Shown here: positions 1-64,000 of the stretch, piece after piece
How the letters are laid out: each line of letters opens with the position of its first letter
Numbering within the stretch: the first letter of the stretch is position 1
Assembly: GCA_017432075.1 (NCBI GenBank)
Contig: JAFRJV010000134.1
Span: 13,173-77,172 of the forward strand
Reading direction: 5' to 3'
Length of the DNA: 64,000 nucleotides
Source of the DNA: Mogibacterium sp.
GTDB taxonomy: Bacteria; Bacillota; Clostridia; Peptostreptococcales; Anaerovoracaceae
Made by a program: the position numbers and the translations under genes
Notes under the pieces: model-generated
Seen by the model: only the letters and a program-made list of their open reading frames with translations
What the model was told of the DNA's origin: nothing
The model's database searches: none

Positions 1-168
1 TATTATCATAGTTTTGCCGGGCTTGTCGGAACGTACTCAGGCGATAGGGACGAAGGAGTAGAAGAGTCTGAAATGAGTTCTGTCGTCAGGCAGGTATACC
101 GGGAGAATAAAGATGTGATAGACAGCGCATTTGCACAGGCGCTGGAGATGCAGGATACTTTGTACTGA
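1..168 (+). CDS. 3' end of an unidentified CDS (partial, runs off the window start)
   Basis: Frame 1 is open from base 1 to TGA at 166-168 (...AFAQALEMQDTLY*). No family recognised. Confidence 0.3.
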   Translation, partial: YYHSFAGLVGTYSGDRDEGVEESEMSSVVRQVYRENKDVIDSAFAQALEMQDTLY

Positions 169-219
169 AATGCATTTGGTATTCAGTGAATAGCAGCTGC
201 AGCTGATTGGAGGAAAGAA

Positions 220-1290
220 ATGGAAAACAGCAGAGCTTTAGATAAGATAAGAGGCTGTCTCGCCGGAGGGGCTATGGGTGATGCGCTCGGATATCCGGTC
301 GAGTTTGACAGGCTCCGCAAGATACGCAAAGAATACGGCAAAAGTGGCATAACTGAGTATACGCTTGATTTTGCGACAGGAGCTGCTGTCGTTTCTGACG
401 ATACACAGATGACTCTGTTCACTGCTGAAGGCATTATTGCTGCTAAAAAAAGAGGAGTAACAGAACCGGCGGACAAAAGGCTGTATCCGTATGTGCACAG
501 CGCATATCTGAACTGGTATGTAACGCAGGGACGGAAGCCGGTGAAAATGCCGGTGAAGGATATGCCTAACAGCAGGCTCATGGATATCCCGGACCTTTAT
601 ATAACGAGAGCGCCGGGAATAACCTGTCTTAATGCACTGGGAGATCCTAAAAAGCGCGATCTGTATAAGCCGATCAACAACAGCAAGGGCTGCGGAGGTG
701 TCATGAGAGTGGCTCCGGCAGGGATCCTTTATCCTGAAGCAACGCTCGAAAATGTCGTAGAGATGGGAGCTGAGATATCTGCCATCACTCACGGTCATCC
801 TCTCGGCTGTTTCCCTTCCGGAATATTTGCTGCAATAGTTCATCAGGCAGTATGGAACGATGAAAAAAAGCCTCTTGCCGTGATGATAAAGAACGCAGTG
901 GATGCAGCCCGCAATCTGTATGGAAAGAGCGATCTGTGGGAGGATCTTGAGGCTCTTGTCGACAACGCGGTAAGTCGTGCCGGTAATGAGAAATCTGATG
1001 AGGTCAACATAAAAGGACTGGGAGAAGGCTGGGTGGCTGAAGAGGCTCTTGCAATAGCCGTATATTGTGCCCTCAGATATGAGAATGACTTTTCAGCCGG
1101 TATAATAGCATCTGTCAATCACGATGGCGACAGCGACTCGACAGGGGCAATAGCAGGTAATATCCTGGGAGCACTGTGCGGATACGACATGATAGATGAG
1201 AAGTGGAAGAGAAATCTACAGTTTGATAAACTGATTGCTTTTTTCTCTAAACAGTGTTTAGAAGCATCGACGCTTGCGGCACCTTTGTAG
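220..1290 (+). CDS. ADP-ribosylglycohydrolase family protein
   Basis: 356-aa ORF with GGAGG upstream. N-terminus DKIRGCLAGGAMGDALGYPVEF and C-terminal NHDGDSDSTGAIAGNILGA are typical ARH/DraG-family metal-site motifs. Confidence 0.85.
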   Translation: MENSRALDKIRGCLAGGAMGDALGYPVEFDRLRKIRKEYGKSGITEYTLDFATGAAVVSDDTQMTLFTAEGIIAAKKRGVTEPADKRLYPYVHSAYLNWYVTQGRKPVKMPVKDMPNSRLMDIPDLYITRAPGITCLNALGDPKKRDLYKPINNSKGCGGVMRVAPAGILYPEATLENVVEMGAEISAITHGHPLGCFPSGIFAAIVHQAVWNDEKKPLAVMIKNAVDAARNLYGKSDLWEDLEALVDNAVSRAGNEKSDEVNIKGLGEGWVAEEALAIAVYCALRYENDFSAGIIASVNHDGDSDSTGAIAGNILGALCGYDMIDEKWKRNLQFDKLIAFFSKQCLEASTLAAPL

Positions 1291-1374
1291 CGCGTGTTAT
1301 AATGCCTTGGGCATTTGTTATGGGCAGCACGGGATCCTACAGTCCCGCGCTGCTATTTACGAAAGAAAACAAAA

Positions 1375-1980
1375 ATGAAGAAATCGACTATAGCTATAAT
1401 AGGAGCTTTGATCATTGCCGTATGCGCCGGCGGAGCATATCATGCACATCAGGTCAAGATCAAGGCAATGCAGGACGAAGGCGTTACACAACTTATGGCG
1501 TCCGTAGATACCGGCCTTTACAGGGAGGCTGAGCAGAAAGAGATAGAGAAGATCCTCAAAAGCACTGAGGATTCGATCCGCAAGTCAAAAGACCAGACTG
1601 AGATAGATACACTGGTCGCGGATGCTTCGGCCAAGTTCAATGTCATGAAGACAGACACGGAGTATACAAAGGAAGAAGGGGTCGCCAAGCTGAAGGAGTC
1701 CATAGATCCGGAGCTCTACAGAGAGGCTGAAAAGAAAGAGATAAAGAAGATACTCAAGAGCACAGAAAAAGCGATAGGAGAGACCAAAAACCAGGCTGAG
1801 ATCGACGCGCTGATCAAAAAGGCCTCCGCTCAGTTTGCAGAGCTCAAAACTGATGCAGAGTATACGGCAGAGGAAGAAGCCGCAGCGGCGGCAGCAGCTG
1901 CTGCTGCAAAGAAGAGCAGTAAGAAAAAATCTTCAGGCAGCAAAGGCTGTGTAGGAACAGGTTCTGATGTCTTCAATTGA
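1375..1980 (+). CDS. Membrane-anchored protein with two tandem ~66-aa helical repeats and a poly-Ala/Lys-Ser tail
   Basis: Start moved to MKKSTIAIIGALIIAVCAGG (signal/anchor). The internal repeat LYREAE(Q/K)KEI(E/K)KILKSTE...QxEID(T/A)L...A(K/Q)F...KTD(T/A)EYT occurs twice. Confidence 0.55.
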   Translation: MKKSTIAIIGALIIAVCAGGAYHAHQVKIKAMQDEGVTQLMASVDTGLYREAEQKEIEKILKSTEDSIRKSKDQTEIDTLVADASAKFNVMKTDTEYTKEEGVAKLKESIDPELYREAEKKEIKKILKSTEKAIGETKNQAEIDALIKKASAQFAELKTDAEYTAEEEAAAAAAAAAAKKSSKKKSSGSKGCVGTGSDVFN

Positions 1981-3022
1981 TATAACGGATAACACAAATA
2001 CAGAGCAAAACAAAGGTTTGAGAGACTCTAAGGAAAGGGTCTCTCAATTCTCGTATATAAAGACAGCTGCATGCTTCGCGATAGTCCTTCTGCATTGTTT
2101 CAACAACGCCAGGGTCTATCACATGGAAGGGCTGACTGACGGTCAGATAACGACAGCGTTTGCGGCATGCGCATCACTGATGTGGGCAGTACCGTGCTTC
2201 CTGATGGTTACAGGAGCGCTGCTCCTCGACAGGGACCGCGTTATTCCGCTATCCAAGCTATTTGGTAAATACATAAAGCGTATGCTCATCGCGCTGGTGG
2301 TTTTCACGGCAATATTTACTGTGATAAGACACGATCCTGCTGCCGGCACAAGTATTGCAAGCGAGTTTGCAGAGGGCCTTTTCCTCAATCACTGTATGGC
2401 CTATCTGTGGTACCTTTACATGATGCTTGCGATCTATCTGCTGATGCCGCTCATCAAGGCGATAGTCAACAGGCTGACAGACAGGCAGCTCGGCATACTG
2501 GCCGCAGTGCTGCTGCTCATATGCTCCATATTGCCGCTCGCTTCATATCTCGGTGTCGATGCGGCGCTGTACATCCCAACGTGGATCGTATACGGAGTAT
2601 ATCTGATTATAGGTTTTCTGCTTTACAGGCATAACATGGACTGGCGCATCGCAGCTGTTTTGCTGGTGATATGTACCATCACACTGCCGCTTATAACAGT
2701 AAAACTTGCGCCGACGGAGATCGATGCATCGGGCCTGACGGCTTATAACTCACCGCTCGTAGTTATGCAGTCGGCTGCGGTATTCTCGCTGATGCTGAGG
2801 ATAAAGAACAAGGCAGGCAGGCTCATAGAAAACATAGACAGATGCTCATTCGGCATCTATCTCATCCACATGATATTCATAAGGCTCACAATGAAAGAGC
2901 TGGGATTCGATCCGTTTGACTACGGTTTTGCGGGATTCATTATTACAGCTGTTGTGTTCTTCGCGGCATCTTTCGCGATCACTTACGGGCTGAAAAAATT
3001 CAGATTATTCAGCTTTCTTTAG
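1967..3022 (+). CDS. Acyltransferase family 3 (O-acyltransferase-like) integral membrane protein
   Basis: 351-aa polytopic ORF. The N-terminal FSYIKTAACFAIVLLHCF pattern and about 10 hydrophobic segments are typical of acyltransferase_3. It overlaps the upstream gene by 14 nt. Confidence 0.7.
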   Translation: MSSIDITDNTNTEQNKGLRDSKERVSQFSYIKTAACFAIVLLHCFNNARVYHMEGLTDGQITTAFAACASLMWAVPCFLMVTGALLLDRDRVIPLSKLFGKYIKRMLIALVVFTAIFTVIRHDPAAGTSIASEFAEGLFLNHCMAYLWYLYMMLAIYLLMPLIKAIVNRLTDRQLGILAAVLLLICSILPLASYLGVDAALYIPTWIVYGVYLIIGFLLYRHNMDWRIAAVLLVICTITLPLITVKLAPTEIDASGLTAYNSPLVVMQSAAVFSLMLRIKNKAGRLIENIDRCSFGIYLIHMIFIRLTMKELGFDPFDYGFAGFIITAVVFFAASFAITYGLKKFRLFSFL

Positions 3023-3039
3023 TAAAAGGAGATATATAC

Positions 3040-4224
3040 ATGAAGAGAAAATTAGCTATTCTTATCGCTGTGGCAATGATGTTTACATCGATGCCATTCT
3101 ACGCATTCGCGGACGATGGTGCGCCTGCGGACGGAAATGAGCAGCCGGAAATTACCGTGGAAGAAAACGAGGTTACGGAGGTTACGGAAAACAGCGAACC
3201 GGCACTCTCTGCAGAAGAGAACAATGGCGAAGAGAGTTCAGTTACTGAAGAGCCGGGAACAGACGAGCCTCAGCCTGAAGATCCGGAACCGCAGATCATC
3301 ACGGGATGGAATGCGGATCATACCGCATACTACGAAGAGAACGGCAAACCTCTTACTTCTACAGTCAGGTCGATCGACGGCGTTCTCTGCTATTTCAATG
3401 CCAATGGTCTGTACGACACATCAAATGGCTGGAAGACCGTTGCGGATGGAACATACTATTATATAAAGAGCGGCAAGATAGTTACGGCTCCGACTGTGGT
3501 CAAGGGATCAAAGAAGGTCAAATACTACTACAATAAAAAGAAAAAGAAATGGCAGACAAAAAAGATCAAAAAAGCCAGGACCAAGATGAAGACAGTCGAA
3601 ACCAATTACATGTACATGTTCCTCAGTGACGGAAAGCTCAAAACGACTGCAGGCATCTACAAGCTCAATGGCAAGGAGTACTATGGACTGGGATCCGGCG
3701 CGATCAAGACCGGCTGGGCAGCCATCGTTGAAAAGAAAAAAGGCAAGGCCGTATATTTCAGCACGAAAAACGGCGCGATGGTAAAGAATGCAAAGGTAGG
3801 ATATATCAAGATCCCAAGCAGCGGCAGACTCGGAGAAGCGTACTATCGCGGCGTAAAGCGCCTTGACAAGATAGGATGGTCGCTGAAAAAGGCATACAGA
3901 TGGTCAGCAAGAATGAAGTATCAGGGAAGATCGTACCGCGCAAGGAACTCCGAGACCTACGCGATCAAGGGCTTCAAGAAAGGACGCGGAAACTGCTACT
4001 GCATGGCTGCCACTTTCTACATCATGGCAAAGCTGCTTGGCTACGATGTGCACCAGGTAGAGGGCAGGGTGGATCTGCCGCATTCGTGGACCGTCATCAG
4101 ACAGGATGGCAGAGAATGGGTATATGATCCGAACTTCACCAATGAAACAGGACGCAACGGCTGGAAGATCTCATATGGCCAGAAGGGCACATGGAGATAC
4201 AACCACTATCACAAAATGAACTAG
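3040..4224 (+). CDS. Secreted protein with cell-wall-binding-type repeats and a C-terminal transglutaminase-like Cys-His-Asp domain
   Basis: Signal peptide MKRKLAILIAVAMMFTSMPFYAFA and an acidic linker. GW/YY-rich repeats (GWNADHTAYYEENGK, GWKTVADGTYYY, GWAAIV). C-terminal GNCYCMAATFY...LPHSWTVI...WVYDPN. Confidence 0.6.
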   Translation: MKRKLAILIAVAMMFTSMPFYAFADDGAPADGNEQPEITVEENEVTEVTENSEPALSAEENNGEESSVTEEPGTDEPQPEDPEPQIITGWNADHTAYYEENGKPLTSTVRSIDGVLCYFNANGLYDTSNGWKTVADGTYYYIKSGKIVTAPTVVKGSKKVKYYYNKKKKKWQTKKIKKARTKMKTVETNYMYMFLSDGKLKTTAGIYKLNGKEYYGLGSGAIKTGWAAIVEKKKGKAVYFSTKNGAMVKNAKVGYIKIPSSGRLGEAYYRGVKRLDKIGWSLKKAYRWSARMKYQGRSYRARNSETYAIKGFKKGRGNCYCMAATFYIMAKLLGYDVHQVEGRVDLPHSWTVIRQDGREWVYDPNFTNETGRNGWKISYGQKGTWRYNHYHKMN

Positions 4225-4253
4225 TAAAATAATCAAGCCACAAGGGGGCATGG

Positions 4254-7200
4254 TCAGTCTTCACCGACAACGGCCATGCCCTCAGTTATTATGTCATCCA
4301 GCTTGCGGTAAGGCGTACGCCCGTATTTTTTATCTCCGACGAAAGAGGAATCGCCCAGTATCAGGGAATCCGAAGCCTCGTTGTAATTCAGGAAAAACTT
4401 TATTTTGTTTCGCAGCGACCAGTCCGTGCTGTCCAGAATAAAAGCATGATCATTCCAACTGAGCAATAATTCGCCGGAAGATACTTTCTCGCATGATGAT
4501 TTGAAGTAGACTCCCTGACCAATCTGATCAAGTCCGGTAACGCGTCCGAAATCGGTGGAGGCAATTTCTTTTCCTTTAGAGGAATCCATGACATGCATTC
4601 TGAACATTAATGGCTCCGGTTCCTCTGCTGTGAGAATGAAACCGTCTTCGGTCATGCACATCGATTGAATATTGTACGGAATGTCATCCGCCGACCACTT
4701 TAGCTTTCCGTTAAAATCATATGCGCTTATGACATTGCTGCTGTCTTTGATGATGAGAAGCTTGCGCCCGGCATCAATGATCATATTGTTATCATTCATA
4801 CTGAAATCATCTTCCGGAGAGAATTCCTTTACAGGCATTAATGAATAATTTCCTGCCGCAATATCCAGAGTTATGATCTCAAGGGAGTGCTTTTCCACCC
4901 ATTCGTTTGTGTCAGGATCCAGATAGGATGTTTTACGTTCCACAGGGCAGTATAAAAGCCCTCCTTTTTCGTCGCAGACGACCGGCTCGCCATCAGCGTC
5001 ATTAAACTGAAAGTATTCACTGAGGAAAAGATCTTTATTCACGTTGCCTTCAGTCGAATTCTCTGAAGACACAAGTTTTATGAATTCCGTATCGCCGCTG
5101 GCTGCATCGACTGTAATGACCGGGACGGAATCACCTGCATATATTTCGATAAAATAGGCTTTGCCTGTTTCTTCTTTAAATCCTGCGTAGGATGCAAAAG
5201 CCCAGTCGCTTTCAGTACCGGGTGAAGAGAGCTCTTTATCATAGACGACCTCTCCATTCTCTGCTTTTCTGCTTATGATACGCGCCGCAGTATTGTCATT
5301 GCTCGAACCTGTTACCTCAATAAAGCAGTCTCCTGATGAAAAGAATCCATACGCGTAGGCATCCTCTTCATAGGAAATATCCTGTTCAAACGGCTGCCAC
5401 CTGGAGTCGATCCCGTTGACTTCGTATTTCGTCAGTGAATGCTTGTCACTCTCCCTGCTCCCGCCGGTGATCATATAGAGCCCGTGCATGTCATGACTGG
5501 CATTATTCCGGCGAGCTATAATGTTATCAGCGAACACATTGTGAGAAACCCTGTTCCTCTTCGTCTCAGGCACATAGACAGCTTCATTGCCGTTTTTCAG
5601 GATGGCCCAGATCTGTCCGCTGCCATCAGTAGTATATCCGCGGGCAACTATCGGAGACTGATATTCTATTTCGTCTATAATGTCTCCATCCTTGCTGATC
5701 CTTGTCATGTTGCTGCCTGTAGTGCAGAAGATATCCTCCTCATTGACCGGCGGTGCAGGCTGATCATATGCTGGGTCAAATGTCGGCATCCCGCAGTAGT
5801 AACCGCTGTAATCCTTGTTCCATATCTCCTCCAGAGTCGGTGACGCAAAACAGGATACGAACAGGCTGCGATAAGCATAATCTGTGAATGTATAAGTATA
5901 ATCTACGCCGAGACTGATGTAATCACTGTGTATTACCTTTGCATAATCGTATGTATCAGGACGCTCATTGCAGCCGCAGATAATGATCTTGTCCTTGCCG
6001 AAGAAACGTACGTCAGATATACATGCCTTGATTGCTTTCTGCATTTTGCCTGTTTCTGTATCAATCAGTTCAAGCTGATCTTCAGTAAGGTTGTTTATCT
6101 CATGGACATATGCCAGATACTTTCCATCAGGTGATATAGCCAGGCATTCCGGAAGATCTTCTCCGGTATGGATGTCTTTCACTATTTTTCCTTTTTCAAT
6201 ATCTATCCGGATCAGACAGTAGTCATTTTCATAATTGGCAAACGCAATGGCCCACAGGGTGTTTCCGTTACGGCAATATTTATCCCGCATGCTGGCTTCG
6301 GCATCCGGCATTGATGGAATGCTCACGTCAAGCCGGTATTTCTCTTTGCCTGACGGCACATCCAGAGCAAAAATACTCTTGTTGGAGATAAGGAGAAGAG
6401 AGCCGTCATCTGAGACTTCCAGAGCAATGATTTCATGGCCCGCTTTGTACAAACCATCCGTATAATCGGTCAGCAATGCATCTCCGCTGTCTGCATCCCA
6501 TATCCGCACACGGCCTCCCGCAAGCCGTCCTGCTGCATATTCATGGCCGCCCGCGGAAAACGGGATGGCATCATAGCAGCTGAAGTCTGAAGTGTACTGC
6601 CTTACGGCATTCCACTTGTGCTCCAGCGATGAATGATAGAGATTAAGGGCTTCTGAAATGGCAAGAACAGCTTCCGAGACGACTGGTCTGTCCTGATCCT
6701 TTGACGGAAGAGCCTGGAGCGCATAACGTATGGCGCCGATACGGTCTCCACGTTCGAGAGCCTCTTCAGACTGGGTGGCAAGGTTCAGAGATTCCTCGCG
6801 CAGGCTCTTGTTATAATTTGTCCGTATCTGCTGGTTGCTCCATATCAGGTAACCTACGGCAGAAGTAAGGAGAACAGCCGCAGATGCCAGAAGAGCTATC
6901 ATCCTTCTCATTCTGTAATGCTTCTGCCTCTGCACGAGTTCGTCATAGCGGCATCCCATGATCGCGGCTATGAGTCTCGGCAGCTCTTCTCTGTCAGCTT
7001 TGCGGACAGGAAGCCTGTAATCACAGGAGAGGGGCTCTCTCATATTTCTGACAGTGTTGCCGTTCTCATCGACTATATCCTCATAAAGGATTTCCTCAGG
7101 AAGGACATCGAATGGTTCACCTTCCGTGATAACAGTAAGTATCTGATCGATAGTGTGGTTCTTAAGAAAGAACTCGATCTCGCGATGCACCCAGATGGAT

Positions 7201-7454
7201 TCCTTGCTTTCCGGTGAACAGATAACAATGAGATAATCGGAATTTTCAAGGGCGTCCTCGATTATCGTGTTCAGATCCCCGGATACTTCAAGTTCGCCCT
7301 TGTCGAGGAAGACCCGCTTTATGCTATCCTTACCGGAATGAGTCTCGACTCCCTTAGGAAGTTTGAAGCTTTCCAGCTTGCGCTGAAGTTCGCGCGTGAT
7401 CTTGTTGTCTCTGGGATTGTGGTTGTAAGAAATAAAAGCATCATAATGGTACAT
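4254..7454 (-). CDS. TIR domain / single TM helix / large beta-propeller (WD40-like) protein
   Basis: 1066-aa ORF with AGGAG 8 nt upstream of the ATG. N-terminal DAFISYNHNPRD...SIWVHREIEFF is TIR-like. One hydrophobic helix, MIALLASAAVLLTSAVGYLIW, spans aa ~185-205. About 860 aa of repeat-like beta-rich sequence follows (e.g. GRVRIWDADSG). Confidence 0.8.
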   Translation of the reverse strand: MYHYDAFISYNHNPRDNKITRELQRKLESFKLPKGVETHSGKDSIKRVFLDKGELEVSGDLNTIIEDALENSDYLIVICSPESKESIWVHREIEFFLKNHTIDQILTVITEGEPFDVLPEEILYEDIVDENGNTVRNMREPLSCDYRLPVRKADREELPRLIAAIMGCRYDELVQRQKHYRMRRMIALLASAAVLLTSAVGYLIWSNQQIRTNYNKSLREESLNLATQSEEALERGDRIGAIRYALQALPSKDQDRPVVSEAVLAISEALNLYHSSLEHKWNAVRQYTSDFSCYDAIPFSAGGHEYAAGRLAGGRVRIWDADSGDALLTDYTDGLYKAGHEIIALEVSDDGSLLLISNKSIFALDVPSGKEKYRLDVSIPSMPDAEASMRDKYCRNGNTLWAIAFANYENDYCLIRIDIEKGKIVKDIHTGEDLPECLAISPDGKYLAYVHEINNLTEDQLELIDTETGKMQKAIKACISDVRFFGKDKIIICGCNERPDTYDYAKVIHSDYISLGVDYTYTFTDYAYRSLFVSCFASPTLEEIWNKDYSGYYCGMPTFDPAYDQPAPPVNEEDIFCTTGSNMTRISKDGDIIDEIEYQSPIVARGYTTDGSGQIWAILKNGNEAVYVPETKRNRVSHNVFADNIIARRNNASHDMHGLYMITGGSRESDKHSLTKYEVNGIDSRWQPFEQDISYEEDAYAYGFFSSGDCFIEVTGSSNDNTAARIISRKAENGEVVYDKELSSPGTESDWAFASYAGFKEETGKAYFIEIYAGDSVPVITVDAASGDTEFIKLVSSENSTEGNVNKDLFLSEYFQFNDADGEPVVCDEKGGLLYCPVERKTSYLDPDTNEWVEKHSLEIITLDIAAGNYSLMPVKEFSPEDDFSMNDNNMIIDAGRKLLIIKDSSNVISAYDFNGKLKWSADDIPYNIQSMCMTEDGFILTAEEPEPLMFRMHVMDSSKGKEIASTDFGRVTGLDQIGQGVYFKSSCEKVSSGELLLSWNDHAFILDSTDWSLRNKIKFFLNYNEASDSLILGDSSFVGDKKYGRTPYRKLDDIITEGMAVVGED

Positions 7455-7593
7455 GGATCGCGCTCCTGTTTATCCGGATATTATCTTATGTAGACAATTA
7501 TAACAGAGCGGGTGCTCAAAAGACCCGTACAAATGCCTAAAAACGAGTGTTTGCAGGATTTGGAGTCAAAATAAAATAATCCTGAAAAAGGTG

Positions 7594-7622
7594 TTGCTTT
7601 TGTACCACTGATTGCATAAAAT
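7594..7622 (+). promoter_or_regulatory. Sigma-A-type promoter of the rpsF-ssb-rpsR operon
   Basis: TTGCTT (7594-7599), a 17-nt spacer, then TAAAAT (7617-7622), about 90 nt upstream of rpsF. Confidence 0.5.
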
Positions 7623-7628
7623 ATATGG

Positions 7629-7685
7629 GCGCGTCGTGGACGGCGCGTTCATTACTTATTACTTCTGCGCAGGGCAAACCTGCGC
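7629..7685 (+). promoter_or_regulatory. Structured rpsF 5' leader (two GC-rich hairpins), candidate S6:S18 autoregulatory element
   Basis: Hairpin 7629-7648 has a UGGA tetraloop. Hairpin GCGCAGG-gcaaa-CCTGCGC lies at 7667-7685, just before the RBS AGGAGG. Confidence 0.3.
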
Positions 7686-7709
7686 CAAAAGACCACAGGA
7701 GGTGTCAAC

Positions 7710-7997
7710 ATGAGAGATTATGAACTTCTATTCGTGCTTGATCCAAGCCTGGACGAAGAAGCCAAGGCAAACCTCGTTGAGACAGTAAAGTCTGTTATCA
7801 ACGCTGGTGGCGAGGCCGGTGAAGCTGATGTTTGGGGAGACAGAAGACTCGCTTACAGCATCAACAAGAAGAACACAGGATACTATGTAGTTATCCCGTT
7901 CAAGGCCGAAGCAGACCTGCCGAAGGAACTCGACAGAAGACTCAGGATCAACGAAAACGTAATGAGACATATCATCGTTTGCCAGGACGAAGAGTAA
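7710..7997 (+). CDS. rpsF: 30S ribosomal protein S6
   Basis: 95 aa, MRDYELLFVLDPSLDEE...RRLAY, with canonical S6 sequence and rpsF-ssb-rpsR synteny. Confidence 0.95.
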   Translation: MRDYELLFVLDPSLDEEAKANLVETVKSVINAGGEAGEADVWGDRRLAYSINKKNTGYYVVIPFKAEADLPKELDRRLRINENVMRHIIVCQDEE

Positions 7998-8016
7998 TCA
8001 GAAGGGAAGGTAAGTT

Positions 8017-8493
8017 ATGAACAGTGTAATACTAATCGGAAGACTTGCCAGAGACCCGGAACTCAGCTATACGCCTAATACCCAGTCTGCTGTATGCCGT
8101 TTCACTATCGCGGTTGACAGACCAAGAAGACAGGGAGAAGATCAGGGCGCTGACTTCATCAGAATCACAGTATGGGGAAGACAGGCTGAGACTTGCGACC
8201 GCTACCTCAGCAAGGGCAGACAGGTTGCCGTCATGGGTAGGATCCAGACCGGAAGCTACAAGAACAGAGAAGGTGTCACAGTCTATACGACAGACGTCGT
8301 AGCCGACAGAGTAGAATTCCTCGGCAGCGGCAATGGTGGACAGGGCGTAAGCCGCGATACGTTCACCGGCAGAGAGCCGAGCTTCGGCGGTATGACACAG
8401 GACACCGGCTTCAGCGCTCCACAGGAATCGTTCAGCGGTTTCGATGACATGCCGGACACATTCCAGGCAGCTGAAGATGATATTCCATTCTAA
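8017..8493 (+). CDS. ssb: Single-stranded DNA-binding protein
   Basis: [22 protein letters not shown]-fold N-terminus, Gly-rich linker and acidic C-terminal tip DDIPF. Confidence 0.95.
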
Positions 8494-8513
8494 GAAAGGG
8501 GAAAGCACGAATC

Positions 8514-8765
8514 ATGGAAAGAAATTCAAGACCTAAGCGCATGAATACAGGCATCAGAAGACGTAAAGTCTGCCAGTTCTGTGCTGATCAGGACAAGAAG
8601 ATCGACTACAAGGATGCAGAGACTCTTAAGAAGTACATCACAGAGAGAGGTAAGATCCTCCCTAGAAGAGTCACGGGCACATGCGCAATGCACCAGAGAG
8701 CAGTTGCGAAGGCTATCAAGAGAGCCAGAGTAGTCGCGATACTGCCATTTGACGCAGATCAGTAA
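8514..8765 (+). CDS. rpsR: 30S ribosomal protein S18
   Basis: 83 aa with KVCQFC...IDYKD...[18 protein letters not shown], a canonical S18. Confidence 0.95.
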
Positions 8766-8775
8766 AAACAAAACA

Positions 8776-8810
8776 GGGAGCCGGCCCGTGAAGGACCGGC
8801 TCTCTTTGTC
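8776..8810 (+). terminator. Rho-independent terminator after rpsR
   Basis: GAGCCGG / CCGGCTC stem (extendable) followed by a TCTTT run. Confidence 0.55.
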
Positions 8811-8826
8811 ATTGGGACATTTGGGA

Positions 8827-10353
8827 ATGCCGGACAATAATAACGAGAGAAAAATAAAGAGAGCCGAAAAGAGGGTACCGGGACCTAAAAAGATACACAG
8901 GATGAGCAAACAGGCGCTGCACCGGTGGATCAGGTTCTTTTCGATTGCCTCTGTTTTGCTTGCTGCGGCCTTTACGCTGGCGGTAATAATGGCATTCAAC
9001 CATTACAAGACTTATCCGGGAAAGGTCGAAAGGGACTCGTTGAGCTCACCGGGCAGGGGTTCCGACTTCATAGTTGTCAGCTGGGATGAGACTCACAGTA
9101 CCGATGTGTATAAGGTGTGGGTCAAGGAGCGTGCCCTTGTCAGGGAAGATATGGAAAAGGCCGAAAAAGAGGACGGGCAGGATGAAAACGCTCCGATCAC
9201 TCCCGATGGCAGCTGGCAGGAGTATGAGACGACCGTTCCCGAGATCACAGTCAAGGACCTGAAGGATGATACTTCGTATTCTTTCATCATCAGGGCAGAC
9301 AACGAGAAAAAGGAAGGGACGGCAACTCAGCCGAGAAGCTTCAAAACCAAGAAGACCCAGAAAATAAAGGTAAATAAAAAGATCACAAAGTTTACTTTTA
9401 GCAAGCCGTTTAAACTGGGATCCGCGCAGACCGATCTTATTTACGAGTCGAGTGATCCTGAAGTTGCAACGGTCAATCCGGAAACCAACGAGATCGAGAT
9501 CACCGGTGAAGGTGATGCGGAGATCAGGATCAGTGCAAAATCAACCCTGGAATTCGATGGAACAAGTAAGGTCGTAGAGCTGAAGGTCATCGATTCGACA
9601 CCTGTAAGTGCCGGAGGCGCCTCTCCGAATATCATTTACCATCTGGATTCAGATAACTGCGAGGTGGTAAAAAGGATCACCGGTGCCGACGGAGCGGTCG
9701 TGCCGCAGGGGCTGGGCTATTCCGGAGATAAGTACATCGTTTCATATGGAATGGGAAGCCCTAACCGTATCATCAGCTTTGATGTCGATGGAGACGGCAA
9801 GAAAGTAAGCGTGCCTACCATTTCCATGGGCCATCCGAACGGATTCACGTATGCAGACGAGAACGGACGCTGCTACTGCGTCAAGGGGTGGACATCAAAG
9901 GTCTACACCTATGAACCGACCTCAGATACCTACGGGACAGTCAACCTGTCGTACGGATGCTCGGGCATAGGCTATGACAGAAAGGAAAAACTTCTCTACA
10001 CGTGCTCGCGTACAGCGATGGTCGCATATGATATCAGCGACGGTTACAGCGTGAAATACAGGTGCGGTGTGGTCAGTCACGGCGGAAACGTGTACACTCA
10101 GGACTGCGGCGGCCATGCAGGTATCATGTTCAGATGCCTGTCGGGCAGCAATAAGCACGGCACTAACTATATCGACCTTTACGATATGAAGAAAGGCAGA
10201 TATCTGGGGACGTTCTCCTGCGACCTTTCAGAGGTCGAGAGCTGCATAGTCGATGACGACGGTTTTCTCGAGATACTGGCCAACAACTCAAGCAACGAGG
10301 ACTACATCTGGAAGACAGATCTTAATATCAACACCCTGGGTCAGGGATTATAG
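8827..10353 (+). CDS. Membrane-anchored surface protein: FN3-like and Big_2-like domains plus a conserved ~240-aa C-terminal domain of unknown function
   Basis: Start placed after the rpsR terminator (MPDNNN; an alternative ATG is at 8902). TM segment FFSIASVLLAAAFTLAVIMAF. FN3-like FIVVSWDE...YSFIIRA. Big_2-like YESSDPEVATVNPETNEIEITGEGDAEI. The C-terminal domain is shared with 11409-12767. Confidence 0.6.
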   Translation: MPDNNNERKIKRAEKRVPGPKKIHRMSKQALHRWIRFFSIASVLLAAAFTLAVIMAFNHYKTYPGKVERDSLSSPGRGSDFIVVSWDETHSTDVYKVWVKERALVREDMEKAEKEDGQDENAPITPDGSWQEYETTVPEITVKDLKDDTSYSFIIRADNEKKEGTATQPRSFKTKKTQKIKVNKKITKFTFSKPFKLGSAQTDLIYESSDPEVATVNPETNEIEITGEGDAEIRISAKSTLEFDGTSKVVELKVIDSTPVSAGGASPNIIYHLDSDNCEVVKRITGADGAVVPQGLGYSGDKYIVSYGMGSPNRIISFDVDGDGKKVSVPTISMGHPNGFTYADENGRCYCVKGWTSKVYTYEPTSDTYGTVNLSYGCSGIGYDRKEKLLYTCSRTAMVAYDISDGYSVKYRCGVVSHGGNVYTQDCGGHAGIMFRCLSGSNKHGTNYIDLYDMKKGRYLGTFSCDLSEVESCIVDDDGFLEILANNSSNEDYIWKTDLNINTLGQGL

Positions 10354-10363
10354 CACAATAAAA

Positions 10364-10399
10364 GAGCCATACAGATTTGTCTGTATGGCTCCCTTTTTT
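10364..10399. terminator. Bidirectional rho-independent terminator
   Basis: GAGCCATACAG-atttgt-CTGTATGGCTC followed by TTTTTT, between the convergent genes ending at 10353 (+) and 10401 (-). Confidence 0.75.
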
Positions 10400-10400
10400 C

Positions 10401-11327
10401 TTAACCTTTCCTGAGCTCGGCGATCTTCTGCCTTGCGGTTATGGCGAGGTAGAGGATCTCATTGGCCGGAGTCGGTATGCCGTGCTTCTTGCCGAGTCTT
10501 ACGACTTCACCGGCGTACTCGTCTATCTCTATAGGCCTGCCTGCTTCATAATCCTGAAGCATAGACATCTTCTTGTCAGGCGGGAAGTTTATGAGCATCT
10601 CGATTATCTCATCACGGTCGTCCTCTGTCAGATTGACACCTTCTGCCCACGCGATCTCGAGGATCTCATCCATCAGCATCTTCATCAGAGCTCTGACTTC
10701 CTCGACCTGTCCGAAGAATCCGCACTCTGCCTGAACTTCTACGGCTGTCTGGCTGGCGCCGGTATTGAGCATCCATTTGCGCCATTTTGCTCTGAGCATG
10801 TCATCATATATCCTGACGTTGATGCCGAGCTCCTTGAGTCTCTCGTATGCTTCGACAACTTCAGGCTCAGGGTCGCGGTTGTCGGCATATCCTATCTGCA
10901 TCTCGCCGAGAGTTCTGAAGTAGACCCTGCGGCTCATGCGGTGCGCATCTGTTCTGAGTACAACACCGTAGAAAGACCTGTTCTCAGGGAACTTTTCCCT
11001 GAGAAGTGTAGTGGTGGTGATGCCGTTCTCGATAGGGAGCAGGATGGTATCCGGATCTATGAGTGAACGGATATCTTCAATAACCGAATCCATGCTGTAA
11101 GTCTTTGCGGCAAGGATCAGAAGGTCGATGTGGATGTTCTGCGAAGGATCCGAGTAGACCTTCGGATAGAAGACTTCGTTGTTTACTGAGATTCCTTTCG
11201 TTCTGAGACGCTCGGCACGCTCACCTGTTGCGAGCAGGTAAACGTTCTCCGGATCTCTTTTATACATTTCATACATCAGTGCGCTTCCGACTGAACCGGC
11301 GCCCAGGATGCCTACTGTTTTTATCAT
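10401..11327 (-). CDS. panE: 2-dehydropantoate 2-reductase (ketopantoate reductase, ApbA/PanE family)
   Basis: Start set at MIKTVGILGAGSVGSALMY (Rossmann GxGxxG). The C-terminal PanE-like part reads SMLQDYEAGRPIEIDEYAGEVV. Confidence 0.8.
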   Translation of the reverse strand: MIKTVGILGAGSVGSALMYEMYKRDPENVYLLATGERAERLRTKGISVNNEVFYPKVYSDPSQNIHIDLLILAAKTYSMDSVIEDIRSLIDPDTILLPIENGITTTTLLREKFPENRSFYGVVLRTDAHRMSRRVYFRTLGEMQIGYADNRDPEPEVVEAYERLKELGINVRIYDDMLRAKWRKWMLNTGASQTAVEVQAECGFFGQVEEVRALMKMLMDEILEIAWAEGVNLTEDDRDEIIEMLINFPPDKKMSMLQDYEAGRPIEIDEYAGEVVRLGKKHGIPTPANEILYLAITARQKIAELRKG

Positions 11328-11408
11328 TACAGTACCTCTCTTAATAAAAATATGGTATCTGTCATAAGCATAACAGATACCATACCGCATTTTCTATACT
11401 TTAAAAAG

Positions 11409-12767
11409 TTATTTCAGTTCATTTACGTTGAGAGGAGTCTTCCAGACATAATCGGTGTTGCTGCCCATGGTATTGATGAGTATCCTCAGATATCCGTCAT
11501 TGCCGACGCAGGCACTTTCTATCTCTCCCAGAGTTACCTTTACCGAACCGAGATATGCGAAGTCTTCCGCTCTGTATATATCTATGAAGTTGGTCTTCTT
11601 TTTATTGGCGCCGCTTATGCAGTGGAAGATGAATCCGCCTCCGGCACCGCAGTCCTGAGTGTAGTGGAAAATGCCATGACTGCATCTCGGGAACAGCCTC
11701 CTGTGGGAGAAGGCTCCGTCAGCGCTGTAAGCCCTGATACCGCTGCGCGAGCTCGCGTAGATGGAATTGGTCGAATTGTCGTAGCCGGCTCCTGATGACG
11801 AGTACGGAGTTTTGGCTTTCCCGTACTTTCTTGTCGCAGGGTTCCAGGTGTATATCCTCCTGGTATTGCCTTTAAAAATGTAGCACAGTTTTGTGACAGG
11901 ATCCCAGGCGATGCCGTTAGGGTGTCCGATCCTGAATGAAAATTTGGATGCTCTCAGGCGTTTGCCGCTTGAGGAATATGTCACGATGCTCTGTCCGGCT
12001 GCCATTCCGTAAAGAATGTAGTATTCACTGCCGGTAAAAGCCATACCCTGAGGGACTTTAGCTTTTTTTGTTCCCTTTATTGAAAAGATCCTGCTGCAGT
12101 TGGAGGAATTGAACGTGCATACGACCCTTGCCTTGCCGCCTCCTGTCGGATTAGTGAGCAGAGCTTTTGCGAGGTCGGACTTTCCTTCGAGTTCCTTCGG
12201 GGTCTTCTTTATGAAGAGAGAATCACCGAGCTTAATATAATCCCCGCAAACGTATACGATCCTGCCTCCTATCAGTGTTCTGTACCAGTTCTCATTTTTA
12301 CCGGCGAATGATGCCGGCAGCTGAAGATACATCAGCGTGCCCATTGCCATGGTGCCGATTTTTTTGAAGTTCGTGGCCGGACCTGACCTGTAATTAAGAG
12401 CATCCGTGGCAACTGCGGCAGTGCTGCTGAAAGTGACGCTGTTTACGAAATCAGATCTGATATACCCGGAAACCTTGCCTGATGTTACATAATACCAGCG
12501 TGCTGTTGCTGCCAGGCTCTTTTCTGTAAAGATCTCCTTGTAGATCGTGAGCTTCGCGCCTTTCTTAAGTACAGCTACCGATGAAGCTGAGGTACTGACT
12601 GAATTTCTGAGATTGACGCCGTCATCACTTACCGTGCCGGATGCAGTTATCGCTGCAGCACTGGATGTGAATGCAGGGACGTTAAGGACCGGCAGGACAG
12701 TGAAGATCATTGCAGCCGCCAGTATGCAGGCAACTGCTTTTACTTTTAAATTGCTTTTCTTTTTCAT
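11409..12767 (-). CDS. Secreted protein: two SH3b-like domains plus the same C-terminal domain of unknown function as 8827-10353
   Basis: Start at MKKKSNLKVKAVACILAAAMIF (signal). SH3_3-like GVNLRNSVS...WYYVTSGKVSGYIRSDFV occurs twice. C-terminal motifs VPQG, GHPNG, YTQDCG, DYVWKTPLNVN are present. Confidence 0.65.
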   Translation of the reverse strand: MKKKSNLKVKAVACILAAAMIFTVLPVLNVPAFTSSAAAITASGTVSDDGVNLRNSVSTSASSVAVLKKGAKLTIYKEIFTEKSLAATARWYYVTSGKVSGYIRSDFVNSVTFSSTAAVATDALNYRSGPATNFKKIGTMAMGTLMYLQLPASFAGKNENWYRTLIGGRIVYVCGDYIKLGDSLFIKKTPKELEGKSDLAKALLTNPTGGGKARVVCTFNSSNCSRIFSIKGTKKAKVPQGMAFTGSEYYILYGMAAGQSIVTYSSSGKRLRASKFSFRIGHPNGIAWDPVTKLCYIFKGNTRRIYTWNPATRKYGKAKTPYSSSGAGYDNSTNSIYASSRSGIRAYSADGAFSHRRLFPRCSHGIFHYTQDCGAGGGFIFHCISGANKKKTNFIDIYRAEDFAYLGSVKVTLGEIESACVGNDGYLRILINTMGSNTDYVWKTPLNVNELK

Positions 12768-12987
12768 GATGCTCTCATCCTTTTTTAGATGCGAACCGAC
12801 CGGCCTGCACGTTCCTTGTGAAGCCGGTATGTGTCCATTGAAATTATAGAAAGCAGGACTCAAAGCTCTCAACAATTCTTTACAAACAAAAACCTTTATA
12901 TTTAGTAAGGCAAAAAAGCCTCAAAGCCTTGAGGTTTCGCAATTAGAACACAAAAAACGGGCTGCGAGGATATATAATATTAACGTT

Positions 12988-13440
12988 ATGAATATGTGGG
13001 ATATTATTTATACATTTACAACATGGGTAGCGAGGGTACACGAGCACGTCCTTCAGATCAATGATGCAGGCGGCTGGTACTTCGACGACAAGCAGCTGCA
13101 CTTCATCGTATTCGGACTATTCGGTATGGCTCTTATCTTTGTGCTGTACCCGCTGTTCAAATTCCTTGCAAAGCGTGATCACACAATGGTGATCACCTGG
13201 CTTTACGTGTTCACGGTGATAATAGTACTGGCTTTCGCAATAGAGGTAGGACAGTGGTACACAGGTACCGGTGTCATGGAGAGCCAGGACATCGCTTACG
13301 GCATCACCGGCTTTCTTGCCATGTTCCTTATTTTTGCCATACTGCGCGGTCTTTACCACGGCATAAAGGCGATGTTATATAAGGACAACAGAAAGACCAG
13401 AGTCTACTCAAGGGACGAACTTAACCTCGACGACAAGTAG
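12988..13440 (+). CDS. Small integral membrane protein (about 4 TM), function unknown
   Basis: 150-aa ORF with four hydrophobic segments, lying immediately upstream of purE (17-nt gap). Confidence 0.5.
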   Translation: MNMWDIIYTFTTWVARVHEHVLQINDAGGWYFDDKQLHFIVFGLFGMALIFVLYPLFKFLAKRDHTMVITWLYVFTVIIVLAFAIEVGQWYTGTGVMESQDIAYGITGFLAMFLIFAILRGLYHGIKAMLYKDNRKTRVYSRDELNLDDK

Positions 13441-13457
13441 TATAAACGGGAGGAACG

Positions 13458-13946
13458 ATGAAAAAGGTCGGACTGATCATGGGAAGCGACAGCGATCTGC
13501 CTGTAGTGCAGAAAGCAGCCGCTGTTCTTAAAGAGCTTGGGATCCCTTATGAAGCGCACGTGTATTCGGCGCACCGCACGCCTGCTGAGGCAAGATCATG
13601 GTCGCTGGCGGCAAGGGATGAAGGCTTTGGCGTCATTATAGCCTTCGCCGGCATGGCAGCTCACCTGGCAGGAGCGATCGCTGCAAACACTACGCTCCCG
13701 GTTATCGGAGTGCCATGCAGGAGCGCTGCGCTTGACGGCATGGACGCTCTTTTATCGACCGTGATGATGCCGAGCGGTATCCCGGTCGCAACTGTCGCGA
13801 TCGACGGAGGCAAAAACGCAGCGCTCCTTGCCGCCGAGATACTGGCGCTTTCAGATGAAGAACTTGCTCAGGCACTCATCGCGCGCCGCGAAGCAGAGTC
13901 GGAGGCGGTTCTCAAAAAGGACCGGGGAATCGCGGACCGCATTTAA
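13458..13946 (+). CDS. purE: N5-carboxyaminoimidazole ribonucleotide mutase (class I PurE-like)
   Basis: [14 protein letters not shown] and AGMAAHLAG motifs; 162 aa. Confidence 0.9.
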
Positions 13947-14077
13947 TTTTTGATAAAAGGGAGTCTTTAAAATGCAGCGGCCGGAGACTCCGCTGCGTAT
14001 AGCCGCGGCGAGGCGCGAGCCGTGCTCCGGACGATGGATTTTAAAGGCACATGTTATAAGTATTAAGGAGGACTAAG

Positions 14078-14758
14078 ATGAAACTGGTTTACACAGGAAA
14101 GACCAAGAATGTATTTGAACTCGAGAACGGCAACTATCTTCTGAAGTTCAAGGATGACGTTACCGGCAAGGACGGCAAGTTTGATCCGGGCGAAAACCAG
14201 ATCGGGCTGACCATCGAGGGAGTCGGAGATATCAATCTTCAGATGACAGATTACTATTTCAATAAGATCAACGAAGCAGGCATCAGAACACACTATGTAA
14301 AGGCCAACTTCGATGACACTACAATGGAAGTAAAGCCGGCAAAGGTCTTCGGACACGGACTCGAGGTCATCTGCAGACTCAAGGCTGTCGGCAGCTTCAT
14401 CAAGAGATACGGCGAATACGTTGAGCCGGGAACAGATCTCCCTTACTATGTAGAAACTACATTCAAGAACGACGCACTCGGTGATCCGCTGGTCACAAAG
14501 GACGGCCTCGTAGTTCTCGGTGTCATGACTGAGGAACAGTATGACGACCTCAGAGACATGACTCAGAAGATCACAAAGATCGTTGCTGATGACATGAAAG
14601 AAAAGGGACTCGACCTTTACGATATCAAGTTTGAATTCGGATATGATGCAGACGGAAAGGTCATGCTGATCGATGAGATCGCATCGGGCAACATGCGCGT
14701 ATACAAGGACGGCGAGTACATCGAGCCGCTCAAGCTTAACGAACTCTTCTTCGCGTAA
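14078..14758 (+). CDS. purC: SAICAR synthetase
   Basis: [14 protein letters not shown]...DIKFEFG, a short-form PurC with AAGGAGG upstream. Confidence 0.9.
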
Positions 14759-14776
14759 ACCGAAAGGACAGGTGAC

Positions 14777-16207
14777 ATGGGCGGATTTTTCGGCATCACC
14801 TCCGTCGACAACTGCATACTTGACGTCTATTTCGGCGTAGATTACCATTCCCACCTCGGCACCCGCCGGGGCGGTTTGGCCTCATATGATAAAGAGCGGG
14901 GCTTCCAGCGCGAGATCCATAATATCGAAAACGCGCCTTTCCGGACGAAATTTGAGGGTATTGTCAGCAAGATGAAAGGCAATGCGGCGATCGGCTGCAT
15001 AAGCGACATGGATCCTCAGCCGCTGCTCTTCCGCAGCGCTGCAGGTGTATATGCGATCTGCACCGTGGGCATAATCAATAATGTCGACGAGATCGCGGAT
15101 ATCGTGCTCAAGGGATCGCATGGACATCTCGAGGCCATGACAGGCGGAAGGATCAACCAGACCGAGCTCGCAGCGGCACTCATCTCTGAGAAGGATGATC
15201 TTGTAGAGGGCATCAGGTACGCACAGGAGACGATCGACGGTTCGGCAACGATACTTGTGCTCAAAGAGGGCGGCAGCATAATCGCTGCCCGGGATCTCAA
15301 GGGAAGGCTTCCTATGAGCATCGCGGTGGGCGAAGGCGCTTCAGCAGTAAGCTTCGAATCCTTTGCTCTCCACAAAGCCGGATTTGAGGAAACAAGGGAC
15401 CTCGGTCCGGGAGAGATAGTAGAACTCACACCGGGCAGCTGCAGACAGCTTATGGCTCCCGGAGATGAAATGAAGATCTGCGCTTTTCTCTGGAGCTATT
15501 ACGGATACCCGACCACGACTTACGAGGGCGTGAACGTAGAGGTCATGCGCTACAGGAACGGACGCATAATGGCCAGAAATGACAAGGCGAACAGCTTTGA
15601 CACATCGCAGGTCGACTATGTCGGCGGAGTTCCCGACAGCGGAACCCCGCACGCGATCGGTTATTCAAACGAGACGCATCTGCCTTTTGCGAGGGCATTC
15701 ATAAAATACACGCCTACATGGGCACGAAGCTTCATGCCGACTACACAGGCGGAGCGCAACAAGGTCGCAAAGATGAAGCAGATCCCGGTGACCGAGCTCA
15801 TCAAGGGAAAGAACCTTCTCTTCGTGGATGACTCCATCGTCCGCGGCACACAGCTTCGTGAGACCGTAGAGTTCCTCTACGACAACGGCGCGAAGGCGGT
15901 CCATATGAGATCTGCCTGCCCGCCTATCATGTACGCGTGCAAGTATCTCAACTTCTCGCGAAACAGGAGCGACATGGATCTCCTCTCGAGGAGGATAATC
16001 GTTGAGATCGAAGGGGAAGAAGGACTCAAGCATCTTGACGAGTATTCGGATGCAAACACCGAACGCGGACGCAGGATGCGCGAGGTCATCGCCGAGAAGA
16101 TGGGCTTCGAAACACTGGAGTTCCAGACACTCGACGGTGTCGTTGAGGCGATAGGGCTTCCATCGTGCAAGCTCTGCAAATATTGCTGGACAGGTAAGGA
16201 CGACTAG
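14777..16207 (+). CDS. purF: Amidophosphoribosyltransferase-like protein lacking the N-terminal Cys nucleophile
   Basis: PRTase motif LLFVDDSIVRGTQ. Cys residues sit where Bacillus-type [4Fe-4S] ligands are expected. The N-terminus reads MGGFFGI instead of (M)CG(I/V)(V/F)GI, and an in-frame TAA lies 21 nt upstream. Confidence 0.8.
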   Translation: MGGFFGITSVDNCILDVYFGVDYHSHLGTRRGGLASYDKERGFQREIHNIENAPFRTKFEGIVSKMKGNAAIGCISDMDPQPLLFRSAAGVYAICTVGIINNVDEIADIVLKGSHGHLEAMTGGRINQTELAAALISEKDDLVEGIRYAQETIDGSATILVLKEGGSIIAARDLKGRLPMSIAVGEGASAVSFESFALHKAGFEETRDLGPGEIVELTPGSCRQLMAPGDEMKICAFLWSYYGYPTTTYEGVNVEVMRYRNGRIMARNDKANSFDTSQVDYVGGVPDSGTPHAIGYSNETHLPFARAFIKYTPTWARSFMPTTQAERNKVAKMKQIPVTELIKGKNLLFVDDSIVRGTQLRETVEFLYDNGAKAVHMRSACPPIMYACKYLNFSRNRSDMDLLSRRIIVEIEGEEGLKHLDEYSDANTERGRRMREVIAEKMGFETLEFQTLDGVVEAIGLPSCKLCKYCWTGKDD

Positions 16208-16249
16208 AGAGACAGGCAGTGCAGGAGCAGACAGAACAGAAGGTGTTCA

Positions 16250-17311
16250 ATGATTACGAATTCATCATCAAACAGTTACAAAGCGGCAGGAGTCGACATC
16301 ACGGCGGGATACAAGGCGGTGGAGCTCATGAAGAAGCACATCGCGAGGACTACAGTCCCGGGCGTGATGGGTCAGGTCGGCGGTTTCGGCGGCCTGTTCG
16401 AGCTTGATCTTGAAGGCATAAGCAAACCTGTACTGGTGAGCGGCACGGATGGTGTCGGCACCAAACTGAAGCTCGCATTCATGCTTGACAAGCACGATAC
16501 CATCGGCATCGACTGCGTGGCAATGTGCGTCAACGACGTCATCTGCGTGGGAGCAAAACCGCTGTATTTTCTCGACTATATAGCATGCGGCAAAAACTAC
16601 CCGGAAAAGATCGAGCAGATCGTGGCGGGAATATGCGAAGGCTGCGTTCAGTCCGGAGCCGCACTCATCGGCGGTGAGACTGCCGAGATGCCGGGATTCT
16701 ATCCTGTGAATGAATACGACCTGGCAGGATACTGCACGGGCATCGTAGACAAAGACAAGATCATAGACAACAGCCGCATGGCTGAGGGAGACATCATCAT
16801 CGCTCTTCCGTCAAGCGGCGTTCATTCGAACGGATTCTCGCTGGTACGCAGGGTATTTGCACTCGACAAGCCTGATCTCATGGCGATGAAGGCCGGCAAC
16901 ACCGAGCTCGAAGGAAGATCTCTCGGAGATGTGCTGCTCGAGCCTACAAAGATCTATGTCAAGCCTATCCTTGCGCTCATCGACAGACTCGGAGCTGAAA
17001 GGATCAAAGGCATCTCACACATAACGGGCGGCGGCTTCTACGAGAACATTCCGAGGTCGATCCCGGCCGGACTGACGGCAAGGATCGCCCGCAAGGCCAT
17101 CAGAGTGCTGCCTATTTTCGACCTCATCGCAAAGGTCGGAGTCATCAGCGATCACGACATGTTCAACACTTTCAACATGGGCGTTGGCATGACAGTGATA
17201 GTATCGCGCGAGGATGCACCAACAGCGCTGAATGTGCTGAGAGAGAACGGTGAGGACGCTTATGTGATAGGCGTTATCGCACGCGGATCCGAGAAGATTA
17301 CGATAGAATAA
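16250..17311 (+). CDS. purM: AIR synthetase
   Basis: [19 protein letters not shown] and GTDGVGTKL motifs; 353 aa. Confidence 0.9.
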
Positions 17312-17394
17312 AATATATTTTTCTCTGCTACTGTATTATAATAGTTTCAGAGAAACAGCGGCGTTGCCGTAACTAACTTTTCGAGGGATTAGAC

Positions 17395-18018
17395 ATGACA
17401 GATAAAGCAAGGATCGCTGTAATGGTCAGCGGTACAGGAACCAATCTGCAGGCCCTTATAGATGCCCAGAGTTCGGGCCTCATCGAAAAGGGCGAGATCG
17501 TGCTCGTCATCTCCAACAGAGAAGACGCGTACGCTCTTGAGCGCGCGCGTAAAAATGGTATCGAGTCCTTTGTCATTACGCGCAAGGCAAGCGGCGGACA
17601 GGCGGGATTTGAGGAAGCGTGCTGCGAGATCATCGATTCCAGGAACATAGATCTCATAGTGCTCGCCGGATTCCTTATGATACTCAGCAAGGACTTCGTG
17701 ACGCGCTACGACCATAAGATCATAAACATACATCCGTCACTAATTCCGTCGTTCTGCGGAGACGGATTCTATGGGCTGAAGCCTCATATCGCTGCGCTCG
17801 AAAGAGGCGTAAAGGTAACGGGCGCTACCGTTCATTATGTGAACGAGATCGCTGACGGCGGCGAGATAATCGCGCAGAAAGCGGTCAGTGTAGAAGAAGG
17901 CGATACGCCTGAGATACTCCAGAGGCGTGTTATGGAACAGGCCGAGTGGCTTATTCTGCCGGTAGCGGTGGCAAAGATCTGCCGCAAGATTGTAAAGGAG
18001 AGACATGGACACTTATAA
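17395..18018 (+). CDS. purN: GAR formyltransferase
   Basis: IAVMVSGTGTNLQALID, INIHPSLIPSFCG and HYV...DGGEII motifs. Confidence 0.9.
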   Translation: MTDKARIAVMVSGTGTNLQALIDAQSSGLIEKGEIVLVISNREDAYALERARKNGIESFVITRKASGGQAGFEEACCEIIDSRNIDLIVLAGFLMILSKDFVTRYDHKIINIHPSLIPSFCGDGFYGLKPHIAALERGVKVTGATVHYVNEIADGGEIIAQKAVSVEEGDTPEILQRRVMEQAEWLILPVAVAKICRKIVKERHGHL

Positions 18019-18724
18019 AGTCAGGAAATTCGGTGATGCGGTAGAGGGAAACAGATATCCCGGCCGCGGCATCGTGGTCGGACAGTCCTGCGATGGCACC
18101 AAAGCTGTCATCGCATATTTTATTATGGGACGGTCTGAGAATTCGAGAAACCGTGTATTCGTTGAAAGGGACGGAGCTGTTTTCACTGAGCCGTTCGACA
18201 TTTCGAAGCTCGAGGATCCGAGCCTCATAATATATGCGGCGGTCAGAACATACGATAACCATCTGATAGTCACGAACGGCGATCAGACAGACACCATATA
18301 CGACGGTCTTGCTGAGGGCAAGTCGTTCTATGAGGCGCTTGAGACGAGGTGTTTTGAGCCTGATGCTCCGAACTTCACCCCTCGCATCAGCGCGGAGGCG
18401 GTATTCGGCGACGGGACTTTCAGATACAGGATGAGCATACTCAAGAGTGCCGATGCAGAGGGAAGCGCATGCAACCGCTTCGGATATGACTATGCTCCTG
18501 TAGCGGGTGTGGGACACTTCATCCATACTTACGAGCACGACGGCAATCCGCTCCCTACATTCCGCGGCGAGCCTGAACGCGTGGAGATCCTTGATGACAT
18601 AGACGCGTTCACTGAAGAGATCTGGAACGCGCTGGATGAAGACAACAGGATCTCGCTGTACGTGAGATACACGGATGTTTCAAGCGGAAAAACAGAATGC
18701 CGGCTTATAAATAAACATTGCTAG
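18005..18724 (+). CDS. IMP cyclohydrolase, PurO-like (stand-alone)
   Basis: 239-aa ORF, NRYPGRGIVVG...VIAYFIMGRSENSRNR, lying between purN and the AICARFT gene. It overlaps purN by 14 nt. Confidence 0.65.
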   Translation: MDTYKVRKFGDAVEGNRYPGRGIVVGQSCDGTKAVIAYFIMGRSENSRNRVFVERDGAVFTEPFDISKLEDPSLIIYAAVRTYDNHLIVTNGDQTDTIYDGLAEGKSFYEALETRCFEPDAPNFTPRISAEAVFGDGTFRYRMSILKSADAEGSACNRFGYDYAPVAGVGHFIHTYEHDGNPLPTFRGEPERVEILDDIDAFTEEIWNALDEDNRISLYVRYTDVSSGKTECRLINKHC

Positions 18725-18787
18725 TTACACAGGCGGCCGGGACGAATATGTTTCCGGCGACAGCCTGCGCCATTAGGAGAATATGGA

Positions 18788-19972
18788 ATGAAAGAATTCG
18801 AACTCAAATACGGTTGTAACCCTAATCAGAAACCGGCGAGGATTTTCATGGAGGGCGGCGCTGAGCTGCCACTTGAGGTCCTGAACGGAAGGCCGGGATA
18901 CATAAACTTTCTTGACGCGCTGAACTCGTGGCAGCTCGTCCGCGAGCTCAAAGAGGCTCTCGGACTGCCGGCTGCCGCTTCATTCAAGCATGTCAGCCCG
19001 GCAGGCGCCGCCGTAGGGCTCCCGCTGACGGATAAGATGAAGAAGGCATGCTTCGTTGACGATATCGAGGGCCTGGATGACTCACCGCTTGCCTGCGCGT
19101 ATGCAAGGGCAAGGGGCACGGACCGCATGTGCTCATTCGGTGACTGGATCGCTCTGTCGGATATCTGCGACGAGACAACAGCGCGCATCATCAAGCGCGA
19201 GGTCTCGGACGGAGTCATCGCGCCGGGCTACACAGAAGAGGCTCTGGAGCTTCTGAAACAGAAGAAAAAGGGCGGCTATAACATAGTGCAGATCGACCCG
19301 GATTATCTTCCTCCTGAGAAGGAGACGAAGCAGGTGTTCGGAGTCACTTTCGAGCAGGGACACAACTTCTTTAAGATCGACCGCGAGCTTCTCTCAAATG
19401 TCGTGACAGAGAAGAAGGAGCTCCCTGAGGAAGCCGTACGCGACCTCATCGTGGCTCTGATCACTCTCAAATATACTCAGTCGAATTCCGTATGCTACGC
19501 GCACGACGGACAGGCTATAGGGGTTGGCGCGGGTCAGCAGTCCAGAGTGCACTGCACAAGACTCGCGGGCAGCAAGGCAGACACATGGTTCCTGCGCATG
19601 CATGATAAAGTGCTGGGCCTGCCTTTCAAAGACGAGATAAGACGTCCTGACAGAGACAATGTCATCGACGCTTACATAAACAAGAATGAAGAGGACTGCT
19701 GCGCAGAAGGCGTATGGCAGAAGTATTTCACAGAGCAGCCGGAGCGTTTCACGGATGAGGAACAGAGGGCGTACCTCGATTCGATCAGCGGAGTATCGTG
19801 CGGATCGGACGCGTTCTTCCCGTTCTTCGACAACGTGCAGAGAGCAGCCGCATCGGGTGTTAGCTATATAGCACAGCCAGGCGGTTCGATCCGCGATGAC
19901 GCAGTTATCGACTGCTGCAACAGGCTCGGAATAGCAATGGCCTTCACAGGCATGCGTTTATTCCATCATTAA
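18788..19972 (+). CDS. purH: AICAR formyltransferase (AICARFT domain only, no MGS-like IMPCH domain)
   Basis: 394 aa with KYGCNPNQ, SFKHVSPAGAAVG and a C-terminal GMRLFHH typical of the PurH C-terminus. Confidence 0.8.
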   Translation: MKEFELKYGCNPNQKPARIFMEGGAELPLEVLNGRPGYINFLDALNSWQLVRELKEALGLPAAASFKHVSPAGAAVGLPLTDKMKKACFVDDIEGLDDSPLACAYARARGTDRMCSFGDWIALSDICDETTARIIKREVSDGVIAPGYTEEALELLKQKKKGGYNIVQIDPDYLPPEKETKQVFGVTFEQGHNFFKIDRELLSNVVTEKKELPEEAVRDLIVALITLKYTQSNSVCYAHDGQAIGVGAGQQSRVHCTRLAGSKADTWFLRMHDKVLGLPFKDEIRRPDRDNVIDAYINKNEEDCCAEGVWQKYFTEQPERFTDEEQRAYLDSISGVSCGSDAFFPFFDNVQRAAASGVSYIAQPGGSIRDDAVIDCCNRLGIAMAFTGMRLFHH

Positions 19973-20006
19973 AACTGCAAAGAGTGAAATGGAAGGAGCG
20001 TCCGGG

Positions 20007-21272
20007 ATGGATATTCTGGTAGTCGGAGGAGGCGGCCGCGAGCACGCCATAATAAAGAAGCTGAGAGAGAACGCCGGTGTAGACAGGATCTACGCACTGC
20101 CGGGCAACGGCGGCATCGCTATGGACGCCGAGTGCTATCCGGTAAAGGCGACTGACATAGAGGGCATCAAGGCCTTCGCTAAGGAACACAGACCTGACTA
20201 TGCTGTTGTGGCTCCCGATGATCCGCTCGTGATGGGCTGCGTCGATGAGCTTACCAACATCGGCATCCCGTGCTTCGGGCCGAACGCGGCTGCGGCCGTG
20301 ATAGAGGGCAGCAAGGTGTTCTCGAAGAACCTCATGAAGAAGTACGGAATACCGACTGCACGCTATCATACATTCGACAACATTGACGATGCACTCTACT
20401 ACCTTGAGAGCGCGCCTGTACCTACAGTCATAAAGGCTGACGGTCTGGCTCTCGGAAAGGGCGTTGTGATCGCGGAAACACGTGAGGATGCCGTAGATGC
20501 CGTCAGGTCGATGATGCAGGATCACAAATTCGGAGAGAGCGGCGACCGCATAGTCATCGAGGAGTTCCTCGAGGGACCGGAGGTTTCGGTGCTCGCGTTC
20601 ACGGACGGCAAGACAATAGTCCCGATGATAAGCTCGATGGACCACAAGCGCGCAGGCGACGGTGACACGGGCCTCAACACGGGCGGCATGGGCACCGTCG
20701 CACCAAATCCGTATTATACGGATGAGGCGGCGGCACGATGCATGGAGGAGATATTCGTGCCGACGATGCGCGCGATGAACGCAGAGGGCCGCACGTTTAA
20801 GGGCTGCCTGTACTTCGGCCTCATGCTTACGGCAAAGGGCCCTAAAGTCATAGAGTACAACTGCAGGTTCGGAGATCCTGAAGCACAGGTGGTACTCCCG
20901 CTCCTCGAAACAGACCTTCTGACTGTCATGCAGGCGGTCACCGAGGAGAGACTGGCGGATATCGATGTTAAGTGGAAGGAGGACAGCGCATGCTGCGTGA
21001 TCGCCGCTTCAGACGGATACCCGATCAGCTATGAAAAAGGATATGAGATATACATCCCTGATGATGTTCTTCCGCATGTATACGTTGCCGGCGCCGTCGA
21101 AGAGGAGGGCAGACTGCTCACCTCCGGCGGAAGAGTGCTGGGTGTCACGGCTGTAGAGCCGACACTGGCAGAAGCCATAGAAGCATCGTATGACATGCTC
21201 GACAGGATAGATTTTGCAAACAAGTATTACAGAGCGGATATTGGACAGAGAGCGCTTAAAGCTTTCAGATAG
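20007..21272 (+). CDS. purD: GAR synthetase
   Basis: Start set at MDILVVGGGGREHAI, followed by an ATP-grasp body. Confidence 0.9.
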   Translation: MDILVVGGGGREHAIIKKLRENAGVDRIYALPGNGGIAMDAECYPVKATDIEGIKAFAKEHRPDYAVVAPDDPLVMGCVDELTNIGIPCFGPNAAAAVIEGSKVFSKNLMKKYGIPTARYHTFDNIDDALYYLESAPVPTVIKADGLALGKGVVIAETREDAVDAVRSMMQDHKFGESGDRIVIEEFLEGPEVSVLAFTDGKTIVPMISSMDHKRAGDGDTGLNTGGMGTVAPNPYYTDEAAARCMEEIFVPTMRAMNAEGRTFKGCLYFGLMLTAKGPKVIEYNCRFGDPEAQVVLPLLETDLLTVMQAVTEERLADIDVKWKEDSACCVIAASDGYPISYEKGYEIYIPDDVLPHVYVAGAVEEEGRLLTSGGRVLGVTAVEPTLAEAIEASYDMLDRIDFANKYYRADIGQRALKAFR

Positions 21273-21284
21273 AAGGAGCGAATA

Positions 21285-24200
21285 ATGGTCTACAGGATAT
21301 ACGTAGAGAAAAAAACCGGCCTTGCGAACGAGGCGGCCGCACTCAGGAGCGATATAAAGACGCTGCTTGGAATCGACCGCATCGAAGACGTCAGGGTCAT
21401 TAACAGATACGATGTTGAGAACATCGACGAGGCACTGTTTGCGGACTGCAGATGGAAGGTGTTTGCTGAACCTCAGCTCGATAACACTTTTGACTCGCTT
21501 GAGGAGCTGACAAACCTTTTCGTTGACGACAACGGTTATGCGTACGACGACGAGGAGAGGACACACAAGGCAGCCTTCGTATTCGCTGTCGAAGCGCTTC
21601 CGGGACAGTATGACCAGCGTGCGGACTCAGCTGAACAGTGCGTACAGATAATCAGCCGCGGAGAAAGACCGACGGTAAGGTTTGCAAGAGTATACGTGCT
21701 CTGCGGAGAGCTCATGCCGGCAGATATAGACGCCGTCATGAATTATGTGATCAACCCGGTAGAGACGAGAGCGGCTTCTCTCGAAATGCCGGAGACTCTC
21801 GAGATGCATTACGATATCCCTACAGAGGTGAAAGTGCTCGAGGGCTTCAACAACATGACTGAAGCCGAGATGAGAGGCTGCATCAAGTCGATGGGACTCG
21901 CAATGGATGAAGCGGATCTCGCTATGTGCATGGAATACTTCCGCGACACAGAGCACAGGGATCCTACGATCACAGAGCTCCGCATGATAGACACCTACTG
22001 GTCCGATCATTGCAGACATACGACATTCAACACGGTGATCGACAGCGTCACCTTTGAAGATCCTCTGCTCGAGAAGGCCTACAAGGATTACCTGAGCGTC
22101 AGAAGAGAGCTCGGAAGGGACAAGCCTGTTACCCTCATGGACATCGCGACGATCGCGGTAAGGCTTCTGAAGAGAGAAGGCAAGCTTGACAAACTCGATG
22201 AGTCAGAAGAGATCAACGCATGCACGGTAATGGTGAACGTCGAAGTCGACGGTGAGAACGAGCCGTGGCTGCTGCTCTTCAAGAATGAGACACACAACCA
22301 TCCGACTGAGATCGAACCGTTCGGCGGAGCGGCGACATGCCTCGGCGGATGTATCAGAGACCCGCTTTCGGGAAGGGCATATGCTTACTCCGCAATGAGA
22401 GTCACCGGCGCGGCAGATCCGCTGCAGCCTGTATCGGAGACACTGCCGGGCAAGCTCCCGCAGAGATCGATCACGACCACTGCTGCAAGGGGCTATTCAA
22501 GCTACGGAAACCAGATCGGACTGTGCACGGGTATAGTCGATGAGATATATCATCCGGGATACGCTGCAAAGCGCATGGAAGTCGGCGCTGTCATGGCGGC
22601 GGCTCCGGCAGTCAACGTAAGAAGAGAACGTCCGGAACCGGGCGACGTAGTCATGCTGCTCGGCGGATCCACGGGACGCGACGGTATCGGCGGTGCGACC
22701 GGCTCTTCCAAGGCTCATGACGTGCACTCGGTAGAAACATGCGGCGCAGAAGTCCAGAAGGGCAACGCGCCGGAAGAGCGCAAGATACAGAGACTCTTCC
22801 GCGACGGTATCGCGACCCGCATGATCAAGAAGTGCAACGACTTCGGAGCGGGCGGAGTCAGCGTAGCCATCGGCGAGCTGGCAGACGGCCTCGACATCGA
22901 CCTCGATGCAGTTCCTAAGAAATACGAAGGCCTCGACGGCACTGAACTTGCAATAAGCGAGTCTCAGGAAAGAATGGCCTGCGTTATTTCAGCAGATAAC
23001 GAGAAGCTGTTCAAGCTCATCGCGAGCGGCGAGAACCTACAGTGCGTGAAGGTGGCGACGGTCACAGAAGAGCCGCGTCTCGTAATGCGCTGGAACGGAA
23101 ACAAGATAGTAGACGTCTCCAGAGAGTTTCTCAACTCGAACGGAGCGGACAAACATATAGACATCGCACCTGAGTCGCCGCGCGACTGGAAGTCGACAAG
23201 CTTTTACGGCAGCAGCAGAAGCTTCAGCGCAGGCATGCGCAGAGTCGCTGCAGACCTCAACACCTGCTCGAAGCAGGGACTGTCGCAGCGCTTTGACTCC
23301 ACGATCGGAGCCGGCACGGTGCTCATGCCTTTCGGAGGCATCAATCAGATCACACCGATCCAGGCGATGGTGCACAAGATCCCGCTGGAGAAGGGCAATA
23401 CTGACGACTGCTCACTCATGGCATGGGGTTACAACCCGTACATCTCCGAGGCATCGCCATATCACGGTGCATACCTCGCAGTCATTGAATCGGTATCAAA
23501 ACTGATAGCAACAGGAGCATCCTTCAAGGATGTATACCTCTCGTTCCAGGAGTACTTCGGATCACCTAAGCAGGACGGAGCAAGATGGGGCAAGCCTTTC
23601 GCGGCCCTGCTCGGTGCGTTCGAAGCTCAGATCGGACTCGGCATCGGATCGATAGGCGGCAAGGACTCCATGAGCGGAACGTTCGAAGGACTCGATGTGC
23701 CTCCTACGCTCATCTCGTTTGCGGTCACCATGAGCAAGACGGGCAATATCGTTTCGCCTGAATTCAAGAAGGCAGGGCACAGAGTGGTGCTGTTCAGGCC
23801 TTACTTGGATGAGGACGGCAGCGGCGCAGGAAAAGGGCTTCCGAAGGCCGATTCTCTCATCAGACTGTGGAACAAGGTGTCTGAGATGGCCGCATCAGGT
23901 GAAGCGGTCGCTGCATATACACCGGGCATCGGAGGCATAGCAGAAGCAGTGATGAAGATGAGCTACGGAAACGGCATCGGATTCAGCTTCGAGCCAATGG
24001 ATCTGGAGGATATCTTCGGGTACTGCTACGGCGGAATGATACTCGAAGTCACCGATACGGCAGATATCACCGGACGCTCGTTCGACATAGAACTTCTCGG
24101 ATATACTACAGAGGAGCAGACAATAAGCTGGGGAACTGAGAGCATAGGACTCGCAGAACTGCTCGGACTGTATCAGGGCAGACTCGAGACGGTATTCCCG

Positions 24201-25082
24201 ACACTGACAGCCGGCATGACCGGTCCGGTCAGCAATCTTGAATACAGAGCGCGCAGCTGGCATACGCCGGTATTCAAGCGTGCAGAACCTAAAGTGCTCA
24301 TTCCGGTATTCCCGGGAACTAACTGCGAATACGACAGTGCCCGTGCTATACGCGAAGCGGGCGGAAACCCGGAGATCATAGTTATCAAGAACCGCAGCTC
24401 TGACGAGATCAGCAGATCGGTCGAAGCATTCGCGGCGTCCCTCAAAGAGGCCCAGATGGTATTCATACCGGGTGGCTTCTCAGGCGGAGACGAACCTGAT
24501 GGTTCCGCAAAATTCATAACTGCATTTTTCAGGAATGCTGCAGTGACGGAAGGCGTCACGGAGCTCCTCGATAAGAATGACGGTCTTTTGTGCGGTATCT
24601 GCAACGGATTCCAGGCGCTCATCAAACTCGGACTTGTGCCTTACGGAAAGATCATCGACACTGACGAGAACTGTCCGACCCTGACATACAACACGATCGG
24701 CAGCCACCAGTCAAAGATCGTACGCGTGAGAGTCGCCTCGAACAAATCGCCATGGCTGAGATTCTGCAATGTGGGCGATATATATTCAGTACCGGTCTCA
24801 CACGGCGAGGGCAGATTCATCGCACCTGAAGACGTGATAAAGAGCATGGCGACTTCAGGACAGATCGCGACTCAGTACGTCGACCTCGACGGCAATGCAT
24901 CATCGGATATCCTGTTCAACCCGAACGGATCAATGATGGCGATCGAGGGAATCACTTCGCCGGACGGCAGAGTATTCGGCAAGATGGGACATGCCGAGAG
25001 AGTCGGAAGCGGCCTGTACAAGAACGTGCCGGGCGAGTACTTCATGCACATGTTTGAAAGCGGCATAAGATACTTCAAATAA
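21285..25082 (+). CDS. purL: FGAM synthase, large single-chain form
   Basis: 1265 aa. HNHPTEIEPFGGAATCLGG is present, and the C-terminal glutaminase carries GICNGFQAL and SHGEGRF. Confidence 0.9.
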   Translation: MVYRIYVEKKTGLANEAAALRSDIKTLLGIDRIEDVRVINRYDVENIDEALFADCRWKVFAEPQLDNTFDSLEELTNLFVDDNGYAYDDEERTHKAAFVFAVEALPGQYDQRADSAEQCVQIISRGERPTVRFARVYVLCGELMPADIDAVMNYVINPVETRAASLEMPETLEMHYDIPTEVKVLEGFNNMTEAEMRGCIKSMGLAMDEADLAMCMEYFRDTEHRDPTITELRMIDTYWSDHCRHTTFNTVIDSVTFEDPLLEKAYKDYLSVRRELGRDKPVTLMDIATIAVRLLKREGKLDKLDESEEINACTVMVNVEVDGENEPWLLLFKNETHNHPTEIEPFGGAATCLGGCIRDPLSGRAYAYSAMRVTGAADPLQPVSETLPGKLPQRSITTTAARGYSSYGNQIGLCTGIVDEIYHPGYAAKRMEVGAVMAAAPAVNVRRERPEPGDVVMLLGGSTGRDGIGGATGSSKAHDVHSVETCGAEVQKGNAPEERKIQRLFRDGIATRMIKKCNDFGAGGVSVAIGELADGLDIDLDAVPKKYEGLDGTELAISESQERMACVISADNEKLFKLIASGENLQCVKVATVTEEPRLVMRWNGNKIVDVSREFLNSNGADKHIDIAPESPRDWKSTSFYGSSRSFSAGMRRVAADLNTCSKQGLSQRFDSTIGAGTVLMPFGGINQITPIQAMVHKIPLEKGNTDDCSLMAWGYNPYISEASPYHGAYLAVIESVSKLIATGASFKDVYLSFQEYFGSPKQDGARWGKPFAALLGAFEAQIGLGIGSIGGKDSMSGTFEGLDVPPTLISFAVTMSKTGNIVSPEFKKAGHRVVLFRPYLDEDGSGAGKGLPKADSLIRLWNKVSEMAASGEAVAAYTPGIGGIAEAVMKMSYGNGIGFSFEPMDLEDIFGYCYGGMILEVTDTADITGRSFDIELLGYTTEEQTISWGTESIGLAELLGLYQGRLETVFPTLTAGMTGPVSNLEYRARSWHTPVFKRAEPKVLIPVFPGTNCEYDSARAIREAGGNPEIIVIKNRSSDEISRSVEAFAASLKEAQMVFIPGGFSGGDEPDGSAKFITAFFRNAAVTEGVTELLDKNDGLLCGICNGFQALIKLGLVPYGKIIDTDENCPTLTYNTIGSHQSKIVRVRVASNKSPWLRFCNVGDIYSVPVSHGEGRFIAPEDVIKSMATSGQIATQYVDLDGNASSDILFNPNGSMMAIEGITSPDGRVFGKMGHAERVGSGLYKNVPGEYFMHMFESGIRYFK

Positions 25083-25116
25083 GGATCAAAAGTGGCTGAG
25101 CATAGAGGCTTAGGCG

Positions 25117-26079
25117 ATGAAAGAGATATTAACAAAGACGCATTTCACGAACAGGATAATCTGGATACTGCTTATATGGTTTGCGCTTTATGAGTTTGTG
25201 GACAGTCTCCTGACACTGTTTGCAGGAGGGCTGCTGAAGCTGTTTATCCCAAACCGGTCCGCAGGGCTGTCTTTCGTTATCGAGTACTACACACCGCTGC
25301 TTGCATCATGCATATTCTTTATCCTTTTGTGCATGATCGTAAGGAAGAACAGGTTCATGCTGGGTGTCATAAAGCCTTCGCGCCAAAGCAGGAGCATGAA
25401 GATGCTTGGTATGGGATTGCTGCTGGGCTTTCTCACGAACTTCTTCTGCATACTCTGTGCTCTGATACACGGAGACATAAAGCTGTATCTTGATTTTTCC
25501 GTATCACAGATCCCGCTGATGATCTTCGCGCTTATAAGCGTGTTCTTCCAGAGTACTTCTGAAGAACTCTGGTGCAGGTGTTATCTGTATGAAAGGATAA
25601 GTGTACATTATCCTCTTTGGGTCGCCATCGTTATCAACGGATCTATATTCGGACTGATGCACCTCAGCAATCCGGGCATCTCTGCGCTGGCAGTCGCGGA
25701 TCTGATCATCTGCGGCTTGACGTATTCGCTGCTGTGTTGGTATTCAGGCAGCATATGGACATGCTTCGGGATACACACCATGTGGAACTTCACACAGAAC
25801 TTTCTGTTCGGACTTCCTAACAGCGGACTCGTTTCGGAGGCTTCGGTGTTCCATCTCGATGCTGCAACAGGCATCAGCAACTGGATATACAGTTATGAAT
25901 TCGGTGTGGAAGGCGGCGTTCCTGCAGTGTTCATAGATCTTTTACTCGCTGTAGTAATCATTATACTTGCAAAGAGAGACGGCCGCCTGGGCGAGCTGTT
26001 CGAGAGCAAAGAGTCAAGAGGTGAGATGCCGGTGGCAGCACCAAAGGAAGAACCGGTCGTGGAATTCCCGGGAGAATAA
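25117..26079 (+). CDS. CPBP family intramembrane glutamic endopeptidase (CAAX protease-like)
   Basis: Polytopic membrane protein with SEELWCRCY and FGLMHL motifs (EExxxR ... H). Confidence 0.7.
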   Translation: MKEILTKTHFTNRIIWILLIWFALYEFVDSLLTLFAGGLLKLFIPNRSAGLSFVIEYYTPLLASCIFFILLCMIVRKNRFMLGVIKPSRQSRSMKMLGMGLLLGFLTNFFCILCALIHGDIKLYLDFSVSQIPLMIFALISVFFQSTSEELWCRCYLYERISVHYPLWVAIVINGSIFGLMHLSNPGISALAVADLIICGLTYSLLCWYSGSIWTCFGIHTMWNFTQNFLFGLPNSGLVSEASVFHLDAATGISNWIYSYEFGVEGGVPAVFIDLLLAVVIIILAKRDGRLGELFESKESRGEMPVAAPKEEPVVEFPGE

Positions 26080-26099
26080 AACTGAGAGAGGTATAAAGA

Positions 26100-26717
26100 A
26101 TGAGCAGATCATTCAAGGATATTAATATAGAAGATTATTTGAAACGGCTCGGGTCGGGGGACCCGACCCCCGGCGGCGGAGCCGCCGCTGCGCTGACATC
26201 AGCGCAGGGAGCCGCCCTCATCATGATGGTAGCGAACCACACCATAGGAAAACCTAAGTATGCGGAGTTCGAAGAACTCAATAAGGACATACTCAGTGAG
26301 GCAGAAGTACTGCTTGGAAGTCTTACAGATGGTATCGACAATGACGCCATAGCATTCGGAAAGGTATCTGCTGCGTACGCTCTGCCTAAAACTGACGAGG
26401 AGAAGCGTTCAGCTGAGATCGCCTCTGCGTCTGTTCTTGCTGCAGAGGCTCCGCTCATGGTGATGGAGGATTCACTGTCAGCGCTTCGCCTTGCTGCAAC
26501 ACTTAAGGGCCGCTCCAATAAGATGCTTGAGAGCGACGTTTTCGTTGCTGCGCTCCACCTGTATGCCGGTATCAGATCGGCATACTACAATGTAGAAGCC
26601 AATATGCCTGCGATCGCAAAGGCTGATCCTGAACTGGCAATGGAGATGCGTCAGCATACCGCCGATGTCCTTTCCGAAGCAGCTGAGATCTTTGCAGAGC
26701 TGTCCGGTAAAAAATAG
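26100..26717 (+). CDS. Cyclodeaminase/cyclohydrolase family protein (FTCD C-terminal-like)
   Basis: 205 aa with LGSGDPTPGGGAAAALTSAQGAAL, typical of the formiminotetrahydrofolate cyclodeaminase-like family. Confidence 0.7.
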   Translation: MSRSFKDINIEDYLKRLGSGDPTPGGGAAAALTSAQGAALIMMVANHTIGKPKYAEFEELNKDILSEAEVLLGSLTDGIDNDAIAFGKVSAAYALPKTDEEKRSAEIASASVLAAEAPLMVMEDSLSALRLAATLKGRSNKMLESDVFVAALHLYAGIRSAYYNVEANMPAIAKADPELAMEMRQHTADVLSEAAEIFAELSGKK

Positions 26718-26721
26718 CTAT

Positions 26722-27594
26722 ATGGAAAGCGCACGCTGCAAGGCATTCATCGAATCAGTCGAACGCGGAAGCTTCAGGGCTGCCGCAGAGGCTCTCGGCT
26801 ACACACCGTCTGCCGTGAGCCAGCTTGTCGCTGCACTGGAAAAGGATCTGGGGCTTAATCTTCTCGTCCGTTCAAAAAAAGGAGTAAAGGTGACATCGGA
26901 GGGGGCAAAACTTGCGCCTATAGTTCGCTCCTACCTCGCCCGTGAGAAGGAGATGTATGAGCTTGCATCAGAGATGCAGGGTGTCTCCGTCGGAAACCTG
27001 ACTATAGCAGCGTACCCGAGTGTCGCCACTACATGGCTTCCCGAGATCGTCCGCACCTTCCAGAGAGACTTTCCGGACGTGCAGTTCGATATAATGGAAG
27101 GCATTCGCAGCGAGATATTCGGACACCTCGATGATCACGTGGCAGACATGGGATTCCTGGCCTACGCAGAGCCAATGGAATATGAGTGGACTCCGCTCGC
27201 CGAGGAAGCTGTGATAGCGGTCGTTCCCGAGAATCACAGACTGGCCGGCGCAAAGGCGTACCCTATCAAAGAATGTGAAAAAGACAATTTCATAATGACT
27301 TCATGGGGCAAGGACCTGGAGATACAGAATATTTTCAGAAAGAACGACGTATCACCGAATGTAAAATATACGACCTACGATACACCGGCTACGCTCGCAA
27401 TGGTGAGGATGGGCCTGGGTGTGAGCTTCGTCAACGAACTCTCCGCCCAGTTCTGGAACGATCATCTTGTAAAACTGCCGCTGGATCCGCCTCAGAAGGT
27501 CGAATTCGGCATAGCATATACATCCAGAGAACACATGACAGCGGCGGCGAAGAAGTTCTACGACTACGCCATCCGCTGCATCAGAGGAGAATGA
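26722..27594 (+). CDS. LysR family transcriptional regulator
   Basis: Start at MESARCKAFIESVERGSFRAAAEALGYTPSAVSQLV (HTH), followed by a LysR substrate-binding domain. Confidence 0.85.
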   Translation: MESARCKAFIESVERGSFRAAAEALGYTPSAVSQLVAALEKDLGLNLLVRSKKGVKVTSEGAKLAPIVRSYLAREKEMYELASEMQGVSVGNLTIAAYPSVATTWLPEIVRTFQRDFPDVQFDIMEGIRSEIFGHLDDHVADMGFLAYAEPMEYEWTPLAEEAVIAVVPENHRLAGAKAYPIKECEKDNFIMTSWGKDLEIQNIFRKNDVSPNVKYTTYDTPATLAMVRMGLGVSFVNELSAQFWNDHLVKLPLDPPQKVEFGIAYTSREHMTAAAKKFYDYAIRCIRGE

Positions 27595-27606
27595 TAATAA
27601 AGAAAC

Positions 27607-27637
27607 CCGGAGGCTTGCACCTCCGGATTCCTTTTTT
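27607..27637. terminator. Rho-independent terminator (usable from both strands)
   Basis: CCGGAGG-cttgca-CCTCCGG followed by TTTTTT, between the LysR gene and the convergent small ORF. Confidence 0.6.
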
Positions 27638-27671
27638 ATGATCGTATTATGGATAAGTCCTTTTGTTCGGT

Positions 27672-27758
27672 TTATTTATCGATCACGTCCTCAGCTGTCC
27701 ACTCAGCACCTACGTACATTGCCATTGCGACTGCGATGATGATTCCCTCTACTAACAT
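27672..27758 (-). CDS. Unannotated 28-aa hydrophobic/acidic peptide
   Basis: MLVEGIIIAVAMAMYVGAEWTAEDVIDK*. A strong RBS AAAGGAGGTAAGGTC precedes the ATG. The ORF is below the ORF-track size cut-off. Confidence 0.35.
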   Translation of the reverse strand: MLVEGIIIAVAMAMYVGAEWTAEDVIDK

Positions 27759-27927
27759 GACCTTACCTCCTTTATTTCCATACGCCCCTCGGCTTCATTC
27801 CTGAAGATCGGAGTCTTCGATTCGCCGTCCGGCGTTTCTCTTCTCTTCTTGTCTGTATTATAGGCCTGGATCTGATTAAAGTAAAACTATAGATTTTAAT
27901 CAATGTGAATAGTAATACTTAACACAT

Positions 27928-28095
27928 GCGGAAATACCACCCTGCAAAAGTCCTCGAAAGCACGAAGCACAAGCCGCACCATCGATCCTCCAGTCGCCTC
28001 CGGGAATAAGTTCCCGGAGTTCGTTTCGTCGTCGGATCGCTGCCGCGGTGTGCTTCTGCACTTTCTGCGGGTTTTTTGCAGGTTGGTATTTCCGC
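27928..28095. repeat. 168-nt extended imperfect palindrome (long hairpin); candidate structured sRNA or MITE-like element
   Basis: Outer arms GCGGAAATACCAcCCTGCAAAA / TTTTGCAGGtTGGTATTTCCGC. Apical stem CTCCGGGAA-taag-TTCCCGGAG. Internal loops and partial pairing lie between. Confidence 0.5.
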
Positions 28096-28104
28096 CTTAT
28101 ATTA

Positions 28105-28133
28105 TTGATTTACAGATTCTATAATTGTAGAAT
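28105..28133 (+). promoter_or_regulatory. Promoter of the rubredoxin gene
   Basis: TTGATT, a 17-nt spacer, then TGtAGAAT (extended -10), about 48 nt upstream of the ATG. Confidence 0.55.
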
Positions 28134-28180
28134 GCAAGTGTAGGAAAGCTCATTTTGCTTTGATTTACAGGAGGAAAATT

Positions 28181-28339
28181 ATGGATAAGTATGTATGCGC
28201 TATCTGCGGTTATGTTTATGATCCTGAAGTCGGTGATCCGGATAACGGAGTTGAGCCGGGCACAGCATGGGAAGATGTTCCTGAAGATTGGGTTTGCCCT
28301 CTGTGCGGAGTAGGCAAAGACAACTTCGAAGCTGAATAA
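28181..28339 (+). CDS. Rubredoxin
   Basis: 52 aa, [23 protein letters not shown]...[14 protein letters not shown], with two CxxCG knuckles. GGAGG RBS. Below the ORF-track cut-off. Confidence 0.9.
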
Positions 28340-28360
28340 ACAAAAGAATAATATGTAAAG

Positions 28361-28390
28361 AACAGAGCGCATACATTGCGCTCTGTTTTC
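28361..28390 (+). terminator. Rho-independent terminator after rubredoxin
   Basis: 11-bp stem AACAGAGCGCA / TGCGCTCTGTT followed by a T-run. Confidence 0.7.
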
Positions 28391-28525
28391 TTATGTAAAC
28401 GGTCAGCATGTGATTCTGCACTTTTGTCATAATGGTACTCATCTGGTATTGTTAACAGTTGTTGCAGCGTGATAAGATTGATAGGTAATCAATATTTTCC
28501 TTACCGTAGGAGGAGGAGACAGTAT

Positions 28526-29383
28526 ATGTATAAGGTAGTAAGAAGAAAAGCTCTCAGACCTACAGTCACACAGCTGGAGATCGAGGCGCCGCTGGTAGCG
28601 CGCAAGGCGAAACCGGGCCAGTTCATCATCCTGCGCGTCAATGAAGAGGGCGAGAGGATCCCTCTGACAGTAGCGGGAGTGAACCCTGAAGAGGGAACAG
28701 TAAAGATCATCTTCCAGGTAGTGGGAGCAACGACAGAGCTCCTGAACCACGTACCTGAAGGCGGATATCTTCAGGACTTCGTAGGACCTCTCGGTAATGC
28801 GACAGAGACCGAAGGAATAAAGAAGGTGTGCATCGTAGGCGGAGGCGTAGGCTGCGCGATTGCGATGCCTGTAGCACAGGAGTTCCACAGGATAGGCGCG
28901 AATGTAACGAGTATCATCGGATTCAGAAGTGAAGATCTCGTTATCCTCGAGGAAGAATTCACCGAGTGCTCAGACACTCTGTATGTGATGACAGATGACG
29001 GCAGCTACGGCAGACACGGCAACGTAACAGTCCCTCTGGATGAGATGCTGGCGGCAGGCGAGAAGTTCGACATGATCATCACGATCGGACCGCTGATCAT
29101 GATGAAGTTCGTGACGCTGACAGCTAAGAAATACGACGCGCCGATCACGGTCTCGATGAGCCCGATCATGATCGACGGAACAGGCATGTGCGGCGGCTGC
29201 AGACTGACAGTCCACACAGAAGAGGGCGACAAGATGAAGTTCGCATGCGTTGACGGCCCTGACTTCAACGGATATGAGGTGGACTTCGACGAGGCGATCT
29301 CGAGAGGCCGCATGTATTTCGACTATGAGAGACATGCACACGAAGAAACATGCAACCTGTTCAAACAGGCAGAGAACGCGTAG
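28526..29383 (+). CDS. NfnA-like / sulfide dehydrogenase beta-like FAD/NAD(P)- and [2Fe-2S]-binding subunit
   Basis: Start at MYKVVRRKAL with an AGGAGGAG RBS. FNR-like body and a C-terminal GTGMCGGCR cluster motif. Confidence 0.75.
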   Translation: MYKVVRRKALRPTVTQLEIEAPLVARKAKPGQFIILRVNEEGERIPLTVAGVNPEEGTVKIIFQVVGATTELLNHVPEGGYLQDFVGPLGNATETEGIKKVCIVGGGVGCAIAMPVAQEFHRIGANVTSIIGFRSEDLVILEEEFTECSDTLYVMTDDGSYGRHGNVTVPLDEMLAAGEKFDMIITIGPLIMMKFVTLTAKKYDAPITVSMSPIMIDGTGMCGGCRLTVHTEEGDKMKFACVDGPDFNGYEVDFDEAISRGRMYFDYERHAHEETCNLFKQAENA

Positions 29384-29399
29384 GAAAGGGGGAAGAAAA

Positions 29400-30812
29400 A
29401 TGGCACTTGATCCTAAGAAACATGAAATGCCGTCACAGGACCCTCAGGTCCGCGCGCATAATTTCAGCGAGGTAGCACTCGGATATACAGAAGAGATAGC
29501 GATCGCAGAGGCGCAGAGATGCCTCAACTGCAAGAACAAGCCATGTGTAGAAGGCTGCCCGGTAAACGTCAACATCCCTGACTTCATCATGAAGGCAAAG
29601 GAAGGCGACTGGGAAGGCGCATACCAGATCATCAACGCGACATCTACGCTTCCTGCAGTTTGCGGAAGAGTATGCCCGCAGGAGACGCAGTGCGAAGCGA
29701 AGTGCACGATGGGCATCAAGTTCGAGCCTGTAGGCATCGGACGACTCGAGAGATTCGCGGCAGACTGGCACAATGCCAATGCAACTGAGAAGGCTGTCGC
29801 ACCTGAATCGAACGGCCACAAGGTAGCCATCGTAGGCTCGGGCCCTGCGGGACTGACCTGCGCGGGCGACCTGGCAAAGAAGGGCTACAAGGTAACAGTA
29901 TACGAGGCACTCCACACGGCAGGCGGAGTACTGGTATACGGCATCCCTGAGTTCAGACTTCCAAAGGCCATCGTGGCAAGAGAAGTAGAAGGCCTGAAAG
30001 ACCTCGACGTAGACATCGAGACGAACGTCATCATCGGAAAGACACTTACAGTAGACGAGCTCTTCGACGAGATGGGATTCGAGGCAGTGTTCATCGGCTC
30101 CGGAGCAGGACTTCCGATGTTCATGAACATCCCGGGCGAATCGCTTAAGGGCGTGTTCTCGGCTAACGAATACCTGACAAGATCGAACCTGATGAAGGCA
30201 TATCTGGATGACCCTAAGACGCCTATAATGAAGGGCGGCAAGGTAGCTGTAGTCGGCGGCGGAAACGTAGCCATGGACGCAGCAAGAACAGCCCTGAGAC
30301 TCGGAGCGGATCACGTATACATCGTATACAGAAGATCGATGGAAGAGCTCCCTGCAAGGAAAGAGGAAGTCGAGCATGCTATCGAGGAAGGTATCGACTT
30401 CAGGCTGCTGAACAATCCTGTTGAGATCCTCGGATACAATGATCCTGATGATCCACGCGATCCTAAGAACGGATTCGTAAAGGGCATCAGATGCATCAAG
30501 ATGGAGCTCGGAGAGCCTGACGCATCCGGCAGAAGGAGACCTATCCCTGTAGAGGGCAGCGAATTCGAACTTGATGTTGACGCAGTCATCATGGCACTCG
30601 GAACCAGGCCGAACCCGCTGATCAAGAACACGACCAAGGGTCTCGAGGTCAACCGCAAGGGCGGCTTCGTGGTCGATGAAGACGGACTGACCAGCCGTGA
30701 GGCAGTATATGCCGGCGGCGACGCAGTCACAGGAGCTGCTACAGTCATATCTGCTATGGGCGCAGGCAAGCTCGCTGCGGCTTCCATAGACAAATACCTG
30801 AGCAGCAAGTAA
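29400..30812 (+). CDS. NfnB-like / glutamate synthase small-chain-like (GltD family) Fe-S flavoprotein
   Basis: Start at MALDPKKH. CLNCKNKPC...GCPV ferredoxin-like motifs, plus VAIVGSGPAGLTCA and VAVVGGGNVAMDAA dinucleotide folds. Confidence 0.85.
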   Translation: MALDPKKHEMPSQDPQVRAHNFSEVALGYTEEIAIAEAQRCLNCKNKPCVEGCPVNVNIPDFIMKAKEGDWEGAYQIINATSTLPAVCGRVCPQETQCEAKCTMGIKFEPVGIGRLERFAADWHNANATEKAVAPESNGHKVAIVGSGPAGLTCAGDLAKKGYKVTVYEALHTAGGVLVYGIPEFRLPKAIVAREVEGLKDLDVDIETNVIIGKTLTVDELFDEMGFEAVFIGSGAGLPMFMNIPGESLKGVFSANEYLTRSNLMKAYLDDPKTPIMKGGKVAVVGGGNVAMDAARTALRLGADHVYIVYRRSMEELPARKEEVEHAIEEGIDFRLLNNPVEILGYNDPDDPRDPKNGFVKGIRCIKMELGEPDASGRRRPIPVEGSEFELDVDAVIMALGTRPNPLIKNTTKGLEVNRKGGFVVDEDGLTSREAVYAGGDAVTGAATVISAMGAGKLAAASIDKYLSSK

Positions 30813-30966
30813 ATGGAAACAGGACAGGGCGATACAGGTGTATCCGGAGCGGATATATAGTCTGTATCCCTGCAAAAAGAGGAGTTCTTTAGAAAAAGGT
30901 ACAAATTTAAGGCTCTTTCTCCGTATATGTATCTTTTGATAGAAATACGTCCCGGAAAAACAAATA

Positions 30967-31013
30967 CTGCTTGACGATAACCCCCGGAATTGTGGTTATT
31001 GTCAAGCAGTTTT
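30967..31013. terminator. Bidirectional terminator between the nfnB-like gene and coaBC
   Basis: 15-bp stem CTGCTTGACGATAAC / GTTATTGTCAAGCAG, with T-runs on both flanks. Confidence 0.65.
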
Positions 31014-31038
31014 CTTCATTTAAGTGCCGCTATCATCA

Positions 31039-32235
31039 TTATCTGCGGGCCATGATCTCGTCCAGTATCGCATCGGCAGCTTCCAGTTTGCTCATCAGAG
31101 GAAGCTGTTTCATGCCATCTTTAGTCAGAATGGTGATGACATTGGTGTCGCCCTGGAAACCTGCACCCTTTGTCTTCAGACTGTTGGCGCAGATCATGTT
31201 GACGTTCTTCTTGACCAGCTTTGCAGCTGCATTCTCGAGGAGATTCTGCGTTTCCATGGCGAATCCGCAGAGGAACTGTCCTTCTTTGCGGTTTGTACCG
31301 AGATATCCGAGGATGTCCTGTGTCGGCTCGAGCTCTACGCTGCGTCCGGCCGCGGCATCACTCTTCTTTATCTTTTCGGTCGCGATCTCTGCAGGCCTGT
31401 AATCGGCAACCGCCGCGGCCTTTATGATTATATCCATCTCAGGCGCGCGCGATGTGACCGCATCGAACATATCCTGTGCGCTCAGCACATCGACTGTCTC
31501 AACGAAGCGTTCCTTAGGAAGGGCAGTCCTGCCGGATACAAGAGTCACTTCGGCACCGCGTCTTGCAGCCATATGGGCGATCGCATATCCCATTTTGCCG
31601 CTGGAGTGGTTGGTTATATAGCGTACCGGGTCGATAGCTTCCTGGGTAGGACCGGCGGTAACCAGCACCTTGAGGCCAGCCATGTCCTTTTCCTTGGAGA
31701 CCCATTGCTCAACGTAGTCGATCAGCACGTCAGGTTCAGGCATCTTGCCCTTGCCCTCAACGCCGCACGCCAGCATTCCCTCCGCAGGCTCGATGATCGT
31801 AAAGCCTCTTTCACGAAGTGTCTCGAGGTTGGCCTGGGTAGCCGGATTCTCAAACATCGCCGTGTTCATTGCAGGCGAGATGAGTACCGGGCAGGTGCAA
31901 GCGAGCATGGTAGTCGTCAGCATGTTGTCTGCAATGCCGCGTGCGAGCTTGGCTATGGTGTTGCCGGTCGCAGGAGCGATGAGCACCAGATCTGCCGACT
32001 GTCCGAGCGTGATGTGCTCGGTAGGGGTCTCGTTGGCAGGATCGAAAATATCTGTAACGACCTTGTTGCCGCTCATGGTCTCAAATGTGAGAGGCGTTAC
32101 GAACTTTGCAGCGCCGTCGGTCATTATGACGTGCACGTCATAGCCCTTCTTCTTCAGTCCGCTTGCGATATATACGGATTTGTAGGCGGAGATGCCGCCC
32201 GAGATACCGAGGATTATTTTCTTTTTTTCATTCAT
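31039..32235 (-). CDS. coaBC: Bifunctional phosphopantothenoylcysteine decarboxylase / phosphopantothenate-cysteine ligase
   Basis: Start at MNEKKKIILGISGGISAYK (flavoprotein domain). A CoaB domain, NHSSGKMG, follows. Confidence 0.9.
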   Translation of the reverse strand: MNEKKKIILGISGGISAYKSVYIASGLKKKGYDVHVIMTDGAAKFVTPLTFETMSGNKVVTDIFDPANETPTEHITLGQSADLVLIAPATGNTIAKLARGIADNMLTTTMLACTCPVLISPAMNTAMFENPATQANLETLRERGFTIIEPAEGMLACGVEGKGKMPEPDVLIDYVEQWVSKEKDMAGLKVLVTAGPTQEAIDPVRYITNHSSGKMGYAIAHMAARRGAEVTLVSGRTALPKERFVETVDVLSAQDMFDAVTSRAPEMDIIIKAAAVADYRPAEIATEKIKKSDAAAGRSVELEPTQDILGYLGTNRKEGQFLCGFAMETQNLLENAAAKLVKKNVNMICANSLKTKGAGFQGDTNVITILTKDGMKQLPLMSKLEAADAILDEIMARR

Positions 32236-32418
32236 GATTCTTGCCGGCCTTTCAATCAACGGGTCCGATTTGCACAAAAAGTATACTTCACATAGCCACG
32301 AAATGGCAAGGATATGGTACAATTGCATGTGTAAAGGGGCGGGCAGTCAATTGTGCTGCCGCGATCCCCGGAATCAAACCCTATTGCTCAATATGAAGAA
32401 ATAATACGGAGACAAGAC

Positions 32419-33429
32419 ATGTTTGACAAACTGATCGAAAAAGTAAAAGCTGAGCCAAAGAAAATCGTTTTCACAGAAGGTTCCGATGCCCGCATCCAGG
32501 AGGCAGCAGCAAGACTTCTTGCTGAGGATCTCATGGGCGTTGTGCTCGTAGGCAATGAAGAGGAAGTCAAGGCTGCAGCAGCAGAGAAGGGCTTCGACAT
32601 CAGCAAGGCTGAGATCATCGATCCTGAGAAGTACGATGGAATGGCTGAGATGGTCGAGACCATGGTAGCTCTCAGAAAGGGCAAAATGAGTGAGGAAGAA
32701 TGCGCTGCCGCTCTTAAGAAGGGCAACTACTTCGGCACCATGCTCGTAAAGATGGGCAAGGCTGACTGCCTGCTCGGCGGAGCTACATACTCCACAGCTG
32801 ACACCATCCGTCCGGCACTTCAGCTCGTTAAGACAAAACCGGGCGCTCACCTCGTAAGCTCCTGCTTCATCCTCACAAGAGACTGCGGAGACGAGAACCT
32901 CAGAACCATCGCTATGGGCGACTGCGCTGTAAACCTCTCCTATGAGGACAGCAAGGACAAGGAAGGAAACGTTACATTCACCGGCGCTCAGAAGCTCGCT
33001 GAGGTCGCAGTTGAGATCGAGAAGTGCGCAAGGACTTTCGGTATCGATCCTAAGGTCGCTATGCTCAGCTTCTCCACAAAGGGATCCGGCAAGGGCAACA
33101 CAGTTGCTCTCTCGGCAGAGGCTACAAAGATCGCCAAGGAGCTCAACCCTGACATGGCTATCGACGGTGAGATGCAGTTCGACGCTGCTGTATCGCCTAC
33201 AGTCGGCCAGCTGAAGTTCCCTGGATCACCGGTAGCAGGATATGCGAACACATTCGTATTCCCTATCATCGAGGCAGGCAACATCGGCTACAAGATCGCT
33301 CAGAGACTCGGCGGCTATGCTGCTTACGGACCTATCCTGCTCGGACTCAATGCGCCTATCAACGACCTCTCCAGAGGCTGCGACGCAGAAGAAGTCTACA
33401 AGATGTCGATTATTACCGCTGCACTTTAA
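32419..33429 (+). CDS. pta: Phosphate acetyltransferase
   Basis: Start at MFDKLIEKVKAEPKKIVFTEG. It ends in a canonical short Pta C-terminus, GPILLGLNAPINDLSRGC. Confidence 0.9.
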   Translation: MFDKLIEKVKAEPKKIVFTEGSDARIQEAAARLLAEDLMGVVLVGNEEEVKAAAAEKGFDISKAEIIDPEKYDGMAEMVETMVALRKGKMSEEECAAALKKGNYFGTMLVKMGKADCLLGGATYSTADTIRPALQLVKTKPGAHLVSSCFILTRDCGDENLRTIAMGDCAVNLSYEDSKDKEGNVTFTGAQKLAEVAVEIEKCARTFGIDPKVAMLSFSTKGSGKGNTVALSAEATKIAKELNPDMAIDGEMQFDAAVSPTVGQLKFPGSPVAGYANTFVFPIIEAGNIGYKIAQRLGGYAAYGPILLGLNAPINDLSRGCDAEEVYKMSIITAAL

Positions 33430-33440
33430 GAAATTGAAAA

Positions 33441-33471
33441 ACAGGCCGACGCACAGCTTCGGTCTGTTTTT
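33441..33471 (+). terminator. Rho-independent terminator after pta
   Basis: ACAGGCCGA / TTCGGTCTGT stem followed by TTTTT. Confidence 0.6.
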
Positions 33472-33489
33472 ATTGCCTGATTTTCGGAT

Positions 33490-34608
33490 ATGAAGAAGAT
33501 TTTTCACATAAGCATTGTTTTTATAATGCTGATAACGCTTTGTGCCGCTCCGGTGCAGTCGTTTGCGCTGCCGGTGTGTCACTACGAACATAATACTTAT
33601 ACCGGAGAAGACATTTACGAACCTGGATCACTCGAGGCATCGTATGTTGACTATGTCCAGGGAGTCTGGAAGGATGATACCAGGCTGAAGGGCAGAGGAG
33701 GCCTTTGCGGTCGCTGGAGCAACATGGTGCGTGCTGTCTTTTCATCCTCTTCAAAGGAGGTAAACTACAAAGGACTGCGCTTCAACAGGAAGAATTTCCT
33801 GTCTGTCTGCAAAGGCTGTGCACCGGGTACGAAGCTCGTGCTCGGACAGGCAACGTACGAGAACGGATCGCTGTCGCACGCGATAGTGCTGTTCAAGGTA
33901 ACTTCAGAAGAGGTGTGGTGGGCTGACTGCAACTGGAACCATGACAACGTTATACATTACCGCCATGGTACGGTAAGGGACTTCATCAATTTTTATCATT
34001 ACAAAAGTTCCAAATACAGTTATCTGCACTTTATAGTGAGGATAAATAAGTACCGCCATTACAGCAAGCCGAAGACAGCAAGCGCTGACACTGTCAGGGA
34101 CGGAACTGCCAGGATCGTATGGACCCGCACTTCCGGTGCAAAGACCTATTATGTATACAGGTCTCCGTCAAAGAACGGGAACTTTTCACGAATAGCAGAA
34201 ACGGAAGCATGTTCATACAGAGATGACACTGCAGAAGCCGGCAAAACATACTACTATAAAGTTGCTGCAGTTGATAAGGACGGCAATAAGACCTGGGGCG
34301 ACAAGGAAGTGAGTACAAAAACAAGGCTCGACCGTCCGCACACTTCGCTTAAATACACGAAGGGCAAGAAGGGAAAGCTCGTATGGAACGCTGTGCCGGG
34401 TGCGGACCGTTATGCCGTTTACAGGAAAGCCGATGGCGGAAAATGGAAAAAAGTAAAGACGACAAGGAACACTTACTATTCGAACCGCCTGATCAAACGC
34501 GGTAAGCGGTATTGGTATAAGGTAAAGGCTTTAGGACCGAACGGAAAGAGTTCCGCTTCTATGTACAGCCCGTGGATAACTACGATGCGGTACGCATGGG
34601 TGCCATAA
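33490..34608 (+). CDS. Secreted protein: N-terminal putative Cys-His papain-fold domain plus two FN3-like repeats
   Basis: Signal peptide present. GRGGLCGRWSN...SHAIVLFKV...WWADCNWNHDN. Two repeats of the type (A/K)(R/L)(I/V)VW...GA..Y.VYR...GG..(F/W)...YYYKV. Confidence 0.55.
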   Translation: MKKIFHISIVFIMLITLCAAPVQSFALPVCHYEHNTYTGEDIYEPGSLEASYVDYVQGVWKDDTRLKGRGGLCGRWSNMVRAVFSSSSKEVNYKGLRFNRKNFLSVCKGCAPGTKLVLGQATYENGSLSHAIVLFKVTSEEVWWADCNWNHDNVIHYRHGTVRDFINFYHYKSSKYSYLHFIVRINKYRHYSKPKTASADTVRDGTARIVWTRTSGAKTYYVYRSPSKNGNFSRIAETEACSYRDDTAEAGKTYYYKVAAVDKDGNKTWGDKEVSTKTRLDRPHTSLKYTKGKKGKLVWNAVPGADRYAVYRKADGGKWKKVKTTRNTYYSNRLIKRGKRYWYKVKALGPNGKSSASMYSPWITTMRYAWVP

Positions 34609-34620
34609 AGAACAAATAAA

Positions 34621-34653
34621 AAATCCGGAGCTCCGGGCTCCGGATTTCTTTTT
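34621..34653. terminator. Bidirectional terminator
   Basis: AAATCCGGAGC-tccgg-GCTCCGGATTT followed by a T-run, between convergent genes. Confidence 0.7.
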
Positions 34654-34657
34654 CATA

Positions 34658-36499
34658 TTATGCGCGCTTATTATCCTCAACAAAGCGTCTTATCTTGTTT
34701 GTCGTGGTCTTGTCGAAATCACGGTCACGCACTATCACGTGTGCGATCCTCTTGAATCTCGGAAGGTCGCTGTTTATCTTGTCGACCTCTGCATCAATTA
34801 GAGCTTCTGCCTGCTCCGGCGTATAGTCCGGTCCGAGCTTTCTCTCAAGAACTTCCTTGTCGAGTCTGATAGTGGCACAGATACCGTTCCACGGTGAGTT
34901 AGGATCGCGGTCACCGCCCCAGACCATGGATTCCGCTACTACCGGCAGTGCCTGCAGGTATCCTTCGAGCTCCTCAGGGAAAACGTTCTTGCCGTTGTTT
35001 GCGATGATGACGTTCTTCTTACGGCCTGTGATGAACACATAGTTGTCGCGGTCGAGATAACCGATGTCGCCGGTATGGAACCAGCCCTCTTCATCGAGCA
35101 CGGCTGCTGTGTTCTCAGGATCCTTGTAATATCCCATCATTACCTGAGGTCCGCGGAAGCAGATCTCGCCGATACCGTTGCTGTCTGCGTCGAGGATCTT
35201 GCACTCGGTGAACGGCATGATGTGACCGGCTGAAGCGTTCTTCATGTACTTACGCTTTGCAGGATTCAGCGCGACGATAGGAGCGCACTCCGAGAGACCG
35301 TATCCCTGGATGGCGTTGAAACCTATGTTGCAGAAAGAGTCAAGGATGGCTCCGTCGATCGGGGCTCCCCCCGAGATGATGGTATGCATCCTGCCTCCGA
35401 ATACCGCCTCGATATCCTTTGTGACCTTCTTAGGCAGCTTCACCTTGAAGCGGCTGGCTTCGCGATCCATGAGTTCGAACACCTTCATCTGCTTGTCACT
35501 CAGCTTGTCTGCGACCGAGCGTCTGATCTTGTTGTGGAAGTTCTCGATGATGGCAGGAACGGCGAGCATGATAGTCGGTCTCACCTCGAGTATGTCCTTG
35601 CGGATGTATTTGAGCCCGCGGCTGAAAGCGACAGTAGCTCCGCTGTATACGCAGCTGAGGAAGGTCGCTGTGCATTCGTAGCAATGATGCATCGGCAGCA
35701 CCGAGAAGCAGATGTCCTTCGGACGTGCTTCAAACATTGACTGCACGAGCATGGTGTCGAGCATCAGGTTACGGTGCGAAAGCATTACGCCCTTGGCTAC
35801 ACCTGTGGTACCAGATGTGAAGATGATGGCGGCGAGATCGGTGTTGACTACCTGCGCGTCGATGTAGCGGCGGTCTCCGTTCCAGACCTTGTGACGGCCT
35901 TCCTCGCGGAGCTTCTTCCACGAAATGAGGCCGGCTTCGGCATCTTCGTCCTCGTCCATGTCTGCGTTGATGACATAGCGGAGGTTTGTCTCACCGCTTG
36001 CCTTTATGCGCTTGAAGATCTCATAGTACTTGTTGTTGATCGTGATGACTGCCTCGAGCTCGCCTTTTACTGTGAGCTGGGTAAGCTCGCTCTCATTCAG
36101 CTCTCTGTCGAGAGGAACCACGACTCCTACTCCGCCTACGATCGCAAGGTAGGATTCACCCCACTCGGAAGAGTTGCGGCCGATGAGACCGATGTGTCTG
36201 TCTTCGAGTCCGAGATCGAGAAGTCCGGTGCCGATCGCGTTCACGTCTTCACGCGCCTGGCGGAAGCTGATCTCTCTGAACGGCTGATTCGGTTTGTACT
36301 TCTGCATGAAGAGCGGAAGATCAGGATGTTCGTCCGCGCTGTAGTTGAGCATGTCCTTGAGGTCGGTAACGACATGCTTGTCCTTGAAGAGGTAGCGCTT
36401 GTCCTTGGACTTCTTCAGCTCGCTGAGCATCTGTTCGATGACCTCGCGTTCACGCCTCTTGATGTTTCTGTATTCTGCGTCTGTGTATTTTCTGCTCAT
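34658..36499 (-). CDS. Long-chain acyl-CoA synthetase (AMP-forming, ANL superfamily)
   Basis: 613 aa with IIFTSGTTGVAKGVMLSHRN (AMP-binding motif), GYGLSE and TGDIG motifs. Confidence 0.85.
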   Translation of the reverse strand: MSRKYTDAEYRNIKRREREVIEQMLSELKKSKDKRYLFKDKHVVTDLKDMLNYSADEHPDLPLFMQKYKPNQPFREISFRQAREDVNAIGTGLLDLGLEDRHIGLIGRNSSEWGESYLAIVGGVGVVVPLDRELNESELTQLTVKGELEAVITINNKYYEIFKRIKASGETNLRYVINADMDEDEDAEAGLISWKKLREEGRHKVWNGDRRYIDAQVVNTDLAAIIFTSGTTGVAKGVMLSHRNLMLDTMLVQSMFEARPKDICFSVLPMHHCYECTATFLSCVYSGATVAFSRGLKYIRKDILEVRPTIMLAVPAIIENFHNKIRRSVADKLSDKQMKVFELMDREASRFKVKLPKKVTKDIEAVFGGRMHTIISGGAPIDGAILDSFCNIGFNAIQGYGLSECAPIVALNPAKRKYMKNASAGHIMPFTECKILDADSNGIGEICFRGPQVMMGYYKDPENTAAVLDEEGWFHTGDIGYLDRDNYVFITGRKKNVIIANNGKNVFPEELEGYLQALPVVAESMVWGGDRDPNSPWNGICATIRLDKEVLERKLGPDYTPEQAEALIDAEVDKINSDLPRFKRIAHVIVRDRDFDKTTTNKIRRFVEDNKRA

Positions 36500-36723
36500 A
36501 TAATTGTCCCAATTCGCTTTATGCTTGCGATAACGGTTTTGTTTCTATATAATTCGTTGAATATATTTCGTGCAATAATTAATACTTAGTCATATAATGT
36601 AGTTTACGAAATCACATTATATCATATAATCGTTTTGCGGGGCATATAATACACGTTCCCGGAGAACTTTTAAAGATAAAGTTAAAAAAATCACGCTTTT
36701 TATAAGGAGATAGACATATAGAA

Positions 36724-37401
36724 ATGGAAGAAGTAAGAATTATCGATCTAAAGGAAAGCATCCTGGCCGATAACGACGCGGATGCAGATAAGCTGCGCGA
36801 GGAACTGGCAGCGGAAAAGACTGTTTACATCAATGTTATGAGCTCACCGGGATCCGGAAAGACATCCACCATCTTAAGACTGGTGGAGCAGCTCAGGCTG
36901 CTCTGCAAGGTGGGAGTGCTTGAGGCAGATATCGACGGTGATGTGGACACAAAGACGATGCTTGAAGCAGGTATCCCTTCGGTGCAGCTGCACACAGGCG
37001 GAATGTGTCACCTTGATGCAGACATGAGCCGTCAGGCTCTCCGCGAGATCAACTCAAAGGATCTCGACGTTGTCATTCTTGAGAATGTAGGCAATCTGGT
37101 ATGTCCTGCAGAGTTCGACACAGGAGCACAGATCAATCTCGTGATCCTGTCTGTACCTGAAGGCGACGACAAGCCGCTCAAGTATCCTCTGATGTTCACA
37201 AAGGCGGACGTCGTAGTCGTCAACAAGATCGACGCGATGGAAGCATTCGATTTCAGCCCTGAGAAATTCAAGCAGAATGTTGCTGCGTGCTCACCGGATG
37301 CTCCGGTATTCATGGTGTCGGCAGCTACAGGCGAGGGCATAATAGCACTTTCCGAGTGGGTCGGAGAGCGCGCTAAAGAGATCCTGGAATTCGTAGATTA
37401 A
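36724..37401 (+). CDS. hypB: HypB-like metallochaperone GTPase, paralog 1 (CH...C metal motif)
   Basis: 225 aa with P-loop SSPGSGKTS, GGMCHLDA, ENVGNLVCPAEFD and VVNKIDA. Confidence 0.8.
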   Translation: MEEVRIIDLKESILADNDADADKLREELAAEKTVYINVMSSPGSGKTSTILRLVEQLRLLCKVGVLEADIDGDVDTKTMLEAGIPSVQLHTGGMCHLDADMSRQALREINSKDLDVVILENVGNLVCPAEFDTGAQINLVILSVPEGDDKPLKYPLMFTKADVVVVNKIDAMEAFDFSPEKFKQNVAACSPDAPVFMVSAATGEGIIALSEWVGERAKEILEFVD

Positions 37402-37414
37402 TGAGGAAACAGAT

Positions 37415-38092
37415 ATGTCAGAAAACAATGTAAGAGTAATAGATGTAAATGTAGGTATTTTCGAGGAAAATGACCGCATCGCTGCTGACGTAAGAGCGCA
37501 GAACAAGGCGAACGGCACATTCCTTGTGAACGTGATGGCTTCACCTGGAGCAGGTAAAACAACAACGCTCCTGCGCACAATAGAAGAGATCGGCAGTGAG
37601 TACGCGATCGGAGTCATGGAAGCCGACATCGAGGCTACCGTTGATGCCGATAAGATGGCGGAAGCCGGCGTACGCTCGATGCAGATCCACACAGGCGGTG
37701 AGTGCTGCATGGACGCTGCCATGACACAGGCTGCGATCAACGAATTCGATACCAAGGATCTCGATGTTGTGTTCCTTGAGAACGTTGGCAACCTTGTCTG
37801 CACTGCAGAGCAGGATACCGGTGCAAACATCAATATCGAGATACTGTCAATACCTGAAGGTGATGACAAGCCGCTGAAGTACCCTCTCATGTTCACAGTT
37901 ACGCAGGCCGTTCTTGTAAACAAGACAGACACACGCAAGTTCTTCGCGTTCGATGACGAAGCGTTCGTAGAGAGAGTACACGCGCTGAATCCGCTGTCAG
38001 AAGTATTCTTCGTATCGGCAAAGACCGGCGAAGGCTTCGACGCATGGATCAGCTGGCTGAAGAGACAGATCGAACTGGCTAAAGCATTTTAA
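37415..38092 (+). CDS. hypB: HypB-like metallochaperone GTPase, paralog 2 (CC...C variant motif)
   Basis: 225 aa with P-loop ASPGAGKTT, GGECCMDA, ENVGNLVCTAEQD and LVNKTDT. About 40-50% identical to paralog 1 by eye. Confidence 0.8.
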   Translation: MSENNVRVIDVNVGIFEENDRIAADVRAQNKANGTFLVNVMASPGAGKTTTLLRTIEEIGSEYAIGVMEADIEATVDADKMAEAGVRSMQIHTGGECCMDAAMTQAAINEFDTKDLDVVFLENVGNLVCTAEQDTGANINIEILSIPEGDDKPLKYPLMFTVTQAVLVNKTDTRKFFAFDDEAFVERVHALNPLSEVFFVSAKTGEGFDAWISWLKRQIELAKAF

Positions 38093-38107
38093 AAAGGGGT
38101 TACAATT

Positions 38108-38953
38108 ATGTTTGATGTGGCAATTATTGGGACGGGGCCTGCGGGCCTTTCGGCGGCACTTACGCTGAAGCTTCATAACAAGGATATCATCTGGTTTGGC
38201 TCGAACGAGCTGAGCGACAAGGTCGGCAAGTCCGAGAAGATCGCCAACTATCCGGGTGTGGCTATGGTCTCCGGCGCGGATCTTAATAAGAAGTTCCGAG
38301 ACCAGGCTGCCGGGCTGGGACTCGAGCCTGTAGACAAGCGCGTTACCAATATCGCTGACATGGGCGGCACTTATATGATCCTCGCCGACAACGAGATGTT
38401 TGAGGCTCGTACGGTGCTGCTTTCAACGGGTATCGCTGCTGCCAAGGGAATGGAGAACGAGGCAAGGCTTCTCGGAGCCGGAGTCAGCTACTGCGCTACA
38501 TGCGACGGCTTCCTTTACAAGGGAAAGACAGCTGCTGTCTACTGCACTGATGAGCGCATGGAGCACGACATCAAATATCTTGAGGAAGTCTGCGGCAAAC
38601 TTTATATCTACACAAGCTTCGGTTATACGACAGACGCGGAGAATGCTGAGATCCTGAAGCTGCCTGTGAAGAAGCTGGACGGAGGAATGAAGTGCGACTC
38701 GATAGAGCTCACGGACGGAACGAAGATAGACGTTGACGGGATCTTCATACTGAGGCCTGCCATCGCACCGTCGACGGTTCTTCCCGGACTTGAAATGGAC
38801 GGCGCGCACATAAAGGTGGGCCGCAGCCAGGAGACGAACTATAAAGGCTGCTATGCTGCGGGCGACTGCACGGGCAGGCCGTATCAGATCGCTAAGGCGG
38901 TTGGTGAAGGAAATGTCGCCGCCCATGCGATACTGGAGCTTTTGAGTAATTGA
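38108..38953 (+). CDS. Thioredoxin-reductase-like flavoprotein without a recognisable NADPH-binding motif
   Basis: 281 aa with FAD fold DVAIIGTGPAGLSAAL, redox CATCDG and C-terminal YAAGDCTGRPYQ. No GGGxxA motif follows the CxxC. Confidence 0.75.
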   Translation: MFDVAIIGTGPAGLSAALTLKLHNKDIIWFGSNELSDKVGKSEKIANYPGVAMVSGADLNKKFRDQAAGLGLEPVDKRVTNIADMGGTYMILADNEMFEARTVLLSTGIAAAKGMENEARLLGAGVSYCATCDGFLYKGKTAAVYCTDERMEHDIKYLEEVCGKLYIYTSFGYTTDAENAEILKLPVKKLDGGMKCDSIELTDGTKIDVDGIFILRPAIAPSTVLPGLEMDGAHIKVGRSQETNYKGCYAAGDCTGRPYQIAKAVGEGNVAAHAILELLSN

Positions 38954-39065
38954 CATGTGATATAAGCTATGTTACTCTGTGAACACAAAAAGTGCTGCCG
39001 ATAGACGGCTAGCCTAAAAACAATAGACTACAGAAATAGTCGCCTGAGTTTGGAGCTGAGGGCGG

Positions 39066-39146
39066 CTACTTCTTTATGTAAGCAAGCAGAGTAATCAGGA
39101 ATAACCCGAAGGTCAGGCCTAAGTAGATCGTCTCGAATACACTCAT
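39066..39146 (-). CDS. Hol-Tox-like small hydrophobic peptide (candidate type I toxin)
   Basis: 26 aa, MSVFETIYLGLTFGLFLITLLAYIKK*. RBS AAAGGAGGTGATTGCC precedes the ATG. An upstream CCCTCC can pair with the RBS. Confidence 0.5.
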   Translation of the reverse strand: MSVFETIYLGLTFGLFLITLLAYIKK

Positions 39147-39305
39147 GGCAATCACCTCCTTTCATGAAGCAGGAGGGATTGGGCCCTCCGAAAAGGGCTA
39201 ACCGTCCACCGCTATGACAGCACTGGTTTTATTACTACACATAAATTTATCTGTAATTCAACGGCAAGATAACGCTTAAAACTTTCATATAGAAAGGGAA
39301 CTGTA

Positions 39306-39998
39306 ATGATTGCTTTAAAGATTGAAAACCAGGCGATGATGTTCGCTTTCCTCAGCCGCGCGGCTATAGAAGCTAAGGGAGAAGAAGGCAGGGCTGCTAT
39401 CCAGGACGGCATGATACGCTACGGAAGAGAGCGCGGTGCCAGAATGGCAGAGCGTGCACGCAAGGCCGGCGACCCGGTCGATCTCTGGACTAACCAGGCG
39501 TACGGTGAGTGGAAGCCTGACTACGCAGGCCAGATGGAGTTCGGAATGCTCCGCTCAGAGCCGACTTATCAGACATATATCGCAAAGTGCGCGTGGTGCG
39601 AGGCATGGAAGAAAAACGACATCCTCGAGTACGGACGTGAATACTGCGTAAATGTGGATGCAGCCGTATACGATGGATTCGGCTGCGGGGCTGTATGCAC
39701 ACCGATCTCAACAGCCATGAGCTGGGGCGGAGAGCGCTGCGACTTTGACTGGGGAAAGCCTCTCAGCGCAGAAGAGCTGAAAATGGTTGCTGACAAGAAA
39801 GCCGAACTCGGTACAAGCGCAATAAGGGACTTCAACTTCCATACCGCTCACATCTACTGTGCTGTCGCAGATGAGCTCTGCAAGCACTTTCCTGAAGACT
39901 CAAAGGAAATGATCGACAGAGCCGTTGCAGACTATATTGCACTTTTCGGTCAGGAAGCGTATGATTGCCTGCTGGAGTTCTCACCGGACGAATTCTGA
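39306..39998 (+). CDS. ATC-hydrolase-family-like Cys-rich protein (L-2-amino-thiazoline-4-carboxylate hydrolase family)
   Basis: 230 aa with KCAWCEAWKK...YGREYCVNVDAAVYDGFG...GGERCDFDW, a pattern typical of that family. Confidence 0.5.
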   Translation: MIALKIENQAMMFAFLSRAAIEAKGEEGRAAIQDGMIRYGRERGARMAERARKAGDPVDLWTNQAYGEWKPDYAGQMEFGMLRSEPTYQTYIAKCAWCEAWKKNDILEYGREYCVNVDAAVYDGFGCGAVCTPISTAMSWGGERCDFDWGKPLSAEELKMVADKKAELGTSAIRDFNFHTAHIYCAVADELCKHFPEDSKEMIDRAVADYIALFGQEAYDCLLEFSPDEF

Positions 39999-40031
39999 TC
40001 AATGGAAATGGACTGGAGAAATAACTAAGAA

Positions 40032-41273
40032 TTGAATTCTTTAAAACTTAATGCTGAATACGCAACAACACTCGGGGCATACTGGATGATCTACGCGATC
40101 GCAGGCAGTTTTGCCTCGGTTTTTATGCTCGCAAAAGGCTATGACAACATGCATATCGGCATGACGCTGGCTGCTGCAAACCTGCTTGCGCTTGCGCTGC
40201 AACCTTTTGTTGCCGACCACATGGACAGGGCAAAAGGGATAAAGATAATCGACGCGTCGGTATGGATGACGCTGTTCATGATGCTGACCGGTGTGGGTTA
40301 TTTTGTCTTTAGCGGGGGATCGTTCATGCTGGCCGCAGTGATCGTGGTGATTCTGGCGATACATGCCCTGATTCAGCCGCTGCTCAATTCACTTGCCTTC
40401 AGGCTCGGCGAAAGCGGCACGGAAGTAAACTTCGGGATAGGAAGAGCCGGAGGCTCACTGGGGTTTTCCCTGATAGTGGCGGTGCTCGGAACTCTCGTAG
40501 AGAAAAAAGGAGAAATGTCCGTAGCTGTATGTACGGAGGCGGCCTGCGCGCTGCTGATAGCACTGCTCTTCCTTACAAAATACAGCTTCACGAAAATGAA
40601 GAGGGCAAACGATATTGAGATCGCAGAGCACGCCGGAGGGAAACCGGCAGAAGATGATGCGGATGATAACGAAAGGATAGACCTCAAGGCATTCATCAGG
40701 CGCAATAAATACTTCTTCATTATGAACCTGGGGATCTCAGGGCTGCTCTTCAGCAACGCTATCCTCAGCAATTACATGCCGCAGATAGCCGGCGGAGTAG
40801 GAGGCACCACTGAACAGACCGGAAGGATCCTTTCCCTGATGGCCCTGCTCGAGATGCCAACGATGGTCTTCATCGGAACGATAAGGAAGCACTTCCGGAG
40901 CAGCACGCTCATAAAGATCGCATCGGTCGGTTTCACCGGAAAGATAGTGGTCTGCTGGCTCGCCGGTTCGGTAGGAGTGCTCTTTGCAGCACAGGCATTC
41001 CAGCTTGTGGCATTCGCGCTTCTGATGCCCGCCATGGTCTATTATGTAAATGAGATAATGAGCCCGGGAGAGGCCGTCAAGGGACAGTCTCTCTTCACGA
41101 TGATGTTTACATTCGCGACTATCATCGCAAGCTTTGCGGGAGGCTGGATACTCGACGCTTCCGGAGCAAAGGTGCTTACCTTTGTTGCTGCTCTGATAAC
41201 AGCTGCAGGAGCTGCCGTTGTGTTCCTGAGTATCGACAAGGTAAAAGACCACAGGAGATTGCCGCACAACTAG
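40032..41273 (+). CDS. MFS transporter (12 TM)
   Basis: 413-aa polytopic ORF. TTG start at 40032 with GGAGA 12 nt upstream; the true start is uncertain (the next in-frame ATG is about 50 nt downstream). Confidence 0.7.
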   Translation: MNSLKLNAEYATTLGAYWMIYAIAGSFASVFMLAKGYDNMHIGMTLAAANLLALALQPFVADHMDRAKGIKIIDASVWMTLFMMLTGVGYFVFSGGSFMLAAVIVVILAIHALIQPLLNSLAFRLGESGTEVNFGIGRAGGSLGFSLIVAVLGTLVEKKGEMSVAVCTEAACALLIALLFLTKYSFTKMKRANDIEIAEHAGGKPAEDDADDNERIDLKAFIRRNKYFFIMNLGISGLLFSNAILSNYMPQIAGGVGGTTEQTGRILSLMALLEMPTMVFIGTIRKHFRSSTLIKIASVGFTGKIVVCWLAGSVGVLFAAQAFQLVAFALLMPAMVYYVNEIMSPGEAVKGQSLFTMMFTFATIIASFAGGWILDASGAKVLTFVAALITAAGAAVVFLSIDKVKDHRRLPHN

Positions 41274-41317
41274 GTATGTGTTACAATCACTTTACAACTG
41301 AAAACAGGAGATCAACA

Positions 41318-41563
41318 ATGGAAACCAGAGTCGCCGTGATAAGCATTATCGTCACGCAGTCCGACAAGGTGGAAATGCTGAACGATCTTCTCCATGAGTA
41401 TTCCGGATTCATCATCGGACGCATGGGGATCCCGTACAAAGAGAAGGGAATAAGCATTATCAGCATAGCCATTGATGCACCGATGGATAAGATCAACTCA
41501 CTCACCGGAGCACTCGGACGCCTTGACGGTATAAATGCCAAGGTGACCTACGCCAAAGTCTGA
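41318..41563 (+). CDS. TM1266-family small ACT/NikR-C-like protein ('iron-only hydrogenase system regulator' family)
   Basis: Start at METRVAVISIIV. The signature HEYSGFIIGRMGIPYKEKGISIISIAIDAP is present. 81 aa. Confidence 0.65.
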   Translation: METRVAVISIIVTQSDKVEMLNDLLHEYSGFIIGRMGIPYKEKGISIISIAIDAPMDKINSLTGALGRLDGINAKVTYAKV

Positions 41564-41757
41564 AACATCCTTCTGAAGCTGAAATCCCATGAAAAGGGTT
41601 TGAGGCCGAAGCAAGATGCGAAGGTGATCATTTGTAAGAGCGCTTTTTTGCGTACTGAGATTTGATTTATGCAGCCTTGCTTCACACGGAGCGGGGCTGT
41701 TTTGATTGGAGCAGGGTCACCGTAAAAGAAAATTAAAAAAGGAAGTAAAGCAAGCAC

Positions 41758-42780
41758 ATGAGCCTCAGAAGAGACGGAAGGCTTGGCGCCGCATGGATCG
41801 TAGTATTAATAGTGCTGCCGTTTGCCGCAGCCATCATCGCCCTTGGGATCGGACGTATGTCGATCGCCCCGGGCGAAGTTCTTGATGTGCTCCGCGCCGC
41901 ATTAGCCGGAAAGCATGCATCGAGTGAGCTTATAGAAAAGACAGTGATGCAGCTGAGACTGCCGCGCATCATACTCGCGGCACTGGTCGGAGCCGGGCTC
42001 TCTGTGTCAGGATGCGCGTTCCAAAGCCTCTTTGCGAACCCTCTCGCTACGCCGGACACTCTCGGTGTGGCAAGCGGCGCGGCTTTCGGCGCCGCCCTCG
42101 GGATACTGCTGGGATTCAACCTGATAGGCATACAGCTGCTGGGCCTCTTCATGGGCGGCGCAGCAGTTGCCCTCACATGGCTCGCGGGCTCGGGCAGGGA
42201 CAGAGGCGGACTGAGCTACATAGTGCTGTCAGGCATAATGATAGGCTCTCTCTTCTCAGCTCTGATATCTTTCATAAAGTTTGTAGCCGATGCTGAATCA
42301 CAGCTGCCTGCCATAACATACTGGCTTATGGGAGGTCTGGACAAGGCCAACTACCGCACGCTTTCGCTCGGTGCGCCGGTCATAATTGCCGGAGTGGTGC
42401 TGTTCATGCTCATCAGATGGCGCATGAACCTGCTGCCTCTTTCCGACGATGAAGCAAAGGCGTCGGGAGTCAACATAAGGCTGCTGAGAGGCGTCACCGT
42501 AGTGGCTGCGACAGCCATCACAGCATCCTGCGTATCGATGTGCGGACAGGTAGGCTGGGTGGGACTCCTCATCCCGCATATGTGCCGCATGCTGTTCGGC
42601 AACAACCACCTTTCGATAGTTCCGGCTTCCGTAAGCTTCGGAGCCGTGTTCATGATAATAGTAGATACCATGGCGCGCAGCATATCCGCGGCTGAGATCC
42701 CGGTCTCGATACTGACTGCCATGATAGGCGCGCCGTTCTTTATAGCTCTGATGAGAAGAAGCGGAGGCTGGCGCATATGA
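41758..42780 (+). CDS. FecCD-family ABC permease (iron-chelate / B12 / heme type)
   Basis: 340 aa with RLPRIILAALVGAGLSVSGCAFQSLFANPLATPDTLGV, typical of BtuC/FecCD. Confidence 0.9.
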   Translation: MSLRRDGRLGAAWIVVLIVLPFAAAIIALGIGRMSIAPGEVLDVLRAALAGKHASSELIEKTVMQLRLPRIILAALVGAGLSVSGCAFQSLFANPLATPDTLGVASGAAFGAALGILLGFNLIGIQLLGLFMGGAAVALTWLAGSGRDRGGLSYIVLSGIMIGSLFSALISFIKFVADAESQLPAITYWLMGGLDKANYRTLSLGAPVIIAGVVLFMLIRWRMNLLPLSDDEAKASGVNIRLLRGVTVVAATAITASCVSMCGQVGWVGLLIPHMCRMLFGNNHLSIVPASVSFGAVFMIIVDTMARSISAAEIPVSILTAMIGAPFFIALMRRSGGWRI

Positions 42781-43835
42781 GTTTACTCAGGATAGAAAAC
42801 GGCAGCTTCGCGTATAAGAGCGGACCGCAGATACTGAAAGACATAAATATAGATGTAGAGCCGGGCGAGATACTCGCGGTGCTCGGGCCAAACGGAGCGG
42901 GCAAGACGACCCTGCTGAGATGCATGATGGACATGCTACACTGGCAGAGAGGCCGCAGCCTGCTGGACGGCGAAGACATACGAAGCATACCGGCGTCCAG
43001 GCTCTGGCGCAGGATGGCATACGTGCCGCAGGCAAGGTCTGCAGCGGTTTCATACACGGCGTTCCAGACCGTACTGCTCGGAAGGAGCAGCCGCATAGGC
43101 GCTTTCTCAGCTCCGTCCGCTGAGGACATGAAGATAGCTGAGCAGGTGATGGAGAGACTGGGCATATCGCATCTCGCAGATAAACCGTGCTACGCGATAA
43201 GCGGCGGAGAGCTGCAGATGGTGCTCATAGCTCGCGCAATGGCGGCAGAACCGGAGATACTGGTCCTCGACGAGCCGGAATCCAACCTGGATTTCAAGAA
43301 CCAGCTCATAGTTCTCGACGCGATGACGGCGCTTGCTGCAGAGGGAGTCGCCTGTATATTCAACACGCATTATCCGGCTCACGCACTTCAGCGCGCAGGC
43401 AAGGCGCTGATGCTTTCGAAGGACGGCAAAAGCATCTTCGGAGATACCACGGCTGTAGTGACTGAAGAGAACATCCGCCACGCATTCGGGGTCAAGGCGC
43501 TCATAGGTGAGGTCGAGACACCGCAAAGCATAATGAAGAACGTCGTTGCTGTCGGCATAACGGGCGAAAGCGGTCCGGACACTGAGGCTGACGGCGACAG
43601 GACGATACTTGCTTCCGTGACGGTGATCATGAGGAGCAACGAGCGTGCGAATCTGATCAACAACGCATTCAGGGAATACAATCATCTGCTGATCGGCAGG
43701 ATGGGACTGCCTCACAGGAGGTCAGATAAGTACATCATAAGCGTGATGCTCGAGGGACCGGTTTCGGACATCGATGCGCTGTCTCACAGACTGAGCCTGA
43801 TACCGGACATCAGCGTGAAAACCACATATGAATAG
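42777..43835 (+). CDS. FepC/BtuD-type ABC ATPase with a C-terminal TM1266-like domain fusion
   Basis: Walker A GPNGAGKTT, signature ISGGELQ and Walker B ILVLDEP. The C-terminal 78 aa (nt 43599-43832) align without gaps to the 41318-41563 product (LIGRMGLP). ATGA overlap with the permease gene. Confidence 0.9.
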   Translation: MSLLRIENGSFAYKSGPQILKDINIDVEPGEILAVLGPNGAGKTTLLRCMMDMLHWQRGRSLLDGEDIRSIPASRLWRRMAYVPQARSAAVSYTAFQTVLLGRSSRIGAFSAPSAEDMKIAEQVMERLGISHLADKPCYAISGGELQMVLIARAMAAEPEILVLDEPESNLDFKNQLIVLDAMTALAAEGVACIFNTHYPAHALQRAGKALMLSKDGKSIFGDTTAVVTEENIRHAFGVKALIGEVETPQSIMKNVVAVGITGESGPDTEADGDRTILASVTVIMRSNERANLINNAFREYNHLLIGRMGLPHRRSDKYIISVMLEGPVSDIDALSHRLSLIPDISVKTTYE

Positions 43836-43877
43836 AACCGTGCGGACAGTTCCGGCGGATATGGGAAAGGTAATAAA

Positions 43878-44636
43878 ATGATAAAAATAGCAGTTTACGG
43901 AAAAGGCGGTATCGGCAAATCGACAACGGTATCGAACGTGTCGGCAGCACTCGCGGACATGGGCTACAAGGTCATGCAGATCGGATGCGATCCAAAGGCC
44001 GATTCAACATCCAGCCTCCATGGGCAAGGAGACATGACGACGGTTCTCGATCTCGTAAGAGAGTGCAAGAATGCATTTGAGCTTTCGGATATGGTGAAGG
44101 AAGGCTACGGCGGAGTCATATGCGTCGAAGCAGGCGGACCTACTCCGGGACTCGGATGTGCAGGGCGCGGCATTATCGCGGCGCTCGATAAGCTGAAGGA
44201 GAAGGGCGCCTACGAAACTTTCAAACCTGACGTCGTTATTTACGATGTACTTGGCGATGTAGTCTGCGGAGGCTTCTCTATGCCGATGCGCGGCGGCTAT
44301 GCCGACAAGGTGTTCGTTATCACTTCCGGCGAGAACATGGCCATACATGCCGCCGCCAATATCGCGGTAGCCCTCGACGGTTTCAAGGACAGGGGATATG
44401 CGACACTGGGCGGTATCATCCTCAACCGCAGGAACGTACGCGACGAGGATGCCAAGGTGGCCGAGCTCGCTTCAGACATCAACTCTCAAGTGATAGGAGA
44501 GCTGAGCCGCAGCGAAACAGTTACGGATGCAGAGGACCTCGGAAAGACAGTCATCGAGGCATTCCCTGACAGCGAGATGGCCGGCGAGTACCGCAAACTC
44601 GCAAAAACGCTGCTTGATATATGCAATGATAAATAA
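43878..44636 (+). CDS. NifH/BchL/CfbC-family ATP-dependent reductase (Fe-protein-like)
   Basis: 252 aa with [11 protein letters not shown]. Cluster Cys residues lie in GLGCAGRGI and GDVVCGGF. Confidence 0.9.
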
Positions 44637-44641
44637 AAAAG

Positions 44642-46012
44642 ATGCTTAAGAAAGTAAACGAAAAACAGAATATAAGGCTGAGCGCGGATGAGATCCCTCA
44701 CGTGAGGATCGCGGACGCGAACTTCCCGGCGCCGTTCAGATCGGGTCTGGAGTATTCTTCTCCGGCCCGCGGCACGTGGAACATCGTCCACACCGGGATG
44801 CTCATCCCGGAGGCACACGAAATATTCGTGTGCGCCGCGGGCTGCCTGCGCGGTGTCGTTCTGACTGCCGCTGAGATGGGTACGACGGACAGGTTCTCCA
44901 CGGTCGCCGTAAGAGAGAACAACCTGCTCGACGGAGACATGGAAGATCTCGTTATAGAAGGTGTTACGGACATAATCAACAAGCTCCCGAAGCGTCCGCC
45001 TGCAGTGCTCGTGTATACGAGCTGCGTACACCACTTTACGGGAGTCGACCTCGACATGATTTACGCGACTCTCAGGAGCCGCTTCCCGGACATCGATTTC
45101 ACGGACTGCTACATGAATCCTATCATGCGCAAGAGCGGTCTGACTCCGGACCAGCTTATGAGGTCGCGCCTTTACATGCTCCTGCATGAGCGTGAGATCG
45201 ACCCTCAGGCTGTTGCCATAATCGGCAACGATCTTCCGACAGATGAGGACAGCGATCTGATGAAGATCCTGAAGGGCGCAGGTCTGAAGATCCATGAGAT
45301 CACATCGTGCAAAAACTACGAAGAATACCAGCAGATGGCTGAGAGCCGTGTCTATGTATCGTACAACCCGGATGCAGCTCCGGGAGGTGACATGCTCTCG
45401 GAAAGGCTGGGCGGGACCCACTACGCGCTGAAGTTCAGCTTCGATTACGATGAGATCGACGAGACCTTCGCGGGGCTCGCTGAAGTTCTCGGGACCGCAC
45501 CTCGCAGCAGCGAGGAGATCTCAGCTTTGAGAGCTGAGTGCGAAAAGGAACTTGAAGAGACAAAAAAGCTTATCGGGGAAACGCCGGTGAGCATAGACTA
45601 TACATACTGCCCGAGACCTCTGGGGCTGGCGAAGCTGCTGCTCGATCACGGCTTCAATGTCACAAAGGTATATGCGGATGGCATACCGGGCGGTGACAAA
45701 GCGGCTTTCGAAAGCCTGCAGAAAGAGCACCCGGATCTCATGATCTATCCGACGGTGCACCCGGGAATGAGGTTTGCGCGCACCGCTAACGTTGAAGAGC
45801 AGGGCGAGGTCAAAGTCCTGGCGATCGGACAGAAGGCGGCTGCTTTCGAGGAAACTGATCATTTCATCAACGTAGTTGAAGGCGGCGGAATGAATGGCTA
45901 TGAGGCAGTCATGAGAACGTGCAGGCTTATGCGAGAGGCCTTCCTTGAGAAGAAGGAGATGCGTGAATTGGTACAGGTGAAGGGCCTGGGCTGCGAGGTG
46001 TGCATACGATGA
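44642..46012 (+). CDS. Nitrogenase component-1-type oxidoreductase, NifD/NifE/BchN-like subunit
   Basis: 456 aa. It lies 5 nt after the NifH-like gene. Cys residues occur in FVCAAGC and YTSCVHHFTGVDLD (S-C-x5-G-x-D pattern). Confidence 0.75.
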   Translation: MLKKVNEKQNIRLSADEIPHVRIADANFPAPFRSGLEYSSPARGTWNIVHTGMLIPEAHEIFVCAAGCLRGVVLTAAEMGTTDRFSTVAVRENNLLDGDMEDLVIEGVTDIINKLPKRPPAVLVYTSCVHHFTGVDLDMIYATLRSRFPDIDFTDCYMNPIMRKSGLTPDQLMRSRLYMLLHEREIDPQAVAIIGNDLPTDEDSDLMKILKGAGLKIHEITSCKNYEEYQQMAESRVYVSYNPDAAPGGDMLSERLGGTHYALKFSFDYDEIDETFAGLAEVLGTAPRSSEEISALRAECEKELEETKKLIGETPVSIDYTYCPRPLGLAKLLLDHGFNVTKVYADGIPGGDKAAFESLQKEHPDLMIYPTVHPGMRFARTANVEEQGEVKVLAIGQKAAAFEETDHFINVVEGGGMNGYEAVMRTCRLMREAFLEKKEMRELVQVKGLGCEVCIR

Positions 46013-47298
46013 AACAGACAGCAAGAATAATATCGACATATTCTGCGGACGTGATGGGCGTATGCTCGGCACTCTTTGAGCTGGGCGGCATGACGGTGAT
46101 GCACGACGCATCGGGATGCAACTCCACCTACACGACGCACGACGAGCCGCGCTGGTACGACATGGACAGCATGGTCTACATATCCGGCATCAGCGAGATG
46201 GAAGCAATAATGGGCGATGATGAGAAGCTCATAAGCGACATCGTCGACGCGGCGGCGGTCCTGAAGCCGGCATTCATAGCGATCGCAGGCACACCTATCC
46301 CGACCATGACAGGCTTCGACTTCGAAGCGGTCGCAGCTGTGATAGAGCAGAGGTCGGGCATACCGAGTTTCGGCTTCCCTACAACGGGAATGAACACATA
46401 CATACACGGGGCATCGATGGCATTCGCAGGTATCGCGGAACGCTTCGTTGATGATCCTGAAGACAGCAAAAGCGGCGGAAGCAATACATTGAATATGTCC
46501 GCGCGCAAACTTGCATCGGTCCTGGACAGCTGCTGCATGCGGCCGAACGGGATCAAGGTCAACGTTCTCGGGCTTACACCGCTCGACTTCTCAGTCAACG
46601 GAACGGATGATTCCATCGTTCAGTGGCTGGAAAGAGAAGGCTTTGAGGTCGTATCGAAGTGGGCGATGGGCAGCAGCCTCGATGAGATAAGACGCTCGGC
46701 CGAAGCAGACGTCAATCTCGTAGTTTCGGCAGCGGGCTATGGTGCAGCCAAAGTGCTTTATGAAAGATTCGGAATGCCGTACGCAATAGGATTCCCTGCA
46801 GGAAATGAATTGCCGGGGCTGCTGGCAGACCGGATAATACTAAGCGTGAAGCAATTCAAAGAGCAGGGCGGAGCAGATTCCTTTGAGGCAGCAGAGATCA
46901 GCGTGGACTCTGGCGTGTTCCTCGACGGAAGCGAAGGCAAAGGCGGAAGCACCTATGAAAAGGGATTTGCAGCCGTTATAGGCGAGGGCATCACATCGCT
47001 TTCTCTCGCAGGCACGATCGAACTCGAGTGCGGGATCCCTGCAAAGGTCCTCTGCGCAACTGAGTGTCCTGAAGACATACTGAGAGAGTGCGACAGAATG
47101 ACTCCCGATGAGGACGACATAATCCCTGAGCTTGAGGGAGCGGCATTCGTCATAGCGGACCCTCTCTACAAACCAATCGTTCCGGAAAGCGCAAAATTCA
47201 TATCGCTTCCGAGCGAGGCTTTCTCGGGCCGCATCTACAGAGACGAGATCCCTGATCTGGTCGAAGACATAAATGAGCTATTAATTAAAATCAAATAA
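46009..47298 (+). CDS. Nitrogenase component-1-type oxidoreductase, NifK/NifN/BchB-like subunit
   Basis: About 430 aa, with ATGA overlap to the D-like gene (an alternative GTG start is at 46000). VMHDASGCNS resembles the HxxxGC of NifK/N. Confidence 0.7.
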   Translation: MKQTARIISTYSADVMGVCSALFELGGMTVMHDASGCNSTYTTHDEPRWYDMDSMVYISGISEMEAIMGDDEKLISDIVDAAAVLKPAFIAIAGTPIPTMTGFDFEAVAAVIEQRSGIPSFGFPTTGMNTYIHGASMAFAGIAERFVDDPEDSKSGGSNTLNMSARKLASVLDSCCMRPNGIKVNVLGLTPLDFSVNGTDDSIVQWLEREGFEVVSKWAMGSSLDEIRRSAEADVNLVVSAAGYGAAKVLYERFGMPYAIGFPAGNELPGLLADRIILSVKQFKEQGGADSFEAAEISVDSGVFLDGSEGKGGSTYEKGFAAVIGEGITSLSLAGTIELECGIPAKVLCATECPEDILRECDRMTPDEDDIIPELEGAAFVIADPLYKPIVPESAKFISLPSEAFSGRIYRDEIPDLVEDINELLIKIK

Positions 47299-47318
47299 AT
47301 CAAAGGAGGTTTCTGATT

Positions 47319-48485
47319 ATGAAGAGTTTTCTGAGTAAGAAGAACAAAACGTTAAAACTGTTTGTGCTTGTCATGGTCTTCGCAATGAGCATGATGGCGT
47401 TCGCGTCCTGCGGCGGAGGCGGCGGAGAAGAAGCTGCCGAGCCTGCTGAGACAGCCGGAACCATCACGATTACAGACCACGCTGACAGACAGGTCGAAGT
47501 CCCGACAGACATCCAGAGGATAGCGGTATGCGATATCTATCCGCTCCCGAGTGTGCTCGCTGTATTCTTCGACTCTGCTGACAAGATCGTAGGCATGCCG
47601 ATGCCGTCGATGACAGCTGCACAGAACGGACTTCTGGGCCAGCTCTATCCTGAGATCCTCAATGCAGAGACAGGCTACATCGAAGACGTGAATGTCAACA
47701 TGGAAGAGCTCGCGAAGCTTGAGCCGGATGTAGTATTCTACAGCGCATCGAGCGCTGAGCTCGGTGACCAGCTTGCCAACGCAGGATTCGCTGCAGTAGC
47801 TATCTCTGTCAACAAGTGGGACTACAACTGTATCGAGACGCTCAACAACTGGATCGCTCTTTTGAGCCAGATGTTCCCTGACAGTGACAAGGCTGCGATC
47901 GTAGAGGAGAAGTCCAACGCGATGTACGACATGGTGCAGGAGAGGGTCAAGAACATCCCTGACGAAGAGAGAGCCAACGCATTCTTCCTCTTCCAGTACA
48001 GCGACACAACACTCCTGACTTCAGGACAGCAGTTCTTCGGTCAGTGGTGGGCAGATGCCATCGGAGCAAAGAACGTAGCGAAGGAGCTTTCGACAGACAA
48101 CTCCGTTGCGGTCAACATGGAGCAGGTATACGGATGGAATCCTGATCTGATCTTCATGACAAACTTCAACGCATACTATCCGGACGATCTGTACAACAAC
48201 ACCGTAGAGGGATATGACTGGAGCGCCGTAAAGGCAGTGCAGGACAAGAGAGTCTTCAAGATGCCGCTCGGCATGTACAGAAGCTACACTCCTGGAGTCG
48301 ACTGCCCGGTCACACTGCTGTGGATGGCAAAGGCTGCATATCCTGAAAAGTTCGAGGACGTTGACGTAATTGCAGAGGCAAAAGCTTACTACAAGGAAGT
48401 CTTCAGCATCGACCTGACCGATGAGCAGGCACAGTCCATATTCGAGCCTGTACAGAGTGCGGGAGAAGGATTTGCATATCAGTAG
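47319..48485 (+). CDS. ABC substrate-binding lipoprotein, periplasmic-binding-protein type (FecB/BtuF/HmuT-like)
   Basis: Lipobox MMAFASC followed by a GGGGGEE linker. RIAVCDIYPLPSVL and PDLIFMTNF are typical of class III SBPs. Confidence 0.85.
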   Translation: MKSFLSKKNKTLKLFVLVMVFAMSMMAFASCGGGGGEEAAEPAETAGTITITDHADRQVEVPTDIQRIAVCDIYPLPSVLAVFFDSADKIVGMPMPSMTAAQNGLLGQLYPEILNAETGYIEDVNVNMEELAKLEPDVVFYSASSAELGDQLANAGFAAVAISVNKWDYNCIETLNNWIALLSQMFPDSDKAAIVEEKSNAMYDMVQERVKNIPDEERANAFFLFQYSDTTLLTSGQQFFGQWWADAIGAKNVAKELSTDNSVAVNMEQVYGWNPDLIFMTNFNAYYPDDLYNNTVEGYDWSAVKAVQDKRVFKMPLGMYRSYTPGVDCPVTLLWMAKAAYPEKFEDVDVIAEAKAYYKEVFSIDLTDEQAQSIFEPVQSAGEGFAYQ

Positions 48486-48489
48486 AAAC

Positions 48490-48503
48490 TGAACGCTTGT
48501 TCT
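48490..48503 (+). promoter_or_regulatory. LexA (Cheo/DinR-type) box upstream of uvrB
   Basis: TGAACgcttGTTCT matches GAAC-N4-GTTC and overlaps the putative -35 element. Confidence 0.5.
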
Positions 48504-48525
48504 GAAAATGTTATTATGATATACT
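48497..48525 (+). promoter_or_regulatory. Putative uvrB promoter
   Basis: TTGTTC, a 17-nt spacer, then TGaTATACT (extended -10). Confidence 0.4.
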
Positions 48526-48530
48526 TTGAT

Positions 48531-48562
48531 CAACCTCTGAAAAGGGGTTGATTATTTTTTTT
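48531..48562 (+). terminator. Terminator-like hairpin between the SBP gene and uvrB
   Basis: CAACCTC-tgaaaa-GGGGTTG, then ATTA and a T8 run. Confidence 0.4.
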
Positions 48563-48583
48563 AAACAAAAGATAATGTGCACC

Positions 48584-50560
48584 ATGGGAAAGTTCGTAGT
48601 TAAAAGTGAATACGCTCCGACGGGCGATCAGCCGCAGGCTATAAGGAAGATCGCTGACGGTATACTTGCGGGGGAGCAGGCGCAGACGCTGATGGGTGTC
48701 ACCGGCTCCGGCAAGACTTTTACAATGGCTAAAATAATCGAAGCCGTGCAGAAGCCGACGCTGGTCATTTCACACAACAAGACTCTCGCGGCACAGCTCC
48801 ACGGCGAGTTCAAGGAGTTCTTTCCTGACAACGCGGTCGAGTATTTCGTTTCATACTACGATTACTATCAGCCGGAGGCGTACGTGCCATCGACAGACCT
48901 GTATATAGAGAAGGACGCCGATATCAATGACGAGATCGACAAACTCAGGCACTCCGCCACTGCGGCACAGCTTGAGAGGCGCGATGTCATAATAGTCGCT
49001 TCGGTCTCGTGTATTTATGGTCTCGGTAGTCCGTCATCGTACCGCAACCAGCTCATAAGCCTCAGGCCGGGCATGGAGATGGACCGCATGCAGCTTCTGC
49101 GCAAGCTCACGGACATCCAGTACACGCGTAATGACATGGATTTTGCGAGAGGTTCTTTCCGTGCAAGGGGAGACATCGTGGATATATATCCGGCGGGCGG
49201 CGAGAGTGCGGTCAGAGTAGAGCTCTTCGGAGACGAAATAGAGAGCATCCGCGAGATCGATCCTCTGACGGGAGAGATCACCGGTACGCGTTCGCACATC
49301 TCGATCTTCCCGGCAAGCCATTACATCACCAGCAGGGAAGACATGCTGCTGGCGGTGGCGTCGATCAGAGAGGAACTGCGCGAGAGACTCGACTGGTTCC
49401 GTTCAAACGGCAAACTGCTCGAAGCCGAGAGGCTTGAGCAGCGCACAAACTACGATATAGAGATGATGATGGAAGTCGGCACCTGTAAAGGCATCGAGAA
49501 CTATTCGAGGCATATCAACTTCCTCAAACCGGGCGAGAGGCCGTACACGCTGATCGACTACTTCCCGGACGGCGACTTCCTTACGATAATAGATGAATCG
49601 CACGCGATGCTGCCTCAGCTCCGCGCGATGTACAACGGCGACCGCGCCCGCAAGGAATCGCTAGTCGAATACGGATTCAGGCTTCCTTCGGCCTTCGACA
49701 ACAGGCCGCTGAAGTTCGAAGAGTTCAACGAACTGACGGGTCAGACTGTCTATGTCTCCGCGACTCCGGCCAAGTACGAGCTCGAAAGATCAGGCGGTGT
49801 CACTGCAGAGCAGCTGATAAGGCCGACAGGACTGCTCGATCCTGAGATCGAAGTCAGGCCGACCAAGGGTCAGATCGATGACCTGATCGGTGAGATAAAT
49901 GAGACAGCCAAAAACGGTGAGCGCGTGCTCGTGACTACCCTCACCAAACGCATGGCCGAAGACCTCACGAAATATCTGCAGGAACAGGGCATCAGAGTAA
50001 GGTACCTGCACTCCGAGATAGACAACTTTGAGAGACTCGAGATCATCCGCGACCTGCGAATGGGCAAGTTCGACGTGCTCGTCGGTATCAACCTGCTGAG
50101 AGAGGGACTCGACCTGCCTGAGGTGTCGCTGATCGCGATACTCGACGCGGACAAGGAGGGATTCCTCAGAACGGAGACCTCGCTCATACAGACAGTAGGG
50201 CGCGCAGCGCGTAACGAACACGGACGCGTCATAATGTACGCTGACTATATCAGCAAGGCGATGCGCGTATGCATAGACGAGACGTCGAGACGCCGCAAGG
50301 TCCAGGACGAGTATAACAAGGCACACGGGATCGTGCCGAAGACCATCGTCAAACCGGTACGCGAGATCGCAAGGGCGACAGCAGAGTACAGCGGCGGAAA
50401 GGATCTGAAGAATCCGAAGGCCATGACTGCGAAGGAGCTTCGCGAGACTATACGCGAAGTGGAGAAGAATATGAAAGAAGCGGCAAAGCAGCTCGACTTC
50501 GAGCGTGCTGCCGAACTGCGTGATATACTATTTGAGCTTAAATCAAGCAGCCGCAGCTGA
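48584..50560 (+). CDS. uvrB: Excinuclease ABC subunit B
   Basis: Start at [20 protein letters not shown], with GVTGSGKTF, helicase motifs and a C-terminal UVR domain. Confidence 0.95.
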
Positions 50561-50723
50561 TCCGGAGATATCCCTTCCGGAGTTTATCGCTCATAAGCCT
50601 GCGAGATGATGTTTAAGCTTAAGGGCTGTAAAGTAATATACTGCATAGTGTAATGGCTGCGTTCAACAGCGCTCATTCCGGGCGGGATATACTCCGGCGC
50701 GCGGCTGTAGCCAAAGAATAGAA

Positions 50724-53612
50724 ATGGAAAAAAATATAGTAATCAAGGGTGCTCGTGAGCACAACCTCAAGGGAATAGACGTCACTCTGCCGCGTGACAA
50801 GATGATCGTGCTGACCGGGCTGTCCGGCTCCGGCAAGTCTTCGCTTGCCTTCGACACGATCTACGCCGAGGGGCAGAAGAAGTACGTCGAGTCGCTGTCT
50901 TCGTACGCGAGGCAGTTCCTGGGGCTCATGAAGAAGCCGGACGTGCAGGCCATAGAGGGTCTGTCGCCGGCCATAAGCATCGACCAGAAGACCACCAACA
51001 AGAACCCGAGATCCACAGTAGGAACGGTAACCGAGATATATGACTATCTGAGATTGCTGTACGCGAGGATAGGTATCCCGCACTGCCCTGTATGCGGACG
51101 CGAGATCACCAGCCAGAACATCGACAGCATTATCGAGAACATACAGTCGTATGAAGAGGGAACAAGACTGACCGTTTTTGCGCCTGTCATAAGAGGACGC
51201 AAGGGCGAGCACAGGGCGGTCCTTGACCGCCTGCGCCGCGACGGCTACACAAGAGTGCGCGTCGACGGCGCGATGTCGCGTCTCGACGACGGCGACATCG
51301 AGCTCGCCAAAAACAACAAGCACAACATCGACATAGTCATCGACCGCATCGTTCTCAGAAGTGATAACCGCAGCCGTATCGCGGAAGCTCTCGAGCTCGC
51401 GATCAAGGAAGGCGAGGGCATATGCAGCGTTCTCTTCACGCCAAAGAGAGATAACACGCAGCCTGATGCCGGCGATGCAGACGGAAAGATAATAAAGGAC
51501 GAAGAGCACGAGGCCGTTTACTCTACTAAGTTCTCCTGCCCTGACCACGGCATCGGCATCGAAGAGATGGAGCCGCGCATGTTCTCGTTCAACGCTCCTT
51601 ACGGTGCCTGCGAAAACTGCAGCGGTCTGGGATTCACACTGCGCATCACTGATGACGCCGTGATCACAGACGAAAACAAGAGCATCATAAACGGCGCGCT
51701 GGGTAATGTCTTCTCTACGCTGGACGCGATGGGATTCTACAGGCAGATGCTGAACCGCCTGGCGATAGATCACGGCACGAATCTCAATGTGCCGTTCAAG
51801 GCACTTCCGCCGAAGTTCAAGGACGAACTGCTGCACGGCACGGGTTCGCGCAAGCTTAAATACACTTACGAGAGCCGCAGCGGCCGCGTCTCGCACATGA
51901 ACCACACCTTCGAAGGCATCATCCCGAGCCTCGAACGAAGATGGGGCGAGACGAACTCCGACTTTATCAAAGAAAAGATCAGCGACATGATGACTGAGGA
52001 CGTGTGCCCGGTCTGCAAGGGACGCAAACTCAGGGATACTGTTCTCGCTGTCACTGTCGGTGGCAAAAACATAATGGAACTGACTGATCTTTCAGTCATT
52101 CAGGCGATGGACTTCTTCGAGGAGCTCGATTCGAAGCTTTCGGACAGGGAAAAGAAGATCAGCGCAATGATCACAAAGGAGATCAGGGCGAGACTGAAGT
52201 TCCTCAAAGACGTAGGCCTCGGATATCTCACTCTGAGCCGCACGTCGGCCACTCTTTCCGGAGGAGAGTCGCAGCGCATCCGCCTGGCTACACAGATTGG
52301 ATCAGGCCTCGTTGGCGTGCTCTACATACTTGACGAGCCGTCGATCGGTCTGCATCAGGCAGATAACGACAAGCTCCTCGCGTCGCTCCGCGGACTCACC
52401 GACATGGGCAATACGCTCATCATAGTCGAGCATGACGAAGACACCATGTACGCAGCTGATCACATCGTGGACATAGGACCGGGAGCGGGTGTCAACGGCG
52501 GAGAGCTGGTGGCACAGGGCACAGTCGAGGATATCAAGAATTGTCCTGAATCTATAACGGGCCAGTTCCTCTCTGGCAAGAGACACATCGCGGTGCCTAT
52601 GGTCCGCAGGGATGGAAACGGCAAATACCTTGAGGTGCTTGGCGCAGCCGAGAACAACCTCAAGAACATAGATGTAAAGATACCGGCGGGCAAGCTGGTG
52701 CTCGTCACGGGAGTATCGGGCTCAGGCAAGTCGAGTCTCGTCAATGAGATCCTTTACAAAGGAGTATCGCGCGTCACGAACCGCACGCAGGAGCGTCCGG
52801 GAAAGTTCCGTGAGATCAAAGGCATAGAGAACTTCGACAAGGTCATCAATATCGATCAGTCGCCTATAGGCAAGACACCGCGCTCAAATCCGGCGACCTA
52901 TACCGGAATGTTCACGCATATCCGCAACCTCTTCGCGGAGATGCCTGAGGCCAAGGTAAGAGGCTACAAGGCCGGCAGGTTCAGCTTCAACGTAAAGGGC
53001 GGACGCTGCGAACACTGCAGCGGTGACGGCATCATAAAGGTAGAGATGAATTTCCTGCCAGATGTGTTTGTGCCATGCGAGGTTTGCGGAGGAGCCAGGT
53101 ACAACCACGAGACACTCGAAGTACGCTACAGGGGAAAAAACATTTCAGAGGTCCTCAACATGACGGTCGCGGAGGCGATACCGTTCTTTGAGAACCAGCA
53201 GAGCATACTGAGATATCTGAAGACGCTCGACGATGTCGGCCTCGGCTACATCAGCCTCGGCCAGCCGTCAACACAGCTGTCGGGCGGTGAAGCGCAGAGG
53301 ATCAAACTTGCGACCGAGCTCTCGAAGCGCAGCACGGGCAAGACTCTTTACATCCTCGATGAGCCTACGACAGGACTTCACTTCGCCGATGTAGAGAAGC
53401 TCCTCTACGTGCTCAACAGACTGGTCGATGAAGGCAACACGGTCGTTGTCATAGAGCACAACCTCGATGTCATCAAGCAGGCCGATCACATAATCGACCT
53501 AGGTCCTGAGGGCGGCGATGCCGGAGGACGCATCGTATGCGAGGGTACACCTGAAGAAGTGGCGGAGATCAGCGAGTCAAAGACGGGCCAGTACCTTAAG
53601 CGCATGCTGTAA
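50724..53612 (+). CDS. uvrA: Excinuclease ABC subunit A
   Basis: 962 aa, [16 protein letters not shown]..., with two ABC modules and zinc-finger CxxC pairs. Confidence 0.95.
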
Positions 53613-53718
53613 ACACATGCAATAACACAAAAACAACATGCCTGCCGTGACGATTTAAAGTATAGTTAAGGCAGGCGTGTTTTATTATAATAAAAACACT
53701 GAAAATACGGAGGCTGCG

Positions 53719-54396
53719 ATGCGCATTTTACTTGCTGAAGACGAGATCGCACTGGCGAAGGTGCTGGTGAAAATATTTGAGAGCAACCACTACTCGATCG
53801 ACGCTGTCCACGACGGACAGGACGCACTCGACTATCTTGAGGCGGGCAATTATGACTGTGCTGTTCTCGATATTATGATGCCTAAAGTCGACGGCATAAC
53901 CGTGCTGAAGAAACTCCGCGCATCCGGATCCGACCTGCCTGTGCTGATGCTGACTGCAAAATCCGAGATAGACGACAAGGTGCTCGGACTCGACAGCGGT
54001 GCAAACTACTATCTGACAAAACCTTTCGACGCCAAGGAGCTCCTGGCTGCGGTCAGGGCGATCACACGCTCGGGCAACGAAGTAGACACAAAGCTGAGCT
54101 GCGGCAACCTCACGCTCGACAGGGCAAGTTTCGAGATGTCGACTCCTGCAGGATCGGTCAAGCTGGCCAACAAGGAATTCCAGATGATGGAGCTCCTCAT
54201 GGCAAAGCCGGGCAACATCATTTCCGTAGATACATTCATGGACCACATCTGGGGCTACGACACCGATACGGAAAGCAACGTGGTGTGGGTCTATGTGTCA
54301 TACCTCAGAAAAAAGCTGTCTGCTCTGAATGCAGACGTGAAGATAAAAGCGACACGAAACGCCGGCTACTCGATCGTGCCTGCTGAAGCAGAATAG
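53719..54396 (+). CDS. OmpR/PhoB-family response regulator
   Basis: Start at MRILLAEDE. Receiver domain with LDIMMPKVDG (Asp) and a winged-helix C-terminus, VWVYVSYLRKKL. Confidence 0.9.
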   Translation: MRILLAEDEIALAKVLVKIFESNHYSIDAVHDGQDALDYLEAGNYDCAVLDIMMPKVDGITVLKKLRASGSDLPVLMLTAKSEIDDKVLGLDSGANYYLTKPFDAKELLAAVRAITRSGNEVDTKLSCGNLTLDRASFEMSTPAGSVKLANKEFQMMELLMAKPGNIISVDTFMDHIWGYDTDTESNVVWVYVSYLRKKLSALNADVKIKATRNAGYSIVPAEAE

Positions 54397-54416
54397 AAAA
54401 GCCGGAAAATCTAAAA

Positions 54417-55805
54417 ATGATAAAGAAACTCAAGATCAGATTCATAGTGCTTGCGATGGTATCCCTGACAGTCCTGCTGTCAGTTATTGTCGCGGGCATG
54501 AACATGATCAACTACAGTAAAGTTGTAAGCGATGCCGACACAAAGCTTGAGGTCCTTGAGGAGAACTCCGGCAGGATCATGCTTGAAGACAAGCTCAATC
54601 CGTTCAGGGATTTTGATGAATTCTTTTTTGATGAAGGCGATGGAGTTCTGTACGGACGCAGAGGACCGGGCGGCCATCACATGACACAGGACGAGGCTGA
54701 GGAATCCAGGTTCTTCATGGTATCTGTTGACGAAAGCGGATCCGTGCTGCAGACATATACGGACAGGATCTCCGCGGTGGACACTGATGAAGCTGCAAAG
54801 TACGCGGTCAAGGCGCTTTCTTCCGGAAAGGAAAAAGGCTTTGTAGAGGAATTCAGATACGCCGTGAGCGGCTCTGCCGGTAACACAACGATCGTTTTCC
54901 TGGACTGCGGAAGAACACTTGGGTCATTCCGGTCTTTCCTGGGGGCGAGCATACTGATGTCGCTGGCCGGCCTGATCGCAGTATTTTTTGTGATCCTGTA
55001 CTTTGCCGGCCGCATTGTGAGACCGGTTGCAGAGAGCTACGAAAAACAGAAGCGCTTCATCACGGACGCCGGTCATGAGATCAAGACCCCTCTGGCTATA
55101 ATCAAGGCCAATGTCGACCTCATGGACATGGAAATAGACAGCGAGGCAGAGAACAAAGGCGGTGAGAGCATCTCGTATGACATGGCGAACAGCCTCAGGG
55201 AAAACCTGGGAGACATAAACGATCAGATCACCAGACTCACGGGTCTGACCAACGATCTTGTATATCTTTCACGCATGGAGGAAGCTGACAACAGCCTCGT
55301 GATGACGGACGTACCTTTATCTGACATCGTCAGCGAGTCGATTGAATCGTTCGAGTCGCTCGCATGGGAGAGAGGCAAGGCTATCTCAGGCGATATAGCT
55401 CCTGATGTCACCGTGAAGGGCAGCACAAAGGAGCTCGAAAAACTCATGTCCATACTCCTCGAGAATGCCATAAAGTATTCTAAACCTCCGCGCGTAATAA
55501 ACTGCGGTGAGGATGAAGACGGAATGCCGGCACCTCCTGGGATCGATGTCATTCTCCGCAAGGAGGGACGGAGCGCAGTGCTGGAGGTCCGCAACGAGAC
55601 TGAAAGCGAACTCACAAACGAGATGCTGTCACATGTATTTGAGCGGTTCTACCGTACAGACAGCTCCCGCAATTCCGCGACCGGCGGTCACGGCATCGGG
55701 CTTTCGATGGCAAACGCCATAGTTAACGCTCACAACGGAAAGATCACCGCTCATACAGACACAGGCCGTGAATTCATAGTCACGGCGACCCTCCCGCTGC
55801 AGTAA
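54417..55805 (+). CDS. Sensor histidine kinase (2 TM, HisKA + HATPase_c)
   Basis: H-box FITDAGHEIKTPLA, N-box LLENAIKYS and G-box GGHGIGLSMA. Confidence 0.9.
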   Translation: MIKKLKIRFIVLAMVSLTVLLSVIVAGMNMINYSKVVSDADTKLEVLEENSGRIMLEDKLNPFRDFDEFFFDEGDGVLYGRRGPGGHHMTQDEAEESRFFMVSVDESGSVLQTYTDRISAVDTDEAAKYAVKALSSGKEKGFVEEFRYAVSGSAGNTTIVFLDCGRTLGSFRSFLGASILMSLAGLIAVFFVILYFAGRIVRPVAESYEKQKRFITDAGHEIKTPLAIIKANVDLMDMEIDSEAENKGGESISYDMANSLRENLGDINDQITRLTGLTNDLVYLSRMEEADNSLVMTDVPLSDIVSESIESFESLAWERGKAISGDIAPDVTVKGSTKELEKLMSILLENAIKYSKPPRVINCGEDEDGMPAPPGIDVILRKEGRSAVLEVRNETESELTNEMLSHVFERFYRTDSSRNSATGGHGIGLSMANAIVNAHNGKITAHTDTGREFIVTATLPLQ

Positions 55806-55812
55806 AGTCAGT

Positions 55813-55839
55813 CCCTGCTGAAAAAGCAGGGGCTTTTTT
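55813..55839 (+). terminator. Rho-independent terminator after the kinase gene
   Basis: CCCTGCT-gaaaa-AGCAGGG, then GC and TTTTTT. Confidence 0.65.
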
Positions 55840-55845
55840 CATTTA

Positions 55846-55878
55846 CTTAAGTTTGATTTAAGTTTCGCCCGTTATCAT
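55846..55878 (+). promoter_or_regulatory. Direct-repeat (OmpR-type) box plus -10, module 1, upstream of the VTC gene
   Basis: CTTAAGTTTgaTTTAAGTTT (two 9-mers, 11-bp phasing), then 7 nt, then TATCAT. An RBS and ATG follow at a suitable distance. Confidence 0.55.
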
Positions 55879-55901
55879 AGGCACTGTAAGGAGGAAGTGC
55901 C

Positions 55902-56792
55902 ATGGGATATCAGGCAGTTTTTAAGAGATACGAAATCAAATATCTGGTCACGGATGAGCAGAAGGCCCGCATCCTGAAAGCGATGGAGCCTTATATGGAA
56001 ATGGACAGGTTCGGCAGGTCGACTGTCAGGAATATCTATTTCGATACGGACGACTTCGTACTCGCCAGACATTCCATCGCCAAGCCTGACTTCAAGGAAA
56101 AGCTCCGCATAAGGAGCTATTCGAAAGCAGATGCAGGCAGCACGGTCTTCGTGGAGCTGAAGCGCAAATACGACGGAGTCGTGTATAAAAGAAGGATCGG
56201 CCTTCCGGAAACGGACGCCATGAAATGGATGGCGGGTTCAAGGGATCCGGTACTCATGCGCGAGGCAGAAGCGGAGTCTTCGCAGGTAAAAAGAGAGATC
56301 GAGTACTTCATGAACCTTTACCGCGGAGTTAAGCCTGTACTCTATCTGAGCTATGACCGGGAGGCATACCGGATGAAGAAGGATGCTTCCGCACTCGACG
56401 GCGGCTCCGGTTTCAGGATCACGTTCGACTGCAATATATTATGCAGGGAAGGCGACCTGTCACTGAGATCAGATCCATATGGGACAGCAATTCTTGAAAA
56501 AGGTATGTTCCTGATGGAACTCAAGTGTCCCGGAGCAATACCGATGTGGATGACTAAGATCCTGTCGGAAGAGCACCTTTACAAAACATCGTTTTCAAAG
56601 TACGGCACGGCCTACTGCAGCTTCATGGACAAAGCGCCGCATGAGCGCGCGCACGAGATAGCAGCGGCCGGCTACGAAAACTACGCGGCGGCAAGAGAAG
56701 CCTGCCGCACAAACAGCAGTGCGCGCAGAACCGGCCGTGCCGGACGCCGCCTGCAGGAAAGGCCCACCTCTTTTGGCAGGGCATCCGCTTAA
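55902..56792 (+). CDS. VTC-domain (polyphosphate polymerase-like, CYTH/TTM fold) protein
   Basis: FKRYEIKYLV...RNIYFDT...EKLRIRSY...VELKRKY, typical of bacterial VTC-domain proteins. The Ala/Arg-rich C-terminal ~55 aa look atypical. Confidence 0.75.
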   Translation: MGYQAVFKRYEIKYLVTDEQKARILKAMEPYMEMDRFGRSTVRNIYFDTDDFVLARHSIAKPDFKEKLRIRSYSKADAGSTVFVELKRKYDGVVYKRRIGLPETDAMKWMAGSRDPVLMREAEAESSQVKREIEYFMNLYRGVKPVLYLSYDREAYRMKKDASALDGGSGFRITFDCNILCREGDLSLRSDPYGTAILEKGMFLMELKCPGAIPMWMTKILSEEHLYKTSFSKYGTAYCSFMDKAPHERAHEIAAAGYENYAAAREACRTNSSARRTGRAGRRLQERPTSFGRASA

Positions 56793-56864
56793 TCAGCTGC
56801 AACATATTTTTTCTTCATATAAACTTCATAACCTTCATAACAACCTATAACTACAAAATCCAAG

Positions 56865-56901
56865 GAGAACGGCCGCGCCATCCGCGCGGCCGTTCTCTTT
56901 T
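56865..56901 (+). terminator. Rho-independent terminator after the VTC gene
   Basis: 13-bp GC-rich stem GAGAACGGCCGCG / CGCGGCCGTTCTC followed by TTTT. Confidence 0.8.
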
Positions 56902-56927
56902 CATTAATAAAAAAAATCAGGCCGGCG

Positions 56928-56960
56928 CTTTAGTTTCATTTAAGTTTGGGCCGTTATTAT
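56928..56960 (+). promoter_or_regulatory. Direct-repeat (OmpR-type) box plus -10, module 2, upstream of the DUF4956 gene
   Basis: CTTTAGTTTcaTTTAAGTTT, then 7 nt, then TATTAT. It matches module 1 at 28 of 33 positions with identical geometry. Confidence 0.55.
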
Positions 56961-57027
56961 GCGGGTGACAACAGGAGAAAAGCATATTTAGGAATACTAA
57001 GAAGAAGGTTAACAGGAGGTGACAGCA

Positions 57028-57720
57028 ATGTCTGATTTACTGACAAGCATCTATGATTCAACAACAGCAACAACTATAAGCGCAGCTCAGTTCGGAGCAT
57101 CGTTCGGAGTATCACTGCTCCTGGGCATACTCATTGCTGCGGCTTACATGTACAACACACGTTACACCAAAAGCTTTGTAGTAACGCTCGCGATGCTTCC
57201 GGCGATCGTATGTGTGATCATCGCGATGGTAAACGGAAGCATAGGCGCCGGGATCGCGGTAGCGGGAACATTCAGCCTGGTAAGGTTCCGTTCGGTCCCG
57301 GGTACCGCCAAGGAGATCTGCGCGATATTCCTGGCAATGGCGACGGGCCTCGCTACAGGCATGGGCTATCTGGGACTCGCAACGGCATTCACGGCAGTAC
57401 TTGCACTGGCGATACTGCTCTCCGGGAAATTCGATTTCGGAACCAAAAGAAATGCGAACAAATATAAGAGCTTCAGGATAGTCATTCCGGAGGATCTCGA
57501 TTACACAGGTGTCTTCGATGACCTGTTCGAGGAGTACACAAGCGCATGCGAGCTGGTAAATGTAAGGACGACAAACATGGGAAGCATGTTCAGACTGACA
57601 TACGATGTCACACTGAAGGATCCTGACAAAGAAAAGGAACTGATCGATAAACTGCGCTGCCGCAACGGCAATCTCGAGATAAATGTTTCGAGACAGGCGA
57701 CAGCAGCAACTGAATTATAA
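57028..57720 (+). CDS. DUF4956-like membrane protein (usual partner of bacterial VTC-domain proteins)
   Basis: Start at MSDLLTSIYD, with AGGAGG 8 nt upstream. It has an N-terminal TM bundle and a soluble C-terminal domain. Confidence 0.7.
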   Translation: MSDLLTSIYDSTTATTISAAQFGASFGVSLLLGILIAAAYMYNTRYTKSFVVTLAMLPAIVCVIIAMVNGSIGAGIAVAGTFSLVRFRSVPGTAKEICAIFLAMATGLATGMGYLGLATAFTAVLALAILLSGKFDFGTKRNANKYKSFRIVIPEDLDYTGVFDDLFEEYTSACELVNVRTTNMGSMFRLTYDVTLKDPDKEKELIDKLRCRNGNLEINVSRQATAATEL

Positions 57721-57772
57721 GGCGACGATCCACAGACTGCATGCAGCAGTCTTCAATCAGGAGGATAAAGAT

Positions 57773-59521
57773 ATGAACAGGAATCAGGAGTATAAAAACA
57801 AAATATATAAAGACGCCGGCGTGGAGCGCGGTGTCACCGCAAAGGCAATGACGGTGATCCTGGCGCTGATACTCGCTCTGGTGCTGACCCTCACATCGTG
57901 CGGCAGTACCGCAGAGGCGGGATCGACCGGCGGGATCACATCACAAACATCAACAGAAACATCGTACAACGCAGCAAGCAAGTCGGAGATGTTCACCGAT
58001 AGAGATCTCTCGGAGGACTACGATGAAAGCGAGGCTGAGACCATAACCCTCAGCGGAAGCAGCATACAGACTTCAGCCAAATCAGGCGTGAGCGTAGACG
58101 GAAGCACCGTCACCATCTCAGCTGAAGGAGTATACATCGTGAGCGGAACTCTCACAGACGGTCAGATCATAGTCGACGCGGACGATTCGGCAAAGGTTCA
58201 GATCGTTCTCAAAGGCGCTTCGGTCACGAGCAGCGATTCAGCAGCGATATACGTCAAGTCGGCTGACAAGGTCTTCGTGACTACGGCAGCAGGTACGGAA
58301 AACACTCTGGCGAACGGCGGCAGCTTCGTGGCAGACGGAGATACGAATGTCGACGGTGCGGTATTCGCAAAGGATGACATCACTTTCAACGGAAGCGGCA
58401 GCCTCACGATCGACTCACCGGCAGGTCACGGCGTAGTCGGCAAGGACGATGTAAAGATCGCGAGCGGAACAGTAACCATCAACGCGGCGAATCACGGCAT
58501 ACAGGCCAACGACAGCGTGAGAGTCGCAGAGGCGGCAGTGACAGTCGATGCACGGAACAAGGACGGCATCCACGTTTCGGATGATGCCGATGAAGAGGAA
58601 GGAACAGAATCTGACAGCTTCTTCTACATGTCGGACGGCAGTCTCACCATCACTGCAGGAGACGACGGCATCCATGCGGATGCAGAGGCTCTGATCGAAG
58701 GCGGTGCCATTGACGTTACCAAGTCGTATGAGGGTATCGAGGCCCTGTCGATAAAGGTGTCCGGCGGTGACATCAAGGCAGTAGCAAGTGACGACGGATT
58801 TAACGCAGCAGGCGGCAACGCTTCGAGCGGAAGCCAGACATTCGGAAGCGATGACTGGGGCGGCGGAGCCCGCGGAGGCTTCAGCGATGGAGGCACCAAC
58901 GGCAGCATCGAGATCAGCGGAGGCAACATCTATGTACAGGCAGGCGGAGACGGTATCGACTCGAACGGATCGGTGGCAATAAGCGGCGGTTACACAGTCG
59001 TTTGCGGGCCGACTCAGGGAGATACATCCGTGATCGACTTCAACGGCGAAGGCACTATCACAGGCGGTACGTTCATAGGAACGGGCGGAGCAGGAATGGC
59101 CGAGAGCTTCACGAGCGCTTCCCAGGGACTTATCGCGGTAAGCGTAGGCAATCAGTCAGCAGGCAGCACTGTGGCTCTTAAGGATGAAGCAGGCAATGTG
59201 CTTGCCGAAGTCACACCTGAACTCGACTACGCGGTAGTCTACGTGAGCACTCAGGACATGGCTCAGGGTGAGACATATACTCTGACGGCCGGAACCTACA
59301 GCGAAAGCATCACTCTCTCTGACATCATGTACAGCACACTGAACGGCGGCATGGGCGGAAGTTTCGGCGGAGGCGGTCCCCGAGGGGGAATGAACGGAGA
59401 GATGAACAATGATATGAACGGCGGCATGCACGGTGGAATGCATCACGGCGGACCCGGTATGGGTGAAGCACCTGACGGGATCACCGGAGCAACTGAGCTG
59501 AACGGCGATACAGAGGCTTAA
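57773..59521 (+). CDS. Cthe_2159-like carbohydrate-binding beta-helix protein (membrane-anchored/secreted) with a Gly/Met/His/Asn-rich tail
   Basis: Start at MNRNQEYK, with a TM/lipobox-like LTLTSCGS. ITLSGSS...GVYIVSGTLTDGQIIVDADDSAKVQIVLKGASVTSSDSAAIYVKSADKVFVT is typical of the family. Confidence 0.7.
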   Translation: MNRNQEYKNKIYKDAGVERGVTAKAMTVILALILALVLTLTSCGSTAEAGSTGGITSQTSTETSYNAASKSEMFTDRDLSEDYDESEAETITLSGSSIQTSAKSGVSVDGSTVTISAEGVYIVSGTLTDGQIIVDADDSAKVQIVLKGASVTSSDSAAIYVKSADKVFVTTAAGTENTLANGGSFVADGDTNVDGAVFAKDDITFNGSGSLTIDSPAGHGVVGKDDVKIASGTVTINAANHGIQANDSVRVAEAAVTVDARNKDGIHVSDDADEEEGTESDSFFYMSDGSLTITAGDDGIHADAEALIEGGAIDVTKSYEGIEALSIKVSGGDIKAVASDDGFNAAGGNASSGSQTFGSDDWGGGARGGFSDGGTNGSIEISGGNIYVQAGGDGIDSNGSVAISGGYTVVCGPTQGDTSVIDFNGEGTITGGTFIGTGGAGMAESFTSASQGLIAVSVGNQSAGSTVALKDEAGNVLAEVTPELDYAVVYVSTQDMAQGETYTLTAGTYSESITLSDIMYSTLNGGMGGSFGGGGPRGGMNGEMNNDMNGGMHGGMHHGGPGMGEAPDGITGATELNGDTEA

Positions 59522-59573
59522 ACAGGAAGCATCCGTAGAACGGGATGTGCTTCCTGAAAGAAGGAGGCGGACG

Positions 59574-60722
59574 ATGAGAAACAGATACATAGCACTTATA
59601 CCGGCATATGAACCGGAAGAAAAGATAAAGGGGCTCACTGCTGAGCTCATCGAAAAAGGGTTTGACATTGTAGTCGTGGATGACGGCAGCGGCCCGGATC
59701 ATGCGTCGCTGTTTGAGGAGCTTTCGCAGAAGGCGACAGTGCTGATACACAGTGAAAACCGCGGTAAAGGCGCGGCACTTAAGACCGGACTGAATTACAT
59801 CAACAAGTATATGGCATATACGGAGTCGGTACTGACTCCGGCGGGAGCCGAGACCATCTCGGGCAGGGACGCGGTCATAGTGACAGTCGACGCTGACGGG
59901 CAGCATCTTCCGGATGATGTCCTCAGAGTGGCGGAGATCTCTGCTCAGAGAAGGGATGCTCTGGTGCTCGGCAGCAGGGCTCTGAGTGAGGATATACCCG
60001 TAAGGAGCAGGTTCGGCAACACAGTCACAAGGCATGTATACAGCGCGGCGACCGGGGTCCGCATCCATGACACGCAGACAGGATTAAGGGCATTCCACCG
60101 CTGCCTCATTCCGAGACTCCTCAGGATCGAAGGCGACCGTTATGAGTACGAGATCAACATGCTCATGCAGCTCGCGTCGGAAGGGGTGCCGATAATAGAG
60201 GAGAGGATCGAGACGGTATACGAAGACAACAACAGCGGGTCACATTTCAGGACAGTGAGTGATTCGTTCAGGATCTATAAGGAGATCCTGAAGTTCTCGG
60301 CTTCATCGCTCGTGAGCTTTGCGATCGACTACGGGATGTACGCGCTGCTTCTGGCGGTGACCGGGGCGGCGGGCATTGCGAACAGTCTGGTCATATCCAA
60401 TATAGGAGCGAGGATTGTGAGCGGCACTGCAAACTATGCGATGAACAGGAAGCTGGTATTCAAAAGCAGGACGGGTTTTGCGAGATCCGCGGTACAGTAC
60501 TTCCTGCTGGCGGCTTTCATCCTGGCAGGGAACACGATAGTCCTGAGTACGCTTGCAGGCACGCTGGGGATCAACAGATTCGCAGCCAAGCTGATAACCG
60601 AAGTTATATTCTTTGCGATCAGCTGGACTGTACAGAAGTACGTGATCTTTTTCAGGGAAGACAGCGATGATACCGGGACGGAGAGGATTCAGAAGCTCGA
60701 TGCACAGGAGAGACAGATATGA
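59574..60722 (+). CDS. Family-2 glycosyltransferase fused to a GtrA-like membrane domain
   Basis: Start at MRNRYIALIPAYEPEE, with VVVDDGSG and VTVDADGQH (DxD). About 4 TM at the C-terminus, with a GtrA-like NRKLVFK. Confidence 0.8.
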   Translation: MRNRYIALIPAYEPEEKIKGLTAELIEKGFDIVVVDDGSGPDHASLFEELSQKATVLIHSENRGKGAALKTGLNYINKYMAYTESVLTPAGAETISGRDAVIVTVDADGQHLPDDVLRVAEISAQRRDALVLGSRALSEDIPVRSRFGNTVTRHVYSAATGVRIHDTQTGLRAFHRCLIPRLLRIEGDRYEYEINMLMQLASEGVPIIEERIETVYEDNNSGSHFRTVSDSFRIYKEILKFSASSLVSFAIDYGMYALLLAVTGAAGIANSLVISNIGARIVSGTANYAMNRKLVFKSRTGFARSAVQYFLLAAFILAGNTIVLSTLAGTLGINRFAAKLITEVIFFAISWTVQKYVIFFREDSDDTGTERIQKLDAQERQI

Positions 60723-61849
60723 CAGAAATGATGAAAAAACATAAAAAGCTGCTTGCGTATATGCTGGTGCTGGCTGTGTTTACGACATATGTTGTGATGG
60801 ATACTTTCGTCATAACCAGAGTATACGGAGAAGCCTCTGACAACGGCAGCGGAACCGAAGCGGCGATGCAGGCAGACAACGATAATACTGAAGGGCAGAC
60901 AAAAGAAAGTACTGCAGACGGAACGGATGGCAGCGCCGCAGAAGATGCGGAGAGCAGCAATTCCCACGGACCTGGCGGCAAACACGGCGGCGGTCCTGGC
61001 CATGGCGGTAAACACGGCAAGCCGGGCAGCAGCTCCGGAAGTTCATCCTCTGGCAGCTCATCAGACAGCTCCGGGAGCAGCGCCTCATCATCCGGTACAG
61101 ACATAAGCAGCTCAGCAACCGCTGATACCTACAGCGATGATAATATTTCCATCAGTTTGAGCGAATACACGGTAAGCGGCACGGTGGTATATGCCGCAGA
61201 GGTAAAGGCGGATGCGGAATATCTGAAGACTGCATTCGCGCAGGGATCGTACGGAAAGAATGTTACAGCGGCGACTTCGGATATCGCTGACAGCGTCAAT
61301 GCCATTCTTGCGATCAACGGTGACTACTATGGCGCCCAGGAGAAGGGCTACGTCATAAGGAACGGAAAACTTTACAGAAGCACCGCGGTCAGCGGCAAAG
61401 AGGATCTGGTCATTTATAAGGACGGATCGTTTGAGATAATCAATGAGAGTGAAGTGACAGCTGATCAGCTGATCGCAAAAGGAGCGGTCCAGACGCTGTC
61501 ATTCGGACCGGCACTGGTTGAAGGCGGAACGGTGTCCGTAGACGGGGATGATGAGGTCGGACGCGCGATGGCAAGCAACCCCCGCACGGCGATCGGCATC
61601 AAGCCGGATGGTACGTATATCTTCGTAGTGTCTGACGGCAGGACTGATGAGAGCGAAGGCTTATCGCTCCTGCAGCTCGCGGAGTTCATGAAGACGCTCG
61701 GGGCCGAGACGGCTTACAACCTTGACGGCGGCGGATCATCCACCATGGTCTTCAAGGGAAGCGTGGTCAACACTCCGACCGGAGGAGGCATAGGCAACGG
61801 AAGCGGAAGCGAAAGGAAGGTGAGCGACATTGTATACATCGGCTATTAA
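60719..61849 (+). CDS. Phosphodiester glycosidase family protein (NAGPA/DUF2233-like), membrane-anchored
   Basis: ATGA overlap with the GT2 gene. TM anchor and a G/H/K- and Ser-rich linker. AINGDYYG...RTAIGIKPDGTYIFVVSDGR...NLDGGGSSTM. Confidence 0.8.
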   Translation: MTEMMKKHKKLLAYMLVLAVFTTYVVMDTFVITRVYGEASDNGSGTEAAMQADNDNTEGQTKESTADGTDGSAAEDAESSNSHGPGGKHGGGPGHGGKHGKPGSSSGSSSSGSSSDSSGSSASSSGTDISSSATADTYSDDNISISLSEYTVSGTVVYAAEVKADAEYLKTAFAQGSYGKNVTAATSDIADSVNAILAINGDYYGAQEKGYVIRNGKLYRSTAVSGKEDLVIYKDGSFEIINESEVTADQLIAKGAVQTLSFGPALVEGGTVSVDGDDEVGRAMASNPRTAIGIKPDGTYIFVVSDGRTDESEGLSLLQLAEFMKTLGAETAYNLDGGGSSTMVFKGSVVNTPTGGGIGNGSGSERKVSDIVYIGY

Positions 61850-61856
61850 ATCAGGA

Positions 61857-62243
61857 ATGAGATACCTTGCGGCATCCATAGTGATCGCGGCAGCGGCAGC
61901 GGTATACGGGCTGTTCAGCCACGGGGTCTACTCATACTTCATGACATACGCATTCATGATACCTCTGCTTGCCGGAGCACTGCCGCATCTGATGGCAGCT
62001 CTGAGTATGGCCTGCGGAAAACGCGGGGGGAGCCTGTATGAAAAGATGACCTGTGTAAAGGATTTACAGCTGGCCATGGTAGTGACACTGACTGTGGGAA
62101 GCCTGCTGAAAGGAGCACTTGACATTTACGGGACCACCAACAGACTGCTCATAGTGTATCCGGCTGCAGCGGCATTGATCCTTGCGGCGGCAGCAGTAGT
62201 CATACGAAGCGGAAAGATATCAGCGGTCCTGAAAAACAAATAA
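61857..62243 (+). CDS. Small integral membrane protein, function unknown
   Basis: About 4 hydrophobic segments. The start is uncertain (TTG at 61830 overlapping the upstream gene, or ATG at 61857). Confidence 0.45.
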   Translation: MRYLAASIVIAAAAAVYGLFSHGVYSYFMTYAFMIPLLAGALPHLMAALSMACGKRGGSLYEKMTCVKDLQLAMVVTLTVGSLLKGALDIYGTTNRLLIVYPAAAALILAAAAVVIRSGKISAVLKNK

Positions 62244-62265
62244 AAACATAATAAAGATGCAATAA

Positions 62266-62306
62266 AAAGACTGCCTTATGTGTATACATAGTGAAGGCAG
62301 TCTTTT
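62266..62306 (+). terminator. Rho-independent terminator ending the VTC/GT2 cluster
   Basis: AAAGACTGCCTT / AAGGCAGTCTTT 12-bp stem with a palindromic loop, followed by a T-run. Confidence 0.75.
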
Positions 62307-62339
62307 AGAGTGACTGCAGAAAACAAGGAGGTAAGGACC

Positions 62340-62867
62340 ATGAAAAAAAGAATGAGTATCGCCATCGCACTGCTGACTGCTCTCGCAATGATAATGACGA
62401 TGAGCATATCTGTATTTGCCGGCAGCATAAGCAGCAATGACGCAGCTTTGAAAACGGCCCTGAAAAACGCCAAGCTGAAGAAATCTGCGGTCAAGCGCAT
62501 CGAGGTGGAGTTTGACGATGAAGACGGTGTGTACGAAGTGGAGTTCACAAAGAAATCAAACGGAAAAAAGTTCGATTATGAAATAGCCGCCGGCACCGGC
62601 AGTATCATCAAAAAGTCTGTGGATCACAAGTATAAAAGGAACTCTTCACATAAGAAAATCGGAAAAAAGGCGGCAAGGAAGAAAGTTGCCAAATCCTCAG
62701 GCATAAGCTATAAGATTATCAGTAAAGGTACATGCAGGTATGAATATGACGACGGAGAAGGCACCTACGAGATCAGGTTCAGCAAGGGCGGCCGTTCCTA
62801 TGAGTATGACGTGCTTGCTCCTAATGGAAAGATCATCGGATATGAGTGGAAGGTGACCGGCAACTAA
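62340..62867 (+). CDS. Secreted protein with two PepSY-like domains
   Basis: Start at MKKRMSIAIALL (signal). Two modules have the form ...(K/A)(A/K)..(A/V)(K/L)...G(V/T)YE(V/I)(E/R)F...G.(K/S)(F/Y)(D/E)Y(E/D). Confidence 0.65.
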   Translation: MKKRMSIAIALLTALAMIMTMSISVFAGSISSNDAALKTALKNAKLKKSAVKRIEVEFDDEDGVYEVEFTKKSNGKKFDYEIAAGTGSIIKKSVDHKYKRNSSHKKIGKKAARKKVAKSSGISYKIISKGTCRYEYDDGEGTYEIRFSKGGRSYEYDVLAPNGKIIGYEWKVTGN

Positions 62868-62885
62868 AAGGGGATTTTTCAGATA

Positions 62886-63425
62886 ATGGCGACACTGCAG
62901 CTGGATGAAAACTTAATAATCCGGATGGCATCGAACGACGGCGCCGCATTCCGCGAACTGTACCAGCAGACATCAGGTGTGGTATACGGATTTGCCATGT
63001 CGATACTCCGCAACAAACACGATGCGGAAGATGTGATGCATGACGCATTCATCAGGATACACGCGAGTGCTGTTACGTATAAGCCATCCGGAAATCCGAT
63101 GGCCTGGATACTCACCATCGTGAGGAATCTCTGCCTGAACAGGATCCGTGCGGGCAAAGTCTGCGAGGAACTGCCGGAATATGACGAGCTCGCGGGAACT
63201 TCGAACGACAGCGATACCATGCTCGACCGCATGGTGCTGGAGACGGCAATGAACGTGCTGGATGCTGAGGAGAGGCAGATCGTCATTTTACATGCGATGA
63301 CAGGATTCAAACACAGGGAGATCGCGGAGATCCTCGACCTTCCGACAGGAACGATCCTGTCCAAATATAACAGAGCGTTAAAGAAAATAAGAAAAGAGAT
63401 GGAATCGAAGGGGGTAGACAGATGA
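62886..63425 (+). CDS. ECF-type sigma-70 family RNA polymerase sigma factor
   Basis: Region 2 reads DAEDVMHDAFIRI...NPMAWILTIVRNLCLNRIR. Region 4 reads EIAEILDLPTGTILSKYNRALKKIR. Confidence 0.9.
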   Translation: MATLQLDENLIIRMASNDGAAFRELYQQTSGVVYGFAMSILRNKHDAEDVMHDAFIRIHASAVTYKPSGNPMAWILTIVRNLCLNRIRAGKVCEELPEYDELAGTSNDSDTMLDRMVLETAMNVLDAEERQIVILHAMTGFKHREIAEILDLPTGTILSKYNRALKKIRKEMESKGVDR

Positions 63426-64000
63426 TCGAAAATAATGAGATCGAAAAAAGGCTTGCCTCTGCGCTGAATGCCGCTGCCCCTGACATGCTGGATGAGCTGA
63501 TGGCGGAGCTGGATCTCACTGAGAATCCTGAACCGTCATTGAGGGAAAAGCTTGCCGGGGACGGGCAGGAAAGATATAAAAAGGCCGCTATACGAAGCAG
63601 ATCTTTCAGAGCTCTGATCAGCTGTGCAGCCGCACTGATAATCCTGGTGGGTGCAGCTGCCGTATGGAAAAACATCAATGACAGGGTTTTTGCTGTCGTT
63701 GATCTGGATGTCAATCCGAGCATCGAGCTGTCGATAAACGGAAAAGAGAAGGTCATAGGTGCCGAAGCGGTGAATGAAGACGGAGAAGTTATTCTCGCGG
63801 ACATGGATCTCAGGGGGAGCGATGTCAAAGTGGCATGTAATGCCATCGTAGGCTCGATGCTGACGAAAGGCTACCTGACAGACAAGTCGAATTCCCTGAT
63901 GGTCTCGGTAAGTGCCGGTGACCCTGAGAAAGGTCACGAGATCGAGCAGAAACTATCCGACGGCATCAGCTCATATCTGGATGACTCTGATATTACAGCT
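63422..64000 (+). CDS. Putative anti-sigma factor, single TM (partial, runs off the window end)
   Basis: ATGA overlap with the sigma gene. The frame is open to the window end. A short cytoplasmic N-terminus is followed by TM ALISCAAALIILVGAAAVW and an extracytoplasmic domain. Confidence 0.6.
   Translation, partial: MIENNEIEKRLASALNAAAPDMLDELMAELDLTENPEPSLREKLAGDGQERYKKAAIRSRSFRALISCAAALIILVGAAAVWKNINDRVFAVVDLDVNPSIELSINGKEKVIGAEAVNEDGEVILADMDLRGSDVKVACNAIVGSMLTKGYLTDKSNSLMVSVSAGDPEKGHEIEQKLSDGISSYLDDSDITA

Follow-up and report, generated by a model that had tools for sequence, protein, structure and literature searches.

A putative TIR-transmembrane-propeller receptor of Mogibacterium sp. 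and its family in gut and rumen Clostridia

Introduction

To our knowledge, the cue to which the TIR domain responds is intracellular in all bacterial TIR systems that are mechanistically understood. Proteins of the AbTir, BtTir, ThsB, TIR-STING, SPARTA and SARM1 type are cytosolic and have intracellular triggers, namely cyclic nucleotides, guide/target nucleic acid, the NMN/NAD ratio or phage proteins. A gene in a 64-kb stretch of DNA from a rumen Mogibacterium sp., here called the window, raises the question whether a TIR domain can be coupled across the membrane to a sensor outside the cell. This would be the first bacterial case of Toll-like receptor logic, with the ancestral enzymatic motif retained. 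A preliminary description of the sequence had proposed such a layout and regarded the gene as an unusual single-gene sensing or abortive module. Here, the domains, topology, relatives and genomic context of the protein are analyzed.

Results and Discussion

Gene and locus

The gene begins with an ATG according to the open reading frame list and translation. Its product is 100% identical to a database entry annotated 'TIR domain-containing protein [Mogibacterium sp.]', and the AlphaFold2 model of the whole protein has a pLDDT of 88.3 and a pTM of 0.76. The following features were assigned:

4254..7454, minus strand: complete gene, 1066 aa (ORF translation), with TIR domain, juxtamembrane module, TM helix, stalk, two beta-propellers and C-terminal helix
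7455..7520, minus strand: upstream region with AGGAG ribosome-binding site (7463-7467) and TGTTATAAT extended -10-like motif (7497-7505), read directly off the sequence
7065..7454, minus strand: TIR domain core, aa 1-130 (Pfam TIR_2 and ThsB_TIR, TIR-only model, fold matches)
7179..7181, minus strand: codon of E92, predicted catalytic glutamate in the motif W88-V-H-R-E92 (alignment and invariance)
6903..7064, minus strand: predicted cytoplasmic juxtamembrane module, aa 131-184, a beta-hairpin plus helices with the motifs EPLSCDYR, ELPRL and GCxYDxLVQRQ (conservation and model)
6837..6902, minus strand: single TM helix, aa ~185-206 (hydropathy, charge bias, model)
6630..6836, minus strand: predicted extracytoplasmic helical stalk, aa 207-275, with conserved LATQSEEALERGDRIGAIRYALQALP motif (conservation and model)
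4311..6629, minus strand: two WD40/PQQ-like beta-propellers, aa 276-1048, about 15 blades, predicted extracellular sensor (model and Foldseek)
4257..4310, minus strand: C-terminal helix, aa 1049-1066, consensus PYRxLxELI (PYRKLDDII at residues 1048-1056 of the window protein)
3040-4224, plus strand: transglutaminase-core/choline-binding-repeat protein gene, convergent with the TIR gene
7710-8765, plus strand: rpsF-ssb-rpsR, divergent from the TIR gene

The ribosome-binding site lies 8 nt 5' of the start. The consensus scan listed no two-hexamer promoter on the minus strand at 7455..7520; the TGTTATAAT motif may serve as the promoter. An Rfam scan of window positions 1-15000 gave no match. The position between a cell-wall-binding hydrolase-like gene and the rpsF operon is as reported before. 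The surrounding locus is of housekeeping character, comprising the rpsF operon, purine synthesis and, further along, uvrAB, and on its flanks are genes whose products belong to the cell surface or wall: choline-binding/transglutaminase, SH3_3, CHAP and LRR/Ig proteins and a Big_2 receptor kinase. An ADP-ribosylglycohydrolase gene is located 3 kb from the TIR gene. Neither paralogues elsewhere in the 64 kb nor a second TIR-containing partner gene near the TIR gene were found in the window.

The TIR domain and its catalytic motif

The protein was described as starting with a TIR-type domain and lacking a signal peptide, and both statements hold: no hydrophobic signal sequence is present at the N-terminus, and Pfam TIR_2 (PF13676) matches aa 7-129 with E=7.3e-11 and 43.1 bits (cut-off 28). 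The ThsB_TIR model reaches 31.8 bits (cut-off 21.2; E=2e-7), and the whole domain extends over residues 1 to ~166. When the TIR-only structure model (pLDDT 87) was compared with the PDB by Foldseek, the best 50 matches were all TIR domains, including those of MyD88, SPARTA TIR-APAZ, RPP1, SARM1 and AbTir, in agreement with a flavodoxin-like TIR fold. The highest TM-scores were obtained for MyD88 TIR filaments (TMt 0.75-0.78), and SARM1 was among the matches of highest sequence identity (23-24%). A profile-against-PDB search returned TIR domains in 23 of 24 matches.

The preliminary description left the choice of the catalytic residue between Glu92 and Glu94. E92 aligns with E86 of Roq1 (W82...E86) and with the 'WTEYE' of BtTir (7uxr); E86 is the catalytic glutamate of Roq1 (bioRxiv 10.1101/2020.08.13.246413). 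Both W88 and E92 are invariant in 238 of 238 relatives, as are S9, Y10, D16, F49 and D51, whereas position 94 is variable and holds a glutamate in 179. E92, and not E94, is the predicted equivalent of the catalytic glutamate in the W-x-x-x-E motif of alpha-C. With the TIR_2 and ThsB_TIR profiles, the fold and the aligned invariant Glu and Trp, the domain resembles the NAD+-cleaving TIRs named above and is probably NAD-cleaving itself. Conserved catalytic residues do not, however, prove NADase activity, as some glutamate-bearing TIRs are poor enzymes.

Membrane topology and comparison with other sensor architectures

The TIR domain is followed by the family-specific juxtamembrane module, which shows the highest mean conservation of the protein (0.71) and in which E140, P141, D145, R147, E157, R160, Y170 and R176 vary little or not at all. 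The best 19-aa hydrophobic window (aa 186-204, KD hydropathy 2.18) coincides with the one hydrophobic helix noted before at aa ~185-205. In the model it is part of one continuous helix (aa 170-234), and two shorter helices (238-248 and 260-269) follow before the propellers. The hydrophobic segment is kept in 218 of 223 full-length relatives. In these 218 proteins its N-side flank carries on average 5.5 Lys and Arg residues versus 2.4 on the C-side, and the net positive charge is greater on the N-side in 188. By the positive-inside rule and hydropathy, the TIR domain would be cytoplasmic and the propellers would lie outside, and the protein is predicted to be a type II (N-in) single-pass membrane receptor. 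The flanking charges fit the topology proposed before. The layout should not be called an inverted Toll-like receptor, since sensor-out and TIR-in is the same as in these receptors and the reversal concerns only the domain order along the chain.

The stalk (mean conservation 0.61) has invariant residues at L249, P250 and P257. Its motif recurs in TIR-TM-WD40 proteins of Methylorubrum, in line with the previously noted resemblance to the helical linker that precedes WD40 arrays. The claim that no NTPase module separates TIR and repeats was likewise borne out: Pfam and NCBIfam searches of the protein gave no NTPase match, Walker A and B motifs are absent, and the model shows the TM helix and stalk between TIR and propellers. 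The protein thus shares the C-terminal tandem WD40-type propellers and a similar helical cap before the repeats with TIR-STAND (NACHT/NB-ARC)-WD40/TPR and Apaf-1-like sensors, and the N-terminal TIR effector with the STAND proteins, but lacks their NTPase switch. A TM helix takes its place, which would put sensor and effector in different compartments.

In layout, the protein resembles the receptor Ser/Thr kinases of Gram-positive bacteria, of which PknD of M. tuberculosis is a kinase-TM-NHL beta-propeller protein and PknB a kinase-TM-PASTA protein. These are likewise N-in, with a cytoplasmic catalytic domain, a juxtamembrane segment, one TM helix and extracellular repeats or a propeller; the output domain of the window protein is a TIR instead of a kinase. 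A similar architecture is seen in proteobacterial TIR-TM-WD40 and TIR-TM-TPR proteins, such as WP_041929394 and WP_012606285 on pCMU01 of Methylorubrum extorquens CM4 and WP_345774920 of Sinorhizobium. Over aa ~1-185/272, their TIR and juxtamembrane module are 30-36% identical to those of the window protein. They also have one TM helix and the stalk motif described above, and they are likewise uncharacterised. They differ in their canonical WD40 (as in the Methylorubrum pair) or TPR repeats, their megaplasmid locations and the Gram-negative periplasm, and no DHH partner (see below) is annotated in the stretches shown.

The predicted propeller ectodomain and sequence conservation in the family

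The roughly 800 aa of propeller-like repeats described before were recovered in the AlphaFold2 model as 60 beta-strands between aa 281 and 1048, forming two propellers. Foldseek against the PDB matched them to tandem double WD40 propellers (Utp21, EML-type MAPs, Apaf-1) over ~800 aligned columns with E-values of 1e-16 to 6e-20, and sequence profiles gave weak matches to the THOC3 propeller and PQQ_ABC repeats. The extracytoplasmic part (aa 207-1066) has a net charge of -63. The C-terminal helix is modeled at 1052-1063 (conservation 0.43) and is preceded by a nearly invariant G1045. A weak Pfam match to a phage receptor-binding propeller (E=0.006) was not corroborated. The fold search against viral proteins yielded generic propellers and one protein of Tetraselmis virus 1 annotated 'TIR/WD40', with low TM-scores.

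The protein is not the one-off that the preliminary description suggested, but one member of a very large family in gut and rumen Clostridia whose architecture is homogeneous. A profile built from TIR and juxtamembrane module matched 2,680 clusters at 50% identity (E<=1e-30). The proteins are nearly always ~1,000-1,100 aa long, and almost all of the best matches have 1,000-1,120 aa. At least 559 family loci were located in species genomes, mostly from rumen Lachnospiraceae, Butyrivibrio, Eubacterium and Mogibacterium. In a full-length alignment with 69 relatives, the window protein possesses all family traits: the TIR domain, the EPLSCDYR/ELPRL/YDDLVQRQ module, one TM helix, the ALP stalk and ~800 aa of propellers. 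The cytoplasmic parts showed a conservation of 0.67-0.71 versus 0.28-0.31 for the propellers, where only G422, G590 and G622 are invariant. This pattern of conserved cytoplasmic parts and variable propellers suggests a sensor-like evolution.

It also bears on the possibility that the propellers are a surface enzyme, an adhesin or a cell-wall scaffold of BamB/PQQ-like or lectin type, perhaps acting on rumen plant polysaccharide or cell wall, with the TIR domain in a secondary, regulatory or anchoring role. The abundance of the family in fibre-degrading rumen Clostridia, the surface protein genes around the window locus and the PQQ-type profile matches would agree with such a function. However, the near absence of invariant residues in the propellers argues against a conserved catalytic site, and the strong conservation of TIR and juxtamembrane module fits an output module, not an accessory. 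We consider this explanation improbable.

The rpsF-adjacent position is common only to strains of the same species and one relative of 49% identity, and with its nearest relatives at the species level (loci L001-L003) the window showed no conserved synteny. One relative harbors tandem paralogues at the same rpsF-adjacent locus, whose divergence (37% identity) also fits a sensor-like evolution. The Pkinase gene beside this pair was examined as a receptor kinase with the same ectodomain and rejected, as it did not match the family HMM.

A DHH-DHHA1 phosphoesterase as recurrent partner

No partner gene had been seen before, which stands for the window but not for the family. In the main Lachnospiraceae/Eubacterium clade the TIR gene is tightly paired with the gene of a conserved DHH-DHHA1 phosphoesterase. 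The pairing was seen at 34 of 60 loci with enough flanking sequence; most DHH pairs are convergent (28), and fewer are co-transcribed (11). Look-ups from the DHH side recovered the pair in three of three cases, with overlapping stop and start codons and with differing, unrelated genes around it. Among its top matches the DHH protein shows 65-73% identity, and PADLOC gave no match to it. This enzyme is a concrete candidate for handling the TIR product. In the 64-kb window, tblastn with three DHH partners gave no match, and average-linkage clustering placed the window with the DHH-less L001-L003. The link is clade-specific and may thus say little about the window gene. A Macro-domain gene is located directly upstream in L001 and near the TIR gene in another relative (L049). 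Together with the ADP-ribosylglycohydrolase gene of the window, this is a weak hint at ADP-ribose chemistry, close to anecdotal at 3 of 81 loci.

As in animal TLR/MyD88 signaling, the TIR domain could be a non-enzymatic assembly or adaptor domain. An external ligand would then nucleate a cytoplasmic scaffold that acts on another protein by recruitment or regulation, such as, in Lachnospiraceae, the DHH phosphoesterase, and NAD+ would not be cleaved. The top-scoring fold matches to MyD88 filaments would be in accordance with this, the conserved juxtamembrane module could serve as docking surface, and the DHH protein, itself an enzyme, could be the regulated output. Yet W88 and E92 are invariant throughout the family although adaptor TIRs do not need them, the window holds no further TIR-containing partner gene nearby, and its clade has no DHH partner to recruit. 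An adaptor function therefore appears unlikely.

Defence context

Partial matches to defence proteins are found for the TIR domain. The top ones in PADLOC and NCBIfam are ThsB, the type III Thoeris protein ThcB4 and retron-TIR, but the PADLOC models of ThsB cover no more than aa 3-98 or 7-122 (E 1e-5 to 7e-3), and no PADLOC model matches the full-length protein, which differs from ThsB as a 1066-aa membrane protein. The PADLOC matches listed for the 52 window ORFs scanned include mad3 and mad8 but no model of ThsA, the SIR2/Macro-SLOG or TM effector of Thoeris; a STING or Ago/APAZ partner, as known from other NAD+-cleaving TIRs, is also lacking. The 110 nearest non-DHH neighbours of homologues are heterogeneous in Pfam content and comprise one Cas9 and scattered generic matches, so that an informal count in this small sample shows no defence-island enrichment. 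A search of the phage collection gave no match, and the only plasmid copy resides on a chromid-like, non-mobilizable 243-kb Butyrivibrio replicon. The identical protein (100%) occurs on 22 contigs from different samples.

These data bear on the idea of a single-gene abortive-infection sensor against phages or predators. Its propellers, exposed at the surface, would respond to adsorbing phage, to a receptor-binding protein or to damage of the envelope, and TIR oligomerisation would collapse NAD+ and kill or arrest the cell before the phage cycle is completed; if so, phages could be sensed before genome entry. The best-known bacterial TIRs with this catalytic motif are those of Thoeris, TIR-STING and SPARTA, and the ectodomain varies strongly between species and paralogues, as expected of a target-recognition surface. 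The protein is moreover self-contained, combining sensor and effector, and for such a single-gene system the scarcity of defence genes among the nearest neighbours is compatible with a defence role. The context nevertheless lends no support to the defence module suggested earlier: the locus is a housekeeping one, ThsA and phage copies were not found, the plasmid copy is chromid-like, identity on 22 contigs indicates no strain-level hypervariability, and the enzyme that often accompanies the gene is very conserved and of housekeeping type. A role in abortive infection is accordingly rated as rather unlikely.

Proposed function

The chromosomal, housekeeping-adjacent context, the missing defence islands, the identical protein across samples and the DHH pairing favor physiological sensing over a mobile abortive-infection module. 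Our preferred, though still tentative, explanation is a TIR NADase or signal generator that spans the membrane and is activated by a ligand, as part of a pathway that senses the envelope or the environment. The propellers would bind an extracellular or cell-surface ligand, which would change how the long TM/stalk helices pack or oligomerise and thereby bring the cytoplasmic TIRs into head-to-tail assemblies. Known TIR enzymes need such assemblies to form their composite active site. The assembled TIR would then cleave NAD+, leading either to its depletion or, more likely, to an ADPR-type nucleotide signal. Where present, the DHH enzyme may be the signal-turnover or output enzyme, whereas the window gene would act without it. 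Beyond the TIR fold and the conserved glutamate, we infer all of these steps. In contrast to the cytosolic NAD+-cleaving TIRs, the only plausible sensor of this protein would lie across the membrane.

A bolder version, which we regard as possible but doubtful, is that gut and rumen Clostridia possess a new second-messenger pathway across the membrane, in which the protein family is the analogue of Toll-like receptors. The pathway would run from ligand via propeller and TIR to an NAD-derived nucleotide which, in most lineages, the co-inherited DHH-DHHA1 protein degrades or is controlled by. This would extend TIR signaling beyond intracellular anti-phage suicide to routine sensing of the outside world. 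With animal Toll-like and IL-1 receptors the window protein would share, judging by its charge bias, the single-pass arrangement, with a sensor built of repeats outside the cell and the TIR in the cytoplasm, and its TIR fold matches structures of TLR1, TLR2, TLR10 and MyD88. Differences are the N-terminal TIR in a type II protein, as opposed to LRR ectodomain, TM helix and C-terminal TIR in Toll-like receptors, and a double beta-propeller in place of LRR or Ig domains. The window TIR also keeps the enzyme-type WxxxE glutamate whereas TLR TIRs signal as scaffolds, and no adaptor TIR gene is located near the window gene.

In the full-text literature, with most subscription journals outside the coverage, neither a bacterial TIR-TM-propeller protein nor a TIR-DHH pair was found described. 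With thousands of clusters at 50% identity, the family is large, and it is concentrated in rumen fibre degraders of agricultural importance. Its carriers include cultured strains of the Hungate collection (Butyrivibrio sp. INlla14, INlla18 and NC2007; Lachnospiraceae NK4A179 and P6B14), which makes the family experimentally testable.

Gene and genomic locus

The TIR-propeller protein is encoded by the sole long ORF at its position in the window. The gene is preceded, at a distance of 8 nt, by an AGGAG ribosome-binding site of its own, and an extended -10-like motif (TGTTATAAT) was read by eye from the sequence upstream of it. The genes of the locus are arranged as follows.

Genes at the TIR-propeller locus
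4254-7454, minus strand: TIR-propeller ORF, 1066 aa
7710-8765, plus strand: rpsF-ssb-rpsR, divergent from the TIR-propeller gene
Plus strand, convergent with the TIR-propeller gene: four-gene block of ADP-ribosylglycohydrolase, unknown ORF, acyltransferase_3 and a transglutaminase-core/choline-binding-repeat protein
220-1290, plus strand: ADP-ribosylglycohydrolase, heading this block 3 kb from the TIR-propeller gene
3040-4224, plus strand: transglutaminase-core/choline-binding-repeat protein of the block

Public databases hold a 100%-identical protein labelled 'TIR domain-containing protein [Mogibacterium sp.]'. As 22 contigs from several samples carry this identical protein beside unchanged neighbours, the gene is real and stable within the species. 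On the same contig past the left end of the window, beyond the ADP-ribosylglycohydrolase block (locus L081, 17287-23201), there are genes for an HTH regulator, a CHAP-domain protein of 993 aa, a Ser/Thr kinase of 551 aa that gives faint Big_2/Ig-like matches, and an LRR/Ig protein. Thus, the TIR gene flanks a group of genes for surface and cell-wall proteins. Directly 3' of rpsR lies an ORF of 534 aa starting with TTG (8749-10353, plus strand), which shows only sub-threshold fn3 and SGL/propeller-like matches; related strains and a 49%-identity relative (loci L081, L083 and L086) harbor a counterpart of about 510-520 aa without a Pfam match at this position. In the rpsF 5' region, a 12-bp GC-rich stem-loop with seven G-C pairs (7625-7652, plus strand) about 60 nt ahead of the rpsF start may be a leader element of the rpsF operon; no Rfam family matched within positions 1-15000 of the window.

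Domain architecture and structure model

The preliminary description had proposed a TIR-type domain followed by propeller-like repeats without an intervening NTPase, and this order is confirmed. Pfam places TIR_2 at aa 7-129 (43.1 bits, cut-off 28) and additionally matches ThsB_TIR, and the best 50 matches of a separate model of the N-terminal 182 aa (pLDDT 87) were all TIR domains, including MyD88, SPARTA TIR-APAZ, RPP1, SARM1, AbTir and TLRs. Profile searches yielded no NTPase match for the protein, and a motif check found neither Walker A nor Walker B. An AlphaFold2 model of the full protein, built on 70 homologues, is confident (pLDDT 88.3, pTM 0.76). It comprises a TIR-like alpha/beta domain with a beta-hairpin and helices reaching aa ~166, an unbroken single helix at aa 170-234 that encloses the hydrophobic stretch 185-206, two more helices, 60 beta-strands within aa 281-1048 and a last helix at 1052-1063. 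Propeller profiles match only weakly. In Foldseek searches against the PDB, about 800 columns align with the tandem double WD40 propellers of Utp21, EML-type proteins, Apaf-1 and COPI, with E-values down to 6e-20. Based on this alignment and the 60-strand model, the repeats, whose number had been left to structure prediction, are modelled as a pair of propellers, each with about seven blades.

The catalytic-type glutamate, initially placed at aa 92 or 94, can be assigned to E92. When a profile of the N-terminal module was compared with PDB sequences, W88...E92 aligned to W82...E86 of Roq1 and to 'WTEYE' of BtTir (7uxr). E86 is the catalytic glutamate of Roq1, and its mutation abolishes function (bioRxiv 10.1101/2020.08.13.246413). 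W88 and E92 are invariant among 238 family members, as are A6, S9, Y10 and D16 of the beta-A motif and F49, D51 and L55 of the BB-loop region; E94 is kept in 179. The protein is thus a genuine member of the TIR superfamily with enzyme-type features. A TIR domain acting purely as a scaffold would fit the TIR fold as such; next to the invariant motif, we regard this as improbable.

Membrane topology

Of 223 full-length relatives, 218 share the hydrophobic segment. On average, the 15 residues before it contain 5.5 lysines or arginines vs 2.4 after it, and the net positive charge is greater on the N-side in 188 of the 218. No N-terminal signal sequence was found in the protein. According to the positive-inside rule, and given the lack of such a signal, the TIR domain is predicted to reside in the cytoplasm and the stalk (aa 207-275) and propellers outside, which agrees with the single-helix topology suggested from the first reading. 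The likeness to an inverted Toll-like receptor holds for the order along the chain, which is reversed, but not for the compartments, which would be the same as in TLRs.

Family distribution and conservation

The preliminary description supposed that the gene would be an unusual single-gene module. A protein search, however, returned more than 2,000 clusters at 90% identity, mostly of ~1,000-1,130 aa with TIR_2 and ThsB_TIR. A profile of the TIR domain and the juxtamembrane module (aa 131-184) retrieved 2,680 representatives at 50% identity (E<=1e-30); nearly all of the best 150 measure 1,000-1,120 aa, and the shorter ones among these look like fragments. Relatives are encoded at no fewer than 559 loci of species-representative genomes, chiefly those of ruminant gut Lachnospiraceae, Butyrivibrio, Eubacterium, Mogibacterium/Anaerovoracaceae, Oscillospiraceae, Mageeibacillus, Saccharofermentans and Erysipelotrichaceae, and Hungate strains in culture are among the carriers. 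Cultured carriers include Butyrivibrio sp. INlla18 and NC2007 and B. fibrisolvens D1.

Conservation is strongly uneven, with values of 0.71 for the juxtamembrane module, 0.67 for the TIR domain, 0.61 for the stalk and 0.28-0.31 for the propellers. The family combines a TIR fold whose enzyme-type motif is absolutely conserved, a conserved unit of juxtamembrane module, TM helix and stalk, and a variable double propeller beyond the helix. That the propellers serve as a surface enzyme or adhesin seems very unlikely.

Several loci contain more than one copy.

Paralogous TIR-propeller genes
L085, 165-3434 (minus) and 4650-7829 (plus): pair
L086, 5516-8785 (minus) and 10001-13180 (plus): pair
L030, 7992-11123 and 11125-14250: tandem

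In the 49%-identity relative, two copies sharing 37% identity lie on either side of a 310-aa unknown gene, next to rpsF, where the gene also lies in the window. Such paired copies suggest local duplication and subsequent sequence divergence.

Association with a DHH-DHHA1 phosphoesterase

All ORFs from 80 homologous loci and the window were clustered. Besides the TIR gene, the sole recurring family was a phosphoesterase of ~500 aa with DHH and DHHA1 domains. NrnA, Rv2837c and TmPDE are its nearest relatives of solved structure. Both the DHH motif and a GGGH-type motif are retained, and the protein carries a C-terminal extension of ~200 aa without assigned domain and has no PADLOC match. Identity across the best matches is 65-73%.

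Examples of adjoining DHH genes
L068, 6474-7976, plus strand: adjoins the TIR-TM-propeller gene
L021, 11080-12570, minus strand: adjoins the TIR-TM-propeller gene
L087, 7001-8515, plus strand: TIR gene at 8512-11571

The initial reading noted no obvious partner genes. This remains true of the window, as no DHH homologue was found anywhere in its 64 kb, but not of the family, in which the DHH gene adjoins the TIR-propeller gene at 34 of the 60 loci whose flanks are long enough. In the 40 full-length loci where a DHH gene is adjacent, it is convergent and immediately downstream in 28, on the same strand immediately upstream in 11 and on the same strand downstream in one. Searching from the DHH side, all three homologues immediately preceded a TIR-propeller gene, the DHH stop codon overlapping the start codon of the TIR gene, and the remaining neighbourhoods of these loci are unrelated to each other. 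This pairing is found chiefly in the main Lachnospiraceae/Eubacterium clade (37/52) and is absent from the clade of the window and other deep branches.

Genomic context and proposed function

A survey of homologue neighbourhoods gave no sign of the suspected defence islands. The 110 nearest non-DHH neighbours are mixed transport, signalling and metabolic genes with a single Cas9, and show no defence enrichment. The family had no phage match, and its sole near-full plasmid match was to a non-mobilizable Butyrivibrio replicon of 243 kb. Among the PADLOC matches listed for the 52 window ORFs were mad3 in two ORFs (best E 1e-96) and mad8 in two (2e-39). Part of the PADLOC matches may be housekeeping cross-matches, since two ORFs are as follows.

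UvrB and UvrA in the window
48548-50560, plus strand: UvrB
50724-53612, plus strand: UvrA

Genes for ADP-ribose processing occur near some DHH-less family members, in three of 81 loci, namely the window, L001 and L049; these are too few to serve as evidence and only suggestive of ADP-ribose chemistry. In L001, from the clade of the window, a Macro-domain gene (6909-7973, plus strand) lies directly upstream of the TIR gene on the same strand, and in L049 a Macro gene (5312-5833, plus strand) is located one gene downstream.

The TIR enzymes SARM1, plant TNLs, AbTir, ThsB and SPARTA require TIR self-association for activity. By analogy, the simplest mechanism would be that a ligand drives clustering or rearrangement of the receptor, that this change passes along the long helix, and that the TIR domain is thereby switched on to cleave NAD+. 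Abortive infection through NAD+ depletion, as defence or suicide, would draw on the same cleavage and is considered unlikely. We tentatively rank a nucleotide signal as output above such depletion, due to the housekeeping context, the identity of the protein within the species, the lack of mobile-element or defence neighbours and, in the main clade, the partnership with a highly conserved phosphoesterase.

Comparison with known systems and distant relatives

Thoeris is defined by its partner gene ThsA, which was not among the PADLOC matches listed for the 52 window ORFs. TIR-STAND proteins contain an NTPase, in contrast to the protein described here, which also has neither the LRRs nor the domain order of TLRs. 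The closest layout is that of PknD-type receptor kinases, with the kinase replaced by a TIR domain. A literature search found no published description of the TIR-TM-propeller architecture or of a TIR-DHH pair; already known are the label 'TIR domain-containing' in database records of these proteins and, at annotation level, the co-occurrence of TIR and WD40. The family deserves attention for its size, its accessibility to experiment and its mechanistic difference from known bacterial TIR systems.

Like the clostridial family, more distant relatives on proteobacterial megaplasmids combine the TIR domain and juxtamembrane module with a single TM helix and the family's stalk motif; they differ in their ectodomains.

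Proteobacterial megaplasmid relatives
L093, 1884-4832 and 4929-7850: two tandem genes with canonical WD40 ectodomain, Methylorubrum extorquens CM4 pCMU01
L094, 4551-7307: TPR ectodomain, Sinorhizobium pK101b

Receptor-like TIR layouts thus extend beyond the Clostridia. A match in BFVD was a 965-aa protein of the giant algal virus Tetraselmis virus 1 (A0A2P0VP16), annotated 'TIR/WD40 domain-containing', which aligns, with low TM-scores, across the entire model of the TIR-propeller protein.

Follow-up and report, generated by a model that had tools for sequence, protein, structure and literature searches.

Gene content and integrity of the operon

On the forward strand of the window (the whole 64-kb stretch of DNA analysed, from the MAG of a rumen Mogibacterium), positions 41318-48485 hold an intact operon of seven co-directional genes in the order T, permease, ATPase, H, D, K and substrate-binding protein (SBP). 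This arrangement, with its domains and two ATGA overlaps, is as given in the preliminary description. The overlaps join permease to ATPase (42777-42780) and D to K (46009-46012), and the other intergenic gaps measure 42, 5 and 20 nt, save for a 194-nt spacer between T and the permease. Inside that spacer lies a terminator-like hairpin (41671..41700, + strand; a stem of 13 bp and then a T-rich tail) that has no match in Rfam and may serve as an attenuator. The long spacer is restricted to Anaerovoracaceae-type loci, while T and permease overlap by 1-4 nt in those of Lachnospiraceae and Oscillospiraceae. A second terminator-like hairpin, with a T8 tail (48527..48554, + strand), ends the operon ahead of uvrB. 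No riboswitch (cobalamin included), Fur or NikR element was identified at the locus. Comparison with three relatives gives dN/dS values of 0.02-0.14 for all seven genes, which are thus under strong purifying selection; none is degraded, including D and K, for which decay had been considered earlier. Two HypB nickel GTPases are encoded in the window, 4 kb upstream of the operon.

H (43878..44636, + strand) is a NifH-like ATPase and [4Fe-4S] electron donor (PF00142, 291 bits). As had been noted from its P-loop and both cluster cysteines, it retains the family hallmarks: the P-loop (GKGGIGKS), the switch regions, C94 and C130 show no variation across 147 homologues. Its scores against curated models stay below the cut-offs for nifH (321 bits, cut-off 394), CfbC (310, 402) and BchL (194, 345), and its best match in the PDB is the Fe protein of the Mar complex (9fmg_D, 253 bits), followed by NifH (240) and BchL (148).

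D (44642..46012, + strand, 456 aa) and K (46009..47298, + strand, 429 aa) are component-1 homologues (PF00148, 67 and 87 bits respectively). K is indeed a K-like subunit, but its most likely start is the ATG at 46009 rather than the GTG at 46000 proposed previously. The model of D (pLDDT 90.9) finds NifN, NifE, VnfK, AnfK, NifK and Mar as its best Foldseek matches (TM 0.55-0.65, identity 12-17%), with no DPOR chain in the top 50. Profile searches of the PDB return NifE for D (58 bits) and, for K, NifEN (89 bits), NifD (84), ChlB (57) and MarD (43); against the CfbD model K reaches only E = 8e-4. The sole family-wide cysteines of D and K are C64, C68 and C128 of D (C68 and C128 throughout, C64 in 83%) and C40 of K (numbered from GTG 46000), the last universally conserved within the near-invariant block HDASGCNSTYxTHDEPRW. 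Such a 3+1 set at the D-K interface suits a [4Fe-4S] cluster rather than a P-cluster; of the six cysteine positions of a P-cluster no more than four are retained, and the position of the FeMo-co ligand Cys275 has no cysteine. Four further cysteines of D (C156, C223, C451 and C454) each reach a conservation of 93% or more within the near clade but vary across the wider family, where their losses do not coincide. Natural D-K and H-D fusions also occur, indicating that H, D and K form one complex. An identical D protein is recorded from a Mogibacterium sp. MAG, and public records label D a 'nitrogenase'.

Importer and T-like domains

The permease (41758..42780, + strand) is of the FecCD/BtuC type found in type II ABC importers (PF01032, 270 bits), and falls under every NCBIfam equivalog cut-off for BtuC, FecC/D and FhuB. 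The ATPase (42777..43835, + strand, 352 aa; PF00005, 110 bits), whose ATGA start overlaps the permease stop, had been described as FepC-type. An ABC ATPase it is, but one with a C-terminal TM1266-like domain that had been overlooked (residues 279-349, 43611..43823, + strand; PF21699, 52 bits) and that shares 30% identity with T. Among ATPases of related loci, 53 of 89 carry this T-like domain, which shares the invariant GRMG motif of T and has a following proline in 98%; the fusion extends to the distant L086 clade, whose D proteins show only some 30% identity. We propose that it is a ligand sensor that throttles import by trans-inhibition.

T itself (41318..41563, + strand), the first gene, encodes an 81-aa TM1266-like protein (PF21699, 103 bits; TIGR03959, 108 bits against a cut-off of 61), and so belongs to a family defined by co-occurrence with hydEFG. 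It is homologous to PDB entry 2NZC. The earlier label of TM1266-type small regulator holds as to family but not as to regulator, since the 81 residues comprise only an ACT/NikR-C-like domain and no DNA-binding domain. Of the 79 complete related loci, 76 encode T. N22, G34-R-M-G37, P39-Y40 and S49 are invariant, and H26 (96%) and K75 (98%) nearly so; there is no conserved cysteine and only the one conserved histidine.

The SBP (47319..48485, + strand; Peripla_BP_2, PF01497, 58 bits) is a lipoprotein with the lipobox FASC. In sequence searches of the PDB it matches 4ovk (153 bits), the MolA protein HI_1472 (74), CeuE/NiuB (47) and BtuF (22). A Foldseek search with its structural model (pLDDT 85) places 4ovk, MolA, 4pag, H. 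pylori CeuE-Ni-His and YiuA ahead of proteins that bind heme or siderophores, with HmuT far down the list and BtuF outside the top 50. Sequence and predicted fold together thus place the SBP in a MolA/NiuB/YiuA-like subgroup, and not in the heme or B12 subgroup; the earlier assignment was to a chelate/corrinoid/heme class. Ligands of its closest characterised relatives are molybdate/tungstate, Ni-(His)2 and small iron complexes (Fe-NTA-type), so that iron as the cargo is a guess.

Neighbourhoods of related loci

We compared 167 related loci, 79 of them complete, within a horizon of +/-10 kb. The dominant gene context of the family consists of hydE, hydF, the TM1266-like protein, aspA and hypFCDE, a hydrogenase-maturation setting absent from the preliminary description. 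T-P-A-hydE-H-D-K-S-hydF is the commonest order in Clostridia, and a Desulfovibrio locus reads hydA-hydB-T-hydE-hydF-H-D-K-... Canonical hydE or hydF lies no more than 10 kb away in 34 of the 79 complete loci, and hydE, hydF or hyp does so in 29 of 31 metagenomic loci; the encoded proteins pass their equivalog cut-offs (HydE 406-536 bits against 255; HydF 533 against 326). Canonical operons have hydG in the slot beside T, hydE, hydF and aspA, whereas within the locus horizon hydG occurs in none of the 79 complete loci and none of the 167 overall. In many loci the gene immediately preceding H encodes a radical-SAM enzyme, which in a Sutterellaceae locus is a divergent HydE (284 bits). Three loci (L083, L105 and L129) have an ammonia-lyase gene 3' of the cluster, and ammonia-lyase has been tied to H-cluster maturation (PMC11736057).

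T-H-D-K has two alternative partners. Across the complete loci it accompanies the importer in 48 and, in 22, HypFCDE with a second, paralogous nitrogenase-like (NFL) set, H2-D2-K2 (set B), with D2 and K2 paralogous to D and K; no complete locus has both. These HypFCDE proteins are canonical equivalogs, without hypA or hypB, and the same pattern is repeated in Blautia, Veillonellaceae, Lentisphaeria-like and Desulfovibrio loci. The importer is encoded in 39 of 48 complete Clostridia genome loci and also accompanies more remote homologues in Ruminococcus, Sutterellaceae and Fusobacterium; the transporter-reductase adjacency is strongly conserved, and across phyla. T-H-D-K stands alone in six of 80 genome loci. 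In F. nucleatum the NFL genes are flanked by two FecCD importers and adjoin a Nik/Opp2/Cnt-like metal-chelate ABC system. The deepest importer-linked relatives, in R. flavefaciens and F. nucleatum, have no T, hydE or hydF in cis, so that the connection with hydrogenase may be secondary.

A possible role in cofactor assembly, and alternatives

Beyond the gene content, domains, cysteine pattern, fold, purifying selection and conserved neighbourhoods observed above, what might the system do? Our leading, though tentative, reading is that an imported metal species is processed by the reductase to supply assembly of a cofactor of the [FeFe]-hydrogenase type. On the outside of the cell, the SBP would bind a metal oxyanion or a small metal complex, with iron the likeliest metal, and the FecCD/ATPase importer would carry it inward. 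The TM1266-like domain of the ATPase may sense the cytoplasmic pool of this species or its product and so restrain uptake, and free T may sense or buffer the same pool. Through ATP hydrolysis, the NifH-like dimer would drive low-potential electrons into a [4Fe-4S] cluster that D ligates through three cysteines and K through one, and a D2K2 core would then reduce or re-ligate the metal species, making the product available for metallocofactor assembly. [quoted passage not shown] The preliminary description likewise had import precede reduction, which is still the most economical logic for the window operon, but its tetrapyrrole or corrinoid cargo is unsupported. Several observations sit uneasily with our reading. 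T, with the residues listed above, would be an unusual metal sensor; neither the operon nor the rest of the 64-kb window has hydE or hydF; and nine of the 48 complete genome loci have neither importer nor hyp genes. We know of no canonical step of H-cluster assembly that requires an NFL-type reductase, and found no paper linking such a reductase and an imported metal species to this type of cofactor assembly.

The strict alternation of importer and Hyp/set-B loci suggests a more specific, but rather unlikely, 'make or take' scheme. HypFCDE and set B would synthesise an Fe-CN/CO-type species, which T-H-D-K would process for HydE/HydF, replacing or supplementing HydG, while importer loci would obtain this species, or one of its near precursors, by salvage from the community, the T-like domains acting as carrier and sensor. 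T-H-D-K does occupy the slot of the missing hydG, and the canonical Hyp proteins without hypA or hypB, the paralogy of D2/K2 with D/K and the recurrence of the pattern in four further groups of loci all agree with it. Free Fe-CN/CO-type complexes are, however, not known from gut or rumen fluid, exclusivity could stem from lineage or from the +/-10 kb horizon, and the importer-linked relatives in Ruminococcus and Fusobacterium have neither hyd nor hyp in cis.

The association of importer and NFL genes predates the hyd link and reaches more widely. This, the F. nucleatum arrangement, the HypB genes of the window and the Ni and Fe ligands of SBP relatives would suit general metal acquisition, in which a very stable Fe, Ni or other chelate is imported, the NFL proteins free the metal reductively for general use, and co-location with hydE/hydF reflects no more than the high iron demand of hydrogenase maturation. 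We consider this improbable: flavin or [2Fe-2S] reductases normally suffice for reductive metal release, so that an ATP-driven NifH-type donor seems excessive, the Hyp/set-B alternative and the near-obligatory T are left unexplained, and the locus has no identified Fur, NikR or riboswitch element.

The original interpretation was uptake of a bulky chelate such as a tetrapyrrole or corrinoid, whose ring would then be reduced as in DPOR, COR or CfbCD. Herbivore guts abound in chlorophyll and heme derivatives, the 3+1 ligands for a single inter-subunit [4Fe-4S] cluster and the lack of NifB resemble tetrapyrrole reductases, and H scores nearly as well against CfbC as against NifH. Against this stand the affinities of the SBP, the missing DPOR folds and the profiles favouring NifE and NifD, the poor match of K to CfbD and the missing cobalamin riboswitch; moreover, the locus is accompanied by no tetrapyrrole genes, and such genes do not recur among the 167 loci. 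A bulky tetrapyrrole, corrinoid or heme cargo thus finds no support, and we hold this interpretation to be decidedly unlikely.

More doubtful still is that D-K is an end-user enzyme that reduces an imported substrate with a special cofactor from HydE, HydF and Hyp, set B serving as a NifEN-like scaffold by analogy with NifB/NifEN/NifDK. The paralogous sets would parallel NifDK/NifEN, and the radical-SAM genes beside H and the extra cysteines of D in the near clade could be read in this way, but those cysteines are not co-lost in the wider family, HydE and HydF are canonical equivalogs and form no separate paralogue class, and hydE and hydF are absent from many loci besides the window. Despite the database label on D, a cryptic nitrogenase or degraded remnant is exceedingly improbable given the incomplete P-cluster ligands, the lack of Cys275, of nifB, nifE and nifN and of any passed Nif cut-off, and the low dN/dS.

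The importer pairing here, together with hydrogenase-cofactor genes in related gut anaerobes, points to an undescribed step in which an iron cofactor is made or scavenged. T-H-D-K belongs to a large branch of the NFL superfamily that is so far uncharacterised. H, D and K lie under all curated Nif, CfbC, DPOR and COR cut-offs, no nifB, nifE, nifN or nifV was found in the window, as had been said, and the earlier view that the system is nitrogenase-like, not a nitrogenase, and outside every characterised clade agrees with these cut-offs and with sequence and fold searches of the PDB. By sequence and fold, the three proteins are about equally distant from NifEN, NifDK, Vnf/Anf and Mar, and the tetrapyrrole reductases resemble D and K no more closely than NifEN or NifDK do.

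The operon and its reductase genes

Seven open reading frames lie on the forward strand at 41318-48485, with domains assigned by Pfam and NCBIfam, and the seven-gene co-directional operon of the preliminary description therefore holds. The first gene, T (41318-41563), codes for a TM1266-like small protein (PF21699, 103 bits), and is followed by genes for a FecCD permease (P, 41758-42780; PF01032, 270 bits), an ABC ATPase (A, 42777-43835; PF00005, 110 bits), a NifH-like ATPase (H, 43878-44636; PF00142, 291 bits), two component 1 homologues (D, 44642-46012, and K, 46009-47298; PF00148, 67 and 87 bits respectively) and a Peripla_BP_2 lipoprotein, the substrate-binding protein or SBP (S, 47319-48485; PF01497, 58 bits). 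Both ATGA overlaps previously described are present, and as that at 46009-46012 is common to the D stop and the K start, K is 429 residues long. Gaps of 42, 5 and 20 nt precede H, D and S, and the operon ends in a T-rich hairpin (48527-48554) ahead of uvrB.

The spacer between T and P is 194 nt long in the window (41564-41757) and contains a hairpin. Among the window and its equivalents in L001-L038, spacers of 115-258 nt with a terminator-like hairpin are found at this position only in Anaerovoracaceae-type loci, and the T and permease genes overlap by 1-4 nt in Lachnospiraceae and Oscillospiraceae loci; the Anaerovoracaceae hairpin may represent lineage-specific attenuation. An Rfam search of 40900-48700 gave zero matches up to E = 1, and in seven related loci Rfam likewise revealed no riboswitch or leader RNA adjoining the clusters. 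Locus L168 has a cobalamin riboswitch (21158-21333, forward strand, 96 bits), but it lies some 9 kb past the end of the Blautia-type cluster, precedes an unrelated gene and has no association with the nitrogenase-like (NFL) genes.

A protein identical to D is on record from a Mogibacterium sp. MAG, and the nearest loci are from Anaerovoracaceae MAGs of ruminant gut. The possibility that D and K might be degraded can be set aside: comparison with three relatives gives dN/dS values of 0.02-0.14 for all seven genes, none is degraded, and strong purifying selection acts on the entire operon.

The P-loop (GKGGIGKS), switch regions, C94 and C130 of H are invariant across 147 homologues, and on sequence H, D and K can be assigned to the NFL superfamily in the broad sense. 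Closer placement among characterised families fails at every step. H falls below the cut-offs of the nifH (321 bits, cut-off 394), CfbC (310, cut-off 402), BchL (194, cut-off 345) and BchX (164, cut-off 331) models, and among solved structures a PDB sequence search ranks the Fe protein of methylthio-alkane reductase first (253 bits), with A. vinelandii NifH at 240 and BchL at 148 bits. The PF00148 scores of D and K both exceed the gathering score of 28.6, but the two proteins reach at most 27 bits on the nifD and nifK models (cut-offs above 427) and at most 28 on those for BchN and BchB, and K scores 18 bits (E = 8e-4) on the CfbD model TIGR03282, against a cut-off of 268. As single sequences D and K have almost no PDB matches. 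Family profiles recover NifE (58 bits), VnfD (46), MarD (36) and ChlN (25) for D, and the NifEN fusion (89), C. pasteurianum NifD (84), ChlB (57) and MarD (43) for K. The predicted model of D (pLDDT 90.9, pTM 0.91) matches NifN, NifE, VnfK, AnfK, NifK and MarD/K about equally well in Foldseek (TM 0.55-0.65, identity 12-17%), with probability 1.0 against NifEN, NifDK, Vnf and Mar; there are no DPOR chains among its 50 best fold matches.

Cysteine conservation was scored on 50%-identity cluster representatives together with 160 loci. In D, C68 and C128 are universal and C64 is kept in 83-97%; in K, the sole universal cysteine is C40, within the near-invariant block HDASGCNSTYxTHDEPRW. Both subunits carry GC-motif cysteines, and D has a cysteine at the Cys154-type position of NifE/NifD, where the equivalent (Cys153/154-type) position of K is a proline. 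With only D C64, C68 and C128 and K C40, the six cysteines of a P-cluster (three per subunit) are not present, nor is there a cysteine in D at the position aligned with the cofactor-ligand cysteine of NifE/NifD (FeMo-co Cys275, the FeMo-co/L-cluster position). With D giving three cysteines and K a single one, this 3+1 pattern is at odds with a P-cluster and leads us to predict a single, probable [4Fe-4S] cluster between the subunits. A second four-cysteine site in D (C156, C223, C451, C454) was considered and dropped as a defining feature, being conserved in the near clade only; across the 50%-identity representatives these residues vary and do not disappear as a set.

Fusions of H with D and of D with K occur in nature, from which we infer that the three proteins act together as an H-D-K complex. 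The window thus encodes H, D and K as an intact system, probably with one [4Fe-4S] cluster. The family is large, comprising 852 representatives at 50% identity (246 with E < 1e-30) and more than 4000 clusters at 90% identity, and has members in Clostridia, Veillonellaceae, Desulfovibrionaceae, Sutterellaceae and Lentisphaeria.

The importer and the TM1266-like domain

T, described earlier as a small regulator, consists only of an 81-residue ACT/NikR-C-like domain, homologous to PDB 2NZC, and has no DNA-binding part. It scores 108 bits against a cut-off of 61 on the TIGR03959 equivalog, the TM1266 family of hydEFG-associated small proteins. The preliminary description also overlooked that the C-terminus of the ATPase carries a TM1266-like domain of its own (residues 279-349, 52 bits), 30% identical to T. 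The operon therefore has a dedicated importer whose ATPase bears the same ligand-binding domain as free T.

This importer is of type II (BtuCD/FecCD class), with a FecCD permease, an ABC ATPase and a cluster-A Peripla_BP_2 SBP whose lipobox cysteine, C31, is conserved in 92%. Compared with all substrate-specific equivalog models, it failed every cut-off. By sequence and fold (SBP model pLDDT 85), the nearest relatives of the SBP are 4OVK (Veillonella), MolA/HI1472, 4PAG, H. pylori CeuE/NiuB, 4HN9 and YiuA. Among their ligands are molybdate or tungstate (MolA), Ni-(His)2 (CeuE/NiuB) and iron with NTA or a catecholate fragment (YiuA). HmuT and the classical siderophore binders rank below these relatives, and BtuF reaches 22 bits; judged by sequence and modelled fold, the SBP does not belong with the heme or B12 binders. 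We considered whether the 4OVK protein itself belongs to an NFL locus, but an 81% relative adjoins a Nik/Opp-like system and ychF rather than NFL genes; a 57% relative in F. nucleatum does adjoin NFL genes.

The pairing of importer and reductase is strongly conserved across genomes. In a set of 80 loci with D proteins 62-95% identical to that of the window, 39 of the 48 with full flanks carry the importer, and the order T-P-A-(hydE)-H-D-K-S-(hydF) recurs in Anaerovoracaceae, Lachnospiraceae and Oscillospiraceae. The importer is also present in relatives whose D is only about 30% identical: R. flavefaciens has the order H-D-K-S-P-A, and in another such clade the importer ATPase again bears a T-like domain. 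A Sutterellaceae MAG has the order hydE-H-D-K-S-P. In F. nucleatum (L172, CP084127.1, 1-10856), a NifH-like gene (276 aa) and one 551-aa K-like gene lie between two FecCD importers, one of them 33-44% identical to that of the window, with a Nik/Opp2/Cnt-like ABC system upstream. This third way of combining NFL genes with importers occurs in a pathogen amenable to genetics.

Hydrogenase-maturation genes and other neighbours

In 32/80 genome loci a radical-SAM gene lies between the ATPase gene and H, and it codes for canonical HydE (TIGR03956, 531 bits, cut-off 255). A metagenome scan with more distant D sequences (a 15-sequence D alignment), with neighbours labelled by BLASTP against a reference set, extends this picture. 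Beside T-H-D-K, whose NFL genes are hereafter set A, there is nearly always one of two partners: either the importer, as a rule together with hydE and hydF, or set B, a second NifH-like gene (H2) with paralogous D2 and K2, fused or separate, followed by hypF-hypC-hypD-hypE and often then by hydF, hydE and an aspartate-ammonia-lyase-type gene. T is present in 76 of the 79 loci with complete flanks, the importer in 48, Hyp genes with set B in 22 and neither partner in nine, and hydE or hydF occurs in 34/79. HydE, HydF, HypC, HypD, HypE and HypF all exceed their equivalog cut-offs, and the ammonia-lyase neighbour agrees with a published connection of aspA to H-cluster maturation (PMC11736057). 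The association with H-cluster and Hyp maturation genes is family-wide.

D2 and K2 are paralogous to D and K (E = 7e-36 and 8e-47), so that sets A and B form a distinct, two-branch NFL clade. Set B, with D2 and K2 separate or fused into about 810-850 aa, adjoins hypF-hypC-hypD-hypE in five loci, L168 (774-8839), L082 (12477-19467), L083 (1583-9694), L169 (2127-9991) and L171 (4224-11834); none of these blocks includes hypA or hypB. The K2 half has an invariant CDAGGCTGNxCGFDEPR. A Blautia luti-type contig reads H2-D2-K2-hypFCDE-T-H-D-K, the Blautia luti-type D cluster having 6862 members in the protein collection, and the order in a Desulfovibrio MAG is hydA-hydB-T-hydE-hydF-H-D-K-H2-DK2-hypF-hypC-hypD-hypE; variants of the same arrangement are found in Veillonellaceae and Lentisphaeria-like loci. 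A further locus, L085 (10001-23057), combines a 1018-aa D-K fusion, an SRAP-domain protein, a NifH-like gene, a 435-aa D-like gene, a 215-aa radical-SAM protein, TraX, a 363-aa component 1 protein, hypE-D-C and hypF.

In a neighbour-joining tree the window lies at the tip of the importer-type clade, within a Mogibacterium sub-lineage in which the operon no longer has hydE and hydF; none of hydE, hydF and hydG is found within the 64-kb window. Clustering of 967 unassigned flank ORFs in search of other recurrent neighbours returned lineage-specific genes only (uvrA/B, MFS, ATC hydrolase, HypB). The last of these are represented in the window by tandem genes for the nickel-insertion GTPase HypB (36724-37401 and 37415-38092, forward strand; TIGR00073, 227 and 216 bits, cut-off 121), which precede the operon by 4 kb and have no other hyp genes nearby; we rejected them as functional partners, as the pairing is limited to about 12 Mogibacterium-type loci.

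Several other genes of the window deserve mention. An NfnAB-like pair (28469-30812, forward strand), comprising a DHODB-type Fe-S subunit and a Fer4_20/Pyr_redox_2 subunit, is a possible low-potential electron source in the Mogibacterium host. The ADP-ribosylglycohydrolase family includes DraG, the reactivator of ADP-ribosylated NifH; a member is encoded at 220-1290 (forward strand; PF03747, 225 bits), 42 kb from H, with no DraT seen. A candidate gene for anti-phage defence lies on the reverse strand (4254-7454); its product of 1066 aa has a TIR/ThsB-like domain at the N-terminus and perhaps a beta-propeller. Three consecutive genes at 55902-59521 (forward strand), coding for a VTC-domain protein, a membrane protein with DUF4956 and a member of the Cthe_2159 family, look like a bacterial polyphosphate-polymerase-like cluster, and a long purine-biosynthesis run at 13458-25082 (forward strand; purE-, purF-, purM-, purN-, purH-, purD- and 1265-aa purL-like genes, from translations judged by eye) looks like ordinary housekeeping context.

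A working model and its relation to known systems

Our verdict is that in this locus an NFL reductase is firmly coupled to an importer for metal complexes via a shared TM1266-like domain, a putative sensor, and the wider context of the family points to hydrogenase-type iron-cofactor assembly. The system may be pictured as follows. The importer would deliver a small metal species, with iron the commonest denominator of the contexts and Ni or Mo/W also possible, and T-type domains would bind this species or its product. On the ATPase, such a domain could exert trans-inhibition, like the C-terminal domains of MetN and ModC, while free T could act as a cytoplasmic carrier. H would reduce D2K2 (the D-K heterotetramer) using ATP, and D2K2 would reduce or re-ligate the cargo for entry into metallocofactor assembly, a step that may be carried out by HydE and HydF, which are encoded in the same operon in most relatives. 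We tentatively favour the reading that the reductase processes an imported metal species for hydrogenase-type metallocofactor assembly, conscious that it could well prove wrong: the window itself is without hydE and hydF, and the deepest importer-linked relatives are without T, hyd and hyp genes.

The distribution of partners invites another reading. Importer and Hyp genes occur together in none of the 79 loci (0/79), and in a "make or take" arrangement Hyp and set B would make an Fe-CN/CO-type species that the importer salvages elsewhere; we consider this unlikely. General reductive metal acquisition, with the hydrogenase link incidental, we hold to be unlikely in the same degree; hyd and hyp genes are absent from the deepest importer-linked loci. 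A bolder and slightly less likely proposal is that T-H-D-K, set B and HypFCDE constitute an unrecognised Fe-CO/CN precursor route for the [FeFe]-hydrogenase site, without or alongside HydG, with importer loci as its salvage version. Set B and HypFCDE are found together in 22/22 complete Hyp-type loci and look like a functional unit of their own; hydG is absent in cis from all 167 loci (0/167), with no HydG-like radical-SAM ORF, the few remaining radical-SAM ORFs being of SPASM or B12 types. If this route were real, importer loci would take up either the precursor itself or a metal complex closely akin to it that neighbouring cells release. Exchange of a hydrogenase-cofactor precursor among gut and rumen anaerobes would then resemble their trade in corrinoids, and the TM1266-like domain would be both carrier and sensor.

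The preliminary description had suggested import of a bulky metal chelate, tetrapyrrole or corrinoid-like molecule and its reduction in the cytoplasm. The coupling of reductase to importer stands, as it is conserved, but the tetrapyrrole cargo does not sit with an SBP outside the heme and B12 types, and we regard this reading as improbable. More doubtful still is the reading in which D-K, as an enzyme, relies on HydE, HydF and Hyp, the proteins encoded beside it in many relatives, to build a cofactor of its own. Nitrogen fixation or a pseudogene can be dismissed almost outright, given the missing P-cluster cysteines, the failed Nif cut-offs and the low dN/dS.

NFL enzymes carry out unexpected low-potential chemistry, in the synthesis of chlorophyll and F430, in the release of ethylene and methane from organosulfur compounds and on isethionate. 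A 2026 review of the field found gene context so far of little help for the remaining NFL groups (PMC13474568). Here the context is unusually informative and is consistent over five phyla: one NFL family is tied to a small protein whose other known occurrences are all in hydEFG clusters, and to either a metal-complex importer or the HypFCDE cyanide/carbonyl-iron machinery, often with HydE and HydF. This offers an entry point to the delivery of iron and diatomic ligands to the hydrogenase active sites of strict anaerobes, to the role of the TM1266 protein and to the reason why organisms have hypCDEF but no hypAB. Metagenomes of the human gut and the rumen, ecosystems where hydrogen turnover controls fermentation balance and methane output, hold the family in great abundance, and cultured or tractable hosts (Blautia luti, Ruminococcus flavefaciens, Fusobacterium nucleatum) and a related SBP crystal structure (4OVK) are available.

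That July 2026 review mentions no hydrogenase-maturation link, Hyp proteins, these taxa or such a chelate-type importer, and gives no context for Groups IV-D and IV-E (unassigned clades, North et al. 2020) that matches the H/D/K family (PMC13474568). We found no paper describing the T-H-D-K system in the open-access full-text literature; an earlier description elsewhere is possible. The system probably works like other NFL reductases, and on every defining feature tested it lies outside Nif/Vnf/Anf, CfbCD, DPOR/COR and Mar/Isr, as the preliminary description had supposed. With NifEN/NifDK and NifH it shares the three-domain component 1 fold (TM 0.55-0.65) and a NifH-type ATPase with all catalytic motifs, and these proteins give the best profile matches for D (NifE) and K (NifEN, NifD). 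In contrast, identity is 12-17%, there are 3+1 conserved cysteines against six for the P-cluster and none at the L-cluster/FeMo-co ligand position, and the genes lie with an ABC importer or hyd/hyp genes, without nifB, nifV or nifX. The absence of a nifB-like radical-SAM gene, already remarked for the window, extends to the related loci.

Like CfbCD, the system combines an ATP-dependent NifH-like reductase with what is probably a simple [4Fe-4S] component 1 homologue and no NifB, and the CfbC score of H (310 bits) nearly equals its nifH score. CfbD, however, is a single homodimeric subunit where the operon has two distinct ones, cfbA, cfbB and cfbE are absent, and the hosts are bacterial gut anaerobes, not methanogens. 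DPOR (BchLNB/ChlLNB) and COR (BchXYZ), Group V, offer the same heterotetramer logic without a complex cofactor and one inter-subunit [4Fe-4S] cluster with 3+1 ligands, with which the sequence pattern of three D cysteines and one K cysteine appears compatible; here the fourth ligand would be Cys, not Asp, the hosts are non-phototrophs, and 167 loci hold no bch or chl neighbours. Mar (MarBHDK) and Isr (IsrBHDK), Groups IV-C and IV-F, act on non-N2 substrates, and the best solved-structure match of H is the Mar Fe protein. MarDK, however, has P-type and L-like clusters and requires a NifB homologue, which the operon lacks, and D and K match MarD and MarK at just 36-43 bits. Isr shares its regulation with ABC importers that take up its substrate (PMC13474568), whereas our importer is chelate-type and inside the operon, which has no sulfur-metabolism context.

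The Group VI NFL proteins of Elusimicrobia (Meheust et al. 2020, doi 10.1101/765248) include a NifH reported to branch as the sister of BchL/BchX; the group is similar in its highly divergent D/K, at most four of six P-cluster cysteines, radical-SAM neighbours and lack of NifB. In Group VI those neighbours are B12-binding/HemN-like radical-SAM arrays, in contrast to hydE, hydF, hypFCDE, T and the importer here. H is by score NifH/CfbC/Mar-like, and its pattern (nifH 321, CfbC 310, BchL 194) argues against Group VI membership, as judged from the published description of that group.

On the transport side, MolBC-A (HI1470-72), H. pylori NiuBDE/CeuE, Yersinia YiuABC and BtuCD-F share the FecCD permease, ABC ATPase and Peripla_BP_2 SBP, and the SBP fold is closest to 4OVK, MolA, CeuE-Ni-His and YiuA. 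Its identity to any solved SBP is at most 27%, and only in the operon does the ATPase have a TM1266-like C-domain and are importer genes interleaved with NFL genes. A small ferredoxin-like/ACT-like ligand-binding domain on the C-terminus of an importer ATPase recalls trans-inhibition in MetNI and ModBC, with the differences that the domain is TM1266-like rather than NIL/TOBE, the importer type II rather than type I, and regulation here putative. Relative to hydEFG/TM1266 clusters, hydG is missing, NFL genes with an importer or hypFCDE take its place, and the window has T only; the likeness lies in T itself, which scores above the TIGR03959 cut-off, and in the operons of its relatives, which carry canonical hydE, hydF and aspA.
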